Shown: piece by piece, positions 1 through 64,000 of the stretch | Layout: each line of letters opens with the position of its first letter | Numbering within the stretch: the first letter of the stretch is position 1 | Assembly (NCBI GenBank): GCA_903845125.1 | Contig: CAIMWS010000521.1 | Span: 7,069 to 71,068 of the forward strand | Origin: an uncultured Verrucomicrobiota bacterium | GTDB taxonomy: Bacteria; Verrucomicrobiota; Verrucomicrobiia; Limisphaerales; UBA1319 | DNA length: 64,000 bases | Direction: 5' to 3' | Notes under the pieces: generated by a model | Seen by the model: only the letters and a program-made list of their open reading frames with translations | Database searches by the model: none | What the model was told of the DNA's origin: nothing | Position numbers and translations under genes: made by a program

Positions 1-1362
1 GAACTCTACGCTTTCGATGACATCCGGCTGGTGACGGGCTTGGCCATCCGGCCGGTTTTAGCCCCCAAGGATGAAATCGAAAAGCTGATCAAGATCCATT
101 ACGGCGTGGGCGGGGATACGGTTGATGAAATGGTCGGGGCCGATGGCTTGGAGTTGGTAACCGAAAACGCGGAATCCAGCGACGATCTCCTGGAAATGGC
201 CCAGGAAGCCAGCGTCATCAAGCTGGTCAATGAAATCATCGTCGAAGCGGTCAATGAGCGTGCCAGTGATATCCATATCGAGCCGTATGAGCACGAATTA
301 TCGATCCGTTACCGTATCGATGGTGTTTTGCAGGAAGCCAGCGTCCCCCCGCAAATCCACCGGTTTCAAGCGGCCATCATCAGCCGCCTTAAAATCCTTT
401 CGAATTTGAACATCGCCGAACGCCGGGTGCCCCAGGACGGCCGCATCAAATTCCAGGTTGGCGGACGCCAGATCGATGTGCGCGTGAGCGTGATCCCCAT
501 GCTCTTTGGCGAAGGCATTGTCATGCGCCTGCTCGATAAAGCCAACGTGCTTTACACATTGCCCCAGTTGGGCATGGAAGAGGACACTTTTGCCGATTTC
601 AAAGGGCTCATTGACCGTCCCCATGGCATCATCCTGGTGACCGGGCCGACCGGCAGTGGCAAAACCACTACGCTTTACGCGGCACTAAACGCCATCGTGG
701 GGCCGGAGATCAAAGTCCTGACCGTGGAAGACCCAGTGGAATATCACTTGGAAGGGGTCAACCAAATCCCCGTTGATAGCCACGTGGGCATGACTTTTGA
801 GCGCGGGCTGCGGGCGATTTTGCGTCACGATCCGGATGTGGTGATGATCGGTGAAATCCGCGATTTGGAAACCGCCCGGGCCGCCATCCAAGCCTCCCTT
901 ACCGGCCACCTCGTGCTTTCCACCCTTCACACCAACGATGCCGCTTCCGCTCCCACGCGTTTGATTGACATGGGGATTGAACCCTACCTGGTCAGCAGCA
1001 CCTTGATCGGCTCCATGGCCCAGCGCTTGGTGCGCCGCATCTGCTCGAAGTGCAAAGAACCGTTCACTCCTCCGCTCAATACGCTGCCGAAGGATTTGAA
1101 CGCCAAATCCGGGGACGTTTTCTACCGGGGCGCCGGGTGCGAATCATGCCGCAATATCGGCTTTCGCGGCCGTTCCGGAATTTATGAGCTGATGTTGATG
1201 AAGGATGAAATAGCGGACCTCATCATCCGCCGGGCGCCGGTGTATGAAATTGTGCAGGTCGCCCAGCGCAACGGCTTGCGCCTGCTGCGGGAAGATGGGT
1301 GGCTGAAAGTCCGCAAAGGGGCCACTACGCCCGATGAGGTCGTGAAATGCACGGCGGTTTAA
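1..1362 (+). CDS. gspE: Type II secretion / type IV pilus assembly ATPase (GspE/PilB family), 5' truncated by window edge
   Basis: Frame open from base 1; motifs ASDIHIEP, QDGRI, Walker A GPTGSGKTTT, TVEDPVE, LRHDPDVVMIGEIRD, GHLVLSTLHTN, tetracysteine CSKC...CESC. Confidence 0.92.
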   Translation, partial: ELYAFDDIRLVTGLAIRPVLAPKDEIEKLIKIHYGVGGDTVDEMVGADGLELVTENAESSDDLLEMAQEASVIKLVNEIIVEAVNERASDIHIEPYEHELSIRYRIDGVLQEASVPPQIHRFQAAIISRLKILSNLNIAERRVPQDGRIKFQVGGRQIDVRVSVIPMLFGEGIVMRLLDKANVLYTLPQLGMEEDTFADFKGLIDRPHGIILVTGPTGSGKTTTLYAALNAIVGPEIKVLTVEDPVEYHLEGVNQIPVDSHVGMTFERGLRAILRHDPDVVMIGEIRDLETARAAIQASLTGHLVLSTLHTNDAASAPTRLIDMGIEPYLVSSTLIGSMAQRLVRRICSKCKEPFTPPLNTLPKDLNAKSGDVFYRGAGCESCRNIGFRGRSGIYELMLMKDEIADLIIRRAPVYEIVQVAQRNGLRLLREDGWLKVRKGATTPDEVVKCTAV

Positions 1363-1380
1363 GCGCTGGCTGGGCTGGGC

Positions 1381-2583
1381 ATGGGTGAGTTTTTTTACAC
1401 GGCCAAAACTGCCGGGGGCGAAAATGTCACCGGCACGATCACCGCGGAAAATGAAGCGGGGGTGCTGCGCATACTGGACGAAAAAAGCCTTTTCCCCATC
1501 TCGGTGGTGGACAAGTCGGAAGGGGTTCGCGAACAGGCCGCCAAAAGGCGGGTTCGCACTCGTGATATTGGGATCATGTATGGCCAATTGGCTGACTTGA
1601 TCGGTTCCGGGGTGCCACTTTTGCGCGCGTTGGATTCCCTGATCCGCTCCACCGTCAACCGCCGCCTCTCCCAATTGCTGAAAGAAATCCGGGCCGCGGT
1701 CGCCGATGGAAAATCGCTCACCGAAGCCTTCCGGCAATTCCCGGAAGTCTTCCCCCCGCTGCACACCACCATGGTCCAGGCAGGCGAGCGCGCCAGCTTC
1801 CTGGAAGATGTGCTGCGCAGCCTGTCCGGTTTCCTGGAGCGTTTGGATGAACTGCGCAGCAAGGTCATCGGCTCCATGATTTATCCGATTATTCTTTCGG
1901 CGGTGGGCCTGGTGGTGCTCGTGGGAGCGTTGCTGTTTTTCGTACCGCGCTTTGAACCGTTGCTGGCGAACACTAAAATGCTGCTTCCCACCGAAGTGGT
2001 GTTCCTCATGAGTCGCGCTTTGCGCCTTTTCTGGCCCGTGCTCCTGATCGCCGGTGGCGGAGGCACCGCGCTTTTGTGGGGCAGCCTGAAAAGTGTCGCT
2101 GGCAAACGCTTCATTGAGCGGTGGCGCCTCAAAATCCCGGTCGTGGGAACCGCCATGCGCATGGTGGCCATTTCGCGATTCTGCCGCATCCTGGGCACCA
2201 TGCTGGCCAACGGCGTGCCCCTCCTGCAAGCCCTCGCCATCAGCAAGGATGCCACCGGCTCCACGCTCCTGGCTGATTTGATCGCCCAGGCCGCGGAGAA
2301 TGTCCGCGAAGGAAAACCGCTGACCGAACCACTGCGGGAAGGGGGGCTGTTCCCGGACCAGATCCTGGCGATGATCGCCGTGGCGGAAGAATCCAACCGA
2401 CTGGACAAAGTCTTGGTGAATATTTCCGACACTGTGGAAAGACGGACCAACCGCCAGGTGGATCAAGCGGTGCGCCTGGTGGAGCCGTTGATTTTGTGCG
2501 CCGTAGCCGTGGCCATAGGCTTCCTGGCCCTCGGCTTGCTGCTGCCCATTTTCACCATGGCCAGCACCTTGGGCAGCCGGTGA
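1381..2583 (+). CDS. gspF: Type II secretion system F / PilC inner-membrane platform protein
   Basis: Two GspF repeats (GSGVPLLRAL...AGERAS; NGVPLLQAL...AEESNRL), MIYP motif, TM helices; 18 bp downstream of the ATPase. Confidence 0.9.
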   Translation: MGEFFYTAKTAGGENVTGTITAENEAGVLRILDEKSLFPISVVDKSEGVREQAAKRRVRTRDIGIMYGQLADLIGSGVPLLRALDSLIRSTVNRRLSQLLKEIRAAVADGKSLTEAFRQFPEVFPPLHTTMVQAGERASFLEDVLRSLSGFLERLDELRSKVIGSMIYPIILSAVGLVVLVGALLFFVPRFEPLLANTKMLLPTEVVFLMSRALRLFWPVLLIAGGGGTALLWGSLKSVAGKRFIERWRLKIPVVGTAMRMVAISRFCRILGTMLANGVPLLQALAISKDATGSTLLADLIAQAAENVREGKPLTEPLREGGLFPDQILAMIAVAEESNRLDKVLVNISDTVERRTNRQVDQAVRLVEPLILCAVAVAIGFLALGLLLPIFTMASTLGSR

Positions 2584-2706
2584 GGTGTTTTACCTCCTCC
2601 CGATCGTCTCCCGGCGGGCCGTTTGGCCCCTCGCCAGAAAACCAGTTGCCAACCCCTAAATTTGGCATTGTAATTCCCGGCAAAAAGGCGAGAATCACCC
2701 TCATAC

Positions 2707-4059
2707 ATGAACAAAAACACCCAACTTCGGTCGCGCCGATCTTTCCTCCGCACGGTGACTGCCAGTGCGGGATCGGCCGTTGTCTTGCCCACCTTCCTGC
2801 CCCTGCGGGTGCTTGGAGCACCTGGACAACCGGGCGCTAATGAGCGGGTGACGGTGGCCCACATCGGTGTGGGCGGCATGGGCAGCGGCCATTTGGGATA
2901 TATGCTGGCCAAACGTTCCCGGGGTGAGGTGAACATCGCGGCGGTGTGCGATGTCGATTCCAAGCGCCGGGCCAGTGCCGCCCAATCGGTGGGCGGCAAT
3001 GTCCAAGCCTGCCTGGATTACCGCACCGTCCTGGACCGCAAGGATGTGGACGCCGTGGTAATTGCCACGCCGGACCACTGGCATGCCGTTCAAACGGTCC
3101 ACGCGGCGGAAAGCGGCAAACATGTTTACGTGGAGAAACCAGCGTGCTGCACCGTCGAGGAAGGCAAAGCCATGGTGGCGGCGGGACGGAAGCACAAGAT
3201 TGCCATTCAAATCGGCTCCCAAGGCCGTTCCCAGCCGGAGGCCTATAAAGCCCACTTGTATATCGCCAACGGTATGCTGGGGAAGGTCCGCAAGGTAACC
3301 TGCTGGCACTATGCCAGTCCGTCCGATGACCGGCCGGTGCCAGATTCCGCCCCACCGCCGGAACTGGACTGGGATCTCTGGTTGGGTCCCCTCCCCTGGC
3401 GCCCTTACAATAAGAAATATTGTCATGGCACGTTCCGCTGGCTCATGGAGTCGGGTGGCGGCCAGATCCGGGATCGCGGCGCCCATGTCATGAGCAATGC
3501 GCTGTATTTCATGAACGCGGATCACACCGGCCCGGTAACCATCGAAGCCACCGGCACCGTGCCCACCAAAGGATTATGGGATAGCGCCATCACCATGAAC
3601 GTGGTGTATGAATTCAAGAATCCCGATTGGACCCTGGTCTGGAGCCAACCGGGAGAAAAGATCCCCTATTTCGACGAGGAAAAACGCAAGAACCTGGGGA
3701 TCCGCGATGGTTACGGTGCGGTTTACCAGGGGGACCAGGATAAGCTCGTCGTGTGGGTAGGCGACGGCCAGGTTTTTACTGAGACCAAGGCTCTTGAATT
3801 CAAGGTGCCTGCGGGCGGCGTGGAGGTTTACAAAAGCCCGGGTCATCATGAGGATTGGTTCCGCGGCATTAAAACCGGCCGGAAAACCATTATGAACATC
3901 GAGGCGGGGGTGGCCACCGCCTTCCTGACGGTGCTGGGGAATTTATCCCTGCTGCTCGGCCGGAAATTGCATTGGGATCCCATCCGCCAGGAGATTATCG
4001 GCGATCCCCAAGCCAGCCGTTTGCTGTGCCGCCCGCAGCGTTACCCTTATTGCCTATAG
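2707..4059 (+). CDS. Tat-exported Gfo/Idh/MocA family NAD(P) oxidoreductase
   Basis: SRRSFLR twin-arginine signal; IGVGGMG Rossmann motif; ATPDHWH, YVEKP, LDWDLWLGP, DRGAH. Confidence 0.9.
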   Translation: MNKNTQLRSRRSFLRTVTASAGSAVVLPTFLPLRVLGAPGQPGANERVTVAHIGVGGMGSGHLGYMLAKRSRGEVNIAAVCDVDSKRRASAAQSVGGNVQACLDYRTVLDRKDVDAVVIATPDHWHAVQTVHAAESGKHVYVEKPACCTVEEGKAMVAAGRKHKIAIQIGSQGRSQPEAYKAHLYIANGMLGKVRKVTCWHYASPSDDRPVPDSAPPPELDWDLWLGPLPWRPYNKKYCHGTFRWLMESGGGQIRDRGAHVMSNALYFMNADHTGPVTIEATGTVPTKGLWDSAITMNVVYEFKNPDWTLVWSQPGEKIPYFDEEKRKNLGIRDGYGAVYQGDQDKLVVWVGDGQVFTETKALEFKVPAGGVEVYKSPGHHEDWFRGIKTGRKTIMNIEAGVATAFLTVLGNLSLLLGRKLHWDPIRQEIIGDPQASRLLCRPQRYPYCL

Positions 4060-4096
4060 CCCAACGTCTTTCAGCAATTTATTTAAATTAATAATT

Positions 4097-4708
4097 ATGA
4101 ACCAAAACACATCTCCAGTTGTAACCGCCGCCGCCACGCTGGCAGTCGGTGCCGCGTTAAATCAAGCATCCGCCGCCTCGGTGAGCGATTTGGTGGAGCA
4201 GCTCAAGAGCAAGGACGACCAGGTGCGAGGCAAAGCCTGGCAGGCTGCGGGTCCTTGTGGGGCGCCCGCCGTCAAACCCCTGGCCGAATTAATGGAGGAT
4301 GCCGACATGGAAACCGCCCGCTCTGCCAAACGCGCCATTTATCAGATCATCCGCTTCGCCGGGCGGCCGGGAGCCGAGGAGGAGGCCCGGGCGGTGGAAA
4401 CCGAGTTGATTTCCAGGCTGCAAAACCCGAAACCCTCCATCCGCCGGGAAATCCTGTGGATGATTTCTGAAATTGGCGGAGACAATTCGGTGGAGCCGGC
4501 AGCGGCCCTGTTAAAGGATGCGGAAGTGCGCGAGGACGCCCGCTGTGCGCTCCAGCGCATACCGGGTGCGAAATCACTTCGCGCCCTGAAAACGGCTTTG
4601 ACCGAGGTGCCTGAGGATTTCCGCTTCAACATAGCCGATTCTTTGCGCAAGCGTGGCGAACCAATCACCGATTACCCCAGCAAAAAACTGGTTCCCACTA
4701 AATCTTGA
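4097..4708 (+). CDS. HEAT-repeat (PBS-lyase-like) protein, probably secreted
   Basis: Ala-rich N-terminal signal-like segment; repeated LxDxD..VR..A..AL helical pairs. Confidence 0.7.
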   Translation: MNQNTSPVVTAAATLAVGAALNQASAASVSDLVEQLKSKDDQVRGKAWQAAGPCGAPAVKPLAELMEDADMETARSAKRAIYQIIRFAGRPGAEEEARAVETELISRLQNPKPSIRREILWMISEIGGDNSVEPAAALLKDAEVREDARCALQRIPGAKSLRALKTALTEVPEDFRFNIADSLRKRGEPITDYPSKKLVPTKS

Positions 4709-4720
4709 GGTTTCCAGTGC

Positions 4721-4747
4721 GCGCGGATTTTCCGCGCCCGGCTTTTT
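4721..4747 (+). terminator. Possible intrinsic terminator after the HEAT gene
   Basis: GCGCGGA-ttt-TCCGCGC stem, then ccggc and TTTTT. Confidence 0.35.
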
Positions 4748-4837
4748 CATCATGTGCCAGGCTGATTTCAGGCCCGCGTCCTGCCTGGCATGTGGTTTCT
4801 TCTCGGTTAAAAAACTCCGGGGCCAAAGAAAGGATTA

Positions 4838-7807
4838 ATGTTTGTGCAAACCAACTTATTCGCCAAAACTTGGCTTTGCCTTCCCTATCTGTGTTTTGGT
4901 TTGGGATTGAATTTTGTCGCCACCGCAGAACCAACCACCACCAAGGTGAACACTCAAGTTCCCTGGCAATCTTATGTGGAATCCAACTGGCTGTCGGAAG
5001 AATCCGTTTCCATTTCGCTGGCTCAGAGTCCGGCACTGACCCCTTCCGATGATGCGGCAGGCGGCTGCGACGGAGTGGTGAATGGCACTTGGGGGTTTCA
5101 TACCGGGTTCGCCGCCAATCCATGGTGGCAGGTGGACTTGGGCCGCACCATCGCCTTGGACCGCGTGATGATTTGGAACCGGCCCCAGGCACCGGAGCGT
5201 TCAGCCCACCTCCAGGTTTTACTTTCGGAAGATGGCACCCATTGGCAGAAGGCCTATCAGCATAATGGCACCATTTTTCTTGGTTTCGGAGACCGCAAGC
5301 CCTTGACCATCCCCCTGCGCAATCAATCTGCCCGCCTGGTCCGGATTCAATTGCCGGGCGAAAACTACCTTCATTTGGAGGAGGTGGAAGTGTATGGTCC
5401 AGCTGATCCCAAAAAGAACCTGGCGCTCAATCGGCCAGCCAGTCAGATCAGCTTATCCCAATGGTCCCGGGACCACCGCGCTCCCACGGAACCGGATTGG
5501 AACCAATCTGCCCGCAAGGTTCTCACTTATTGCCAGCGCCGCGCAGGTGAGTTGCGGGATGCCGGCGTGGACACCTCAAAAGAAATACAGGAGATCAAAG
5601 CCTTGGCGGCCAGGCTCGCACCAAGCCCATCCACCTCCAATCACCCGGCCCGATACCTCGAAGCGCGGAGGATTCAGCGCCGACTGGCTTTGGCCAATCC
5701 GCTCCTCGATTTTGAAACGCTTTTGTTCACCAAGCGTATTCCACCCAGTTTTAACCACATGTCGGACCAGTATTACGGTTGGTGGTCCAAACCGGGCGGT
5801 GGCATTTATCTGCTGCGTAATTTCAAGGGGCAGGATGCGCCAGTCGAGACCTGTATCACCACCTCGTTCCAGGCTGCTGGCAGTTTTTTGCGCCCCACCC
5901 TATCTTACGACGCGCAAAAAGTGCTCTTCGCCTGGTGCAAATATTATCCCAGCCTGGCGGCGGAACCCAACAAGCTGAACAAAGCCAATGTGCCGGAGGA
6001 TGCCTTTTATCACCTGTTCGAAATGAATCTCGACGGTTCCAACGTCCGCCGGCTGACCCATGGTAAATACGACAATTTCGACGGGCGTTACCTGCCGGAT
6101 GGCCGGATCGTTTTCTTATCCACCCGGCGGGGCCAGTCCATACAGGCTGGACGCGACTCGGCGATTCAAACGCAGGCTCAAAGCGACCTGCCCGACATCT
6201 ATGTCCGGTGCGGCGGCGGCCCCGAGCGGCCGGTGGCCGTTTACACCTTGCATACCATGGATGCCAGCGGCGGCAACTTGTGCGCCATTTCACCATTCGA
6301 GATGTTCGAGTGGACCCCGGAAATCGCCCAGGATGGCTCGATAATTTATTCCCGGTGGGATTACATTGACCGGGATAATATGCCCTACATGGGCTTGTGG
6401 GCCACCGGACCGGATGGAGCCAATCCCCGCCTGGTCTATAAAAATTACACCAAAGCGCCGCATTGTGTTTTTGAAGCCAAACCGGTCCCCAATTCCCACA
6501 AGCTGGTATTCACCGCTTCCGCGCACCATTCCCAAACCATGGGCAGTTTGGTGCTGCTGGATCCCAGCGCCGGCAATGAAGGAGCCTCTCCGATCACCCG
6601 TTTGACCCCGGAAATCCCCTTTCCGGAAATCGAGGAATGGCCCAAAACTTATTATACCAGCCCGTGGCCCCTTTCCGAACGTTTCCACTTGGTGGCCTGG
6701 GGCAGCGAGGGCGCCACGGTTGCGGGTCCGGCGGGCTGGGATCGCTGGCACGCAGTCCAGCGTCCCGCTAATGGCATGTCCCTTTATCTCCTCGACGCGG
6801 GTGGCAATCGGGAATTGCTCACTGCCGATCTTCAGTTTTCATGCACGGATCCCATGCCGGTGCGGTCCCGTCCCCTGCCCCCGGCGATGGCCAGCCCGGT
6901 CCACTGGGATCAAAACAAGGAAGGCCGTTTTCTGTTATCGGATGTTTACCAGGGTCTCAAAACGGTGCGCCGCGGTGACATCAAGGCCTTGCGACTGATC
7001 GCCATCCCCCCTAAAACTCATCCCACCATGAATGCCCCCAACCTGGGTTTGACCGCTGACGATCCCGGGAAATGCGTATTAGGCACCGTTCCGGTGGAGG
7101 CAGACGGCTCGGCTTATTTCCGTGCGCCAGCAGGCGTGATTCTATTCTTCCAAGCCCTCGATGCCCGGGGTATCGCCCTGCAAACCATGCGCTCCGTGGC
7201 CCATGTTCAACCCGGCCAGACCGTCGGTTGCGTTGGCTGCCATGAAAACCGTGCCTATGCCCCTCCGCAAAAGCCGCTCCTGGCCATGGCTCGAGCCCCT
7301 TCCCGCATCGAAATCGGCCCTTCCGGATCATGGCCATTTCGTTTTGACCAATTGGTCCAACCGGTGCTCGATAAGTCGTGCGTTTCCTGCCATAATCCTG
7401 GCAGTGCTGATAAATTAGCCGCCAAATTTGATCTCCGCCCGGTCAAAGCCTACGAAACGCTCGTCCGCTTTGGCAAAACGAGTCTTTCCTCCCAAGTGTT
7501 GGCAGGCTATCGCCGCGGCTACTCGATCGAGCGGGATGGCATCGCTGATCGCAGCGAATTGCTGGCGGTGCTGACCAATCCTCAAGGCCATCATGGTCTC
7601 CAACTGGGCCCCGACGCCATCGAACGAATGATTGTCTGGATGGATGCCTATGCCCAGCGCCTCGGGTCGTTCAGCGCAGACCAGGAGCAACGGATGATTC
7701 AACTCCGCCTGGCCAACCGCGACCTTTTCCTGGATCGCACGCTGGAAACAAAAAATCCCAGCCGCCATATTCCGTTGGCCGCCAACGGGATTCCGGGGCT
7801 GCCCTGA
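4838..7807 (+). CDS. Secreted HzsA-related (hydrazine synthase alpha middle-domain) di-heme c protein with N-terminal F5/8 type C (discoidin) domain
   Basis: F5/8C motifs FHT...NPWWQVDLG..IWNR; TolB-like propeller (YHLFEMNLDGSNVRRLT, YLPDGRIVFLSTR, IIYSRWDYID); LGTVPVEADGSAYFRAPA..FFQALD..QTMRS..QPGQTVGCVGCHE; second CxxCH in VQPVLDKSCVSCH. Confidence 0.78.
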   Translation: MFVQTNLFAKTWLCLPYLCFGLGLNFVATAEPTTTKVNTQVPWQSYVESNWLSEESVSISLAQSPALTPSDDAAGGCDGVVNGTWGFHTGFAANPWWQVDLGRTIALDRVMIWNRPQAPERSAHLQVLLSEDGTHWQKAYQHNGTIFLGFGDRKPLTIPLRNQSARLVRIQLPGENYLHLEEVEVYGPADPKKNLALNRPASQISLSQWSRDHRAPTEPDWNQSARKVLTYCQRRAGELRDAGVDTSKEIQEIKALAARLAPSPSTSNHPARYLEARRIQRRLALANPLLDFETLLFTKRIPPSFNHMSDQYYGWWSKPGGGIYLLRNFKGQDAPVETCITTSFQAAGSFLRPTLSYDAQKVLFAWCKYYPSLAAEPNKLNKANVPEDAFYHLFEMNLDGSNVRRLTHGKYDNFDGRYLPDGRIVFLSTRRGQSIQAGRDSAIQTQAQSDLPDIYVRCGGGPERPVAVYTLHTMDASGGNLCAISPFEMFEWTPEIAQDGSIIYSRWDYIDRDNMPYMGLWATGPDGANPRLVYKNYTKAPHCVFEAKPVPNSHKLVFTASAHHSQTMGSLVLLDPSAGNEGASPITRLTPEIPFPEIEEWPKTYYTSPWPLSERFHLVAWGSEGATVAGPAGWDRWHAVQRPANGMSLYLLDAGGNRELLTADLQFSCTDPMPVRSRPLPPAMASPVHWDQNKEGRFLLSDVYQGLKTVRRGDIKALRLIAIPPKTHPTMNAPNLGLTADDPGKCVLGTVPVEADGSAYFRAPAGVILFFQALDARGIALQTMRSVAHVQPGQTVGCVGCHENRAYAPPQKPLLAMARAPSRIEIGPSGSWPFRFDQLVQPVLDKSCVSCHNPGSADKLAAKFDLRPVKAYETLVRFGKTSLSSQVLAGYRRGYSIERDGIADRSELLAVLTNPQGHHGLQLGPDAIERMIVWMDAYAQRLGSFSADQEQRMIQLRLANRDLFLDRTLETKNPSRHIPLAANGIPGLP

Positions 7808-8024
7808 CCTCCGTAGTGCAGGGAAAAATCAACGCAAAACCCGCTGGAGCTTGATGGGTTCCAGTGGAGTTATTCATATGCTTTGAACGTCACCGAGCGG
7901 AGACTTCAAAAGCCAGCCAACAAGAAACCATTACCCCCGGTCAAATCGTCGTGATCCAGCATCCCCAAAGGCTGCAAGAAACAAAACCGAGTGAGCCGGA
8001 CTGACCTGGTTAAATAATTACCGC

Positions 8025-8747
8025 TTAGGCTTGGTTGACGCGGTTACCGTTAAGCTGGGAAAAAGGATTGTTGGCAAAATTCCCCTTTGCCGGTGCTGCT
8101 GATGCACCATCGGTCTCGTCATTATCATCCGCAGAATCATCCCCCTTATTTCGTTCGTGAGCTGCGCTTGGGGAGGGATTGGGATTCTTTGCCCGTTTAT
8201 TGCGGGGAAGCGGGCTCAGCATCACGTTGATCCCCCGGCCAATCAACTTGGGCGGAGCATCGGGGTGGGCAAAAGGAGCCACTTCTTTGACGAATTTCTC
8301 CACGGTCTGAAATCCGTACTGCTGGTGCGCCATTTCCCGGCCTCGAAAACGCAGGGTCACTTTGACCTTCATTTCCTCGCAAAGGAAATCGATCGCGTGA
8401 CTCAGCTTTACGGTAAAATCATGCGGATCAATGGTTGGACTGAGCTGGACTTCCTTTACCTTGTTGGCGTGCTGGTGCTTGCGGGATTCCTTTTCCTTTT
8501 TGGATAATTCATACCGGTATTTCCCGTAATCCACCAATCGACAGACCGGAGGCGTGGCATTCGGCGCGATTTCCACCAAGTCCACCCCCAGATTGCGTGC
8601 CATCGCCAGCGCCTCGTTGACCGGGAGAACTCCCAATTGGTTTCCTTCCGGGCCAATCACCCGTACCTCACGCGCACGGATCTTGTTATTTACCCGAACT
8701 TGTTGTGATGAAGGAAATGACCGTTTTGAAGGAGGAGGCTGACTCAA
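8025..8747 (-). CDS. infC: Translation initiation factor IF-3
   Basis: RVNNKIRAREVRVI, DLVEIAPNATPPVCRLVDYGKYRYE, VKVTLRFRGRE; TTG start 6 nt after GGAGG. Confidence 0.95.
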   Translation of the reverse strand: MSQPPPSKRSFPSSQQVRVNNKIRAREVRVIGPEGNQLGVLPVNEALAMARNLGVDLVEIAPNATPPVCRLVDYGKYRYELSKKEKESRKHQHANKVKEVQLSPTIDPHDFTVKLSHAIDFLCEEMKVKVTLRFRGREMAHQQYGFQTVEKFVKEVAPFAHPDAPPKLIGRGINVMLSPLPRNKRAKNPNPSPSAAHERNKGDDSADDNDETDGASAAPAKGNFANNPFSQLNGNRVNQA

Positions 8748-9037
8748 AGGGTGCCTCCCTTTTGAGGTTCATTCATGCATCTCATGCATCTATAAATTGA
8801 TTCTATCACTGATTAGCGACCGATTTTTAAGCAATATATTGCTCGCACCAGATTGCTGCAAGCAAATTAATTACCAACACAAAAGAGAGGCCCTGCCTTG
8901 GCTCATAAAAACGGCTCGGTGAAGCTTGACGCCCCCAAGATCTGATTTCAAGATGCTGGCGGTGTGCTTCAAGAAATGAGCCCATGATCGTTCAATTCTT
9001 GATTGATCCCAAAAATGAGGAATAGGAACCATCGGCA

Positions 9038-10147
9038 ATGGCCCGGCTCAACCCAAAATTAATTTCAACCTCCGGTCATTTGGCGGAATCGGATGGCCAC
9101 CGGCCATATCGTGAACCGCCACCTCCGCCATCCCGTGACCAGCCAACGGCCTTGAAGCCCCCATTGGCCAAGCCGTTTCCCCGTTTCCCCAACTGGCTTT
9201 GCTTATTGCTCCTCTGGATGCAGATCCTGGCGACCGTTGATTCTGAACCCAAGGCCTCCGAAGCCACCATGAAAAAATTGGAAACCATTTCTCTGGGCCC
9301 ATCCTCCAAGGAAGCGGTGTCCACCGTTCGCCATTTGCTGCGTGAACCGACCCGGATTATTTTGGCCCTCCGATTGAACGGCACCAATCTTTCAGACACC
9401 CTCAACCTGGTGGCCGTTCTGGGAGCATCCCGGGATTCCCGAGCCGCAGCTCTTCTTCAGCCGCTGATCCAGGATCCCGCCCGCGATCCTGTGTTGCGGA
9501 AGCAGGTTATTAAAGCACTGGCCAAAACCTCAACTGGCGCCCGGATGATTCTGGCGGCAGCCAATGATGGAGATTGGCCGGCGGACTTGAACTTGGTGGC
9601 GGCGATGGAACTGGCCGATTCCCGGTCGTCCCGGATCAGACAATGGGCTGAAGCCATTCTCCCCTACCCTTATGGAGCTCAAGGAGAGCCGATCCTGGGT
9701 TGGAACCGGCTGGCCAAGTTCAAGCCGGATCCCGGGAATGGCTGGCTGGTTTTCCAGCGGCCCGAATCAGGCTGTCTGAAATGCCATCAAATGAATGGCC
9801 AAGGCCGCAATGTAGGTCCAGACCTGAACGATGTCGGGCGCCGCCTGGATCGGGAAGGCCTGCTGGAGGCGATTCTGGCGCCCAGCGCCAGCGTGGCCTA
9901 TGGCTATGAGGCCTGCCTCGTTCAACTGAATTCCGGGGAGGAGTTTTATGGGTTGATTGCCCATGAAACACCCACCGCCCTGATCGGCAAGGACACCATC
10001 GGCCGACTGGTTTCCCTGGCCAAAACGGACATTTTCGAAAACCGCGCGCTAAAAACCTCCCTGATGCCCTCCGACTTGCAGATCACCATGACGGCCCAGG
10101 AATTGGTGGATTTGTTGGAATTCCTGGCCCTCTCGAAACAGCGTTGA
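9038..10147 (+). CDS. HEAT + monoheme cytochrome c protein (PVC-type putative heme-binding domain)
   Basis: CLKCH followed by VGPDL..VG....LLEAILAPSA..GY and SLMP; start uncertain. Confidence 0.72.
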   Translation: MARLNPKLISTSGHLAESDGHRPYREPPPPPSRDQPTALKPPLAKPFPRFPNWLCLLLLWMQILATVDSEPKASEATMKKLETISLGPSSKEAVSTVRHLLREPTRIILALRLNGTNLSDTLNLVAVLGASRDSRAAALLQPLIQDPARDPVLRKQVIKALAKTSTGARMILAAANDGDWPADLNLVAAMELADSRSSRIRQWAEAILPYPYGAQGEPILGWNRLAKFKPDPGNGWLVFQRPESGCLKCHQMNGQGRNVGPDLNDVGRRLDREGLLEAILAPSASVAYGYEACLVQLNSGEEFYGLIAHETPTALIGKDTIGRLVSLAKTDIFENRALKTSLMPSDLQITMTAQELVDLLEFLALSKQR

Positions 10148-10236
10148 TGGTTTTCCGGCACGCTCTTCGTTCCACATCCTCGGAAATGACCGGGATTAGC
10201 CGCTTACCGGCCAGGCCATGGGAATTTGAATAATTA

Positions 10237-10264
10237 TTGACAGAATTGAATGAAACTGTGAAAT
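10237..10264 (+). promoter_or_regulatory. Possible sigma70 promoter of alr
   Basis: Perfect TTGACA at 10237-10242 in an AT-rich gap; weak -10 TGAAAT at 16 bp spacing. Confidence 0.35.
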
Positions 10265-10279
10265 CGAAGTTCGTAGAAC

Positions 10280-11422
10280 ATGAAGGCCATGTATCGATGT
10301 TGGGCGGAAGTGGATCTAAGTGCTTTGCGGGAAAACCTGGCTTGGATTCGCAACCAGGTTGGCCCGCAGGTTAAAATCATGACGGTGGTCAAAGCGGACG
10401 CTTACGGCCACGGCTTGAAACAAATAGCTGCTTTGCTGATGCAAAGCGGCACGGACATTTTCGGGGTGGCCAATCTGACCGAGGCCCGCAGCATCCGCGC
10501 CGTGGGCAAAGGCTGGCCAATCCTGCTGCTGGGCGCCTGCCTGCCTGAGGAAATGGAAGGGGCGGTCCGTGACGATGTCATGCCCACCATCAGCACCCTG
10601 GAAGAAGCGGACCAATTCGCCGTCCTTGCCGACCAGCATAACAAATTGATCCAAGTCCAAATCAAGGTGGACACTGGCATGGGGCGTTTGGGTGTCGAGG
10701 CCGAATTGGCCATGGATTTGATCCGCCACGTCCGCAGCCTCCCGGGTTTGGAATTGACCGGGCTTTACACTCATTACGCCGCCGTGGAGGACGATCCGGA
10801 TTATTCCCAGGAACAGGCCCGGCGCTTTAATAAACTGGTCGGGCAACTGCAAATGGCAGGCATATCCATCCCCCTGATCCATGCCAATAACAGTGGCGGC
10901 CTGCTGCACGAACCCGGCACCCTTTACAAGCTCATCCGCCCCGGTTTGCTGGTTTACGGGGTCGTTCCCTCCGGCCAGCGGCCCATGGGATCCAAACTGA
11001 AATACCAGGTCCGCCCCGCCTTGTCCTGGAAGTGCCGGGTCGGTTTTGTGAAAGAAATCCCGGCCGGAAAATCCTTAAGCTACGGACGGACTTTTGTGTC
11101 GGCCGCCCCCATGCGGGTGGCCACCTTGACCGCCGGCTATGGCGATGGTTACCTGCGCGCCGGCAGCAATCGCGCCCAAGTGCTGATCCGCGGCCGCCGC
11201 CTCCCGGTATTGGGACGCATCACCATGGATCAAATGCTGGTGGATATCACCACCCTGCCCGAAGTGAATACCGGCGATGAAGCCGTGTTTATTGGCCGCC
11301 AGGATAATGCCGAAATTACCGTGAACGAGGTTGCGGATTGGATGGGCACCATTCCCTGGGAAGTGTTCACCAATATTACTTACCGGGTGCCGCGTATTTA
11401 TCGCGGCGGCCAGGCATCGTAG
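10280..11422 (+). CDS. alr: Alanine racemase
   Basis: PLP lysine motif VVKADAYGHG, KVDTGMGRLG, RPG, SYG, GYGDG, GRITMDQ. Confidence 0.95.
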   Translation: MKAMYRCWAEVDLSALRENLAWIRNQVGPQVKIMTVVKADAYGHGLKQIAALLMQSGTDIFGVANLTEARSIRAVGKGWPILLLGACLPEEMEGAVRDDVMPTISTLEEADQFAVLADQHNKLIQVQIKVDTGMGRLGVEAELAMDLIRHVRSLPGLELTGLYTHYAAVEDDPDYSQEQARRFNKLVGQLQMAGISIPLIHANNSGGLLHEPGTLYKLIRPGLLVYGVVPSGQRPMGSKLKYQVRPALSWKCRVGFVKEIPAGKSLSYGRTFVSAAPMRVATLTAGYGDGYLRAGSNRAQVLIRGRRLPVLGRITMDQMLVDITTLPEVNTGDEAVFIGRQDNAEITVNEVADWMGTIPWEVFTNITYRVPRIYRGGQAS

Positions 11423-11463
11423 CGGGAGCGCCCTCCAAGCCCTGGATAAACCGTCAGGCAGAA

Positions 11464-14400
11464 TTATCGGTTCCGGCCCATACTCGGGTGGTCTTTCCTG
11501 GAAAGGGTTTGCGGGCCAACCCACCGGGTATTGTATTTTGTGATCCAGGCGTCATCCAAACCAACGGGGCGTACCTGGTGGCCATAAGCCTGATCGTCCA
11601 TGCCGTGGAAGGGGAAAGGCTCCACCGTCGTGCCGCATTCAACATGAAAGTCTGAGTCCTTGTCCCAACCGATGGAATAGAAGAAGAAATCCCGCACGTA
11701 TCCCGGTGGTTTGGCTGGCAGGCCATCAACCGCGAAGGAGAGGGTAAGTTCGTCGCCCCCATTGATCAATACCAGGGCGTTGTCTTTCCTGGCCAACAAT
11801 TCATCGACTCCCCCATACCGCGTGCACCAACCGGCGGGAGTGATCCGCCAAGGGGGATCCGGCATCGTTTGGGCATATTCCGGCGTCAACGGGAATTGCC
11901 ACGGCAATTGGCGGAACGCGCTGAAACCACGCCAGTGCAGATCGGTCCGGCTCGGGGCCAGGCGCGTGATGCGCAAGGGCGCTTCGCTGGCGCGTTCCCA
12001 TAACTCAGCCTGGTCCCAGTGCAGCTCAAAGGCCGTGCTGATCCGCAAACGCCGACTGCCCGGCGGCAGCTTGCCGGTGAGATCCACCAAGATCGTCTTG
12101 GTTTTGCCGCACGGCACCCCCATGGACAAATCGACCGGTCTCCAAATGGGCGCCGCTCCGGAAGCCGGCGCCTGGGCTGCGGGCAGCTCCACTTCCAATT
12201 GCGGGAAGGGAAACGGCAAATCCGGATCATGCGAGCCGGCCACGTTGGCCATTCCTCCGCCGAATCTCAGCCAACCGTTAAGCACGAGCACCAGCGGACG
12301 CTCCACCGGCAGCGGGCCGAAATCCAGCGTGACACTGCTGGGCTCGGCCAAACCACGCAATTGGGGGATGCGTATTTTGGCCGGCGAAACCATTTGGCCG
12401 TCGCTGGCTTTTAATTCAGCGGTCACCTCCTTGCCTTGGTGGTTTTCCGCGTGCAGCAGCGGATGGGGATGGTGCAGGCCAATCAGTTCATGCGGAATAA
12501 ACGGTTTGCCCGGCAGCATTTTGCTGGTGGTGCACACTTTGATTTCCGGGGGGTGATCCACCGCCACTAATTTTGCTTCGTCCAGGTATAGCACTTCGCG
12601 CAACTCCTCCGTGACCTGCAGCAAATATTCCCCCCCCTTGGGTGGCAGCCGCGATTCGTCGCCCAAGGCGATATATTCCTCCGGATCAGCTTCCACAAAA
12701 CGCGTATCGGAAACCCGCAATCCCAAGGGTGAAGCCCCCAGGATATCGGTCACGAAACGGAAACCAGTCCCGTCCCAGGCATACAAATAGGGGCAGGATC
12801 CCGTGGGCTGCTCCAGCTCCATCAAATTCCATACCGTATGGGGATCGGCTTGCAGCTCGAATAACACGGGCAGCGTGAGATCCGACCACCGGGGTTTGAC
12901 CACTTCCGGTTTGGCATTTTTCCCCATGCCGATTTCCACCGGCAGTTCCGTCACCGTCCGCAAGGTGCGCCAGTGTTCCGCTTTCACTTCGATGCGCACC
13001 CCCAACCCGCTCGCGTTGGAGCGGGTGCCCAGCAATCTCAGTTTAAGCTGGTGATTGGCATTGCCACCCTCGTTGCGCAGCAACCGCAAACCACCGGATT
13101 CCAGACAGGCCAACAGGTCACTGTCGCCGTCCTGGTCAAAATCGGCGACGTGGACCGAAAACACCCGTCCCGTTTTGTGCTGATCCAATCCCAATTCCTG
13201 GGTGGTTTCCTTAAATCCCGCCTGGCCGAGGTTGCGCCAGATCCGCAGACCTTCACCCGCGGCCAGGATATCCAGCCACCCATCATTGTCGTAATCGAAC
13301 AGCTTGAGCTGCCGGACTGGCCAATCCCCCAAAGGCAGGGAAACCGGCTGGCTCATCCCGCCATAAACCACTTCCAAGTGATTTGAAGCGGCCAGGACCA
13401 GGTCCATGCGAAAATCGTTGTTCAAATCGCCCGCCGCCAGGCAACTGGCCACCGGCCACGAAGCGGGGGAATTGGTGGGCGCCAGCCTGCCCCCCCGCTC
13501 TTTGATTAAGACCATCGGCGGATACCCATCCCTGGCGATGATGACATCCAGCAGATCGTCACCGTTCCAATCCTCCACCAGGATCTGGCGAACCCCGGTG
13601 ACCGAGGCGGGGATGCCGGAGGTGGCAGTGATGTCCTTGAAATACATCGGGCCCAGGTTGCGGAGCAGGCGGGGTTCGCGATTGGTGGGTGAAATCAGCA
13701 GCAGATCGAGTTTGCCGGTTAAATCCAGGTCGACCAGCACTCCCTCCAGGCCGGATTGGTTTTTCATTCCAGCAAAGGCGGTGGCGTCACTGAATGCGCC
13801 ATTGGTGGCGAATTTGACAATTTGCACACCTTTGGCTCCCAATAGCACCGCATCCTCATAGCGGTCGTTGTTCAAATCACCCACCAGGCAGCGCAAATCC
13901 CCGGCGCCTGGGGTGCCGGGCAAATGTTGGGCGTGTGGCTGAAAGGTTCCGTTGGTGTTGAGCAACAGCCGCACACCGCCCTCCCCCTCGCCCACCAGCA
14001 GATCGTTCTGGCCGCGTTGGTTGATATCAAAAATCCCCACCGGCGCATGGTAGTTCGTCCCCTTCCCGCCGAAGGCTTTTTGGCTGATATCCGCAAAGGT
14101 AACTGGCACCCCTTGTGAAGTCGGTTGGTCCAGCACAAAAGGCACCCGCATCTCCGTATAGGCGCAACGTTCGAAATAGCCTGGATTCGCTGGGGGTGGC
14201 GGATTCTCCGCGATGATCCGGGCATGCAGTTGGGCCTCCTGCTGGGCCTCGTCATTTTGTCCCCGGCGGGCCAGCGCCTGGCTGAGCAGGAAATGCGCGC
14301 GCTGGTGCCTGGGCTCCCACTGCACCACGTCCCGCAACACTTCGATGGCTTCCGCGTATTGGCTGACGCTCATATGCGCCTGGGCCAGTTGGAAACTGGC

Positions 14401-14865
14401 GGCATTCACCCGGATATCCATGTCCCGGCACTCCTGCAGGAACTGTATGGCATTGGTCGCATGGCCCAGGCGCAGAGCGGCACACCCGGCGACGAAACGC
14501 GCAGCTGCCGACTGTGGGTCCAGATGCAATGCTTCGCGGGCCACTTGGAGGGCTTTTTCACCCAAGCCAGCCAGGAGACAGGCGTTGGCTAGATTCAGTT
14601 GTGCATCCGCATTGGCCGGCTGCAGGCTTACTGCTTGTTCAAAGGCGGCGACCGCATTCGCCTGGCGCTGGTCATAGCGTTTCTTCCCCTCATTCATCCA
14701 GTAACCAAAATCGCGCGCCTCAACCTTTTTTTCTGGTATCACCTCGCGTTTGGGATCCGACTTCCCACAGGAAGCCAGGAACGCGATCGGCAAAAGTGCC
14801 AGGCCCAGAGATAGGGCCTGCCCAAGCCGTCTGCAAAAAGCGGATTTCGTGCTGCTGAAAGTCAT
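11464..14865 (-). CDS. Lipoprotein with TPR + FG-GAP/VCBS repeats + ASPIC/UnbV region + large uncharacterised C-terminal domain
   Basis: Lipobox FLASC; TPR helices; GDLNNDRYED, DLDLTGKLDL, DWNGDDLLD, DYDNDGWLD, DFDQDGDSD repeats; SNASGLGVRIEV; then GSCPYLYAWDG domain. Confidence 0.8.
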   Translation of the reverse strand: MTFSSTKSAFCRRLGQALSLGLALLPIAFLASCGKSDPKREVIPEKKVEARDFGYWMNEGKKRYDQRQANAVAAFEQAVSLQPANADAQLNLANACLLAGLGEKALQVAREALHLDPQSAAARFVAGCAALRLGHATNAIQFLQECRDMDIRVNAASFQLAQAHMSVSQYAEAIEVLRDVVQWEPRHQRAHFLLSQALARRGQNDEAQQEAQLHARIIAENPPPPANPGYFERCAYTEMRVPFVLDQPTSQGVPVTFADISQKAFGGKGTNYHAPVGIFDINQRGQNDLLVGEGEGGVRLLLNTNGTFQPHAQHLPGTPGAGDLRCLVGDLNNDRYEDAVLLGAKGVQIVKFATNGAFSDATAFAGMKNQSGLEGVLVDLDLTGKLDLLLISPTNREPRLLRNLGPMYFKDITATSGIPASVTGVRQILVEDWNGDDLLDVIIARDGYPPMVLIKERGGRLAPTNSPASWPVASCLAAGDLNNDFRMDLVLAASNHLEVVYGGMSQPVSLPLGDWPVRQLKLFDYDNDGWLDILAAGEGLRIWRNLGQAGFKETTQELGLDQHKTGRVFSVHVADFDQDGDSDLLACLESGGLRLLRNEGGNANHQLKLRLLGTRSNASGLGVRIEVKAEHWRTLRTVTELPVEIGMGKNAKPEVVKPRWSDLTLPVLFELQADPHTVWNLMELEQPTGSCPYLYAWDGTGFRFVTDILGASPLGLRVSDTRFVEADPEEYIALGDESRLPPKGGEYLLQVTEELREVLYLDEAKLVAVDHPPEIKVCTTSKMLPGKPFIPHELIGLHHPHPLLHAENHQGKEVTAELKASDGQMVSPAKIRIPQLRGLAEPSSVTLDFGPLPVERPLVLVLNGWLRFGGGMANVAGSHDPDLPFPFPQLEVELPAAQAPASGAAPIWRPVDLSMGVPCGKTKTILVDLTGKLPPGSRRLRISTAFELHWDQAELWERASEAPLRITRLAPSRTDLHWRGFSAFRQLPWQFPLTPEYAQTMPDPPWRITPAGWCTRYGGVDELLARKDNALVLINGGDELTLSFAVDGLPAKPPGYVRDFFFYSIGWDKDSDFHVECGTTVEPFPFHGMDDQAYGHQVRPVGLDDAWITKYNTRWVGPQTLSRKDHPSMGRNR

Positions 14866-14871
14866 TGTCCC

Positions 14872-14900
14872 ATCTTAATCACCAAGCTAATTAGTAGCAA
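14872..14900 (-). promoter_or_regulatory. Candidate sigma70 promoter giving a leaderless transcript of the TPR-FG-GAP gene
   Basis: Minus strand TTGCTA-17 nt-TAAGAT, then 6 nt (gggaca) and the ATG at 14865. Confidence 0.4.
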
Positions 14901-15017
14901 GACGGGAGCGCGGAAACGCAGTGAAGAAGCGACTTTATTCGAGCGGGAAATTTCCCCATTCCACGCTCTGGATACACACACAATCCCGCACTATTACTCA
15001 GAAAATACTGGTCTGTG

Positions 15018-15464
15018 TCAGTTGGTGTGGATCTCCGGATGACGGATGCGTGCGCCCAAGTTGGCGGTCCAGCCCATCAGGCCGGAGCAACCCAAAGCCA
15101 GCAGCAACAGGATGGCCAAATAAGCTTTAGGAAGGTTCCTGCCTTTGCGGAAGAACAACAGACCGATCAACGACACAAATCCCAAAACCAATATGCCCGC
15201 CAAAGCCAGCACGGCTATTTCCGAATGCTGATCGCTGGGATCCAGAGGGATTCCGGGCGCCACCCGGCGCAGCATGGCGGCGGCCAAAGGTCCGGTTTGG
15301 TGGGTCGGCCAGGCCAGCAAGGCGGTGAAAATGAACACCAGCAGACTGGTCCGCTTTAGTTCCTCGCTACGCTTCAGCAAGCCAAGCAGCAGGAGGCACA
15401 ACCCAAAAAATGCGCCGGCAATGGGCGCGTGCGCAATCAACAAATGCCAGTGTGCGGAATTCAT
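15018..15464 (-). CDS. Four-TM membrane protein, DUF2231-like, His-rich
   Basis: HWHLLIAHAP N-terminus, four hydrophobic helices, QHSE, C-terminal IRHPE; ATGA overlap with upstream gene. Confidence 0.65.
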   Translation of the reverse strand: MNSAHWHLLIAHAPIAGAFFGLCLLLLGLLKRSEELKRTSLLVFIFTALLAWPTHQTGPLAAAMLRRVAPGIPLDPSDQHSEIAVLALAGILVLGFVSLIGLLFFRKGRNLPKAYLAILLLLALGCSGLMGWTANLGARIRHPEIHTN

Positions 15465-16042
15465 AATTCAAGTGCGATCCGGACCACCACTCCCCCCATA
15501 ACCTGGCCCGGTTTGATATCTTTCCGGGGACTGTCCGGATGCTGATTGTGGCAACTGGCACAGGAGGCATGAACCGCCACATCCGGGTACACGGCGGTGA
15601 AATACCAGCGCCCCCCCAGCATTTCCTCGGAATAAAACGGCTGCCCCGGCTGCCTGGCCACCGCCTCCAATCCCTTTTTTTCGATCGCCGTTTCCGGCGC
15701 ATTGCGCTGGCGGAGCGGTTGGAGCGAGCGCAACACATACGAAAACTCAACGCCTTTGGCGGCTGCTTTTTCAGAGTTCATCCGAAACATTTCACAAGGA
15801 TTCGGGCAACTCTTCGGATCCGCCAATTGAGCTACCCGGTCAGTGTAGACTTCCCGGTCGGAGGAGATCACCGCGCGCAAGGCGTCCGCCACATCCTGGG
15901 GTTTGATGGCCACCGCGAGCTTTTTCTTGGCGGGAGTTTCGCTTTTTTGCGCCAAGCCCATGCAGTTGGCCAGCATCAGGACCAAAACCAGCCGAAGTAA
16001 AACCGGCCAGGGAATGAGTTTGGTTTTCATCTGGTGTTTCAC
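15461..16042 (-). CDS. Periplasmic monoheme c protein, Tll0287-like / DUF3365
   Basis: Signal peptide; R..YT, SL.P...NAP...E, FTAVYPDVAV..CASCHN (15548-15562), GQVMGGVVVRI; GTGA overlap with upstream gene. Confidence 0.8.
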   Translation of the reverse strand: MKHQMKTKLIPWPVLLRLVLVLMLANCMGLAQKSETPAKKKLAVAIKPQDVADALRAVISSDREVYTDRVAQLADPKSCPNPCEMFRMNSEKAAAKGVEFSYVLRSLQPLRQRNAPETAIEKKGLEAVARQPGQPFYSEEMLGGRWYFTAVYPDVAVHASCASCHNQHPDSPRKDIKPGQVMGGVVVRIALEL

Positions 16043-17232
16043 TTTCCCGAATATTTCCTGAATCGTCCATTCTGAAATTCCAGCAACTCCAGTTGTGCGA
16101 TCCGGCTTCCCCCCCGTTCAAACTGCAGCGGACCGCTGGCTCCGGGTTTAGTGTAAGCGGGCGGGAAGGCGCGGAATGAATCCTCGCCAGCCTGGCTTAA
16201 ACCGGCCAGCAAAAGCGCCACCGCATCCCGGGCCCTGGCGGCAGTGACATCCGGCACGGTTCCATGGCGGACCTGAAAATCAGCTTCAAAATCACGGCGA
16301 ACCGCCTGGCTGGCCTCATCCTGGACAATGGCGGGAAGCAAAAACCCTTCCGCGGCGGATCCAGCTTCCGTGCCAAACGCGGAACCCTGCAAATGACTTG
16401 GCCCCGCCAGCACCCCGCCATACCCCGCCTGGCGCAATGATTTCACCGCCTTGCCGGCCACCACGGGATCGAGCCAGAGCAGGATGCCATCCGGTTTGCG
16501 CACCAGGAGATCCTGGCACAAATCATTCCAGTTGCCCAATAGAGGCGCCAAAGCCATCGTTTTGTCAAGCAAGCCCCCAGCCTTCGCGGCGGCTTTGGCC
16601 AAATCGGAAGCGGCCTCGCGTCCCGGCCTTTCGGGGGGCACCAAGGCGCACCAATGGAAACCCTGGCTGGCTGAAATCTGTTTTACCGACGCCAATAGCA
16701 GACCGGCTTCCGCCTGCGTGCCAGGCACAAGACGAACCAGCCAGGGAATGCCAGCGCCCAGCACCGAGGAATCGGCGCATAGGGATATGACCGGCGTGGC
16801 GGTGCGCCCCGATACCTGCAATGCCAGGTGGGCAGGCGCCCCACCCGGGGGGGTGATCAAACCTCGCACCCCTTCATCCAGAACCATTGATCCGGCTTCC
16901 TCGCCATCGGTTCCCCATTGCCCGATACGGCCACGCACCAGCAACCTCGCCCGGACACCCAAATCCCGGTTCGCTTGCGCCAGACCAATTTCAGCTCCCC
17001 GGCGCAAACTTTCCGCCTCGGCTTCCTCGGGCGGAAGCAGGAGGCCAATGGTAAGCGGCAGCAATGATGCGTCAGCCTGAGCGGGATCTGGTTTTCCAGC
17101 CTCATTTTGGAACCGACCAGCAGGGGATGAATATGCACTACCGAGGAAAAGCCACGCCAGACAGCAAGCCTGCCATCGTTGCCAAGGGGCATTTCCAATT
17201 TTCGGCATAAATCCCGGGCGGCGTCCGCACAC
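16039..17232 (-). CDS. Type I periplasmic binding protein (LivJ/branched-chain amino-acid-binding fold), divergent
   Basis: Signal-like N-terminus; TIGLLLP..RRGAEIG.., GTEAGSAAEG, AARARDAV, GASGPLQF; start may be ATG 17208. Confidence 0.7.
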   Translation of the reverse strand: MCGRRPGFMPKIGNAPWQRWQACCLAWLFLGSAYSSPAGRFQNEAGKPDPAQADASLLPLTIGLLLPPEEAEAESLRRGAEIGLAQANRDLGVRARLLVRGRIGQWGTDGEEAGSMVLDEGVRGLITPPGGAPAHLALQVSGRTATPVISLCADSSVLGAGIPWLVRLVPGTQAEAGLLLASVKQISASQGFHWCALVPPERPGREAASDLAKAAAKAGGLLDKTMALAPLLGNWNDLCQDLLVRKPDGILLWLDPVVAGKAVKSLRQAGYGGVLAGPSHLQGSAFGTEAGSAAEGFLLPAIVQDEASQAVRRDFEADFQVRHGTVPDVTAARARDAVALLLAGLSQAGEDSFRAFPPAYTKPGASGPLQFERGGSRIAQLELLEFQNGRFRKYSGK

Positions 17233-17236
17233 ACCC

Positions 17237-18634
17237 TCACGGTTGGGCCGCTCTTAGTTTTTCCAGCCGGGTGATGGCCGGGACCGGCTGAAATTGCCAT
17301 TTGCCTTGTTTAAACTGGGCCATCGACATCGGCGCAATATTATCATTACGGCCATCGAAGATCATATGGCCGGTTATCCCATCCCATTCATCCAGGTTGG
17401 CGAGGTAATCGCGCACCCGATATCGATTGGGACCGGATTTGTTGATGGCCTCGATCATCAGCTTCGCCCCGTCGTAGCCGTAGGCAGCGTAAATGCCCGC
17501 TTTTTCGCTCCACCGCTTCTGAAACCGATCCTGGAATTCTACCCATGGTTTATCCGTGCGGTCAGGATTGAAAAAATAGCAGATGGTGGTGCCTTCGGCA
17601 GCTTCGCCCGCGTTCTTCGAAAAACCATCCTCCTTGAGGCGATCAAAACCGAAAAACTGCGCCGTGATGCCCGATTTCCGGAACAACGCTGCCGCAAATC
17701 CGATATCTTCCGGCTGCCCATAAAAAACCAATGCGTCCGGGTTGGCCCCCTTGATGGTATTCAATTGCTCAGCCAGGCTGCGGTCACCCGGTTTATACAA
17801 TAAATGCGCCACCGCCGGTTTGCCCAAGCGCCGGATATCGTTTACCAGGTGCATCACGCCCACCCGGCCGGGGCGGCTGCTTTCCCTCAAAATGGCCACT
17901 CGTTTGCATCCTCGCCGGTTGATGATCAAATCCGCGAGGCGGTAACATTGCTGCCGGTCGTCCGGGAAAACGCGGGAAATCCAAGGGATTTGAGTTTCCA
18001 TAAGGGTGGGATCCGGATCCGAGGTGTTGATGATGTAGGTCTCCGTCTTGAGGGTTACGCGCAGGGCCACATGGGTTGCGTCACCATCGATGGTTCCCAA
18101 GTAGCCCAGCACATCGGCGTCCTTGAAATCCACGGCAATGTTGGCGGCGCTGCCCCAGAGGGGCGAATCTTCCCTTTCCACGATTTCAAACGGCAGCTGA
18201 CCCGCTCTGCGGGAGGCATTTTCCTCCTCGAAAGCCAGCAATACGCCCAGCCGGGTTTGTTTTCCGCGCGCCCCTTCGGGGCCGTAAGGCGCCGGACCAA
18301 AAAGCCCCACTTTCAAGGATTTCAAATCCGGAGGATCCGGGTAATCCCGTCCCGGCCCCCGAAATGGCAAACGGGTGGTAAAGTAGCGATAATAGGGTTC
18401 CAGAGTTCGGAACGGCACCATTTCCTCGGGGGTGTTCGCGTAATAGGGATATTGTCCCGCGGGGAGGCCGCAGGTAGCCGGTTCGGCATTGGTGGTGGCC
18501 GCCTTGGCGATTGAAGGCTGAGCAGCTACTTTTTCCTCAGCCGCTTTTTCCGCCCAACTTGGCATGGGTAATATCACGCCCGTCAGCAAGCCGAAAAACA
18601 ACCGGCTTTGGCAAAGAAAGGTTAAGCGTTTCAT
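17237..18634 (-). CDS. Type I periplasmic binding protein (LivJ-like fold) with N-terminal extension
   Basis: ATG 18634 (MKRLTFL signal) preferred over the track start that overlaps upstream gene; KVGLFGP, SRVFPDD.QQ, AGEAAEG, AAYGYDG, WDGITGHMIFD. Confidence 0.8.
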   Translation of the reverse strand: MKRLTFLCQSRLFFGLLTGVILPMPSWAEKAAEEKVAAQPSIAKAATTNAEPATCGLPAGQYPYYANTPEEMVPFRTLEPYYRYFTTRLPFRGPGRDYPDPPDLKSLKVGLFGPAPYGPEGARGKQTRLGVLLAFEEENASRRAGQLPFEIVEREDSPLWGSAANIAVDFKDADVLGYLGTIDGDATHVALRVTLKTETYIINTSDPDPTLMETQIPWISRVFPDDRQQCYRLADLIINRRGCKRVAILRESSRPGRVGVMHLVNDIRRLGKPAVAHLLYKPGDRSLAEQLNTIKGANPDALVFYGQPEDIGFAAALFRKSGITAQFFGFDRLKEDGFSKNAGEAAEGTTICYFFNPDRTDKPWVEFQDRFQKRWSEKAGIYAAYGYDGAKLMIEAINKSGPNRYRVRDYLANLDEWDGITGHMIFDGRNDNIAPMSMAQFKQGKWQFQPVPAITRLEKLRAAQP

Positions 18635-18653
18635 AGGCTCAGACAAAATTTTA

Positions 18654-19799
18654 TCACTTGGCAGCGGCAACTTTGGGAACGCTGGGGCGCGGGGAGAAAA
18701 TGCCATGGCTCAAGCCGTTGGCAGTAGCAAACCAAGCTTCGTTTTCATCGGCCCAGATACCCAGGACAAAAGCATTGCAAATACCTGTTGGCAGAATCCG
18801 TTTCTCAGCCGCTTGCTTAGGCCGATGGATTTCGAGAATGCTCTCACCTTTGTCACCCAGCATATAATTTGCCCAATAAGTCCCATCGGTCACGGTGGCG
18901 GACCGGTCGGTGCCAATCCAGCAATACTTGCCCACGGGCCAGGCAAACTGCGTGAAATTCGACGGCAGCGGCGATTTATCCTGGACCCAGGTTTTCCAAT
19001 ATTTCCCATCGTAGCGAGACATGCCGAAATAGGTGTTCTGCCAGAGGACTCCATCCTTCCAGGCAATCCACGAGGTGATGTCGTTGATGGGACCGTCATC
19101 GGGCACCAAGTCATAATGGAAGTCGCCATCCGGGTCGTGATAGGCTTTGAACGTGCCTAATTGCGGATTGTGTTCGAGTATCCCCCCGCCCCAGACGCCA
19201 ATAAATACCACATCTTTTGCCCCTTTGATCGAATAGCACCACGGTTCGTGCATATTGGAATTGGTGTGATCGTATATTTTCCAGGCGCCGGTTTTTAAAT
19301 CCATCACACCCGCCCCGGCCGCCGTGGCCACCCATAATTTATCATCCGCCACATCGACCCCGTAAACCACGTTATTGGGCAGGCCGCTGTCAGTTTGGAC
19401 ATAACGGGTAATTTTACCGCCACTGAACTTATTAAGTCCCCGCATGGTACCAATCCAGAGATCCCCGGTTTTGGGATCCTCGACCATGCATAAAACCATC
19501 TTGTGCGTTAATCCATCCTCCGGCCCGTAGCGCTTGAACTTCCCGTTTTCTTCCCGCACACAAAGCCCATCCCAGGTGCCTATCCAAAGTTTGGAATCGG
19601 AAGTTTTCAGCACTACGTGTACCTTGTGGGCGGGTATCCCCTGATCGTGGCCAAAATTCTCGAAACGTTCAATGATTGGGAAGGGCAGACCCTCGGTGGT
19701 GGTTTCGCCGACTCCGCGCCCAGCGGACATCAAGAGGGCGCAGGCTGCGACGGTGGCGGCCCAAAGCGGCCTCGGATTGATGATTTTTCTGAATTTCAT
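18654..19799 (-). CDS. Secreted beta-propeller with two-component-regulator propeller (Reg_prop) repeats, stand-alone
   Basis: Signal peptide; repeats LWIGTWDGL, DGLTHKMV, LWIGTMRGL, SGLPNNVV, LPSNF, WFATANGL; no TM, kinase or Y_Y_Y part. Confidence 0.75.
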   Translation of the reverse strand: MKFRKIINPRPLWAATVAACALLMSAGRGVGETTTEGLPFPIIERFENFGHDQGIPAHKVHVVLKTSDSKLWIGTWDGLCVREENGKFKRYGPEDGLTHKMVLCMVEDPKTGDLWIGTMRGLNKFSGGKITRYVQTDSGLPNNVVYGVDVADDKLWVATAAGAGVMDLKTGAWKIYDHTNSNMHEPWCYSIKGAKDVVFIGVWGGGILEHNPQLGTFKAYHDPDGDFHYDLVPDDGPINDITSWIAWKDGVLWQNTYFGMSRYDGKYWKTWVQDKSPLPSNFTQFAWPVGKYCWIGTDRSATVTDGTYWANYMLGDKGESILEIHRPKQAAEKRILPTGICNAFVLGIWADENEAWFATANGLSHGIFSPRPSVPKVAAAK

Positions 19800-19825
19800 A
19801 AAGGCTTTGTTTTTGTTTTAGTCTG

Positions 19826-21796
19826 TCACAAGGTTTTTAAGTATTCAACCAAATCATTCAGTTGGTGTTTGTTGAAATAACTGGTCACGCCGTGCAAATC
19901 ATTGGTCTGGTAGGTGGTCCACAACTCCTCAAGGGTTTTGGCCCGTCCATCATGCAAATAAGGCGCCGTAAAAGCCACACCCAAGAGGTGGGGGGTGTCG
20001 AACATATCAGTGGTGTCGTGCGGCCCTTTGGTCCCCACCGAGCTGGAAAGGCGGTTGGAATACAGCGGTGGGCGATGGCAGGTATGGCATTGCCTTTCTC
20101 TCGGGATCGTTTTCCCGGTGGTGGTCATCGTCGCAAAAAAGATCCGTTTGCCGCGTTCCTGCTGCGGGGTTAAATCCGCATGCTGTTTACGCTCCCAACG
20201 GGGTGGAGGCTGCGAATTGAGAAAATGGCTCAGATCGTCCAGTTCGCGGGGCGGGATCGGATCCGTGCGCATCAGCACCCGCGCAAATCGAATCCCGCAT
20301 TGGATCGCCAAAGTCGGATTCTTGCCGATCCACTTGAACGGCCCGGTGCCGGCCACTCCCTGCAAGGATCGATTATCCAGCAGGTTGTCGCCAATGCCAT
20401 CGCCATCGAAATCGTAGGACAATCCATCCACGTGGCCATCCGGATGGCAGGAACGGCAGGAAAACTGCCTTTGATAGGTATATTTGGCGTCGGTAAAAAC
20501 CCGCTCCCCGCGGCGGATTGGATCGCCCGATCCGCCATCCCCCAGCGCGATCCGGCCGGCCGGTTTCAACGTGGCGGTATCAATGATCAATACTCCATCG
20601 TCCAGGCGCTCGCTGATCAAAACCCATTTGCTGTCAGGGCTGATCACCACCTGTCGTGGATTCCGGCCAGTGGGAATGCGGGCGATGACGTATTCCGACG
20701 ACAAGGTCAAATCCTCGATCGCCTCCCGGCGCGCCCCGGGTGAAGCTTTTTCAAGCCAGGCGGCCAGCCGATCCAAATCCACCACCGTCAACCGATCGCT
20801 GCCGCCGGAGGCGATGTAAGCCCGTTTGCCGGCCGGATCCACAGCTATGCCGGATGGATCCGCAAAATAATCGTGGGCCTCATCGAGAGGCATTTGGATG
20901 ATATTCCCCCGGTGATCGGAAATCGCCAACCCGCAGGACATCACCCACCCATTGGCAACCTGTGTAATGGGAACCAGGTTTCGCACTTTAATCAGCGGAG
21001 TAATGGCCCAGGATCTTTGCGGCACGGTAGCCACACCCTCCGCCAAATGCGCCGATGCAAACGTTCCCCGGATCAACATTTTGCCACTCCGGGGATCCAC
21101 CAAGGTCAATTCGGAATTGGCGGGCGCCAAATAATTCTCCGGCACCGCGAGCCGGTTGGCGGCAAAGGCCACCGTCCCATCCCGAGCAATGGCCACCGCA
21201 TACGGTTCCCGACCGCTTTGAGGCCGCGCCAACTCTTTCAAGGGCGAGGCCGAAAGCACGGAAAGGTTATCGGAAAGCGAGTTTGCCACCACCAATCGCT
21301 CCCCTTCCGGAGTGGCCGCGCACGCAATGGCCACCGGCGCCGATCCCACCGCCACGCTTTCCAATTCCTTGAACGACCGGGCATCCACTGCCACCACCCG
21401 GTCCGCATCTCGGCAGGTGATGTAAAGATGCTCGCCCTCCTGGTCGAGCACCAGCCCGAACGGCCGCCCTGGCACCGCCAGCCGACGGGTCACCTGGCGT
21501 GATCCAAGCTCCGCCTCCACCACCTCGTTCATTTCATCCAGGGCGATATAAGCTTTTTTGCCATCTGGAGAAACGGCCAAGCCAGCCGGCGCTGGATGCC
21601 GGGCACGGGGTTTCGACCAAGCCAGGCTCTCCGTCGCCACGTGGCAATGGGTGCAGGTGGTGAACCCCAGTTCCGGGCGCCCCGTCCAGCGCCTCACGTG
21701 GGCCACCGACCACGCATGCCCCCCATAGCCCGCCACCAGCGCGACTGCCAGGCAGCCAAAAAACCAAAGAGCGAAGGTGCTTTGTTTCATGGGCAT
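19826..21796 (-). CDS. YncE/YVTN beta-propeller fused to di-heme cytochrome c peroxidase/MauG-fold domain, plus extra N-terminal CxxCH (HzsB+HzsC-like architecture)
   Basis: N-terminal TM/signal; CTHCH 21641-21655; propeller repeats LAVSPDGKKAY, IAVDPAGKRAY, IPTGRNPR; GERVF..SCRSCHPDG 20444-20458; PFKWIG; RGKRIF..CHTCH 20075-20089; FDTPHL..TAPYLHDG; DLHGVT..DLVEYLKTL. Confidence 0.82.
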   Translation of the reverse strand: MPMKQSTFALWFFGCLAVALVAGYGGHAWSVAHVRRWTGRPELGFTTCTHCHVATESLAWSKPRARHPAPAGLAVSPDGKKAYIALDEMNEVVEAELGSRQVTRRLAVPGRPFGLVLDQEGEHLYITCRDADRVVAVDARSFKELESVAVGSAPVAIACAATPEGERLVVANSLSDNLSVLSASPLKELARPQSGREPYAVAIARDGTVAFAANRLAVPENYLAPANSELTLVDPRSGKMLIRGTFASAHLAEGVATVPQRSWAITPLIKVRNLVPITQVANGWVMSCGLAISDHRGNIIQMPLDEAHDYFADPSGIAVDPAGKRAYIASGGSDRLTVVDLDRLAAWLEKASPGARREAIEDLTLSSEYVIARIPTGRNPRQVVISPDSKWVLISERLDDGVLIIDTATLKPAGRIALGDGGSGDPIRRGERVFTDAKYTYQRQFSCRSCHPDGHVDGLSYDFDGDGIGDNLLDNRSLQGVAGTGPFKWIGKNPTLAIQCGIRFARVLMRTDPIPPRELDDLSHFLNSQPPPRWERKQHADLTPQQERGKRIFFATMTTTGKTIPRERQCHTCHRPPLYSNRLSSSVGTKGPHDTTDMFDTPHLLGVAFTAPYLHDGRAKTLEELWTTYQTNDLHGVTSYFNKHQLNDLVEYLKTL

Positions 21797-21814
21797 TTAT
21801 GAAGGATTAAGCGC

Positions 21815-23311
21815 TCATCGATATTCGGGTGCAACCGGCAGGGATGCCTTTTTCAGATCACCAAGGTTCACCGGCGGCAGCCCGGCCGCTATGGGCCGTA
21901 TATTTTGTGGGGACCGGTTGTGCGGTTCGTGGCAGCCCAGGCAGCTGCGGTTCTCGCCTCGCCGCACCCATATGCTGGGCGGCAGGCGCTGGATTACCTG
22001 GTCCTGGTCGTCCAACGCTTCAAAGCCCAACGGCACTTCGGCCGGAACGGTCACCAGGAAGGAACCGTCTGTTTGCGGAGTAATCTCCCCTAAGGCAACC
22101 AACTGGTTGGCCCCAGCCTGAGCCAGGATTCGGATCCGATGAATTTTGGAGGCAGCGGTGCTATTCGCAGCCTCGGGACGGGAAAAAAAGGCGTTCAGGC
22201 AGAGGATTGTTCCCGTGCTTTTCTCCGGCATCAAGGTGGATAGATGCCCCATCAGTGCGGCTTTGGGCATTAATGGAACGGCTTCCACCTCATCCCATTC
22301 GGGATTATCGAAGAGGGGGATGCCTAAGACCTTGGAACCGGGGGGAATCCGATATACCGCACTGGAACCTCTGACCTCCGGCTTCCCAGAAGCTCCCGCA
22401 TCGATGCAGGCCAGCCAACTGCCTTCCCGGTCCTCCTCCAACGAATGGCAGCGTTCCACAAGGAACTCAAACAGCGGGGTCCGGCTGGCGAACGGCTTGG
22501 CCATGCGCACCCCCTCCGCCGCATATTTCGGGCGGGCTTGGTTAGTGCCGGCCGCCAGGAACGCCACCGTGCCTGACAGAGATTCCCGGGGACGCCGCAC
22601 GAGGGGCGCGCCATGATCCTCCAAGGCGAAATGGGTGAACTCGGTGCCGTCATTGTTGATGGTGAACAAACCCAGGCGCGGCCTTTCCTCTCCCAGCGAA
22701 GAGGCGCGCACTGAAGTGAATAAAATCTTGCCATCCCGCAACACGGTGGGATCCATCGCCGGACTCGCCCCAAAAGTCAGCCGCTCCACCCTGCCTCCCG
22801 GCCCCTGGCGATAAAGAGCAGCTGGTTTTTCCGGCCGCCACGGATTGGCAGCGTTGGGCACTGGCGAACAAAAAACCAATTCCCCGCCCGCCAGCAGCGC
22901 AGGTTCCATGGCGCCACCGGCAACCGCCGTCAACAGGCGCGCCGGTTTCCCTCCCGGTTGAGCCTCATATATTTGCCAGCTTCCACCGGCTTTCGCTTTG
23001 CCAGCAAATAAAATGCGGGTGCCATCGGCACTGGCCACCGGGCCGCCGGCTGCGGACAGTCCGGCGGACAGCACCTGTTCCGAACCGCTGGTGAACGGAG
23101 GCTGCACCAACACTACCCGACTGCCCGGAGGATACCGCAAATCCAGCAAGTCTTCGGCGCCGCCCGCAGTCGGAATCCCAGTAGGAACCTGAGTGACGGC
23201 CATCCCCCCCGTAGGGAAAGACTCCCGGCATCCGGAGGACCAAAGGCTGACTAGCAACCCGGCCAGGATAACCAGGCGGCCTCGCATGCTGGCGGATAGA
23301 GGCCGAGGCAT
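21815..23311 (-). CDS. HzsA-related lipoprotein (TolB-like propeller + hydrazine synthase alpha middle domain), monoheme
   Basis: Lipobox WSSGC; SADGTRILFAG..WQIYE, DPTVLRDGKILF, LFTINNDGT; LGEITPQTDGSFLVTVPAEVP..EALD..WVRRGENRSCLGCHE (CxxCH 21929-21943). Confidence 0.75.
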   Translation of the reverse strand: MPRPLSASMRGRLVILAGLLVSLWSSGCRESFPTGGMAVTQVPTGIPTAGGAEDLLDLRYPPGSRVVLVQPPFTSGSEQVLSAGLSAAGGPVASADGTRILFAGKAKAGGSWQIYEAQPGGKPARLLTAVAGGAMEPALLAGGELVFCSPVPNAANPWRPEKPAALYRQGPGGRVERLTFGASPAMDPTVLRDGKILFTSVRASSLGEERPRLGLFTINNDGTEFTHFALEDHGAPLVRRPRESLSGTVAFLAAGTNQARPKYAAEGVRMAKPFASRTPLFEFLVERCHSLEEDREGSWLACIDAGASGKPEVRGSSAVYRIPPGSKVLGIPLFDNPEWDEVEAVPLMPKAALMGHLSTLMPEKSTGTILCLNAFFSRPEAANSTAASKIHRIRILAQAGANQLVALGEITPQTDGSFLVTVPAEVPLGFEALDDQDQVIQRLPPSIWVRRGENRSCLGCHEPHNRSPQNIRPIAAGLPPVNLGDLKKASLPVAPEYR

Positions 23312-23313
23312 GG

Positions 23314-25200
23314 TTAAGGTTCCTTCACTTTGAGGATCTGGTCGGCCGGCACATCACGCAAAGTCTGCTGGGTTCCGGAAGGCCAGCGGATTTCGATTTT
23401 TTCAACTATTTTGGCCTGGCCGAGGCCAAAGTGGACCCGGGGATCAGAGGTGCCTAAAAACCCTTCCTGGCAGCGGGCTTCCGCGCACCTGGTTTTTCCC
23501 CCTGCGGTTACCTTGATGCTGGCGCCAAATCCGTCACGGTTGCTTTTGGTGCCCTGCAAATGGAACGCCAGCCAGTGGTTCCCCGAGGCGTCCCGATTGT
23601 GCAGCAGGAACAACCGGTCCGCCATGGCCGTCACCAGCACATCCAGGTGCCCGTCATTATCGAAATCAAGCACATAGCTGCCACGCGCCCGGATCTTGGT
23701 TTTGAAATAAACACCACCCTGTTCCGCATCGTCCGCAAAGCTTCCATCCCCTTTGTTTTTTAACAGCAAGCTTTCCCATCCCACCATATGGTGTGCGTCG
23801 CCATTGGCAATGAAGCCATCCAGGAATCCATCATTATCGTAATCCAGGAAATTGCTACCCCAACCCACATATTGGGCGGTGATCGATCCCAAGCCTGAGG
23901 ACATCATGCGATCCTCGTAAATCCCCTTGGGTCCCCCCATGTATAGCGAACCATAACCCAGGCGCGACACCAGGATATCCGGGATCAAATCCCCGTTGCA
24001 ATCCCCAATGGCGGCCGTCATGGACCCCGCAGCCTCACCCAGCGCATTGAAAGCCGCCTGGGCTTTTAAAGCGATGTCCTGAAAATGCCCTTTGCCATCG
24101 TTCAAAAGCAGCATATTCGGAGTGCCGTCATTGCTGAGGTAGATATCCGGAGCGCCATCCCCATTGTGATCGAAAGCACAAACGGACATCGCCCGGTGGC
24201 CGGGTATGCGGATGCCTGCCTTTTCGCTGATATCCTCGAAGGTGCCGTCGCCCCGGTTCCGGTAAAGGATGTTGAACTCCGGCTTGTAGCCAAGTGGCCC
24301 AGGATAAGCGTCAGGATTGAAATACTGCTGGTAGTTGGGATCATAGGTCAGGTAGTTCGCCACAAACAAATCCAGCTTCCCATCGTTATCCACGTCCACC
24401 CAGATGGCACCGATGCCAGTACCTTTATGCCCCAACCCTGCTTTGTCAGTCACCTCCTCAAACCGGCCGTCGCCTTTGTTGTGGTAGAGGATGCTTTTGC
24501 CCACATTCACCACGAAAAGATCGGGGAATCCGTCGTTATCGTAATCGCCCGCGGCAGCAGAAATACCGTAGCCCATGCCCGCCACGCCCGCTTTTTCGGT
24601 GACGTCCTCGAAGGTGCCATTGCCCCGGTTCCGGTAAAGCCGGTTTGGCTGCCGCTTGGTGCCTTCCTTATGGTGTGTCACGCCATCCAAGGGACCAGGA
24701 TTGACGACGTAAATATCCATGAATCCATCCTGGTCGTAATCCAAAATCGCCGCCCCGGATCCGTTGGATTCGATGATATTGGCAATGCGCTCGTCGCAGA
24801 ATTGCTGCACAAAATCCAAACCCGCCTTGGGCGCGATATCTTCAAACAAATCCTTGGGGCCAGCCTGGATTGGGGGAGTTACGGTAAACTCCACATGCTT
24901 GGCGGCTGGCACTCCCGATTCTTTGGCATCCTTATTGGCCGCAGGGTTGCCCGCAGCCGCACCGGCCGCATCCTTCTTTTGGCAACCCGCCCCTCCCAAG
25001 ACCAGCAAGACGGAAACTGCGCCAGCAAAGAGCCTCCCCGGCCAACTTCCCATCCACCAGCTAGCCAATGAATGTTGCCTCCATGGCGCTCCCTGGAAAG
25101 TTTCGTCCGCGGATGGAACAGAATACAAAGCATGCCCCATGGAGGCTGTCAGGCAGGACAGGCTCTTCTGCAACGGTTCAAGGGGCTTTCGTTTGATCAT
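23314..25200 (-). CDS. CRTAC1 family lipoprotein (FG-GAP repeats + ASPIC/UnbV)
   Basis: Lipobox GGAGC; GSGAAILDYDQDG, NRLYRNRGNGTFEDVTEKAG, GDYDNDGFPDL, SNRDGFGA, DPRVHFGLG, IRWPSG; start uncertain (ATG 25200 or later). Confidence 0.85.
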   Translation of the reverse strand: MIKRKPLEPLQKSLSCLTASMGHALYSVPSADETFQGAPWRQHSLASWWMGSWPGRLFAGAVSVLLVLGGAGCQKKDAAGAAAGNPAANKDAKESGVPAAKHVEFTVTPPIQAGPKDLFEDIAPKAGLDFVQQFCDERIANIIESNGSGAAILDYDQDGFMDIYVVNPGPLDGVTHHKEGTKRQPNRLYRNRGNGTFEDVTEKAGVAGMGYGISAAAGDYDNDGFPDLFVVNVGKSILYHNKGDGRFEEVTDKAGLGHKGTGIGAIWVDVDNDGKLDLFVANYLTYDPNYQQYFNPDAYPGPLGYKPEFNILYRNRGDGTFEDISEKAGIRIPGHRAMSVCAFDHNGDGAPDIYLSNDGTPNMLLLNDGKGHFQDIALKAQAAFNALGEAAGSMTAAIGDCNGDLIPDILVSRLGYGSLYMGGPKGIYEDRMMSSGLGSITAQYVGWGSNFLDYDNDGFLDGFIANGDAHHMVGWESLLLKNKGDGSFADDAEQGGVYFKTKIRARGSYVLDFDNDGHLDVLVTAMADRLFLLHNRDASGNHWLAFHLQGTKSNRDGFGASIKVTAGGKTRCAEARCQEGFLGTSDPRVHFGLGQAKIVEKIEIRWPSGTQQTLRDVPADQILKVKEP

Positions 25201-25332
25201 TGGGGGCGCAATATGCACGATTTCTTGCCGGTTGTAAACCCCCCCGCCGCAAATTATTCTTTTCTTTTTTCCGGCGCCGGCAAAAAGGAACTCGCCACAG
25301 CCCAAAATTCAGGTTTATTTGGGGCCCCTGTT

Positions 25333-26757
25333 ATGAGAAACGCAAAAATCGGACTGTTCGGGATTGGTTTGGACGCCTACTGGCCTCAGTTCAAGGGCCT
25401 TAAAGAGCGCCTGGAGGGTTATATCCAAGTGGTTCATGACCGGATCCAGCGGCCGGGGGTGGACGTGATTAACCTGGGCCTAATCGATAATCCACCCAAA
25501 GCCCTGACGGCAGGCCACCGTTTCCGTCAGGAAGACGTGGACTTGATCTTCCTGTATGTCACTACCTACGCCTTATCCTCCACGGTGCTGCCGGTAGTGC
25601 AGCGCGCCCGGGTGCCGGTGATTGTCTTGAACCTTCAACCCGCGGCCGCCATCGACTATTCCACCTTCAATAAGCTGGGCGACCGCACGAAAATGACTGG
25701 CGAATGGCTGGCCCACTGCAGTGCCTGCCCGGTGCCGGAGATTGCCAATGTCTTTAACCGCGCCCGCATCGATTTCCACCAGATCACGGGCATGCTCCAT
25801 GAGGATCCGCTTTGCTGGCAGGAGGTGGATCATTGGATCGAAGCTGCCCGCGTGGCCAGCGTGATGTTCCATAACCGGCTCGGCCTCATGGGCCATTATT
25901 ATTGCGGCATGTTGGACATCGCCTCCGACCTCACCCAGCACTGCGCCCATTTTGGCGGGCACATGGAAATTGTGGAGGTGGATGAATTGGCGGCTCTGCG
26001 CCGGGACATTCCTGCCAAACAAATCAAAGCGCGCGTGGCCGAGTTCCATCGCGTTTTTGAAGTCCAACCCGATTGCCCCAAACCCGAATTGGAACGGGCG
26101 GCCCGCACCTCCCTGGCTCTGGACCGCCTCGTCAATGACCACGACCTGGGCTCCCTGGCCTATTATTATATGGGCACCGGCAACGCGGATAACGAGGATG
26201 CCATCAGCTCGATCATCCTGGGCAATTCATTGCTCACCGCGCGCGGCATTCCAGTGGCCGGCGAATACGAGGTCAAGAATGTCCAAGCCATGAAGATCAT
26301 GGATTCCTTCGGCGTGGGTGGCTCGTTCACGGAATACTACGCGATGGATTTCAACGACGATGTCGTGCTGATGGGCCACGATGGCCCCGGCCATATTGCC
26401 ATCGCCCAAGGCAAAACCAAGGTGCGGCCGCTGTCGGTTTACCACGGGAAAGTGGGGCGCGGCCTGTCCGTCGAAATGTCCGTCAAATACGGACCGGTCA
26501 CCTTGCTGGCCGTCGTGCAAACGGTGGATGGCCGGCTCAAATTCCTCGTGGCGGAGGCCGAATCGGTGGCGGGGCCAATCCTGGAGATCGGCAACACCAA
26601 TAGCCGCTACCGGTTCCAGATCGGCGCGCGGAACTTTGTCAACCAATGGAACTTCCACGGCCCCGCGCATCACTGCGCCGTAGGCGTTGGTCATATCGCC
26701 CAGAAAATCGAAAAACTAGGCCAACTGCTGCGCATGGAAGTCGTCCGGGTCTGCTGA
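25333..26757 (+). CDS. L-fucose/L-arabinose isomerase family protein
   Basis: ATG 25333 MRNAKIGLFGIG; CSACPVPEI, GEYE, FTEYY, MGHDGP, GPAHHCAVG metal-binding motifs. Confidence 0.8.
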   Translation: MRNAKIGLFGIGLDAYWPQFKGLKERLEGYIQVVHDRIQRPGVDVINLGLIDNPPKALTAGHRFRQEDVDLIFLYVTTYALSSTVLPVVQRARVPVIVLNLQPAAAIDYSTFNKLGDRTKMTGEWLAHCSACPVPEIANVFNRARIDFHQITGMLHEDPLCWQEVDHWIEAARVASVMFHNRLGLMGHYYCGMLDIASDLTQHCAHFGGHMEIVEVDELAALRRDIPAKQIKARVAEFHRVFEVQPDCPKPELERAARTSLALDRLVNDHDLGSLAYYYMGTGNADNEDAISSIILGNSLLTARGIPVAGEYEVKNVQAMKIMDSFGVGGSFTEYYAMDFNDDVVLMGHDGPGHIAIAQGKTKVRPLSVYHGKVGRGLSVEMSVKYGPVTLLAVVQTVDGRLKFLVAEAESVAGPILEIGNTNSRYRFQIGARNFVNQWNFHGPAHHCAVGVGHIAQKIEKLGQLLRMEVVRVC

Positions 26758-26915
26758 TTCGTTTCTGCCGGATTTAATCAAGCCGCGGACTTCCGTTTTT
26801 TGGCCGCCTTACCCAACTTGGCCGAGATGAAATCCGGCGTGCTTTCAGCAGCGAGGAGCTGGCTGTAGCGAATCTTGCTTTCCATTACCGCCTCTTCCGG
26901 TAGGCTGGCCGCCCA

Positions 26916-29471
26916 ATGGCCATCACGCTATATGATTTCATGCCCCGCGGGGAAGAGTTCAGCAACGACCTGTTGCTGAGCCGGTTCCTCGAATATGTGG
27001 AGAGCAAACAGCTGCAGTTGTATTCCGCCCAGGAAGCCGCCATCCTGGAGCTGTTCGAGGAGAAAAACGTGATCCTCAACACTCCCACCGGCTCCGGCAA
27101 GTCCCTGGTCGCGGCAGCGTTGCAGTTCAAATCCTTGGTGCAAGGCAAACGTTCGGTTTACACCTGCCCCATCAAGGCGCTGGTGAATGAGAAATGGATG
27201 AACTTGTGCCGGGAATTCGGACCGGAAAACGTCGGCCTTAGCACCGGCGACGCCACCGTGAATCATGAGGCCCCGGTCCTGTGCTGCACGGCGGAGATCC
27301 TGGCCAACATCGCCCTGCGCGAGGGCCCCCAAGCCAATATCCAGGAGGTCATCATGGACGAGTTCCACTATTACGCCGACCGGGAGCGCGGCGTGGCCTG
27401 GCAGGTGCCCTTGCTGACGCTGCCCCAGTGCCGGTTTCTCCTCATGTCCGCCACGCTGGGTGACACCACCTTTTTCGAGGAGGAACTGACCCGGCTCAAT
27501 GGCCGGCCCACGATCACGGTGGCCTCGCGGGAGCGGCCGGTGCCCCTGGATTTCTCCTATGCAGAAACCACCCTGGCCCAAACCTTGGAAAAACTGGTGG
27601 CGGACGGCCAGAGCCCGGTTTATGTGGTCCACTTCACCCAGTTGGAAGCCGCGCAAAGCGCCCAGGATTTCACCAGCCTGAACGTTTGCACCCGGGAGGA
27701 GAAAAGCGCCTTGGCCACCGCCCTGGAAAATTTCAAGTTCACGAGCCCCTATGGGCCGGAAATCAAGCGCTGGCTGAAGCAGGGCATTGGCTTGCACCAC
27801 GCGGGGCTATTGCCCAAATACCGGGTGCTGGCCGAACAACTGGCCCAACAAGGCCTTCTGAAAATCATTTGCGGCACGGATACCCTGGGGGCGGGCATCA
27901 ACATGCCGATCCGCACGGTCCTGTTCACCCGCCTATGCAAGTTTGACGGCGAAAAAACCGGCATCCTCAGCGCCCGGGATTTCCACCAGATCTGCGGCCG
28001 CGCGGGCCGCAAGGGATTCGACGACCGTGGCTGGGTGGTGGCGCAAGCCCCGGAACACGTCATTGAAAACCTCCAACTGGAACAGAAACAGGCGCGGGAC
28101 GGCAAAAAATTCGTGAAGCGCCGACAGCCCGAACGGAATTTTGTTAATTGGGATAAAAACACCTACGTGCGGCTGCAGAGCGCTCCCCCGGAAAGGCTTA
28201 GCTCGCGTTTCCAGGTCACCCACGGCATGCTGCTCAATGTGCTGAGCCGCAAAGGGGACGGCTGCCAGGCCATGCGCCAACTGGTGGGACAATGCCATGA
28301 GTCTCCCAAAGCCAAAAAAGCCCACACCAAGCGCGCCTGGCAGCTGTTCCGTTCCCTGGTGGACCGCAAAATCATCGAGTTCATCCCGCCCGGCGAGGAT
28401 GGCGCTTACCTCCGGGTGAATGTGGACCTGCAGGAAGATTTTTCGATGGACCAAACCCTGTCGCTTTACCTGCTGGAAACGATCCCGCTCATCGATCCCC
28501 AGGCGCAGGATTACGCCCTGATCCTGCTGACCCTGGTGGAATCCATCCTGGAAAATCCGGAGGCGATCCTCCGCAAGCAACTGGATAAGGTCAAAAGCCA
28601 GGCCGTTGCCCAGATGAAAGCCGAAGGCTTGGATTACAACCAGCGGATGGAGGAATTGGAGAAGCTGGAATTTCCCAAGCCCAACCGCGAGTTCATTTAC
28701 TCCAGTTTCAACGCCTTTTCCGACCGCCATCCGTGGGTGGGCCAGGAAAACATCCACCCCAAATCCATCGCCCGCGAAATGTTCGAGTCGTTCCGTTCCT
28801 TTGCCGATTACGTGAAGGATTATGAATTACAGCGGTCGGAGGGACTGCTCCTGCGGCACTTGTCCCGGGTGCATAAGGTGTTGACGCAAACCGTCCCGGA
28901 TGCCGCCAAAAACGACACCGCCCGCGAGATGGAGCTTTACTTGGGCACCATGATCATCCAGGTCGATTCGAGCCTCCTGGATGAGTGGGAGAAAATGCGC
29001 GATCCCTCTTACCAGCCCAAAGCCGCCGCCGCCGCTGCCCCATCCCCGGACACCATCGGCTCCAGCCCGGACATCACGAAGGATCCGAAAGCGTTCACTG
29101 CCGAAATCCGCAACCTCATATTCAGCTTCCTCCGCGGCCTGGTCATCAGCGACTACGAGGCCGCCCTGGCCAAGCTGGCCTTCCCGGAGGATGCCGACGG
29201 CCAGCCATGGAACGTCGACCGCCTGCGGTTGGCGATGGATCAATACTATGGCGAACATTCCCAGCTTTGCCTGAATCCCAACGCACGCAATATCCGCCAC
29301 ACCTACGTGATCCCCTCCGAGGATAAAACCTCCTGGAAAATCCAGCAGATGCTGGTGGATCCCGAGGACCACAATGATTGGGTGGCCGAGTTTGAGGTCA
29401 ACCTGTCCGAATCCAAAGCCACCGGGGCACCCGTGCTCAGGCTGAACAAGCTGGCGCAGCTTACGGCCTGA
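26916..29471 (+). CDS. Ski2-like DEAD/DEAH-box helicase with DUF3516-type C-terminus
   Basis: [54 protein letters not shown]. Confidence 0.88.
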
Positions 29472-29877
29472 TGGTCCCGGCCTTTTTTCTTTGAGCAGCA
29501 GGTGGTTGGAGGGAACCAATGGGCGCCGAGCAGAGGGCCTGGCAGAAGTTTACAATTTAGCGAACGTTCCCCAGGTGTTTTTATGCAACTCATTTATAAT
29601 GAGACTTTTAGCCGTATTTTTTCGCATGCCAGGATTGGGGAACTTCCGTTAAATGGGCATCCAAAGGACGAAAACAGCCACAAAAAGTCGTGGCAGGCAG
29701 GCAGCCACCAGGAGTAGAGTCCAAAGCAGGAAACCGACCCAGTGCTTGCGTTCAGTGAAGGTTCGGTTTTGGAAGATTGGGATTATGCCAAGCTATATCG
29801 TTATTGTCACAACCCCAACGGGATCTGATGATCCAACCGATCCCCCCACACGCCAATTTTTCAAATTCCAAGAGGGC

Positions 29878-29906
29878 TTGACTCCATCCTCCACGTTCCC
29901 CATATT
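29878..29906 (+). promoter_or_regulatory. Candidate sigma70 promoter
   Basis: TTGACT-17 nt-CATATT in AT-rich intergenic DNA upstream of the 30046 ORF. Confidence 0.4.
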
Positions 29907-30045
29907 CAATTTGAGCCTATTGAAGCATCGGAATTTTGTTGCGTTCTAAGTAACCGATCCGGAATTGGCTGAGTGAATCCCTTGGGTGAGGGATTTAAAA
30001 CAAGGATGGAGCCTTAGGCAGCTTTGCGATGCAACTAGGAAAATT

Positions 30046-30435
30046 ATGATTTCGGACCTTTTGAAGTTGCCTTGGCTCCAAATAATGCTGGGCTTGGTGA
30101 TCCTCTTGGTGATCTATTGGCTGCCCTCCCGGTTGCGCTACCGGCTCACGGATCGCTACTTCCAAGTCGTTTTCTTGGGATTGCCCATCCGGTGGGTCCG
30201 GCTCGAAAACATCGAAAAAGTGACCACCCACCATGTGCGGTGGGCGGAACATTGGTGGAACGTATGGCGGCCGTTTCGCCGACGTTTGATGATCTGCAAA
30301 CGGAAGGGCTTGTTCAAGAACCTGGTGATCACCCCGGCGTTCCGTTACGAGTTAAGGAAGGAGATCGAGGAAGCAGTCCAACGAGTTCAAGCCGCAAAGG
30401 CCAGCCCCGCTGAACCAGCTCAAAAAAACCATTAA
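30046..30435 (+). CDS. Hypothetical membrane-anchored protein (possible bacterial PH-like domain)
   Basis: AGGA upstream of ATG 30046; one TM helix then RYRLTD..LENIEKV..LVITP pattern. Confidence 0.6.
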   Translation: MISDLLKLPWLQIMLGLVILLVIYWLPSRLRYRLTDRYFQVVFLGLPIRWVRLENIEKVTTHHVRWAEHWWNVWRPFRRRLMICKRKGLFKNLVITPAFRYELRKEIEEAVQRVQAAKASPAEPAQKNH

Positions 30436-30477
30436 CCAATTCCGGCGCAACAACATCCCTCACTGTTTTACGCCAAA

Positions 30478-30527
30478 ACGCCGGAATCCGCTGGTCTCCC
30501 AACCTATGGGAGCGCAGATTCCGGCGT
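30478..30527. terminator. Long hairpin between convergent genes
   Basis: ACGCCGGAATC...GATTCCGGCGT perfect 11-bp arms with inner CTCCCA/TGGGAG pairing. Confidence 0.55.
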
Positions 30528-30545
30528 GCAGAAGCATTAAAAGCG

Positions 30546-31766
30546 TCAGCTCTTTAGAAAAGCGGCGTGGACGGCCTTCATCGCATCCGGACCTTTGGCA
30601 AGATCGATAACCACCGAGATCTTGATCTCGCTGGTGGAAATCATGCTGATGTTCACCCCTTCCTTGGCCAGGGTTTCAAACATCCGGGCCGCCACCCCGG
30701 AATGGCTCCGCATGCCAACTCCGACAATGGAAAGTTTGCCCATCTTCTCATTGGAGATCACGTCGGCGTAACCGACTTCGGCCTTCAGACCATCGATCAC
30801 TTTGCGGGCTTTGAGCAGGTCGGCCTTGTCCACCGTGAACGAAAGATCGGTAGCTGGATCCTTGGCGCCATGGCTCACATTCTGAACGATCATATCCACA
30901 TTGATGGCTGCGTCCGCCAGAGCTTTGAAAATCCGGGCCGCCATGCCGGGCCGATCGGGCACGCCAAGCAGCGTGACTTTGGCCTGGTTTTTATCGAGTG
31001 AAACGCCGCGTATTACGACGTCTTCCATGCTTTTGGTTTCTTCTTTCACAATCGTTCCTGGGTTATCATTGAGACTGGAGCGTACTTCAAAGACCACGCC
31101 AAATTTTTTGGCAAATTCAACCGAGCGGGACTGCATGACTTTGGCCCCGAGGCTGGCTAATTCCAGCATCTCATCATAGGAAATCACATCCAATTTCCGG
31201 GCCTCCGGGACAATGCGCGGATCAGCCGTATAAACCCCATCCACATCGGTATAGATCTGGCACAAATCGGCCTTAAGGGCGGCCGCCAGCGCGATGGCGG
31301 TCAAATCGGATCCACCGCGGCCCAGCGTGGTGATTTGCCCATCCGGAGTCTGCCCCTGGAATCCGGCCACGATCACCACATGGCCGTCATCGAGCAATTC
31401 GTGGATCATTTTGGGGGTGATATTTTGGATTTTGGCCTTGGTGTGAACGCCATCGGTTAAAATCCCGGCCTGGGCACCGGTCAGCGAAACCGCCTTCAGA
31501 TTCAACGCGTGCAAGGCGATGGCGGTCAAGGCGATGGTGGTCTGCTCGCCGGTGGCCAGAAGCATGTCCATTTCCCGTTCATTGGGCAAGGGCATGATAT
31601 CCTTGGCCAGGTTGATCAAATTATCGGTGACACCGCTCATCGCGGAAACCACCACCACAATCTGATCGCCTTTGGCCCGGTATTTCGCCACGCGGGAGGC
31701 CACGTTTTTTATGCGCTCGGTATTGGCCACCGAGGTGCCACCAAATTTTTGAACAATCAATGCCAT
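30546..31766 (-). CDS. lysC: Aspartate kinase with two ACT domains
   Basis: VQKFGGTSV, VVVVSAM, TTLGRGGSD, TDVDGVYTADPR, STSEIKIS. Confidence 0.95.
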   Translation of the reverse strand: MALIVQKFGGTSVANTERIKNVASRVAKYRAKGDQIVVVVSAMSGVTDNLINLAKDIMPLPNEREMDMLLATGEQTTIALTAIALHALNLKAVSLTGAQAGILTDGVHTKAKIQNITPKMIHELLDDGHVVIVAGFQGQTPDGQITTLGRGGSDLTAIALAAALKADLCQIYTDVDGVYTADPRIVPEARKLDVISYDEMLELASLGAKVMQSRSVEFAKKFGVVFEVRSSLNDNPGTIVKEETKSMEDVVIRGVSLDKNQAKVTLLGVPDRPGMAARIFKALADAAINVDMIVQNVSHGAKDPATDLSFTVDKADLLKARKVIDGLKAEVGYADVISNEKMGKLSIVGVGMRSHSGVAARMFETLAKEGVNISMISTSEIKISVVIDLAKGPDAMKAVHAAFLKS

Positions 31767-31967
31767 AGCAAATGTTTTCCATCACACGGCGGATTCGCCG
31801 CAGTGTCGAAACGTCCGGCGCCGCCGCTGACTCCATCGGTTACAGGCTGCGCGATTCAACTGGGTTATCCATTTACCGAACACCCAGCCATTTGGCCAGT
31901 TTTTTCTCCTCTCGTGCACGCCCCAAAACAGGTTCCATCATCCTGAATCCGCAAAATGCGGGGGACA

Positions 31968-33890
31968 TCAGTTCTCCAGCAACCGCCGGGCCACCCCGGC
32001 ATGGGTGATCCGAACGGGCTTGATACGGCCCTGGTCGTCAAACTCCATGCGGTCGATGCAGGTGACACGATGGTTCGCATCCTTCTCCGTCAAAGGACGC
32101 CGATGATAGACGATATACCACTCGTCGCGGCCAGGCACACGAAGCACAGAATGATGACCCGCACCAGTCGCCACCTGGGGATCTTGCTGGAGGATCTTGC
32201 CAATGCGCTGGAATGGCCCCAGCGGAGAGCTGCCGATGGCATAGGCTACGGAATAATTCGGCCCCGTCCATCCTCCCTCCGACCACATCAGGTAATATTT
32301 TCCCTCCCGGATGAACATGCAGGGGCCCTCCACGTAATGCTCGGGAGTGATTTCTTTGAAGATTGAGCCATCGCTGAACGGAAGCAGTCCGGTGAAGTCC
32401 GGTTTCAACCGCGTAATGTTGCAATGGGCCCACCCGCCATAGATCAGATAGTCCTGGCCATCCTGGTCTTGGAAAACAAACTGGTCGATGGGCTGCGCCC
32501 CATTGACAATCAATGGGATCAGCGGTTTTCCGAACAGGTCCTGGTAGGGACCGCCAGGCTGATCCGAGACCGCCACCCCAATGCCGCCAACCTCGCCGTC
32601 GTGGACATCATTGGCGCTGAAAAAGAGGTAAAATTTGCCACGCCGTTCCACGGCGGCCGGAGCCCACATGGCACGCCTGGCCCAGTGAACCCTATTCGTG
32701 TCGAGAATCCGGTCATGCCTGCTCCATTGCACCAAATCCGGGGAGGAAAAGGCGTCGAAATACACCTGCTGATCATAAGGCGCCGAATGCGTGGGAAATA
32801 TCCAATACCGCCCGCCAAAAACGGCCACTTCCGGATCGGCCTGCCAGCCTTTCAGGATAGGATTTCCCGAGCGTGGAGACTCCACCATCAGGCTCTCGAT
32901 CACCTTCCCCACCTGGGCTGGCGGCATGGCCTCCACCAGGTAATAATGCTGTTTCGCGGGCGAGGGAATCCATTCGTTATAGCCGTGGGGTACCCGGGCA
33001 TGCATCAGACAACAGCCCGGTTCGGAAAGCCGCCAGTAATTGCTGGCGCCACGCACCGCATAAAGAACCGCAGTCTGGTCCCAAGCCTCCCGGTCACTCA
33101 GCCCGTTGTAGTGCTGGTAACAGGCGCGGACGGGATTGGCCTCCGGAGTCAGGCGCAGGCCGGCGCCCACCTGGATGGAGGCGCCAATAGCAAAGCCGCT
33201 AAATACGATAGGGGTTGGCCAATCGTTGATGGCACGCACGGAGGCCAGGGTATCCCACATGAGGTTGTATTCCCCCTCGCCACCGGGAAAGGTGCCACCC
33301 GGAAAGATGCCGCCCATGCACACCCATTGCTTGACCTTTTGTTTCACCAGCGCCTCGCCATCGAGTTTGCTACATTCGTCCGGTTTCGAATCGAGCAGAT
33401 CGCGTAAATTGGTGAGAAAACCGACCGTGACCACCGTAACGCTGCCATCGGGCTGGGCAGCCAGTAACTGGCGGCATAGCCCGGCCGCATCGGGTGCCTC
33501 GCTGCTCCGCCGCAGGTTGTGGGGGAAAGCCCTGGCCACCGCTTCCGCATATTTGGAGGGGGTTTCGCGACCAGCATCCCGGGCATTGCGATAGCCGTAT
33601 TGGAGTCCCCGTTGATAACCAATCGGCAGGTTTGGCCGCCCATACCAAGTGTTGATGGCCTCCACGCACGGCACCACCCATTCGTTCCTGGATGACACCA
33701 GGATGCCAAGAATTTCCGCCTCACCACGGTTGGCCAGTGCATGGAGCGTTGCCAGTGCCCCGGCGTCATCCACATCCTCGGCCAGATCAACATCCAGGAT
33801 GATTTTGACGGGTTGTGCGGCGGCAAGTTGGGTGACCGCGATCAGGCTGGCCAGCGCCAGCACTTGGAATCGTTTTGATTTACGCATCAT
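31968..33890 (-). CDS. Secreted fusion: nucleoside-hydrolase (IU-NH) fold domain + GH43 glycoside hydrolase
   Basis: Signal peptide; IILDVDLAEDVDD, VGFLTNL, CMGG, EYNL, WDQTAVLYAV; then NPILKGWQADP, MWAP, PIDQFVF, YVEGP, GAGHHS, VYHRR. Confidence 0.85.
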   Translation of the reverse strand: MMRKSKRFQVLALASLIAVTQLAAAQPVKIILDVDLAEDVDDAGALATLHALANRGEAEILGILVSSRNEWVVPCVEAINTWYGRPNLPIGYQRGLQYGYRNARDAGRETPSKYAEAVARAFPHNLRRSSEAPDAAGLCRQLLAAQPDGSVTVVTVGFLTNLRDLLDSKPDECSKLDGEALVKQKVKQWVCMGGIFPGGTFPGGEGEYNLMWDTLASVRAINDWPTPIVFSGFAIGASIQVGAGLRLTPEANPVRACYQHYNGLSDREAWDQTAVLYAVRGASNYWRLSEPGCCLMHARVPHGYNEWIPSPAKQHYYLVEAMPPAQVGKVIESLMVESPRSGNPILKGWQADPEVAVFGGRYWIFPTHSAPYDQQVYFDAFSSPDLVQWSRHDRILDTNRVHWARRAMWAPAAVERRGKFYLFFSANDVHDGEVGGIGVAVSDQPGGPYQDLFGKPLIPLIVNGAQPIDQFVFQDQDGQDYLIYGGWAHCNITRLKPDFTGLLPFSDGSIFKEITPEHYVEGPCMFIREGKYYLMWSEGGWTGPNYSVAYAIGSSPLGPFQRIGKILQQDPQVATGAGHHSVLRVPGRDEWYIVYHRRPLTEKDANHRVTCIDRMEFDDQGRIKPVRITHAGVARRLLEN

Positions 33891-33950
33891 GTTATGGTTT
33901 GGTTACCTTTAAATAGCCAGCCAGTCCAGCCTCGTTTTTATTTCCCAGCC

Positions 33951-35477
33951 TCAGGGGGCCCGGCTTCCCCAACGTTCCACCACCGACCGGGCGCGCAGGC
34001 TCAGTTCGCGCGCCACGGATTCGCTCGCGCCCGAATACCTTTGGGCGATCTCCCGCAAACGGTCCAGGTTCCGGCGGTAACCGGCCCGTTTTTCCTCCGG
34101 CCATTGCAGCGCGGCGGCCCGGCGCTGGAAAAACTCGGGATTAAGCAACGGGGAGGACCAACACCAATCGCTTTCGTAGGCCCAGATGCGCTGGAATTCG
34201 AGGAGATCCAACACGGCTTGCGGCAGGTTCGACTGGCCAAAAAAATTAGTCCCGATTTGCGCTTCAAAAGCGCTCCAGGCCAAGTCCGGGTTCCGACCAA
34301 ATTCCCGCACCGCCAGACGCTGTATCCGGGCCATCACCGAACGATACGGCATGCGCCCCTCGCCGACGGGATCCAATCCCAAAGGCCACAACGGATTCCC
34401 CTCCCCCCAGGCTGCCCCAAAATCAGGGCCCCGAATGGTGTAGCTGAAAGCCTCCAACGAAGGCACGAATCCAGTGACCCCCTGGCGCCGCGCGGTCCGG
34501 GCGGCCTCGGCAACGCGCTGCGGAGTGCCGAGCGCAGCGGCGTCAGTCCAAAACACCGAGGTGCTGGCCTGGGCAATCAACCTGGCATCGAAATGGGCGC
34601 TATGGGGCGTGAAAAACAGGCCCCAACGCGCGTCAAACGGCTGTTTGGATGCCACCGCATCCAAGCCCGGCACTTTGCTTCCGGTGAAGTAATGCGGATA
34701 CACCAGGATCAAGGCATTCGTATGCCGCCCCCACACCTCCCGCGAGAAATCCCGCACGAAAGCAAACTCGTGATCATAATGGCGCGGCCCGCACTCCGGG
34801 CAATGGCAGATGCCATAGTCCGAGGATTCCACCAGCAGGCCATCAGCGTTGGGGTAAAAATCGAACACCATTTCCCGGAGGTATTCCCGCATCAGCCGCT
34901 GGGCTTCAGGTTTGGCCGGGCAAAGGTTCCATCCCCAGCAATGGATCCCAAAGGCACTCACCGGCGAACCGTCTTTCTGACGCGCTTTCAGCTCCGGGAA
35001 TTCGATGCCCAAACGGTTCACCCCGTCATACCCGAAAGGGGTGAAACCGAGCAGCACGCGCAGGCCCTTGTCGTGGGCATAATCAATCAGTTCACGGACG
35101 AAGTCCTGACGCACATTGGCATGTTCCTGGTTATGCCCCCAAGTGACAGGGAGTTTTTTCGAGCGGAATCCGCCAGCCATCCACAAGATGATCACGTTGG
35201 CCTCATCCTCGGCAAAACAATCCACGGCCTGCTTCCACTCGGTGAGCCCCATCACGGGCATGCGCATCAGGGTGAGGTAATAGCCACGCAGGGCAAAAGG
35301 CGGGCGGGATGGCGGGGAATCTGCGGCCTGGCCCTGAGCCAGCGCCAGCTGCCAGAAAACCATCCATGCCATGGCCCGGGTGGCAAACCGGCATATTGGG
35401 CAGCAATGCTTCATTTCGCCCTTCATTATAAGGGCTTCCCCCCGGCAAGTGAACATCTGATTTCCCAGCAGGCGCAC
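33951..35477 (-). CDS. Secreted hypothetical protein with GH20-like TIM-barrel features
   Basis: FALRGYYL, VRELIDYAHDKGLRV, LCPAKPE, CHCPEC; true start probably downstream of 35477. Confidence 0.55.
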   Translation of the reverse strand: MRLLGNQMFTCRGEALIMKGEMKHCCPICRFATRAMAWMVFWQLALAQGQAADSPPSRPPFALRGYYLTLMRMPVMGLTEWKQAVDCFAEDEANVIILWMAGGFRSKKLPVTWGHNQEHANVRQDFVRELIDYAHDKGLRVLLGFTPFGYDGVNRLGIEFPELKARQKDGSPVSAFGIHCWGWNLCPAKPEAQRLMREYLREMVFDFYPNADGLLVESSDYGICHCPECGPRHYDHEFAFVRDFSREVWGRHTNALILVYPHYFTGSKVPGLDAVASKQPFDARWGLFFTPHSAHFDARLIAQASTSVFWTDAAALGTPQRVAEAARTARRQGVTGFVPSLEAFSYTIRGPDFGAAWGEGNPLWPLGLDPVGEGRMPYRSVMARIQRLAVREFGRNPDLAWSAFEAQIGTNFFGQSNLPQAVLDLLEFQRIWAYESDWCWSSPLLNPEFFQRRAAALQWPEEKRAGYRRNLDRLREIAQRYSGASESVARELSLRARSVVERWGSRAP

Positions 35478-35626
35478 ATCAGCCAGCCAGAAGTCGGAGC
35501 CGATTGCCTCCGAGGATCGCTGCTGAATGAAAAGCGAAAACCCGCCAAGACCTCAATCCACCAGCCTGGTTCCGCGGTCCAAAGTGCTACCGGGAAGATC
35601 CTCTAATGAGTTCCAAGAAACCGGGC

Positions 35627-38600
35627 TTACCGAATTTTTTCCAACCGGCCATCAAAGTGGAAATTGACCTCCAACACCCCGGCGGGCAGGGCTGCGGTAA
35701 CACTCCGTCCACCCGGCCAGCGGACTTGGACTTTATCCGGAACCGATTGGCTCCCGAGCACCAGCACCGCACTATCCTGGGACCAGTAACCGCTGCCGGC
35801 ATGGACTTCCCAAGCGGGCAGCCATTGGCCTTGCGCTCCCAAACGCACCACCGCGCCAATTCCGCCAGGGTTGCCCGCAGGACCAGTCAATCTCACCCGC
35901 AATCCGGGCTTGGCCCGGACATTCCGGTATAATTTGGTGGCCGCACCATTCTGGCTCACCACCCAATCCAGCCGGCCGTCAGCGTCGTAGTCGGCCACTG
36001 CCGATCCTCGCTGCTCCCCATAAACCATGATTCCCGACTCCTGGCCGGGCACGGCGTGAAATCCGCCCAAGCCATCTCCCCGCAGCCACAAACCACGCCC
36101 GGCGTCAAAGCGGCTGGTTTCCAAGTCCGTGCCAAAAAAATTCTGGCTCAGAAAAAGATCCGCGCGGCCATCGCCATCGCCATCGCCCACGCTGATTCCA
36201 AATACCGGGGCCAACTGGGCCGCCAGCGGCAAGATTCGCACCTCAAACCGTCCGCCCCGGTTCAGCAAAACCACCGATTCGAGCGTGTTCACGCGCAATT
36301 CCCGGGTATTTTTCAGAAAGTCCCCAAAGACCTCCTGGATGCTGGCGCTGGCGAAGTCCTGATAGCTTTTGAACCGTTCCCCAACCATCGGGACAGCCTC
36401 GCGCAGTGACTTGAAATCCCGCCACGGCACGGCTTTCTTGAGGACCGGATCCCAAACGGCTTCGATGATATCCCAGGTGGTGTTGCCATCCACATCGCCA
36501 TGGAATAGACGCAAGTCATCCGCCAAATACTCGCGGTAAAGGCCATTCAATCCCCAATTCCCCAGCACCAAATCCAGGCGTCCATCGCCATCGAAATCGC
36601 CTGCGTTGACGGCGGTCCACCACCCATTCAATTGGCTCAGATGGTCCGCCCGCCGACGGGAACCAGGCTCCGTGGGCCAGACGAGGGGCAAATCCCAAGC
36701 TTTCAAATGGCCGCGTTCATTGTGGAAAATCTGTATTGGCCCCCACTCGCAGGCCAGAATCAATTCCGGCAAACCGTCCGCATCCAGATCGCTCCAAACC
36801 GCCCCGCTCACCAAGCCCACCTTGGTTAAGGCGGCCGTGTTCTCTGGATCCAGTGTGAATTTGCCCGACGCATTACTGTAAATCCGGGATTTGGCAGGTG
36901 ATGGGTATTTGCCGGGAACCACCCTGCCGCCCACGAACAGATTCAGGAAACCGCCGCCGTTGATATCGGCTACTGCCAGCGGCCCCACGCTGATCTCTGA
37001 TCCTTCGGCGGCGGCCACCGTTTGCACATCCCCGAAAAACACCTCGTATTGGGTAACACTGGCCCCATTCGTGTCGCCCGTCTCATAATTGGCGCGGCCC
37101 ACCAGCAAGGTGCTGCGCCCCGGCTCACTGGACCAGCCCACCACCCCCGTCAGATCATCAGCGGTCGGACCATTCCAGGCGGGAGCACCTACCGGAACGA
37201 AACCCCGCCCTTCCTGGTTCAGGAATACCGCCAGCGATCCGCCGCGGCCGCTGCCAATCACCAGATCCTCCCAGCCGTCACCGTTCAGATCCAGCCAGGC
37301 TACCCCAGGCCCCAACTGGCTCAACCGCCGAGGCAGCAAAGGCTGGCGCTCATAGTCATCGAATTCCGTCTCCTGGTGGGAGTGCCGAAGCAACTGGCTT
37401 TGGTCCTCGAACCAGGGGCTTGGTGGGGCGACCGGAGGCGGAGGTGGCAAGGGAGGAAACTGGGCAAAGCTCTCCAGCACCGTGTAAAAGCGATTGGCCT
37501 GGATGCCCGGAATCCAACTCCTTTTGCCGCTGCGCCAGCGCACGTCCAGCAGCAGGTTGGTGGATTGGCCGGCCGCGAAAACCAGCATCGGATCCGAAGC
37601 GGAAAGATAATGGCCGCCGCAGATGACCTCCTGGCTTTGCGGAACGGCCCCCCCCGACAGCCTGACCCTGGCCCCGATACCCTGTGGATTGGGCCCCTCG
37701 CCACGCAACCGGATGGCCACACGGGGAGCGGCGGAATCGTTGCGCAAGAGTGCAGCCGGGCTTTCAAGATGGTTGATAACCACATCCAAGTCGCCATCGT
37801 TATCCAAGTCGGCGAGCGCCATGCCGTTCGCAGTCCCCGTTACATCGAAACCCCAGGCCTGGCTGACCTCCTCAAAGGTCAGGTCGCCCCGGTTACGGAA
37901 GGCCAGGTGGGGAAGGCTCAGCGGGGGAAAAAGGCCCAGGGTTTTGGCGCGTTCGCGCGGATCAACCGCTTTGGGAAGCCGGTCGATTTCGGCCAGCGCG
38001 TCCGAATTGGCGAGGTCCCGGCGGTGCCCGTTGGCAATCAATACATCTTCAAATCCGTCCAGATCCACATCGCAAAAAAGCACGCCCCAGGTCCAATCAG
38101 TGGCGTGAAGTCCGCTGAAGGGGGCAATGTCCGCGTAAGTGCCATCACCCCGGTTAAGCGAAAGCGTGTTGCGCATCACCTGCACTCGCTCAAGCCCCTC
38201 GCCGATCCCCCACCCCCACCCCCAGGCCGGGAGCGGAGCCATCTCCAGCAGGCTGTGCTGGACCTGGCGGCGCACACGCTGCCGGCTGAGCATTTCCGTC
38301 ACCAGTATTTCATCCTGGCCATCCCGATTGAGATCCGCGAAATCCACGGCCATGGAAGCATAGCAGGTTTTGCGCAAAGCCAGCCGCGGGAGCGCCCGGA
38401 AGACGCCTTCTCCCTGGTTGATCCAGATCCGGTCCGGCGTGAAGAAATCGTTGCATACGTAAAGATCAGGCAAACCATCCCCATTTAAATCCCGAAACAT
38501 GGCGCTCAAACCCCAATCCCGGGGGGGCTCGGCCAGCGGTTTTCCATCCTCATCCAAAAACCTGCCGCCGGTCCAGGAAACCGGCTCAAAAACACCTCCA

Positions 38601-39349
38601 CCCCGATTGAGGTAGAGAAAATCCGGTTCGCCCCGCTCGAGGAGCGCCACCCCACCCCGCGAACTGGATTCGGCTAAAAAACGCTCCCGGTGCTCGGGTG
38701 GCACTTCCCATTTGCCGCCCACCTTTTTTACTTTCACGGCTATGGGGGAATCCCGGACCGTGGTGGAACGGTAATTGCTTACATACAAATCAAGCCGTCC
38801 ATCGCCGTCCACATCAGCCAGGGCCAGGGACCGGCTGCCGAATTGGTGGATCAGACCATTTTGGTTGACCTCAAGGAAATGGCCTTTCCCATCGTTGAGG
38901 AAACAGCGAGTTCCCTTTCCCAGCGCATTGACCAGCAAATCCAAGCTGCCATCGCCATCCACGTCCGCAAATACTGCGCCGGTGGAAAACTGGCCCGGGC
39001 AGCCCACGCCGGCGACCGCCGTGATATCCGCAAAACGCCAGTTGCCCAAGTTGCGGTACAGCACATTGCCAGCCTCCAGCCCGCAAAAGTATATATCACA
39101 CCAACCATCGCCATCCACATCCCCCAAAGCCAAACCCGAGCCATCCTCCGCCAGGCGGTTCACGCTCACCTGGGCATCGGAAACATGGTTTGAGAAAGTA
39201 ATCCCGGTAGTTTCGGGGGCCATGGCCGTGAAACCCGTCTTCCCCGAGGTGGGAACCGGCAAGGGCAAACTCGTCCAACCGGCCCCCAACGCACCGGGAA
39301 CGTTGATACCCAGCTTTACAGCCGTCAGGATCACCAGGAGCTTCTTCAT
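35627..39349 (-). CDS. Large FG-GAP/VCBS repeat protein with two ASPIC/UnbV regions
   Basis: ATG 39349 MKKLLVIL signal; GDVDGDGWCD, ADVDGDG, DLNGDGLPDLYVCNDF, DLDNDGDLD; GIGARV..RWRSG and GIGAVV..GSGYWSQ..VRWPGG. Confidence 0.85.
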   Translation of the reverse strand: MKKLLVILTAVKLGINVPGALGAGWTSLPLPVPTSGKTGFTAMAPETTGITFSNHVSDAQVSVNRLAEDGSGLALGDVDGDGWCDIYFCGLEAGNVLYRNLGNWRFADITAVAGVGCPGQFSTGAVFADVDGDGSLDLLVNALGKGTRCFLNDGKGHFLEVNQNGLIHQFGSRSLALADVDGDGRLDLYVSNYRSTTVRDSPIAVKVKKVGGKWEVPPEHRERFLAESSSRGGVALLERGEPDFLYLNRGGGVFEPVSWTGGRFLDEDGKPLAEPPRDWGLSAMFRDLNGDGLPDLYVCNDFFTPDRIWINQGEGVFRALPRLALRKTCYASMAVDFADLNRDGQDEILVTEMLSRQRVRRQVQHSLLEMAPLPAWGWGWGIGEGLERVQVMRNTLSLNRGDGTYADIAPFSGLHATDWTWGVLFCDVDLDGFEDVLIANGHRRDLANSDALAEIDRLPKAVDPRERAKTLGLFPPLSLPHLAFRNRGDLTFEEVSQAWGFDVTGTANGMALADLDNDGDLDVVINHLESPAALLRNDSAAPRVAIRLRGEGPNPQGIGARVRLSGGAVPQSQEVICGGHYLSASDPMLVFAAGQSTNLLLDVRWRSGKRSWIPGIQANRFYTVLESFAQFPPLPPPPPVAPPSPWFEDQSQLLRHSHQETEFDDYERQPLLPRRLSQLGPGVAWLDLNGDGWEDLVIGSGRGGSLAVFLNQEGRGFVPVGAPAWNGPTADDLTGVVGWSSEPGRSTLLVGRANYETGDTNGASVTQYEVFFGDVQTVAAAEGSEISVGPLAVADINGGGFLNLFVGGRVVPGKYPSPAKSRIYSNASGKFTLDPENTAALTKVGLVSGAVWSDLDADGLPELILACEWGPIQIFHNERGHLKAWDLPLVWPTEPGSRRRADHLSQLNGWWTAVNAGDFDGDGRLDLVLGNWGLNGLYREYLADDLRLFHGDVDGNTTWDIIEAVWDPVLKKAVPWRDFKSLREAVPMVGERFKSYQDFASASIQEVFGDFLKNTRELRVNTLESVVLLNRGGRFEVRILPLAAQLAPVFGISVGDGDGDGRADLFLSQNFFGTDLETSRFDAGRGLWLRGDGLGGFHAVPGQESGIMVYGEQRGSAVADYDADGRLDWVVSQNGAATKLYRNVRAKPGLRVRLTGPAGNPGGIGAVVRLGAQGQWLPAWEVHAGSGYWSQDSAVLVLGSQSVPDKVQVRWPGGRSVTAALPAGVLEVNFHFDGRLEKIR

Positions 39350-39382
39350 TGGAGAGGGATCAGCGCGCAACTGTTGCATATG

Positions 39383-39418
39383 AAAAAAGGAGGCCCGGGC
39401 ATGCGCCAGGCCTCCTTC
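39383..39418 (-). terminator. Intrinsic terminator between the 1305-aa gene and the FG-GAP gene
   Basis: Minus strand GGAGGCC-loop-GGCCTCC followed by a run of six T. Confidence 0.7.
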
Positions 39419-39440
39419 TCGTAATTGGTTTAAGTTCGGA

Positions 39441-42400
39441 TTACTGTTTCAGGCGGTAATACGTTTGCGATCCACCCGGGGTGACCGAATAGGGACTCGC
39501 CGCGCCACTCACCGTGGTCCAAGGACCGGTGACAGCAGGGGCGGATTCCAAGGTGCCGACACCAGTCCAAGTCACGCTGGCTTTGCCGCCAGAGAGCTGG
39601 ATTGACAGCGGGCCAAGCGGGCCCGACACGGGACCTTTGGGATACAAGCGAACCCGCTGGGCTGCGTAATTAGCGTCATTCATCACGTTGCCTCCCACCA
39701 CCGCAGGATTCAGCGGATCGGTGGGATCGATCGAATGTCCGTTGCCGCCATAAGCGCTGTTAGGCGGAGTGGAAGCACCGCTGTCCGTCATGGTCGAGAA
39801 ACCGAGCAGCAAGGAACTCGGCAGGGCCGGGAGGTCGGCATTGTCGTAGTTATCCCAAGTCGAACCGTCCCAGGACGAGTAGAACTTGAATGCGCTACCG
39901 ACGCGTTTGATGCGCAACCAGCGGGCGGTAGTCGCCGAGGATTGCGGATCACGAGTGCCAACGGAATCGGTGGACCGCAGGTTTCCATAGTAACCCTTGA
40001 GCCCATCGACCAGCGTAGCCCAGCTATATCCGGCAGCTCCATTGCCGTAGCCGCCGCCCGCCTCATTGCGCCAGAGCGGGATCGCCCCGCGGCCGGGACT
40101 GGAATTTTCCAGATAGGTGACATTAGCCACCATGGGCACCTTGGTCCCGTTGGCGGTATATTCTTCGCCGCTGTTATAGAGGTCGGCACGCAGCATCAGG
40201 CCGGAATTGGAGTAACCGCCCTGATTGGCCGAACGATCATACCGGCTGACCTTCGCCACCACATCGAAGTCGCCAACCAGCGGGGTTTGCTGATAGAGGT
40301 AATGGAGGAAGTCACCCGAATTCCAGGCATTGGACCCGCCACCCAGGATGTCCACTTCCGGATTGTCATCGGAGGAGAGTGCCACCGCCTGCCCAACGCG
40401 GTACGGATCATCGCCCGGCGTCGGACGCTTATCGGGATTCTGAATATAACCAATATCCTTGGACGTCCACGCCGAAACCTTGCCCGAGGCCACTGAGTTG
40501 GCGGCCACTGCATTGCCAGCGGTGTCTTTCACGCCGTTCACGGTGACGGTGAACGTGTCGGCGGTAAGCCCGGTGACAGTGAGGTAAGCGGCATCGCCGC
40601 CGATGCCCAGCCGAACCGAGGATACCGTGCCCTGGCTCAGCTTATAGTTGGCCGCGTTGGTGGCAGTGGCCGAACTGACCAGTTCGGAAAACTTCACGCC
40701 CACGGTTTTCTTATCCAAGGTGCCCACCGATACCAAGGTGGGCGGCACCAGGTCACCCAGGTCCACCTTTTTATAATCCGCGAAGCTGGCGGAGGTTTTG
40801 GCTTTGAGCGCGTTGGGATTGCCAGTGGCATCATCCGGATTCAACGCTGCGGCGGCGTAGGAGCCCAAGAGCACTTTGGCGGGCATTTCCTGGTAGCGCT
40901 GGCCAATGAGGGCCCAATCAACGCCTTCCTTGCTTACATAGAATGCAAAATAATTGCCGACCCGCTGCATGCGCAGCCACTGGTTGGGCAGGGCGTTGGT
41001 CACCCCGGCGTAGGAGCGGCTGAAGATCGTGTAGTTTTGACCATCGATGCCGCGTCCGCGCACTTCCACCACGTTGGCGCCGGCGGGATTGGCAGCCAGG
41101 ATTTTCAAAGAAGCGCTGTAGTTATTGGTGCTGCTGCGCACCATCAAACCCGCGCGGGCCCAGACATCCACCGGGGCGGTTTCCCCTTCCGCGGGGGTAT
41201 AAGCCGAGCCATCTGGATTGAACAAGGCGGAGGTCAGGCTCGTGATGCGAACTTGTTTATCGAAGTCGCCAGTAACCTCCTCGTAGGCGAAGGTCATCTC
41301 GTCACCCGCATTACGGAAAACGGCCGTGCCGCCCCCGGTCATATCGAACGCATAGGTCCCCTTGGAAACCCAGCTGCCCGGAAGGGCCGCCGAACTGCCA
41401 TCCTCAGCCGCGATATCTGCCACCGCGAGGGACACTGGCAGCGGCGTGGTGACACCGTGCGGGAAGATTTTGATACGCTGCGCCGCATAAACGGACTCGT
41501 TCATGTAGCTGCGACCGCCGGGAGCGGGAGGATCAATCGCCGGATTGAAGGGATTCAGCGGATCATTGGGATCAATCTGGTGCCCATTGTTGCCGTAGGC
41601 GCTGAACGGAGGATCAAACGCTCCGCTGTCCGTCATGGTCGAAAAGCCCAGCAGGAGGGAATTCGGTTGTGCCGGCAGGTCGGCTTTGTCCACCTGAGCC
41701 CAATCCACCCCATCCCACGAAGCATAGAAAAAGAAGGTGGAGCCGGTGCGTTTTACACGCAGGTAGCGCGCGGAGGTCGAGGAGGATTGGGGATCCACGG
41801 CGCCGCTGGCGTTCATGGCCCTCAAGCCGGCGTAATAACCTTTTTTGCCGCCAATAAGCGTAGCCCAATTGAAGCCGGCATTGCCATTGCCATAGCCACC
41901 GCCAGCGTCATTGCGCCAGAGCGGAATGGCTCCGCGGCCAGGAGCGGAATTTTCAATGTAAGTGACATTGGCCACCATCGGAACCTTGGTGCCATCCGTG
42001 GTGTATTCTTTGCCGGCAAGGTAGGGCGACGCACGCAGCATCAAGCCGCTGTTCGAATACCCACCCTGGTTGACGGAGCGGTCAAACCGGCTCACCGCGA
42101 TCGTCACATCGAAATCGCCAACCAGCGGATCGGTGCGATAAATAAAATGAATATAATCGCCAGCGTTCCACTGATTGGAACCACCGCCCACGATTTCCAC
42201 TTCCGGATTCTCATCCGAGGAAACCATCACGGCCCGGCCAACGCGATAGGGATCGTCACCCGGCGTCGGACGGTTGTTGGGATTCTGGATGCGGCCCACA
42301 TCCTGGGACACCCAGTTGAGCGACCGGGCCTGCGCCACCGAATTGGCGGCGATCAGGTTGCCGGCGGTGTCCTTGATGCCCCCCAGTACGGTCACGTTGA

Positions 42401-43358
42401 AGGTATCATTTGTCAAACCGGAGACTTCCAGATAAACGGCGTCACCGCCAATACCGCTTTTAATGCCCGTAATGGTTCCCTCGCTCAATTTGTAATTGGC
42501 GATATTAAGCGCCGTGGAGGAGTCCACCATTTCGGAAAATTTGACACCCACCAACTTCTTGTCGATGGTGCCCGCGGAAACCAACCGCGGAGCAATGGTG
42601 TCATTCAACGGTGTGGTGCCATAGCTGGCAAAAGCCACGGTTCCCTGGGTTCCCACGGCGCCACCGGCCGCATAGGCGCCCACCAGCACTTTGGCCGGCC
42701 ATTCCTGGTAACGCTCGCCGATCAGCGTCCAATCCATCCCGTTGGTGCCCAAATAGGCGGCAAAGTAATCCCCCACCCGGCGCAACCGCAGCCATTGGTT
42801 GGGCAGAACCTTGTCCACCCCGGAATAAATCCGGCTGAATTCCGTATAGCGCGAACCATCCAGCGCGCGCCCGATGAACCGCACCGAGTTATTGGCGCCC
42901 TTGGGATTCCCCGCCAGCAATTGCAGGGAGGAACTGTAGTTGGTATTGCCGATGCGTGCCATCAAGCCGCCATGCGTCCACGCATCGACCGGATCTGCGG
43001 GGTCAGAAGTCATGCTGGTGATTTTGACACGACGGTCAAAATCGCCCGTTACTTCTTCGTAGGCGAACGTCATAACATCGCCGGAAGTCGTCAGATCCTG
43101 GCCACTGTTGGCGATATCAGGATACATCCCAATGCCCCAGCCAGTGATTGTGAAAGCATCTCCGGCGCCCTTGACATAAGAACCTTGTCCCGGGGCGGGA
43201 TCCATCGCGGGTGGCGCAATGTCCACCTGTTTTAGAGTTTGACCAATTCCCAGACCGCCTGACAAAGCCAGGACAGCCGAGGTGACCACCATCAGGGAAC
43301 TGGCAATGCCATATCTCCTGATGGAGCCGGTTGCTGAAGTTTTTTTCGTTTTTTGCAT
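39441..43358 (-). CDS. Large secreted protein: tandem duplication of (beta-sandwich - Ig-like - beta-sandwich) modules with Verrucomicrobia-type C-terminal domain
   Basis: Signal peptide; repeated WLRLRRVG..F..Y...G.DW (concanavalin/DUF1349-like) and VKFSE.V...A.N.ANY (Ig-like); C-terminus LSIQ..VTWTG..LESAPAVTGPW..SPY..YYRL. Confidence 0.8.
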   Translation of the reverse strand: MQKTKKTSATGSIRRYGIASSLMVVTSAVLALSGGLGIGQTLKQVDIAPPAMDPAPGQGSYVKGAGDAFTITGWGIGMYPDIANSGQDLTTSGDVMTFAYEEVTGDFDRRVKITSMTSDPADPVDAWTHGGLMARIGNTNYSSSLQLLAGNPKGANNSVRFIGRALDGSRYTEFSRIYSGVDKVLPNQWLRLRRVGDYFAAYLGTNGMDWTLIGERYQEWPAKVLVGAYAAGGAVGTQGTVAFASYGTTPLNDTIAPRLVSAGTIDKKLVGVKFSEMVDSSTALNIANYKLSEGTITGIKSGIGGDAVYLEVSGLTNDTFNVTVLGGIKDTAGNLIAANSVAQARSLNWVSQDVGRIQNPNNRPTPGDDPYRVGRAVMVSSDENPEVEIVGGGSNQWNAGDYIHFIYRTDPLVGDFDVTIAVSRFDRSVNQGGYSNSGLMLRASPYLAGKEYTTDGTKVPMVANVTYIENSAPGRGAIPLWRNDAGGGYGNGNAGFNWATLIGGKKGYYAGLRAMNASGAVDPQSSSTSARYLRVKRTGSTFFFYASWDGVDWAQVDKADLPAQPNSLLLGFSTMTDSGAFDPPFSAYGNNGHQIDPNDPLNPFNPAIDPPAPGGRSYMNESVYAAQRIKIFPHGVTTPLPVSLAVADIAAEDGSSAALPGSWVSKGTYAFDMTGGGTAVFRNAGDEMTFAYEEVTGDFDKQVRITSLTSALFNPDGSAYTPAEGETAPVDVWARAGLMVRSSTNNYSASLKILAANPAGANVVEVRGRGIDGQNYTIFSRSYAGVTNALPNQWLRMQRVGNYFAFYVSKEGVDWALIGQRYQEMPAKVLLGSYAAAALNPDDATGNPNALKAKTSASFADYKKVDLGDLVPPTLVSVGTLDKKTVGVKFSELVSSATATNAANYKLSQGTVSSVRLGIGGDAAYLTVTGLTADTFTVTVNGVKDTAGNAVAANSVASGKVSAWTSKDIGYIQNPDKRPTPGDDPYRVGQAVALSSDDNPEVDILGGGSNAWNSGDFLHYLYQQTPLVGDFDVVAKVSRYDRSANQGGYSNSGLMLRADLYNSGEEYTANGTKVPMVANVTYLENSSPGRGAIPLWRNEAGGGYGNGAAGYSWATLVDGLKGYYGNLRSTDSVGTRDPQSSATTARWLRIKRVGSAFKFYSSWDGSTWDNYDNADLPALPSSLLLGFSTMTDSGASTPPNSAYGGNGHSIDPTDPLNPAVVGGNVMNDANYAAQRVRLYPKGPVSGPLGPLSIQLSGGKASVTWTGVGTLESAPAVTGPWTTVSGAASPYSVTPGGSQTYYRLKQ
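39640..43230 (-). repeat. Intragenic tandem duplication, period about 1845 bp (615 codons); boundaries approximate
   Basis: cccggcgtcggacg at 40414 and 42259; RPTPGDDPYRVG, NQGGYSNSGLMLRA, PGRGAIPLWRN and LLLGFSTMTDSGA each occur twice. Confidence 0.85.
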
Positions 43359-43828
43359 AACAAATATCCATCCTCAATCATTGCGAGCACCCTGTCAATT
43401 AAATTGGCAATATTTTAATCCACATAAACAGTCCGTCTGACCCGTGCCACCATGTATTGTTACTAACTGTGATCAGGAATGTTCCTAAATCACAAAAAAA
43501 CGCCTCTGGAGGTCCCGCCAGGGCCTCCGGCCGCAGTTCCATGCCCCCCGCAAAAGGCCTGCGTATCAGGCAAGTAACGAAGCGAAGGGCAAGTAGTCTC
43601 AAACGGGAAGAAACCAATGGATTCAGAGCTCCGCCTGCCATTCAACAAGGCAAAATACAAGTTCCAAATTCAGGCTGGTTCCCGGCCTGTTATTATCACT
43701 TTTTAAGGAAACCTCGGCCGGGTCCGTGCATTTGTTAGGGAGGCCTTGGTCCATCGGCACGCAATTCCGCTCGTGCGACACCGATCGGGGCCTTTAAAAC
43801 CACCAGTATTGCGTGCTGTCTGCCAGAG

Positions 43829-43857
43829 AAAAGGCCGGCTCCAGAAGGGAGCCGGCC
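43829..43857 (-). terminator. Intrinsic terminator after the PfkB kinase gene
   Basis: GGCCGGCTCC / GGAGCCGGCC 10-bp stem with TTTT on the minus strand. Confidence 0.7.
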
Positions 43858-43894
43858 ATCCACAAAGCTATTAGTCAACCAGTGACGCCAAACT

Positions 43895-44794
43895 TTAAAA
43901 CTTTTGCAATTTTTCCAATTCGGCGATCCGGTTTTGTATCGCCAGGCGATTGGCTTTGATGGTTCCGCTCAGGCCGAAACCTTCACAGCAGAAGGAAGCC
44001 ACCACCGAGCCATTGATAACCGCGCGCCGAATGTTCGCTTCGACCGGCCCCTCGGAACTGGCCAGATAGCCGATCAGGCCGCCGACAAACGAATCACCCG
44101 CGCCGGTCGGATCCACCACTTTCTTCAGGGGGAAGGCTGGAGCCAGGAAAAACTCCCCGGGACCGGAAAGGATGGAACCATGCTCGCCCTTCTTGATGAC
44201 CACCCATTTGGGGCCCAGCTTGTGGATTTTTTCGGCGGCGGCGATCAAGTTTGATTCCTTGGTCAACTGCCGGGCTTCGCTGTCGTTCAACACCAAGGCA
44301 TTGACCCTTTTCAAAAGCCGCAGCAGTTCATCCATGGCGGTGTTGAGCCAGAGATCCATGGTGTCGGCAATGACAAATTTGGGGCGCTTCATCTGGTCCA
44401 ACACATGGTGCTGCAAGGCTGGCGCAATATTGGCCAGCAACACAAAAGGTGTATCGCGGAAATTCTGAGGCAACTCGGGCGAGAAAGAAGCGAAAACCCC
44501 CAGCTCGGTGCTCAACGTCCGGCGGTTGTTCATGTTCACTTCATACTCACCGGACCAATGGAAAGTCTTGCCGTTGGTGATCTGCAGTCCGGTTAAGTCG
44601 ATCTTGTGGTTGCGGAACAACTGGAGGTATTTTTTAGGAAAGTCGTCCCCCACCACTCCGACCAGGCGCGGGGGTTCAAAAAAACTGGCAGCCACCGCGG
44701 CATGGCTGGCGGAGCCTCCCAACAAGCGCGGATTCTCGGCTTTGGGAGTTTTGATGGAATCAAGGGCAACCGATCCGACGACTAGGACTGACAT
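43895..44794 (-). CDS. PfkB family carbohydrate/nucleoside kinase
   Basis: VVGSVALD, GGSA, GVVGDDF, NDSEA, KKGEHG, DPTGAGDSFVGG. Confidence 0.9.
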   Translation of the reverse strand: MSVLVVGSVALDSIKTPKAENPRLLGGSASHAAVAASFFEPPRLVGVVGDDFPKKYLQLFRNHKIDLTGLQITNGKTFHWSGEYEVNMNNRRTLSTELGVFASFSPELPQNFRDTPFVLLANIAPALQHHVLDQMKRPKFVIADTMDLWLNTAMDELLRLLKRVNALVLNDSEARQLTKESNLIAAAEKIHKLGPKWVVIKKGEHGSILSGPGEFFLAPAFPLKKVVDPTGAGDSFVGGLIGYLASSEGPVEANIRRAVINGSVVASFCCEGFGLSGTIKANRLAIQNRIAELEKLQKF

Positions 44795-44896
44795 ATTATG
44801 TGTTTAACGGTTATTGGTTAAGATTTACGCCCGCACCCGCAATTGAAGGCTGGCACTATACTGTTGGGCTTTCCCTCTGAATTCGTTCATATTCAA

Positions 44897-45538
44897 TCAG
44901 ATTAGCTGTTGCTTGAAGGCTTGGCAAGCTTTTCTTATATGGGGTGCTTTCAAGATGGCGGAGACCACGCATACTCGCCGCGCTCCGGCTCCCAAAACCG
45001 CCGGCAAATTGTCCAGGTTGATGCCGCCGATGGCGAACCAAGGCATGGTAATATTGGCGGCCATCCAACCCATATATTCCAAGCCCACCGGCTTGGCCTC
45101 AGCTTTGGTGGGCGTCGCAAAAACCGGACCCGCTCCAAGGTAGGCCGCTCCCGCCTGGACCGCCCGCACAGCCTGGTCTGGGGCATGAGAGCTAAGCCCC
45201 ATCCGCAGCTTTTCGCTGGCACCGATCAATTCGCTGACCTGCTGGCGACCGGAGGCAAAAAAATCTTCCTGCCCAAGGTGGCAATAAGCAGTCCCAACTT
45301 CGCGAGCCACATCGAGAAAATCATTAATAACCAGCGGAACTTGGGCGGCGGTCGTGATCGGCAGGATTTTCTCCGCCATCCGCCGGATTTCCAACCGGGT
45401 GCAACCCTTGGCCCTGAGCTGGATGATATCCGCTCCCCCGTCGCACAATTGACGCGCAATTTCGCCTACTTTGTTGTGTTCACAGTAAGCGGTATCGATA
45501 AAGGCGTATAATCGCGCCTCCATTAATGATTTCATCAT
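44897..45538 (-). CDS. thiE: Thiamine-phosphate synthase
   Basis: IQLRAK, LVIND, HLGQED, GLSSH, GPVFATPTK, FAIGGI, VVSAI; ATG near 45538 preferred. Confidence 0.9.
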   Translation of the reverse strand: MMKSLMEARLYAFIDTAYCEHNKVGEIARQLCDGGADIIQLRAKGCTRLEIRRMAEKILPITTAAQVPLVINDFLDVAREVGTAYCHLGQEDFFASGRQQVSELIGASEKLRMGLSSHAPDQAVRAVQAGAAYLGAGPVFATPTKAEAKPVGLEYMGWMAANITMPWFAIGGINLDNLPAVLGAGARRVCVVSAILKAPHIRKACQAFKQQLI

Positions 45539-45660
45539 TTTCTCAGCTAACCTGAGGGCGATGAGAGGTCCACTCAAGTTTTTTCTGAATGATCCGATTT
45601 AATAATAAGGCATGGGATGCCGGCAGTTCTACCCCCAACCGCAACACAGGGGTGTAAAGA

Positions 45661-46017
45661 ATGCGAACGGCATGCCTCCTGCTTGACCAGGTGGATGGGA
45701 TTATGTGCGAAGCATACCTCGACAATTGGGCGTTGGTGGGGAAAAAGCCGGGAGGAGGCCAGACGGCTTTGCCGGAAATCCATTTGCGGGGAATAGTCTT
45801 CGGCCACACGGCCTACCCGGATGGCAGTGAGATAACCACTTCCCACATTGCCCATCGCAAAGGCGAATGCCTGGTGACCGTCAATGGCACTCATTATGTC
45901 CTGGGCGCCATCAATCCCGATTACGATCAACAGTTTCCCAATGCCAGGAACCTGCTCTTGCGAAGGGTCCGCGAATCCGCGGAGGAGGAGACTTACCGGC
46001 TCAAACCGAGCCTTTGA
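45661..46017 (+). CDS. Small hypothetical protein (DUF6634 / SANTA-like pattern)
   Basis: LDNW...LRGIVFGH...DG..ITTS.I......T.NGTHY.LG pattern; fills the gap between flanking minus-strand genes. Confidence 0.55.
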   Translation: MRTACLLLDQVDGIMCEAYLDNWALVGKKPGGGQTALPEIHLRGIVFGHTAYPDGSEITTSHIAHRKGECLVTVNGTHYVLGAINPDYDQQFPNARNLLLRRVRESAEEETYRLKPSL

Positions 46018-46102
46018 CCGAAAATCAAACCGGCCCAACCCGTCCAGCAGGCGCAGCGTATAAGGTATGCGCCGGCGCCATCGGCGGGGGGCCGCGATTC
46101 GG

Positions 46103-47029
46103 CTATTTTTGTCCAGCCAGCAATAAGGCCCCCACCGGCACGGCATCCTCACCCAAGCCAGCCAAAACAATTTTCGGGCTGGGGTGGAAAATCTCCATGA
46201 TGAATGGGGTAATCCGGGACGCCACCGCCGCCCGCAAGGTTTCGCCAACCAAAGACAAGCCACCGCCCAGGATAATGATTTCGGGATGCAACAGGTGGAT
46301 CACATGCGCCAGCGCAAAGGCAAGGTCTTCGGCGGTTTCATTTAAAATCTGCCATGCGAACTCATCCCCGGCAGCGCAAGCTTGGGCCAGAAACCGCGCT
46401 TCTCCGCGGCTGGCTGCCCCGCACAATCGCGCCAGGAGGCATTCCGGATGGGAAGCATTTAAGCGCCGGATCTTGGCGTCCACCGCCCAACCGGAGCACC
46501 GGGATTCCACGATCGCGCCCGAACGGTCCAGGCGCACATGCCCCAGTTCGGATTCACCCGGCTTGGCCCCATGGTAAATCCGGCCGTTGACCGCCAGCCC
46601 CCCCCCCACCCCGCTGCCCATGGTGACATAAAACACCGGATTGAAATTGCGCCCCGCGCCAGCCAGGGCTTCCCCCAAGGCAGCCGTGTTGGCATCATTA
46701 TCCACCACCACGGGCCGCGAAACCAGGGACTCCAGCCAGGGTGCCAGTTGGAAGCCCGACCAGCCTGCGATCTGGTGCGAGCAAGCGATCGATCCCTGCT
46801 GCCAATCCACCGGCCCGCCAAAGCCCACACCCAAAGCTTCCAAAGCGGGAATTTCCCGGCAAATAGCGGGCAGTTTCTGTTCCAGAATCCGCCGGATGCC
46901 GGCTCCGCCCTGCTCCACTTCCACCTCGAAGCGCCAGCGCTGAATAATCTTGCCGCCGGTGGAACCGCTGACGATTTGCAGTTTGGTGCCGCCGATTTCA
47001 ATGCCTACGTATCTGGCTTGCTCGCTCAT
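46103..47029 (-). CDS. ROK family sugar kinase
   Basis: GIEIGGTK, GVGFGGP, DNDANTAALGE, GSGVGGG, ELGH; lacks the CxCGxxGC zinc motif. Confidence 0.88.
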   Translation of the reverse strand: MSEQARYVGIEIGGTKLQIVSGSTGGKIIQRWRFEVEVEQGGAGIRRILEQKLPAICREIPALEALGVGFGGPVDWQQGSIACSHQIAGWSGFQLAPWLESLVSRPVVVDNDANTAALGEALAGAGRNFNPVFYVTMGSGVGGGLAVNGRIYHGAKPGESELGHVRLDRSGAIVESRCSGWAVDAKIRRLNASHPECLLARLCGAASRGEARFLAQACAAGDEFAWQILNETAEDLAFALAHVIHLLHPEIIILGGGLSLVGETLRAAVASRITPFIMEIFHPSPKIVLAGLGEDAVPVGALLLAGQK

Positions 47030-47032
47030 ATT

Positions 47033-47434
47033 TCAAAACATTCGTTCAAAATCCGGATGGTTGCCGGCTGGCTCCCAATAAGAAGCCTGTCCGGATCGTT
47101 TTTTAAGTTTCAGCAGATCCTTGCCCGCGGCGCGCAACATCAGCCCCAAAGGGGTGAGCACCAACAGGAAAAACCCAGTCAACAGGATCCCCCCCATGAA
47201 CTGGCCCACGTAAAAACTCACGGTCATCAGGCGGCGGTAAAAGCCGCGGAACCACCGGGGACGCACCGCCGCCAGCACCAGAATCAACCCCAGCATCATC
47301 AGAATCATCGCAAAACCAAGCGGCGTAAGAAAGCGCTGCCGGAACAGGAGCAGATCAGCCACCGCGGCTGCCAATACCAGCACCAAAACCAGCTTTTGCC
47401 ATTCGCGAGGATTCTCTTTGAGCTTGAGTTTCAT
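47033..47434 (-). CDS. SxtJ family membrane protein
   Basis: Hydrophobic helices, FFLVLTPLGLMLR..GKDLL, SYW, C-terminal ERMF; follows a carbamoyltransferase. Confidence 0.75.
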   Translation of the reverse strand: MKLKLKENPREWQKLVLVLVLAAAVADLLLFRQRFLTPLGFAMILMMLGLILVLAAVRPRWFRGFYRRLMTVSFYVGQFMGGILLTGFFLLVLTPLGLMLRAAGKDLLKLKKRSGQASYWEPAGNHPDFERMF

Positions 47435-47446
47435 GGCCGGGGGCAG

Positions 47447-49297
47447 TCAGTCCAGTTGAGGCTCAAAGCTGCGCTCCAGCTGGCGGTGCGGCTGGGCGGT
47501 GCGCTGGAGCAGGAAATTCCCCATCACCAGGTAATCCATTTCCGTATTGATCAGGCAACGGTACGCATCCTCCGGAGTGCAGATAATGGGCTCTCCGCGA
47601 ACATTAAACGAAGTGTTGACCAGCACGGCGCAACCGGTGGCGCGGTAAAAGTGCTCGAGCAAAGCGTGCAATGGCGGATTTTGCTCCCGCGTGACGGTTT
47701 GGATGCGCGCCGAATAATCCACGTGCGTCACCGCCGGGATATCGGATCGCACCTGCTTCAGCAAATCCAGTCCATGCACCCCGGTGGGGGGCGGTTTCCG
47801 GCGCCCTTCCCGCACGGGCGCCACCAGAAGCATGTAGGGAGAGTCCACCGCCAGGTCAAAATATTCCTCCAGATGTTCCCGCAGCACGATGGGGGCAAAC
47901 GGCCGGAAACTTTCGCGGAACTTGACTTTGAGGTTCATGACCGACTGCATCTTGGGGGAGCGTGGATCCCCCAGGATGGAGCGGTTGCCGAGGGCGCGAG
48001 GCCCGAACTCCATGCGGCCCTGAACCCAGCCCACCACTTGTTCACGCCGCAGCAGTTCCACCGCACGGTTGAGCAGGCTCTCCTCGTCCAACCGCTCGTA
48101 AACCGCCTGGTGCGCATCCAGCACTTGCCGGATTTCCGCTTCCGAATAGGCCGGTCCCAGCAGCGCGTGCCGCATGCCATCCATTCCCGCGGATTTATGG
48201 GCCAGTCCGCCTTGGATTCCGGGGCCATCGTGTGCGGCCGCCCCATGCCATACCGCCAGGGCAGCACCCGCGGCCCCTCCGGCATCCCCCGCGGCGGGCT
48301 GAATCCATAGCCGGTCGGCCACGCCTTCCCGCAAAAGACGGCCATTGGCCACGCAATTCAACGCCACGCCACCAGCCAGGCAAAGGCAGCCCAAGCCGGT
48401 GACTTCCCGAGCGTGCCGGGCCAGGCGCACCATGACTTCTTCAGTGACCACCTGGATGGAACGGGCCACATGGGTGAACCGCTCCTCGATGAGGGTTTCC
48501 GGCTGGCGGGGCGGACCTCCCATGAGGCGATGGAATTTTTCATTCGTCATGGTCAATCCCCGGAGAAAATTGAAATACTCCAGGTTCAGCCAAAATGATC
48601 CATCCGGTTTAAGGTCGATGAGGTGATCGTAGATAGCCTGGACATGGCGCGGTTCGCCATAGGGCGCGAGGCCCATCAGTTTATACTCGCCAGAGTTGAT
48701 GCGGAAGCCCGCGTAGGCAGTGAAGGCCGAATAGAGCAAACCCAGCGAATGCGGAAAATGCAACTCCCGGTGAAATTTCAATGCGTGCCCCCGACCCTCG
48801 CCGATGGTCGTGGTAGCCCATTCGCCCACGCCGTCCACCGTGACGAATGCCGCCTCCGGAAAAGGCGAGGGATAAAAAGCGCTGGCGGCATGAGCCTGGT
48901 GATGCCCTGTGAAAAGGATCGGGCAATTACCGGCCAGCCCGGGCAATTCCTCGCGGATGGTCTTCCGCAGGTTGAGTTTTTCGCTCAGCCAGGATGGCAA
49001 TACTTTTGGAAACGTCAGCCAGCCAGCCGGTGCCACCGCCAGGAAAGACTCCAGCATCCGCGCAAACTTGGTAATGGGCTTGTCGTAAAACACCACCGCA
49101 TCGAGCTGATCCAAATTGATTCCGGCCAGCTTCAGGCAGGCGGTGATGGCCTGGCTGGGAAAGCCATCCTCGTTCTTGCGGCGGGTGAATCGCTCTTCCT
49201 GGGCGGCAGCCACGATCTCCCCTGCCCGTACAAGGGCCGCGGCTGAATCATGGTAAAAAGCCGAAAGGCCCAGGATATGGCGCAAAGGTCGGGCCAT
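47447..49297 (-). CDS. O-carbamoyltransferase (NodU/CmcH/TobZ/SxtI family)
   Basis: FYHDSAAAL, QEERFTR, HHQAHAAS, DGVGE, GEYKLMGLAPYG, GRMEFGPRALGNRSIL, KFRESFRPFAP, VNTSFN. Confidence 0.93.
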   Translation of the reverse strand: MARPLRHILGLSAFYHDSAAALVRAGEIVAAAQEERFTRRKNEDGFPSQAITACLKLAGINLDQLDAVVFYDKPITKFARMLESFLAVAPAGWLTFPKVLPSWLSEKLNLRKTIREELPGLAGNCPILFTGHHQAHAASAFYPSPFPEAAFVTVDGVGEWATTTIGEGRGHALKFHRELHFPHSLGLLYSAFTAYAGFRINSGEYKLMGLAPYGEPRHVQAIYDHLIDLKPDGSFWLNLEYFNFLRGLTMTNEKFHRLMGGPPRQPETLIEERFTHVARSIQVVTEEVMVRLARHAREVTGLGCLCLAGGVALNCVANGRLLREGVADRLWIQPAAGDAGGAAGAALAVWHGAAAHDGPGIQGGLAHKSAGMDGMRHALLGPAYSEAEIRQVLDAHQAVYERLDEESLLNRAVELLRREQVVGWVQGRMEFGPRALGNRSILGDPRSPKMQSVMNLKVKFRESFRPFAPIVLREHLEEYFDLAVDSPYMLLVAPVREGRRKPPPTGVHGLDLLKQVRSDIPAVTHVDYSARIQTVTREQNPPLHALLEHFYRATGCAVLVNTSFNVRGEPIICTPEDAYRCLINTEMDYLVMGNFLLQRTAQPHRQLERSFEPQLD

Positions 49298-49450
49298 TTA
49301 CATGAAGGGATACATCAGCGGGGCCAGCACACTGCTGGATGAAAAAACAATCAAGGCGCCCAAGAGGAGCAATACCACCACCAAGGGCACCAGCCACCAC
49401 TTCTTTTCCTGCTTTAAAAACAGGAAAAACTCTTTGCACAATTGCCACAT
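49298..49450 (-). CDS. SxtK-like / DUF5989 small membrane protein (50 aa), absent from ORF track
   Basis: Hand translation MWQLCKEFFLFLKQEKKWWLVPLVVVLLLLGALIVFSSSSVLAPLMYPFM*; TAA abuts the carbamoyltransferase ATG. Confidence 0.85.
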   Translation of the reverse strand: MWQLCKEFFLFLKQEKKWWLVPLVVVLLLLGALIVFSSSSVLAPLMYPFM

Positions 49451-49516
49451 TGCGGAGCCACCCTAGCCACAATCACCCCACCATTGCAAATCCGGATTCA
49501 CCCCACGAAAGCCCGC

Positions 49517-50869
49517 TCAGTGAGCCTTGATATCGAGGCATTTCATCTGGGTTTGGTCCCGGATCAGCAATTTGGCGTCCGCCAAGGCCAGGGGCGCCCA
49601 GATCTCCCGCCCTTCCAGCAGCTTGGCCTGCCCCAGGGATTTGAATCCGGCAGGCGACGGTTGCACAATATGCAGTTCGCCGGTCCGGCCATCCATGGCA
49701 TACATGGTGCCGTCCGCCGTCAGCACGGAACCCCCTTTATCGAAGTTGGGATTGCTTTTGGTCTGCCATACCAGCTTCCCGTCGGAATCAAAACAGACCA
49801 TGCCATCGGATCGTTCGTTCACGTTGCATAATACATAGATGTGGCCCTGGTAAGCCAATCCTGGGTGGCAATGGCCGCCGATTTTGTCAATGCGCGCCAC
49901 TTCCTGGGCCGCCCATTTGCCGTCCTGCCGGGTTACCTGGAATATCGCGCTCCCCGCCGTATACGCCCCCGTGATGAAAAACTTCCCCCGCCCCAGGGCG
50001 GTTATGTTCGGGATCGCAATTTTGCAGGGGTGGGCGAATTGCCAGAGCAATTTGCCATCCTGGGCTCCCACGGCAGCGGCGCCCTTGCCATTGACGATCG
50101 CCACCTGGTCGATGCCATCCACCTGGAGCAGCATGGGCGACCCATAAGCCATCGTGCCGACGGCTTCCGAGCGCCATTTTTCCTGCCCGGTGGCCTGGTC
50201 AAAGGCCACCAAGCCAACCGACCCGCCCTGGGGGGCAGCGATCACCATGTCCTTATACAAAAGCGGGGATTGAGCCACCGCCCACCGGGGCGCGGAAGCC
50301 CCAAAATCGGTCACAATATTTTTCTGCCACAAAAGCTTGTGCGTGGCGATATCCACACACCGAAGGTTGCCAAAAGGGCCGATGGCATACACCCGGTCAC
50401 TGGTCACCGCCGGGGTGCTGCGGGAGCCATCATGGTCGATCCGGCCCGGAGCCTCATAACCGAGATTCCACAGTTCCTTGCCCGTCGCCAATTCCAAGCA
50501 ACGCAAGACATCCTGTTTTTGCTCCTGCCGATCCAGCACGAACACCTTGCCGTCCCTGACTGCCGCTCCGCCATACCCCGCGCCCAGGGGAACCGTCCAG
50601 AGCACTTTGGGTCCGGCGGCGGGCCAGGCGCGCAACAAACCGGTTTCCGGCGAAGTGCCGTCCCCATTGGGCCCCATGAATTGGGGCCAGTCAGAGCCAT
50701 ATGCGGCACCAATGCAGGTGGAGAATGCAGCCGCCAATAACCAAGGCAGGTTTTGCCCGGCGCCGAAAAGTGTGTCGTTCCGTTTCATAAAGAAAGAACT
50801 TATAGCGGAAAGCCCGTGTAAAACAATCCTGATCGCCATCCTGAAAAAACTCCGCCAGCCTGGGTTCAC
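49517..50869 (-). CDS. PQQ-binding-like (BamB-type) beta-propeller protein, secreted
   Basis: DWPQFMGPNGDG, WP..GPKVLW, TGKELW, RSTP, SPL, WAPLALA..LLIRD; start may be ATG 50788. Confidence 0.85.
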   Translation of the reverse strand: MNPGWRSFFRMAIRIVLHGLSAISSFFMKRNDTLFGAGQNLPWLLAAAFSTCIGAAYGSDWPQFMGPNGDGTSPETGLLRAWPAAGPKVLWTVPLGAGYGGAAVRDGKVFVLDRQEQKQDVLRCLELATGKELWNLGYEAPGRIDHDGSRSTPAVTSDRVYAIGPFGNLRCVDIATHKLLWQKNIVTDFGASAPRWAVAQSPLLYKDMVIAAPQGGSVGLVAFDQATGQEKWRSEAVGTMAYGSPMLLQVDGIDQVAIVNGKGAAAVGAQDGKLLWQFAHPCKIAIPNITALGRGKFFITGAYTAGSAIFQVTRQDGKWAAQEVARIDKIGGHCHPGLAYQGHIYVLCNVNERSDGMVCFDSDGKLVWQTKSNPNFDKGGSVLTADGTMYAMDGRTGELHIVQPSPAGFKSLGQAKLLEGREIWAPLALADAKLLIRDQTQMKCLDIKAH

Positions 50870-52824
50870 TGATCATCAGCGGCAGCGACTGGCGTTGAAG
50901 CGGATCTGGTGGAGCATTCAGCATGCGTGATGCGCGCATAGAATCCGCCGGAAATCTGCAGTTCGGCTGGCGTGCCAAATTCCTTCAAATAACCATTTTC
51001 CAAGACCATCACCCGGTCGGCCAGGCGAATGGTGGGCAAACGATGGGCCGCGATAATGGCTGTGCGCCCCCGAAGCCACGGCCGCAAGGCTTCTCCCAAC
51101 AAAAACTCGGTTTCCAAGTCCAGGGCGCTGGTTGGCTCATCGAGGATCAGGATGGGAGCATCTTTCAAGAAAGCCCGGGCCAGGCTGAGCCGCTGTTTTT
51201 CGCCCGCACTCAGCCGGGCGGATCCATCGCCAACCACGGTTTCGTATTGTTTGGGCAGCGCTTTGATGAAAGCCTCGGCTTGGGCTGCCTGGGCCGCCGC
51301 TTCAATCTCCGGTTGAGTGGCGCCCGGTTTGCCAAAAGCGATATTCTCCGCGATGGTGCCGGGCACCAGCAGCGAATCCTGCATCACCATCGCCACGAGG
51401 CTGCGCAGGTCTTTCAGACGGAAATCCCGCAGGTCGGTGCCATCGAGCCGCACCGCTCCCTGAACCGGATCAAAAAAGCGCGGCAGCAAGTTCAGCAGGG
51501 TGCTCTTCCCGGATCCGCTGGGTCCCACCAGGGCGATCACCTCGCCGGATTGTATCAGGCAGGTGATTTCCTTCAGGACCAGTTGATTGGGCTGGTAGGC
51601 GAAAGACACCCGGTCGAACTCGATCCGGCCCTCCACTGGAATTGGCTGATCCACCCCCACCGGAATGGGCCGGGCGGTGCGTTTTACCAGCAACTGGGCC
51701 GTGGTGGGCCGGGCCGCTGGCTCCGGGGGCGGGACCTGGGCCACGGGAACTTCAGGGACCGGGCTGTGGGCGATGCTGATGACACTTTTCCTCACCGCAC
51801 TCCGGGCGTGGGGGGACTCGCGCACCTCCTCCGGGGCATCCAGGATTTCCAAAACCCGCTGGGCACTGGCGGCGGCGGCCGAGGTGGTGGCGCCCACATG
51901 GGAAAGCTGGTTGAGCGGATCGTAAAACTGGCCCAAATACGCCAGGAAAACCAGCAACTGCCCCACCGTCAATTCCTGGCGCAGCGCTTGGTGGCTGCCC
52001 AACCAGATGATTCCGGTGCTGCCCAGCGCAAAAATAAACGCGATCAGCGTCAAGTAAGTGACCTCCAAACCGTGCTGGCCCAACCGTTTGCGAAAGGAAT
52101 CCACCACTTGCATTGCGAACCGGCTGGCAGCCGGGCCTTCCTGGGTATAGCTCTGGACCAATGGTAAAGCAGCGATACCTTGCTGCACCAGGGATGCCAC
52201 CTGGCTGTCCGCTTGCTGGGCTTGCAAACCGCGATGGTTCATGGCCCGGCCGAGGCTGGACATGGTGAGCAGGAGCAAAGGCACCGTGGCCAGGGCGGCA
52301 TAAGTCAGCACCGGGCTTAACAGCCACATCACAATCACCATGGGCAGCAACCCCAGGAAAGCTGTGAGGAACCCAAACAATCCATGTTGGAAAAGGGTTT
52401 GGAACGCGAAGGTATCCCAGCAGGCTCGATAAATGAGGTCGCCCTGCCGGGCCCCCTGAGCCGAGCGTAACGATAGCCGCTGCAACCGGTTAAAAAGCTG
52501 GTTGCGAACCCGGGCCAGCCCCCGTAAACCGGTCTGGATGAGCAGGAAATTCTGAGCCGAGGCCAGCGCTGCCTGCCCAAAGTGCAATAGCAATACCAAG
52601 CCCGCCAGGAACGCCAGAAGCGCCGGTTTATCCCAGCCAACCGCCAGGTTTGCCAGCCAGCCGGGCAAAGGCTTGCCACCCAACAGCCCATCCACCACCA
52701 AGGCCAACGGCCAGGGCTTGAGCAGGCTGGCTAAAGCCCCGCAAAAAACCAGCACCACCGCCGCCGCAATCCGCGGCGAGTCCGGCTGGAAAAAGTTCAA
52801 CACCCGCAAAATGATCCGCATCAT
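50866..52824 (-). CDS. ABC exporter, fused permease + ATPase (MsbA-like)
   Basis: TM domain; GPSGSGKST, LSAGEKQR, ILILDEPTSALD, AHR; Pro-rich linker. Confidence 0.9.
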   Translation of the reverse strand: MMRIILRVLNFFQPDSPRIAAAVVLVFCGALASLLKPWPLALVVDGLLGGKPLPGWLANLAVGWDKPALLAFLAGLVLLLHFGQAALASAQNFLLIQTGLRGLARVRNQLFNRLQRLSLRSAQGARQGDLIYRACWDTFAFQTLFQHGLFGFLTAFLGLLPMVIVMWLLSPVLTYAALATVPLLLLTMSSLGRAMNHRGLQAQQADSQVASLVQQGIAALPLVQSYTQEGPAASRFAMQVVDSFRKRLGQHGLEVTYLTLIAFIFALGSTGIIWLGSHQALRQELTVGQLLVFLAYLGQFYDPLNQLSHVGATTSAAAASAQRVLEILDAPEEVRESPHARSAVRKSVISIAHSPVPEVPVAQVPPPEPAARPTTAQLLVKRTARPIPVGVDQPIPVEGRIEFDRVSFAYQPNQLVLKEITCLIQSGEVIALVGPSGSGKSTLLNLLPRFFDPVQGAVRLDGTDLRDFRLKDLRSLVAMVMQDSLLVPGTIAENIAFGKPGATQPEIEAAAQAAQAEAFIKALPKQYETVVGDGSARLSAGEKQRLSLARAFLKDAPILILDEPTSALDLETEFLLGEALRPWLRGRTAIIAAHRLPTIRLADRVMVLENGYLKEFGTPAELQISGGFYARITHAECSTRSASTPVAAADDQ

Positions 52825-53259
52825 ATGACTGGCACAAGCCAGGGAAGCATACCCGGTTTCCCGCCCAACCTAAAGCGGAATTATTGTTTATAGAAATTCA
52901 CATCTTAAGCCCCGTTTTAGCCAACGACCGGGACCGGATGGGCTTCAAAACCGCTCCCATCCGCGTGCGCCCACCCCACAGGGAGATGCCGAAAGTCATC
53001 AAGTCCGCCCGGCAGCAGCAGGCATAAGCACCACGCCACCCATCAGCCAGCGCCTGGCCTGTGGAAAACCATCCTGCCGTTGACCTCTGGGCTACCTACT
53101 TTTCGGCACCGACATGGGGGATGTTTTGAACCGGCCACCTTAAAATCGCGGCTGCCGCCGTCTGGGAATTGGTTTACTGCCGATAGGGCAACTCGATAGA
53201 GGAAAGAGGTGTCCGGACCCGCTTGACGCAGCCTCTCCAGCAGCGCACAATCATCAGCC

Positions 53260-54042
53260 ATGAAGCCACGAAGTCGTCCGGCAAACCTGGCCTTCACCTT
53301 GATCGAACTGCTGGTCGTGATCGCGATCATCGCCATCCTGGCAGGGATGCTGCTGCCAGCCTTGAGCAAAGCGAAGGCCAAAGGCCAGCAGACACTGTGT
53401 GCCAGCAACCTCAAGCAACTCCAGCTCTGCTGGACCATGTATGCCGGTGATCACGGGGAAAACCTGGTCTCCAACGATCCCAACGTGGGTCCCGGTTCCA
53501 AGGTATGGATCCAAGGTTATATGCAGGACAACCACGTGGATTCAACCAACCTGATCCCGATCCAGAATGGGCTCCTATACTCATACAATAAATCCACCGC
53601 CATTTACCGGTGCCCCAGCGACTTGGGCCGGTCTGTGTTTGGGAACCGCCGCTATCCGCGGGTCCGCAGCTATTCCATGAATGGCTACATGAACGGGGTG
53701 GACGTTGGCTTGGTCTACTTCAACCAACGGGGCTACAAAGTGAACAAGAAAACCTCGGACATCACCGCTCCGCCGCCCGCCCGCGTCCTGGTATTCCTGG
53801 ATGAACACGAGAACAGCATTGATGACGGCCATTTTGGGTTCGCCCCGGAAGGGGACCAATGGATGAACCTGCCCGCTTCCTGGCACAGCCGGGGCTGCAG
53901 TTTTTCCTTCGCCGACGGCCACGCAGAAAAGTTTGTCTGGCGGGACCCGCGCACCGTGGCCATCAAGGTGATCAATTCGGTTTCCACTCCCAACAACCCT
54001 GATTTAAAACGGCTGCAAGCCGCGCTGGCCACTAAAAGCTGA
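53260..54042 (+). CDS. Prepilin-type N-terminal cleavage/methylation protein with H-X9-DG domain
   Basis: AFTLIELLVVIAIIAILAGMLLPAL, C.SNLKQ, YRCPSD, SYSMN, H-SRGCSFSFA-DGH. Confidence 0.9.
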   Translation: MKPRSRPANLAFTLIELLVVIAIIAILAGMLLPALSKAKAKGQQTLCASNLKQLQLCWTMYAGDHGENLVSNDPNVGPGSKVWIQGYMQDNHVDSTNLIPIQNGLLYSYNKSTAIYRCPSDLGRSVFGNRRYPRVRSYSMNGYMNGVDVGLVYFNQRGYKVNKKTSDITAPPPARVLVFLDEHENSIDDGHFGFAPEGDQWMNLPASWHSRGCSFSFADGHAEKFVWRDPRTVAIKVINSVSTPNNPDLKRLQAALATKS

Positions 54043-54112
54043 ACCCGCCATGCCCCAGTGCGCCCTGAGCAGCCCCCGCAAAAATGGCGCGGGAAGGCAG
54101 GCCCGGGGGATG

Positions 54113-57100
54113 TCAGCCGCATTGGGTATCGCCCAAGGCTTCTTTCACGAGCAGAAACAGAAATTCCAAGCGGTCCACCCATGCCCCCCCTTTTTCCCGC
54201 AGATCCTGCTCGGGGGCTTTTTCCAAACGATCCGACTCCATGACCAGCATGCCGGCGCTGATGGTGGAAGCGCCGCCACGGATGCGGTGCGCGATGGCCC
54301 GCACATTCTGGAAATCGCCCTGCTTGAAGGCTTCCCGCAGCCGCACCAGTTGCTTGGGGAGATCCTCCAGAAACAGGGCGGCAATCCGGCGGGCGGTTTC
54401 CAAATCTCCATCACAACGACGGAGAAATTCCTCCTGGTTCAACGGCTCGGCAGGTTCAACGGGAGCGGGTGCAAGCGGGGTTTCCGCAGCCATGCCCTCC
54501 GCCTGGCCAGGCACGGACGCGTCGTCTGGCCGCAGCCAGCGCAGCAGCATCCGGGAGAGCTTCTGCATATCGAACGGTTTGGTGAGATGATCATCCATTC
54601 CCGCTCGCAAGCTTTTCTCGCGATCTCCAGCCATGGCATTCGCGGTGAGGGCGATCACCGGAACCAGGGAATTGAGCACACCGGTGTCGGGATCGCGGAT
54701 CTTCCGGGTGGTTTCGTACCCATCCATCTCGGGCATCTGGCAATCCATCAGGACCAGATCGCATGGCACTTTTCTCAGCATCTCCAGTGCCTCGAGCCCA
54801 TTACTGGCGGCATCCACCAGCACACCGAGTTTTTTCAAGACCCGCATGGCCAATTCCTGGTTGGTAGGATTATCTTCGACCAACAGCACTTTAAATCCTG
54901 CCAACTGGCTGGCGATATCGGTGGCCGGAAGCGCGGAGAAACGCGGAGCCGCGGTGGCGGCCGCGGCCCCTCCCCCTCCCAAGGCGCTTTGCAGCGCATC
55001 GCGCAAGGCGCCCTGCCGCAAAGGCTTGTAGAGCAGAGCCGCGGGTCCCAGCCAATCCCATTCCCCCGGAAGACTGGGCGCCCCCAAGACGTTGATCAGG
55101 ATCAAACGGGCCTGTGAGAACCATTTTTCCGAGCGCACCTGGGGGCCCAACTGCGCCTGCAGATCGCCGCCCCCGGAAACATCGAGCAAGATCACCCGGT
55201 AGGCATCGTTGGCAGCGGCAGCCTTCCGTAATGAATCGAGCGCGGCCTCCAGAGTATCCACCTCCCCGCATCGGGCGCCCCAGTATTCGAGTAATCCTTT
55301 GACCACGGCCCGGGTCTGGGCATGGCGATCCACCACCAGCATGTTGAGTTTGGCGACGGGTGGAGCCTCCGGAAGAGCCGGCGCGATGGCAGTTTGCCTT
55401 GCGCAAGGCAGCGTGAAAAAGAAGGCGGAACCACGGCCGGATTCGCTCTCCGCGCCAATGGTCCCCCCCATCAATTCGACGAGGCGCTTGCAAATCGCCA
55501 AGCCCAGGCCGGTGCCTCCGTACCGGCGATTGGTCGAGCCATCCGCCTGCACAAATGGGCTGAACAGCCCGGACAACTGCTGCTCGCTGATGCCGATGCC
55601 CGTATCCGCCACGACGAAATCCAAGGTAACCAGGGCTTCGCTTTCAGATTGTGCCCCCACTCTGAGCACCACGCTGCCAGTCTCGGTGAATTTCACGGCG
55701 TTGCCCACCAGATTCACCAGGATCTGCCGCAACCGTTCAGGATCCCCGCGCAAGCGGGTGGGAATTCCCGGAGCGAAAGCGCAAGCCAGGTCGAGATCCT
55801 TTTCCTGGGCACGAGCGGCAAACATTTCCGTGACATCCTCCACCAAGGCCAGAAGGTCAAAATCGATGCATTCCAACTCCAATTTCCGGGCTTCGATCTT
55901 AGAAAAATCCAGGATGTCGTTGAGCAGCGTGGAAAGAATTTCCGCGCTGGCCCGGGCGATGGTGGCGAACCGGCGCTGTTCGGCATCCAGGGATGTCTCC
56001 AGCAGCAGTTGGATCATGCCCACAATCCCGCTGACCGGGGTGCGAATCTCGTGGCTCATATTGGCGACGAATTCGCTTTTGGCCGCATTGGCTTTCTGGG
56101 CCAGCAGCGCCATCTCGTTGGCCCGGGAGGTGACCTCCTCCAAATGGCGATTAGTCTGCTGCAACTGGTCCTCCGCCTGTTTACGCTCCGTGATATCCGT
56201 GATGGCACCCGCCATCAGCCAAGGCTGCCCGGCATCAGTCCATTTGATGACCTTGCCACGGTCGTGCACCCACACCCACCGGCCATCACGGTGGCGCATG
56301 CGGTATTCCATGTCGTAATTAGGCAGGTCCCCTGCGAAATGCTTTTGCAGTTGTTGCTGGCAACGCTGAAGATCCTCTGGATGCGTTGTGTCCTGCCAGG
56401 TTCTGATCGTCAACGGAGAAAGATCTTCCAGCGAGTAGCCCGCGATGGCCGCCCAACGGGCATTGCACGCAGCCAGGCCGGTCTGGAAATCCCATTCCCA
56501 GGTGCCCGCCCGGGTGGCCTCGATAATGCGTACAAGCCGCTCCTCACTGGCGCGCAAAAACTCCTCCGCCTGTTTCTGCTCGGTGACATCCACCATCACG
56601 GTCAAAAGGCTTTTCTGCCCCTGGGTTTCAATGACTTCACCCGAAAACAGCCCCACGAGAATGCGCCCATCCTTGGCCTTCACCGCCAAATCGTGGTTGC
56701 GGAAACGGCCGTCACGCTTCAACTCCTGTTCCATCCGCGCATTCTCGTGAGGTTGGGCAAACAGGCCCAATTCCTCGGAAGTCTTTCCCACCACTTCTTC
56801 ACGGCTGTAGCCGAGCTTGATCAGGAAGGAATCATTCACCTCGGAAAAATGGCGGTCCGGAAGGGAAGTGACCGCCATCAACGCCGGGTTGCTGCTGAAA
56901 AAACGGTTGAATTTTTGCAGCGCCGACTCCAGGCGGCTGAGGTCTTTGAAAATACCGAACACACAATCCTTGCCGTTCCACCGGCCGAACCATACCCGGG
57001 TTTCCACCGGGAGCACCACTCCATTTTTTGCCTGCAGGGGCAGCGGGCAGGTGAGCAACTGCCCATGGAGCATAGCCTCAAAGATCCGCTCCACCTCAGC

Positions 57101-59860
57101 CCGTTTTTCCGGTTGATGCAAATCCAAAAAATGCAACAAGCCCAATTCCTCCTGGCTGAAACCCAGCTTTCGGGTTACCGCCGGATTGGTGTATATGATG
57201 TGCCCCCGCGGCGTTCCCACTAGGATCAAGTCGTCCACGGTTTCAAAAAAGGTTCGAAAATTCTCCTCGCTCTCGCGGAGTTTTTGCTCGGCCAATTTGC
57301 GGCCTGTGATGTCGTAATTCACGCCCGTCAACCGGAAGGGCTGCCCCGCCTCGTCGCGGCTCACCCTGGCCACCGCCCGGATATGCCGGACCTCCCCGGT
57401 GGGCCATACCACGCGAAACTCAGTATCGAATTCTTTCTGCCCCTTTAAAGCCATTTGGATTTCCTCACTTGCCCGGGCGGCGTCGTCCGGGTGTAGGGCA
57501 CGCACCCAAGCCTCATAGGCGGAGGTAAAATCTTCCGCCTTCAGCCCGTAAAGGGCATGCATGTGAGAATCCCAGCTCAGCCGATTTTCAGGCACTTCCC
57601 AATCCCAAACCCCGATTCCGGCAGCATCGGCTGCCAGGGAAAAGCGCTCGTTCAAAAGCCGGAGCCGGTTTTGAGTCTGGTATTCATTCGTAGTGTCCCG
57701 GAAGGCCAGGACGGTGCCCATCAGCTGGCCTTCGGCGGCTCGGATGGGAGAGCAGCTGCCCGATATTTTACAATGCCTGCCATCCCTGGCCAGGAGGGCC
57801 GACTGGTCTGGCAGGGTGCAAGTGCGGTCATCCATCAAGGTGCGCCGGACGGGGTTTTCCGCTTCGGTGAAGGCCTGGCCGTGAACCATCCGGAAAATTG
57901 ACTCCACCGGCTGACCCAGGGCTTCGGCAGCGGGCCACCCAGTCAGCTGTTCCGCCAGTAAGTTGATGCGAATCACCCGCCCGGCCTCATCGGTGGTGAT
58001 CACCCCGTCATCGATGGAACGTAGCGTGGCCGCAAGGTTTTCCTCGCTGGCCCGCAGTTCGGCGGTGCGCCTCTGGACCGCGCGCTCAAGCGCGACCCGC
58101 TGCCGGGTCAGAAAGGCGACGAAGGCCGTGACCAGCGAGGTGAGCAACAGGCCCACCAACCCCGCCTCCCAGCCACGTACCAGAGGGTTGGATGCCACGT
58201 AGCCCGGCTGCGCCCAGGCCCGCAATGCCAGCGCTTTGCCAAAGACAAAAAATGGCATCATCACGGCCAATCCACCAGCGCCAGGCTGGATAGGATTGTC
58301 CAGACGGGCCGAAGCGTGGAAAGCACCATCCGCCGATGAAGCCATCACTAACGGCGGACGCCCCGCCTCCAGTTGCAGGAGATCTGCGGTTATGCCGGTT
58401 TCCTGATTGCCGGTTTGGTGGAGCGATTGCTGCAGCGCCGTACGCAGCCGCAAAACCACCAGGGCGTAACCCCGCAAATGTTGCGCGGCCCGGCCTCCCC
58501 CAAATACCGGCCGGAAAACCAGCATGCCAAGCTGGTTGCCGGTTTCCTGCACCAATACGATCGGATCGGTAGCCGTGTGCAAACCGGTGTGCGCCGCGCT
58601 TTCCAAGGCGGAACGGCGGACCGCCTCCGATCCCAAATCATAGCCAAGGGCTTTCTCGTTGCCGCCCCGGGGCTCGGCAAAGAGCACGGGATAATTGGTG
58701 GCGCGGCCACTGGCGGACGAGCGGGCACCATTGCCATCTTTTTGAAAAATGCTGAAACCTTCCAATCCTTGCTGGCGCGCCTGCATTTCCACCTCCGCCA
58801 CCGCCGGAGCAGGAACCACCGGAATCCATTCCCAAGCCTGGACCAAGGCATCCTTCGCCAAAGGCTCAACATATTTTTGAAATTGGGTCAGCCCGATTTC
58901 AGAGGAAAGCTCAAGGAAGCGGCCCAACCCGGCCAGGGAATGATCCAGCCGTTGAACCATTTTTTCCACATCAGCCGCCTGCCCGCGGGCGATTACCGCA
59001 AATCTCTCGAACCGGGACAGGGTCTCGATTTCATTGACATGCCAGGCCACCGCCAGCGTGATGCCCATCCCCAACAAGGCCGCAAGGACCGCCTCCGGAC
59101 TGGACCGTAACCCATGGCGCCCAGCAGAGAAATCACGGCCGGAGCTTAAGGCGCTTTGCCCGACCGCCAGGAGCGTCAGGAGCAGGGAGGCAAAAAACAG
59201 CGGCACCCAGCGGGTGCGGGTGGAACCTGAACAGGCTTGTTGGACGGTGATTTCCGCAACAACCACCATCAGCATTTTGTCCCCGTGTGGATCGGCCACC
59301 GGGACGTACGCGCTTACCACTTTTTCGCCCCGGCCAGCAGCCGGGCCGGCAGTTTGGGCGTGCCCGGACTTGAGGACCGCCTCGAGTTCAGAAGGTGGAT
59401 CCCTAAGCACCCTGCCTGGCGGCGAAACCTCAGCATCGTTTTCCTCCAAACTTTCCGGCCCCATCACCCATTGGCCTTCCCGCTGCGCAACAACATAGAG
59501 GTGATGCAAATTCGCCGTCTTGGCGTAGGCCAGCAATTGTTTGTGCAGCCGGTCGTATTCAGGCCGCTGGCGATCTTCCGCCGCAAAGGTAAGCACCCGG
59601 GCTTCCTGGGGATTGATGGCGCGCGCCACGGCCCTGGCCTGCGCCACCAACATCCCCTGTTGCCAGATTGCCGACTTGCGATCCCAATACCAGGCGCCTG
59701 ATAATCCACCGAGTAAAAACAGCAGCGCCAGCGCTGCCACGGTGCCGTGCCGCATCCGATGGAAGCTGCTCATCCAGGCACCAACCTGATCGCCACCTTG
59801 CCCCGGGTTTGGCGGGGTTTGGTTCTGGAGGCGGGAATTCAGCATGGCCGCAAAACACAA
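54113..59860 (-). CDS. Hybrid sensor histidine kinase: periplasmic domain + CHASE + 5 PAS + HisKA/HATPase + 2 REC + Hpt
   Basis: CHASE EPRGGNEKALGYDL; five PAS-PAC segments; ANMSHEIRTP, NLVGNAVKFT, DTGIG, GGTGLGL; VLMDCQMP; AHRIRGG; start uncertain. Confidence 0.9.
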   Translation of the reverse strand: MCFAAMLNSRLQNQTPPNPGQGGDQVGAWMSSFHRMRHGTVAALALLFLLGGLSGAWYWDRKSAIWQQGMLVAQARAVARAINPQEARVLTFAAEDRQRPEYDRLHKQLLAYAKTANLHHLYVVAQREGQWVMGPESLEENDAEVSPPGRVLRDPPSELEAVLKSGHAQTAGPAAGRGEKVVSAYVPVADPHGDKMLMVVVAEITVQQACSGSTRTRWVPLFFASLLLTLLAVGQSALSSGRDFSAGRHGLRSSPEAVLAALLGMGITLAVAWHVNEIETLSRFERFAVIARGQAADVEKMVQRLDHSLAGLGRFLELSSEIGLTQFQKYVEPLAKDALVQAWEWIPVVPAPAVAEVEMQARQQGLEGFSIFQKDGNGARSSASGRATNYPVLFAEPRGGNEKALGYDLGSEAVRRSALESAAHTGLHTATDPIVLVQETGNQLGMLVFRPVFGGGRAAQHLRGYALVVLRLRTALQQSLHQTGNQETGITADLLQLEAGRPPLVMASSADGAFHASARLDNPIQPGAGGLAVMMPFFVFGKALALRAWAQPGYVASNPLVRGWEAGLVGLLLTSLVTAFVAFLTRQRVALERAVQRRTAELRASEENLAATLRSIDDGVITTDEAGRVIRINLLAEQLTGWPAAEALGQPVESIFRMVHGQAFTEAENPVRRTLMDDRTCTLPDQSALLARDGRHCKISGSCSPIRAAEGQLMGTVLAFRDTTNEYQTQNRLRLLNERFSLAADAAGIGVWDWEVPENRLSWDSHMHALYGLKAEDFTSAYEAWVRALHPDDAARASEEIQMALKGQKEFDTEFRVVWPTGEVRHIRAVARVSRDEAGQPFRLTGVNYDITGRKLAEQKLRESEENFRTFFETVDDLILVGTPRGHIIYTNPAVTRKLGFSQEELGLLHFLDLHQPEKRAEVERIFEAMLHGQLLTCPLPLQAKNGVVLPVETRVWFGRWNGKDCVFGIFKDLSRLESALQKFNRFFSSNPALMAVTSLPDRHFSEVNDSFLIKLGYSREEVVGKTSEELGLFAQPHENARMEQELKRDGRFRNHDLAVKAKDGRILVGLFSGEVIETQGQKSLLTVMVDVTEQKQAEEFLRASEERLVRIIEATRAGTWEWDFQTGLAACNARWAAIAGYSLEDLSPLTIRTWQDTTHPEDLQRCQQQLQKHFAGDLPNYDMEYRMRHRDGRWVWVHDRGKVIKWTDAGQPWLMAGAITDITERKQAEDQLQQTNRHLEEVTSRANEMALLAQKANAAKSEFVANMSHEIRTPVSGIVGMIQLLLETSLDAEQRRFATIARASAEILSTLLNDILDFSKIEARKLELECIDFDLLALVEDVTEMFAARAQEKDLDLACAFAPGIPTRLRGDPERLRQILVNLVGNAVKFTETGSVVLRVGAQSESEALVTLDFVVADTGIGISEQQLSGLFSPFVQADGSTNRRYGGTGLGLAICKRLVELMGGTIGAESESGRGSAFFFTLPCARQTAIAPALPEAPPVAKLNMLVVDRHAQTRAVVKGLLEYWGARCGEVDTLEAALDSLRKAAAANDAYRVILLDVSGGGDLQAQLGPQVRSEKWFSQARLILINVLGAPSLPGEWDWLGPAALLYKPLRQGALRDALQSALGGGGAAAATAAPRFSALPATDIASQLAGFKVLLVEDNPTNQELAMRVLKKLGVLVDAASNGLEALEMLRKVPCDLVLMDCQMPEMDGYETTRKIRDPDTGVLNSLVPVIALTANAMAGDREKSLRAGMDDHLTKPFDMQKLSRMLLRWLRPDDASVPGQAEGMAAETPLAPAPVEPAEPLNQEEFLRRCDGDLETARRIAALFLEDLPKQLVRLREAFKQGDFQNVRAIAHRIRGGASTISAGMLVMESDRLEKAPEQDLREKGGAWVDRLEFLFLLVKEALGDTQCG

Positions 59861-60125
59861 CCTTCGACTTGTCCCCCCCCCATCCTCCAGGCAACCTCCA
59901 AGAATTTGCCAGCATTCATAATCGGACGCCAGCCTAACGGTTTCTTCTGAAAATGCATCATCATTCTCGCCGCTTTTCCCGGATTAATTTTGAATACTAT
60001 AGGCCATTTAAACCGCCTTGCCTCCCCCTGGCACAATCCTCGCCTGGCTTTGGTCCAACGGGGGAGGCGCAAAAAATCATTCCCATATTTGGAGAAACTG
60101 AATACCATTTCCGAGTGCTTCGGGT

Positions 60126-62060
60126 ATGGACAGAATTTTGCTCATCGATGACGACGAGGGTATCCGGCTGACGCTGGCTGGCGCTCTCGCCAGCTTGGGT
60201 TACCAGGTCGCAACCGCGGATTCAGGCCGCGCGGGACTCGCCCTCGCTGCCGAAGCACATCCGGACCTGGTTGTCTGCGACCTGGACATGCCAGCCATGC
60301 ACGGTTTTGAAGTCCTCGACGAATTCCGGCGCGATGACCGGCTGGCGGACATCCCCTTCCTGATCCTAACTGGCGACGAAGCCATGGAGCAGATGCGGCG
60401 CGGGATGAGCCGGGGCGCGGACGACTATCTCGTTAAAACCTGCAGCGCGGAGGAATTGATCGCCGCCATCAAGCTGCGGCTGGAACGGAAAAAATCCGAG
60501 CAACGCAAGCGGGAGGAACAGGTGTCCCACGCCTTGGAACTCTTCGCCCGGGCGATTCACGACTTGCGGGATCCCCTGTTCGTAATCCTGGGTTGTGCCG
60601 ACCACTTGCGCGCAGGCGATGGGCCGGAAACTGATGCGGCTTCTCCCGCGCCTTTGGTAGACCGCATCCAACTGGCGGCCGGCCGCATGCAGGCGATCGT
60701 AGCCGATATACTTTTCCTGACCAAATCCCGCCTTCACCGCCTGCCCTTTGTGCCTTGTGTATTCGATCTGCGCGATTTCTGCCACCAACTGGCCGCTGAC
60801 CACGAGGCCAGCCATCGGCTCCGTTTCGTAGCTGAAACGGCCTCCTGCCCGGTCAAGGCGGATCCCCTGCGGTTGCGCCAGGCCCTCGAAAACCTACTGG
60901 CCAACGCCTTGAAATATTCCGAGGGCATGGTCACCTTGCGCCTGGCGTCAAATCAGGGCTACGAAATCAGTGTGCGGGATGAAGGCCGGGGCATCCCTGC
61001 CGCGGAGCAGGACCGGCTGTTCACCCCTTTCTGGCGCGCCTCAAACACTGCCGGCAGGGAGGGGCATGGGCTTGGCTTATGTATTGTCAAATCCTGCGTC
61101 GAGCAACACCAGGGTAACATCCGGGTGGAAAGCGCAACCGGTCAAGGCACCACGGTAACGATCCGCCTGCCTGCTGCTTCTGAAGCAACGGCGCTGGCCA
61201 CCCGGCAAAGCGGGCCCCTGCCGCCGCCGGCTGCCAAAGTCATGCCATACCATTCCGCCCGCCCGCCCAGGCAAGGCCAGAGGCGGCAAAACAAATTGCG
61301 GGCGTTGCTGGTGGAGGATGATCCCCTGGTGAGGAGTGTGATGCGCGCCCTGCTTGAAAGCTCGGGGCAGGTGGAGGTGCTGGCCGAAGCGGAGCGCGTC
61401 TCCGAGGCACGTCTGCTGGCCAGCGCTCACAAACTGGATGTGGCTTTCCTGGACGTCAACCTCCCCGGGGGTTCAGGATTCGAGTTGCTCCCTTATCTCC
61501 AGCGCGGCGTGCGGGTGGTTTTCGTAACCAGCGCGGATGAATATGCCGCGCGTGCGTTCGATTGCGAAGCTACCGACTACCTGCTCAAGCCGGTCACCCG
61601 CGATCGCCTGGAACAAACCTTACTGAAAGTCCGGCACCAGCTTCAAGCCCGGGATCCCTCCGCTCCCCCCCCCCAAGCCCCGGCTGGATCCTTTCTAGTC
61701 AGAACCCTGACGGAGCGCAAAGTGGTTCCCTTCAGCAACATCAGATCCATCACCTCCTACGGTGAATACACCTGGGTTTACTGGGGGGAGGACGAACGCG
61801 CCATGCTGCGCAAATCCTTGCGGCAATGGGAAGCGGAATTGTCCACTGACCGTTTTGTACGGATTCACCGTCATGCCATCATTCATTTGGAATACCTCGA
61901 CCGGGTGGAAAAGCAAACCGGCGGACGGCTGCACGTCTATCTGCGCGGAGTTACAAAGGCGATCGAGGTGAGCCTCAGGCAAGCGGCCATTCTCAACAAA
62001 AAACTCAAACTATTCGCCAATTCTGCCGAATCAGAGCGCACACCACCTGCCGAGAACTAA
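60126..62060 (+). CDS. Cytoplasmic REC - histidine kinase - REC - LytTR fusion protein
   Basis: REC1 IDDD..CDLDMP; H-box IHDLRDPL; NLLANALKYS, DEGRG, GHGLGL; REC2 VEDD..FLDVNLP..YLLKP; LytTR SLRQWE..FVRIHRHAII. Confidence 0.85.
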   Translation: MDRILLIDDDEGIRLTLAGALASLGYQVATADSGRAGLALAAEAHPDLVVCDLDMPAMHGFEVLDEFRRDDRLADIPFLILTGDEAMEQMRRGMSRGADDYLVKTCSAEELIAAIKLRLERKKSEQRKREEQVSHALELFARAIHDLRDPLFVILGCADHLRAGDGPETDAASPAPLVDRIQLAAGRMQAIVADILFLTKSRLHRLPFVPCVFDLRDFCHQLAADHEASHRLRFVAETASCPVKADPLRLRQALENLLANALKYSEGMVTLRLASNQGYEISVRDEGRGIPAAEQDRLFTPFWRASNTAGREGHGLGLCIVKSCVEQHQGNIRVESATGQGTTVTIRLPAASEATALATRQSGPLPPPAAKVMPYHSARPPRQGQRRQNKLRALLVEDDPLVRSVMRALLESSGQVEVLAEAERVSEARLLASAHKLDVAFLDVNLPGGSGFELLPYLQRGVRVVFVTSADEYAARAFDCEATDYLLKPVTRDRLEQTLLKVRHQLQARDPSAPPPQAPAGSFLVRTLTERKVVPFSNIRSITSYGEYTWVYWGEDERAMLRKSLRQWEAELSTDRFVRIHRHAIIHLEYLDRVEKQTGGRLHVYLRGVTKAIEVSLRQAAILNKKLKLFANSAESERTPPAEN

Positions 62061-62351
62061 GCCTGGACCATGCACTTGGGGTGAAGAGTGATTGCGCCAC
62101 AGATTCTGGTGCCAGCCAAGAAATGAACGGCGAGGATCTCTGCATTGCTTTCACAGCACTGCAAGTGGCGAAAGACGAATGTCTTCAAAACGGTGCCAGA
62201 AGAATGGCGCGGCCAACAAGTCAATCGGGCGGGTGACACCCATCCGCCAACACCAACATTACGCCTTCTGACCGCCACAGGGGACGGCCTGCTTTGCCTA
62301 GAGGTCAATCAGAGATGTGCGAACCGGGTTTCGCCCCAACCGGCTCCGGAA

Positions 62352-63497
62352 TCAGTTGGCCGAACTCAGCGCCGGCGCTTCCGAAATAGGAAGGGTAAAC
62401 CAAAAGACGCTGCCCTTGCCAGGCTCGCTCTGGAGGCCGATGGTCCCACCATGGGTGTTGATGGCCAGCTTGCAAAAGGTCAGCCCCAAACCAGCACCAC
62501 GCTTTTTGAGGGTGGGATCCACCTGGCTGAATTTTTCAAAAATCCGGTCGTGCTGGGCGGCGGCTATACCCGGGCCTTGATCTGCCACTTCCACCCGTGC
62601 CACCCCATCAACCCGCCGGATGGAAACACGGACCTCACCCGTGGGGGGCGAGAATTTCTGAGCGTTACCAACCAGGTTACACACCACCCGATGCAGAACC
62701 TCCGGATCGTAAAGCGCCGGAACCGGCTCGGGAGCGTCAAATTCATAGCGCAGCTGGGGAGCCGCATCCTTGATGGAATCCATGGCCGACCGCACGGTTT
62801 GCGCCAGGTCGCCCGCATGGCGGGACAGAGGCATTTGCCCGGCCTCCAGGCGGCTGATATCGAGCATTTGGGTGGTCATGGTTTTCAGGCGGCCCACACT
62901 TTTCAGGGCGCTATCACGGACATTATCCTCGCTGGAATCGGTACCTGTTTTAGCGCCCGGCTTGTTAAAGCTCAAGGCCAGCTCGATGGTAAAAAGCGGG
63001 GTACGCATGTCGTGCACGATCATGTGCGTGAGGTTGTCCCGCAAGGCCTCGAGTTCCTTGAGCCGCTGGTAGCTTTCCGCCAGCTCGCGGCGCTGGCGGC
63101 GGAGTTCCAAATGAGTTCGCACCCGGGCTTCCACCTCGTCGAAGAAAAACGGCTTGGTCACGAAATCGACCGCGCCATGCTGAAAAGCTTTCAGCTTGTC
63201 ATCCGGACTGTTCATGGCGCTCAAGAAAAGGATCGGGATATCCTGCAGCTGCGGATCGGCCTTGAAATGCTCGCATACCTGGTAGCCGTTCATATCGGGC
63301 ATATTGATGTCCAGGAGCACCAAATCCGGCGCCAACTGGCGGGCGGCGCGCAGCGCCAGCTCTCCGCAAATGACCGGCCGCGGCTTGTAACCCCGTTTTT
63401 TGAGCATCTCGACCAGCAAGCGAAGGTTGGCCGGCTCATCATCCACGACGAGGATATTTGGTGCCGGCGGTTCGGTGACTGCAAGATTTGTGGTCAT
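62352..63497 (-). CDS. Hybrid response regulator - histidine kinase (REC-HisKA-HATPase)
   Basis: VVDDEP, LLDINMP, FVTKPF; IVHDMRTPL, NLVGNAQKF, DQGPG, GAGLGL. Confidence 0.9.
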   Translation of the reverse strand: MTTNLAVTEPPAPNILVVDDEPANLRLLVEMLKKRGYKPRPVICGELALRAARQLAPDLVLLDINMPDMNGYQVCEHFKADPQLQDIPILFLSAMNSPDDKLKAFQHGAVDFVTKPFFFDEVEARVRTHLELRRQRRELAESYQRLKELEALRDNLTHMIVHDMRTPLFTIELALSFNKPGAKTGTDSSEDNVRDSALKSVGRLKTMTTQMLDISRLEAGQMPLSRHAGDLAQTVRSAMDSIKDAAPQLRYEFDAPEPVPALYDPEVLHRVVCNLVGNAQKFSPPTGEVRVSIRRVDGVARVEVADQGPGIAAAQHDRIFEKFSQVDPTLKKRGAGLGLTFCKLAINTHGGTIGLQSEPGKGSVFWFTLPISEAPALSSAN

Positions 63498-63501
63498 GGT
63501 A

Positions 63502-64000
63502 TTATGATTCCTTCACAGCGGGGAGCATTTCCACCAGGTTTCGGAAATCGAAACGGTCCGCAAAACCGGCCAGGCTCTGTGCCAGCTGTGGATGGTAACG
63601 GCTCACGATGGCAATGGCCTCAGCGATCTGGTCGTAATCAGCCAGCGTCAAGGCATCGCGCAGGCGGCTTTGAACTGGCCCCGGCAGGCTGGCCAGATCC
63701 TCCCGCGACACTTTGGCCGGGACATTAAAATCTTCATGCGGCGCATTTCCGGCGCTCTGATTAACCTGGAACTCAATTCCTAAAAGATGGTGAATGCTGT
63801 CAAACAGGTCCGTCTCCCGGATGGGCTTGGCCAGATAAGCATCAGATCCCGCGGCGAGGGCCTGGATTTTATCCTCGGCGAAAGCGTTGGCGCTGATGGT
63901 GAGGATTTTCATTTCACGTCCGGCGGCGGCCGCGTCCGAGCGAATCTTGCGAATGGCTTCGTTGCCGTCCAATCCGGGCATCCGGGTGTCCATCAGGACC
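63502..64000 (-). CDS. C-terminal receiver region of a probable hybrid kinase, truncated by window edge
   Basis: Frame open to the edge: VLMDTRMP, SANAF, YLAKP, then a helical tail ending FDF..L. Confidence 0.75.
   Translation of the reverse strand, partial: VLMDTRMPGLDGNEAIRKIRSDAAAAGREMKILTISANAFAEDKIQALAAGSDAYLAKPIRETDLFDSIHHLLGIEFQVNQSAGNAPHEDFNVPAKVSREDLASLPGPVQSRLRDALTLADYDQIAEAIAIVSRYHPQLAQSLAGFADRFDFRNLVEMLPAVKES

Follow-up and report, generated by a model that had tools for sequence, protein, structure and literature searches.

A conserved cell-envelope operon of Verrucomicrobiota with a heme-protein core distantly related to hydrazine synthase

The closest described systems are the 'clade III' clusters of hydrazine synthase (HZS) homologs reported by Hagglund et al. 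in 2025 (PMC12758564). In the part of that article considered here, these clusters have the same layout as the present operon feature for feature, the same Trp is stated to occupy the position of HZS gamma His144, and these clades are concluded not to be HZS. Similar clusters have been described more loosely in PMC10732223 and in the cold-seep study PMC11828985, which, in the portion drawn upon here, reports clusters of hzsA-like and fused hzsBC-like genes in ten phyla, with Verrucomicrobiae among the hosts, and takes them as anammox potential. The operon analysed here is a further member of this clade III group. An earlier note on this DNA had stated that no functional description of such a unit was known; this holds insofar as no experimental function of a clade III-type cluster was published in the literature found, but the cluster type itself was already in print (PMC12758564, same part).

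Within the window, i.e., the whole stretch of 64,000 nucleotides that was analysed, eight co-directional ORFs were found on the minus strand, to which all features below belong. They encode a CRTAC1-like protein (23314-25305), an HZS-alpha-like lipoprotein (21815-23311), an HZS-beta-gamma-like fusion (19826-21796), a Reg_prop protein (18654-19799), two binding proteins, SBP1 (17237-18706) and SBP2 (16039-17232), a Tll0287-like protein (15461-16042) and a DUF2231-like protein (15018-15464). For CRTAC1, the most likely start is 25053 (MGSWPG...) rather than 25305. According to the coordinates, gaps of 2, 18 and 26 nt separate the first four genes in turn, and a gap of 19 nt precedes SBP1 if its translation begins with the Met at 18634 (taken from 18706, the ORF overlaps Reg_prop by 53 nt); a 4-nt gap between SBP1 and SBP2 and two 4-nt overlaps (SBP2/Tll0287-like and Tll0287-like/DUF2231) complete the arrangement. 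The eight products contain exactly five CxxCH motifs (alpha-like, residue 457; beta-gamma-like, residues 48, 447 and 570; Tll0287-like, residue 161) and, judged by eye from the translations, each has a hydrophobic N-terminus, a lipobox-like N-terminus with a Cys, or TM helices. Pfam and NCBIfam recovered FG-GAP/UnbV_ASPIC, HZS_alpha, propeller plus CCP_MauG, Reg_prop, Peripla_BP_6 (twice) and Tll0287-like (i.e., DUF3365) domains. The close spacing, heme motif count, named domains and signal, lipobox or TM helix on every product claimed in the earlier note are thus borne out, and the eight-gene unit is a real and strongly conserved cell-envelope operon. Possibly it has a ninth member, a gene coding for a TPR and FG-GAP protein of 1133 aa (11464..14865; domains from Pfam), co-directional and 152 nt downstream; 22 of 80 loci have a homolog (at least 39% identity over more than 300 aa) no farther than 10 kb away, at varying position and strand.

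These 80 loci were kept out of 362 relatives in species-representative genomes, and gene order was counted over the loci long enough to test. CRTAC1 was found directly upstream of alpha in 69/69 testable loci, beta-gamma adjacent to alpha in 70/70, as the co-location check had it, Reg_prop directly after beta-gamma in 64/64 and SBP1 in 59/59; SBP2 directly followed SBP1 in 51/57, and the Tll0287-like and DUF2231 genes were present in 30/55 and 12/55. The order CRTAC1, alpha, beta-gamma, Reg_prop, SBP1 is unbroken in all testable loci, with tiny gaps or overlaps, in Verrucomicrobiota and some Acidobacteriota records. The present analysis adds this invariant five-gene core to the description of the operon. 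Since the Tll0287-like gene is missing from about half and the DUF2231 gene from about four fifths of the loci, neither can be essential to it. Such facultative genes would suit neighbours with separate functions, where alpha and beta-gamma may pair and the other six products lie outside one system; gene neighbourhood is by itself weak evidence of binding, and the binding model presented below covers the alpha/beta-gamma pair alone. We nonetheless regard this as unlikely, given an order unbroken at all testable loci (59-70 of 59-70) in both phyla and the median identities of CRTAC1, Reg_prop and SBP1 (66%, 60% and 56%), which exceed that of alpha (44%).

The alpha-like lipoprotein (498 aa; 21815..23311) combines a TolB/PD40-type propeller with an HZS_alpha heme domain bearing one CxxCH (PF18582, E 6e-13, along with PD40, Pfam). 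Its family profile matches 5c2v_A with an E of 3.2e-23, and 5c2v_A is also its best Foldseek match in the PDB (8.2e-21), with TolB as the runner-up (8e-10); the AF2 model has a mean pLDDT of 81. C28, located within a lipobox-like LLxAGC, is near-invariant. By alignment, the heme motif CLGCH (residues 457-461; 21929..21943) is the counterpart of HZS heme alpha-I, and its C457, C460 and H461 are at least 95% conserved among 79 sequences. The protein stops about 37 residues past this single motif and therefore lacks the heme alpha-II domain, and no Tyr occurs at the position of HZS Tyr591; judging from its sequence, it is a truncated form relative to HZS alpha. We newly point out a lone cysteine, Cys371 (22199..22201), whose neighbours 368, 370 and 372 belong to the predicted interface. 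At least 95% conserved in the 79 sequences and missing from the four long paralogs of the same genome that were examined, it is invariant and clade-specific.

The beta-gamma-like fusion (656 aa; 19826..21796) consists of an N-terminal membrane helix, an extra heme motif, a 7-bladed YVTN propeller and a CCP/MauG-fold di-heme domain. It matches NF052342 (hydrazine_BC, NCBIfam; E 6e-46) and, above cut-off, CCP_MauG (Pfam; 1e-9), as well as 5c2v_B (1.8e-33) and 5c2v_C (1.6e-13) in profile searches, and its best Foldseek match in the PDB is 5c2v_B (1.2e-28, TM 0.88 of target). The AF2 model contains a helix at residues 5-38; for the di-heme domain alone it is poor, with pLDDT <50 over 441-512 and 572-639. 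The extra heme motif, CTHCH (residues 48-52; 21641..21655), adjoins the membrane helix, and C48, C51, H52, H33 and W60 are invariant in 70/70 sequences. The propeller loop RNLVPITQVANGWV (residues 272-285; 20942..20983) corresponds, when aligned to 5c2v_B, to the tunnel loop of HZS beta; N273, P276, G283 and W284 are invariant, and the tunnel-loop Glu of HZS is replaced by Gln or Ala. The profile and structure check against HZS thus yielded significant matches to all three subunits, HZS being the best PDB match for both proteins.

Within the di-heme domain, the gamma-I-like motif CRSCH (residues 447-451; 20444..20458) aligns with HZS gamma Cys102/Cys105/His106 and is conserved in 70/70 sequences, and the gamma-II-like motif CHTCH (residues 570-574; 20075..20089) in 68/70. 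Cys500 (20297..20299), which aligns to 5c2v chain C residue 126 (gamma 165), is the counterpart of HZS gamma Cys165, the third covalent heme link; this position is Cys in 52/70 and Asp in 17/70 sequences. Trp489 in PFKW (20330..20332; conserved in 69/70) matches, at the level of the motif, the position of HZS gamma His144 (PFRH), where CCP/MauG likewise has a Trp. HZS gamma Asp168 is matched by Phe or Arg in the alignment. Judged from the alignments, either of two residues may serve as sixth ligand to the gamma-II-like heme: H635, conserved among the 70 sequences and aligned to the HZS His within one gap-free stretch, or the near-invariant Y629, which aligns where a bacterial peroxidase has its Met ligand. 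MauG has a Tyr at that position. Together with the CCP_MauG match, weak MbnH and MauG family matches, the inter-heme Trp489 and the invariant alpha Cys371 adjoining the interface, Tyr629 would fit a MauG/MbnH-type maturase driven by H2O2 or O2, which would modify a partner (alpha, CRTAC1-like or Reg_prop) to generate a protein-derived cofactor or cross-link; the operon would in that case encode both the mature enzyme and its maturase. We hold this to be rather unlikely: the domain scores much nearer HZS gamma (1.5e-15) than MbnH (2.5e-6) or MauG (8e-3), H635 shares its gap-free stretch with the HZS His, the conserved heme that alpha itself carries at the interface points to catalysis or electron transfer more than to a role as substrate protein, and Pfam detected no quinone-cofactor enzyme family in the operon.

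The model of the alpha/beta-gamma complex scored 0.82 (0.83, 0.82 and 0.82 in three runs), the best of 3 controls scoring 0.00. In the benchmark the mark was attained by 58/80 solved complexes and 2/110 mismatched pairs, counts that apply only roughly here because self-made alignments were used. The runs share at least 95% of contacts, with a partner pLDDT of at least 83. The predicted interface involves alpha residues 454-456 and 463-473, flanking the heme motif, and, on the beta-gamma side, loop 270-284 and residues 441-442, 462, 467-469 and 502-513, which surround the gamma-I motif; its core is formed by RNLVPITQVANGWV and alpha 463-473. Conservation of the alpha interface is 0.64 versus 0.43 elsewhere, a value attained by 1/10,000 random sets, and that of the beta-gamma interface is 0.72 versus 0.63, weakly above background (571/10,000 random sets attain it). 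The inter-heme tunnel of HZS sits where this predicted interface falls. The model thus passes its controls at the place of the HZS tunnel, although, a like complex (5C2V) being already solved, the pass may draw on that structure. Homology, fold, adjacency and complex model all agree with the HZS-like alpha plus beta-gamma layout proposed earlier, and none of the contrary outcomes set beforehand was observed.

Homology to three HZS subunits, an HZS-like predicted assembly and the retained gamma-I heme motif and Cys165 counterpart might be taken to indicate a genuine divergent hydrazine synthase in an organism with cryptic anammox-type chemistry, much as PMC11828985, in the portion considered, reads comparable clusters as anammox potential. 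This appears extremely improbable to us, as NCBIfam equivalog scores fall far under their cut-offs (alpha 47.9/800, beta-gamma 156.9/1250, beta 130.8/560, gamma 57/625) and the hydrazine dehydrogenase model, whose cut-off is 900 bits, scores no higher than 67 bits in this genome, which is 93% complete. Moreover, alpha lacks the heme alpha-II domain and has no Tyr where HZS has Tyr591, Trp replaces gamma His144, Gln or Ala the tunnel-loop Glu, and Phe or Arg gamma Asp168, for which the role of proton donor has been proposed (PMC12607021); PMC12758564, in the part considered, concludes likewise for these clades. The named relatives of the locus are Verrucomicrobiota, which, along with the hydrazine dehydrogenase result, supports the earlier view of a non-anammox bacterium. 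Judged by homology, the operon is a distant relative of HZS and not a hydrazine synthase, with no sign of anammox. Because the residues defining hydrazine synthesis are missing, 'HZS-like' applies to its architecture, not to its chemistry.

The remaining products are likewise conserved to various degrees. At least 95% conservation is seen at 148/568 positions of the CRTAC1-like FG-GAP/UnbV_ASPIC propeller protein, a probable lipoprotein (23314..25053, ORF open to 25305; FG-GAP_3 6e-48, UnbV_ASPIC 2e-21, Pfam), at 93/381 positions of the Reg_prop beta-propeller protein, which has a signal peptide (18654..19799; PF07494, 4e-9), and at 95/489 positions of SBP1, a LivJ-type Peripla_BP_6 periplasmic binding protein (17237..18634, ORF open to 18706; PF13458, 1e-29) whose best-scoring relatives in the PDB bind branched-chain amino acids (3td9, 4e-17). 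The second Peripla_BP_6 protein, SBP2 (16039..17232; PF13458, 7e-20), is far more divergent (just 26/397 positions). The stand-alone Tll0287/DUF3365 (sCache_heme) c-type heme protein (15461..16042; PF11845, 3e-15) bears CASCH at 15548-15562, with C161, C164 and H165 conserved in 30/31 sequences. The 4-TM DUF2231-like membrane protein (15018..15464) matches PF09990 weakly (24.0 bits, under the 26.4 cut-off); His 7, 12, 80 and 142 are conserved in 13/13 sequences and, according to the positive-inside rule, would face the periplasm. The present analysis adds that this heme- and His-rich tail probably provides electron carriers.

Peripla_BP_6, Reg_prop and Tll0287/Cache-heme modules are best known in sensing or binding, and domain searches found no transporter genes near the binding proteins in the window, which would be consistent with a mainly non-catalytic periplasmic complex for ligand capture, sensing or scaffolding whose hemes would sense redox state or gases. 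Such a function seems quite improbable given the four conserved hemes, their HZS-like two-site arrangement and the conserved tunnel-type loop, and Pfam found no cytoplasmic signalling output domain in the operon. Furthermore, stand-alone Tll0287-type Cache-heme proteins are reported to be redox-like rather than sensors, with +123 mV and weak NO binding (bioRxiv 10.64898/2026.02.01.703092, in the part considered).

We consider it probable that the operon encodes a membrane-tethered periplasmic two-site heme oxidoreductase within a clade III-type envelope operon, with a core built like HZS without being HZS. This core would be a heme-protein complex of the alpha-like lipoprotein, with its TolB-type propeller and a heme domain holding one canonical His-ligated c heme, and the membrane-anchored fusion, with its extra N-terminal c heme, 7-bladed propeller and CCP/MauG-fold di-heme domain. 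With alpha docked on the fusion, the heme segment of alpha would lie against the conserved propeller loop and the gamma-I heme region. In our inference, which covers the electron path, the substrate and what each heme does, electrons would come in from the membrane side via the DUF2231 protein, whose four His would face the periplasm, the stand-alone Cache-heme protein, or both, and pass from the N-terminal heme to the gamma-II-like heme and then to the gamma-I-like catalytic heme. There a small diffusible substrate would be turned over, the alpha heme handling the product or a second substrate; the CRTAC1-like, Reg_prop and SBP1 proteins may be further periplasmic subunits or substrate-capture modules. 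As for the substrate, we would give roughly a quarter of the weight to small N-oxides (NO or hydroxylamine), a quarter to peroxide or O2 species and half to something else, including an amine or acid brought by the binding proteins.

Compared with HZS, the proteins of this operon have neither Tyr591, nor the heme alpha-II domain, nor gamma Asp168, and gamma His144 has become a Trp. They resemble HZS in keeping the gamma-I heme motif, and a Cys stands as the counterpart of Cys165 in 52 of 70 sequences.

The operon consists of eight co-directional open reading frames on the minus strand (15018-25305), separated by gaps of 2-26 nt or joined by two 4-nt overlaps. Pfam and NCBIfam searches assign these, in order of transcription, to a CRTAC1-like FG-GAP/UnbV_ASPIC protein (gene start probably at 25053); a 498-aa lipoprotein resembling the alpha subunit of hydrazine synthase (HZS), with HZS_alpha and PD40 domains (alpha, 21815-23311); a 656-aa HZS-beta-gamma-like fusion of a propeller with a CCP_MauG domain, for which the hydrazine synthase beta-gamma fusion is the top NCBIfam model at E 6e-46 (beta-gamma, 19826-21796); a Reg_prop propeller protein; two Peripla_BP_6 binding proteins, SBP1 (start probably at 18634) and SBP2, matched by PF13458 at 1e-29 and 7e-20; a single-domain Tll0287/DUF3365 protein of 193 aa (PF11845, 57.2 bits against a cut-off of 24.1); and a DUF2231 membrane protein, matched weakly. 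The five CxxCH motifs are distributed over alpha (one), beta-gamma (three) and the Tll0287-like protein (one). Both alpha and beta-gamma bear an ordinary export signal. At the N-terminus of beta-gamma, a long helix (residues 5-38 in the AF2 model) leads into an invariant block comprising H33, C48xxC51H52 and W60, which is an extra heme adjoining the membrane. A TPR and FG-GAP gene (11464-14865, minus strand) encoding a 1133-aa protein with an N-terminal TPR region lies 152 nt downstream of the operon in the same orientation. Scanning of 11000-25800 yielded no excess of promoter-like (7 observed versus 6.9 in shuffles) or terminator-like signals (23 versus 20.2), and the operon limits are consequently set by gene spacing only.

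To assess the relatedness of alpha to HZS, a profile of its family was built from 28 proteins. This profile matched the alpha chain of the Kuenenia stuttgartiensis HZS structure (5c2v_A) in three colinear stretches with an E value of 3.2e-23, TolB coming next at 2e-4. Beta-gamma matched the HZS beta chain over the entire propeller (5c2v_B, E 1.8e-33) as well as the gamma chain (5c2v_C, E 1.6e-13); when its di-heme part was searched alone, 5c2v_C was retrieved at 4e-15, with bacterial peroxidase behind at 1.6e-7. AF2 models had a mean pLDDT of 72.7 for beta-gamma and 81.2 for alpha, the propeller being confident and the heme domain poor. The closest PDB fold to the beta-gamma model is 5c2v_B (E 1.2e-28, TM 0.88 of target, 25% identity), and the closest to the alpha model is 5c2v_A (E 8.2e-21), followed by TolB at about 1e-9. 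The homology of alpha and beta-gamma to HZS is real. The eight-gene co-directional heme operon described in the earlier note, with its reading frames, domains and five CxxCH motifs, is confirmed, and the HZS-like alpha plus beta-gamma layout proposed there is supported by significant profile and fold matches to HZS alpha, beta and gamma.

Such homology could suggest that the operon encodes a genuine hydrazine synthase, a possibility that we reject. Against the NCBIfam HZS equivalog models (NF052339/40/41/42), alpha reaches 47.9 bits for a cut-off of 800, and beta-gamma 156.9 of 1250 for the fusion, 130.8 of 560 for beta and 57.0 of 625 bits for gamma. The bis-His heme alpha-II domain is absent from alpha, whose only CxxCH is at residue 457 of 498, about 37 residues before the end; its alignment to 5c2v_A stops at chain residue 563 of 782. 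At sequence level, alpha also lacks the heme alpha-I site with Tyr591 as proximal ligand and zinc at His587: from the heme motif on it reads CLGCH-EPHN, with no Tyr four residues past the His, and the available text of PMC12758564 describes a two-residue gap at the Tyr591 site in clades I-III of the HZS homologs. In beta-gamma, the gamma-I heme motif (C447, C450, H451) is kept in 70/70 sequences. With PDB chain C numbering fixed by the first heme motif (offset 39), Cys500 aligns with and is the putative counterpart of gamma Cys165, the third covalent link in HZS; this position is Cys in 52 and Asp in 17 of the 70 family sequences. Trp489 (PFKW), found in 69/70 sequences, stands at the position of HZS gamma His144 (PFRH). 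Gamma Asp168, proposed as the distal proton donor for NO reduction in the portion of PMC12607021 available, is aligned to the invariant Arg503/Phe504, and the Asp is absent. The beta tunnel loop is kept, N273, P276, G283 and W284 being invariant, with Gln279 and Ala281 at the aligned tunnel-loop Glu positions (the Mg-binding Glu253 of HZS; inferred chain B offset of 34). Finally, hydrazine dehydrogenase was not found in the genome (8.5 Mb, 93% complete), in which the best NF052343 match scored 67.1 bits for a cut-off of 900. Scores far under the NCBIfam cut-offs, together with the missing alpha-II domain, Tyr591, His144 and Asp168, decide against hydrazine synthesis. The evidence gathered here does not support the reading of such clusters as anammox potential that appears in the available text of PMC11828985.

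We then modelled alpha (residues 36-486) together with beta-gamma (residues 108-656), each with its own alignment. The proteins were cut for size, which left beta-gamma without its membrane helix, its extra heme and its first propeller blade. The complex scored 0.82 (0.83, 0.82 and 0.82 in the runs) versus 0.00 for the best control, a pass by a mark that is reached by 58 of 80 complexes of solved structure and by 2 of 110 mismatched pairs; these counts are rough since own alignments were used. Because HZS is a solved structure, this pass may stem from likeness to 5C2V, and it speaks for likeness, not for binding. Between runs, 95% or more of the contacts recur, with a partner pLDDT of 83 or higher. 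In the predicted interface, alpha residues 454-456 and 463-473, on both flanks of the heme motif, would contact the beta-gamma loop 270-284 and residues 360-367; the same segments are predicted to touch beta-gamma 441-442, 462, 467-469 and 502-513, which surround the gamma-I motif and Cys500. Conservation at the alpha interface is 0.64 versus 0.43 elsewhere, with 1 random set in 10,000 reaching that value; at the beta-gamma interface it is weakly higher (0.72 versus 0.63), 571 of 10,000 random sets being as high. An invariant lone cysteine of alpha, Cys371, lies beside predicted interface residues; none of the 4 long paralogs examined has it.

The operon type occurs in hundreds of species-level genomes, 362 relatives being found in the genome collection. 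The alpha family counts 145 matches in the protein collection, the named ones belonging to Verrucomicrobia or Opitutaceae. For gene order, we analyzed the best 80 of 362 contig stretches encoding a relative, with one genome per species; most of these are from Verrucomicrobiota, while five records are of Acidobacteriota type and one bears the label Limnocylindrales. Labels among the related loci include Lacunisphaera, Oleiharenicola and Pedosphaera (L058, L038 and L062). As the 80 loci were selected by likeness to alpha, the following counts apply to this subfamily and not to HZS homologs at large. Neighbours were counted by tblastn on the same strand and in fixed order wherever a locus was long enough to test. 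Among these best 80 loci, CRTAC1 (69/69), beta-gamma (70/70), Reg_prop (64/64) and SBP1 (59/59) were found at every testable locus, SBP2 at 51/57, the Tll0287-like gene at 30/55 and DUF2231 at 12/55, while a homolog of the TPR and FG-GAP gene lies within 10 kb of the operon in 22/80. The five-gene core (CRTAC1, alpha, beta-gamma, Reg_prop and SBP1) is rigidly conserved. Median best-segment identity is 66% for CRTAC1, 60% for both beta-gamma and Reg_prop, 56% for SBP1, 44% for alpha and 41% for SBP2, and alpha is the core member evolving fastest. The earlier note had looked to co-location in other genomes and to an interface between the two proteins for its idea of one HZS-like complex: the two genes are adjacent in 70/70 testable loci, and an interface is predicted at 0.82 versus 0.00 for the best control.

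In 32/64 loci, a RidA/YjgF-family gene (PF01042) lies between Reg_prop and SBP1 (e.g., 14575-15183 of the related locus L017); it is missing from the window's operon. These genes share 65-77% identity between loci and encode a conserved N-terminal extension of about 90 residues, with no obvious export signal. The product also lacks the Arg of canonical RidA. As a pointer to imine or amine chemistry the gene is weak, given that it is missing from the window, has no obvious export signal and is without that Arg. The beta-gamma gene of another locus (L051:11403-13379) is seemingly interrupted by an in-frame stop, and in two further genomes the beta-gamma match is split (residues 14-224 and about 211-656; G617:C27:13262-15262 and G587:C10:110447-112453). 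Pseudogenes, split genes or errors in the assembly could account for these interruptions.

At E <= 1e-50, alpha was found in 0/400 other genomes of a phylum-wide sample with 3 candidates scored per genome; since alpha paralogs are many and so few candidates were scored, this result is not read as absence. Genes resembling beta-gamma were detected at E <= 1e-20 in 59/401 genomes of a class sample, the window's own genome being one of them. Close beta-gamma orthologs (at least 61% identity) were limited to 4 other genomes of that sample, all of the same order. A genus of the class sample with mostly complete genomes of 2-3.5 Mb (g8) regularly carries one beta-gamma-like gene of about 610-656 aa with 27-29% identity. 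Fusions of a propeller and a di-heme domain are therefore distributed far more widely than the alpha-linked operon.

In the window's own genome, the HZS_alpha-type heme domain is very strongly expanded: the alpha query gave 53 matches, located in about 36 open frames of 476-1530 aa over many contigs. Consequently, an HZS_alpha match alone is no marker of anything. Only three of these frames adjoin a beta-gamma-like gene. One long paralog of 989 aa is encoded within the window itself, 7 kb from the operon (4838-7807, plus strand); it combines an F5/8 type C (discoidin) domain with a complete HZS_alpha domain and contains two CxxCH about 50 residues apart, like hemes alpha-I and alpha-II. Two more beta-gamma paralogs, with 30-32% identity, are found on other contigs beside long two-heme alpha-like genes. 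On contig C405 (16000-34000, locus L094), HZS_alpha genes of 918 and 894 aa are located upstream of a 613-aa propeller and CCP gene, while on contig C99 (1-12166, L095) a 632-aa propeller and CCP gene is upstream of a 963-aa HZS_alpha gene. About 3.8 kb away from the C405 cluster is a gene for a hybrid-cluster protein (Prismane/Hcp), which might connect it to hydroxylamine or NO.

The genome is also rich in multiheme cytochromes, with open reading frames bearing 20, 13, 11, 10 and 10 CxxCH (C303:2411-5008, C316:1566-8353, C250:2828-5179, C27:33-2711 and C485:36786-38243). Within this multiheme set, one is OmcA/MtrC-like (183 bits for a cut-off of 209), some are DmsE-like decahemes and one is an 8-heme protein resembling the HAO family; such a set in a Verrucomicrobiota genome may point to electron transfer that is extracellular or of an unusual periplasmic kind. 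Closer to the operon, a 369-aa frame (9038-10147, plus strand) with weak HEAT-repeat and cytochrome c matches (E about 5e-4) may encode another exported heme protein. A further CRTAC1-like FG-GAP/UnbV_ASPIC protein of 1250 aa, with two UnbV_ASPIC stretches, is encoded at 35627-39379 on the minus strand. Loci labelled Opitutaceae have one or two extra CRTAC1 paralogs and a TPR/FG-GAP gene before the operon on the same strand.

A literature search for the CRTAC1 family, ASPIC or UnbV found nothing on a bacterial function among the papers listed. The PDB relatives of SBP1 and SBP2 are branched-chain amino-acid binders, and SBP1 is well conserved (95 of 489 positions at 95% or above) while SBP2 is poorly so (26 of 397). 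No ABC permease or ATPase is encoded by any of the frames of at least 250 aa scanned from 4.8 to 43 kb of the window. In the DUF2231 protein, four His are invariant in 13/13 sequences and, by the positive-inside rule, would all be on the periplasmic face; its family profile retrieved 0 PDB matches at E <= 1, Atlas comparisons retrieved unnamed or DUF2231 clusters only, and a literature search on DUF2231 found nothing relevant. The Tll0287-like protein keeps its CxxCH in 30/31 sequences. [quoted passage not shown] According to the available text of bioRxiv 10.64898/2026.02.01.703092, stand-alone Cache-heme proteins are redox-like (+123 mV, weak NO binding) and lack such informative gene associations, whereas the member described here sits in a conserved heme-enzyme operon. 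The same text gives His/Cys ligation for the Tll0287 heme, while the operon family has no conserved Cys, C83 being present in 11/31 sequences only.

From this arrangement, we propose that electrons would enter at the membrane side through the DUF2231 protein and/or the Cache-heme protein, where present, and would then pass from the N-terminal heme of beta-gamma to the gamma-II-type heme (H574, the candidate sixth ligand being H635 or Y629) and on to the gamma-I-type catalytic heme. A small molecule would be converted at the latter, which would communicate with the alpha heme across the conserved loop. The CRTAC1-like protein, Reg_prop and SBP1 could be further subunits or substrate-capture parts. 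We consider it a long shot that the operon's products form a periplasmic channelling enzyme of a new kind, with two sites and an origin shared with HZS. Such an enzyme would generate a reactive small intermediate at the Cys-linked gamma-I-type heme, e.g., hydroxylamine from NO, or activated oxygen, which would move past the propeller loop to the alpha heme and would there be coupled to an amine, amino acid or aromatic acid supplied by the orphan LivJ-type binding proteins; the clade-specific Cys371 would be a heme ligand or a nucleophile. Were this the case, heteroatom-bond-forming or amine-oxidising chemistry would exist outside anammox, binding proteins would act as substrate-delivery subunits of a redox enzyme, and the operon would be a living model of a pre-anammox HZS ancestor. 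HZS was long thought to be without relatives and, to our knowledge, these clusters are its nearest kin outside anammox bacteria. The chemistry of the operon, once worked out, would show the role of the HZS ancestor and end false anammox calls. Judging from the available text of PMC11828985, HZS-homolog clusters are misread as anammox markers in metagenome surveys.

The novelty assumed in the earlier note does not hold, such clusters being already in print. As far as its available text goes, Hagglund et al. 2025 (Genome Biol Evol, PMC12758564) reported four clades of homologs from non-anammox bacteria, with alpha co-located with a fused beta-gamma, and concluded that conservation does not extend to the key residues and that the carriers are no hidden anammox bacteria, giving no function. 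In their clade III, an FG-GAP/CRTAC1 gene is upstream of alpha, alpha is upstream of the fused beta-gamma, and two substrate-binding-protein genes are downstream; alpha is missing heme alpha-II and its final ~100 residues, and beta-gamma has one extra heme motif and a Trp at gamma 144 (PMC12758564, available text). Compared with this description, the window's operon presents every layout and motif feature given there for clade III and is one more member of a cluster type of uncharacterised function described in 2025, so its value is modest. The available clade III text makes no mention of the invariable Reg_prop gene, the Tll0287-like and DUF2231 tail, the RidA-family gene (half of loci), alpha Cys371 or the clade's Cys165 counterpart. 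Our analysis adds the invariant Reg_prop and SBP1 partners, a probable electron-entry tail, Cys371 of alpha and a predicted interface at residue level. In the accessible parts of two other reports, 'previously undescribed HzsABC' clusters from cold-seep MAGs of ten phyla, including Verrucomicrobiota, were taken as anammox potential, with AlphaFold-Multimer complexes (Nat Commun 2025, PMC11828985), and 'hzs-like' genes of tunnel-biofilm MAGs were suggested to belong to a wider enzyme family with other substrates (FEMS Microbiol Lett 2023, PMC10732223). Those clusters, like ours, pair a non-Brocadiales hzsA-like gene with a fused hzsBC-like gene, have signal peptides and include Verrucomicrobiae, but residue-level exclusion of hydrazine synthesis is not given in these parts.

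Compared with di-heme CCP, MauG and MbnH proteins (PF03150, 39.4 bits for a gathering score of 25.6), beta-gamma has the two c-heme motifs (residues 447 and 570), the inter-heme Trp (W489) and the PY(L/F)HDG segment, but its di-heme domain lies behind a propeller and a membrane anchor, is nearer to HZS gamma and carries a Cys where HZS has its third thioether. CCP uses Met, and MauG Tyr, as sixth ligand of the electron-transfer heme; in beta-gamma, Y629 aligns with the Met-ligand region of 1iqc_A and H635 with the HZS His. In comparison with HZS itself (5C2V), identity is only about 18-25%, the operon's beta and gamma are fused, membrane-anchored and provided with an extra heme, the proteins have ordinary export signals, and alpha precedes beta-gamma in gene order. 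Yet the alpha propeller and heme middle domain, the 7-bladed beta propeller including its inserted loop, and the CCP-fold di-heme gamma with its gamma-I motif and Cys165 counterpart are all homologous, and alpha is predicted to dock onto beta-gamma with the hemes opposed across the loop.
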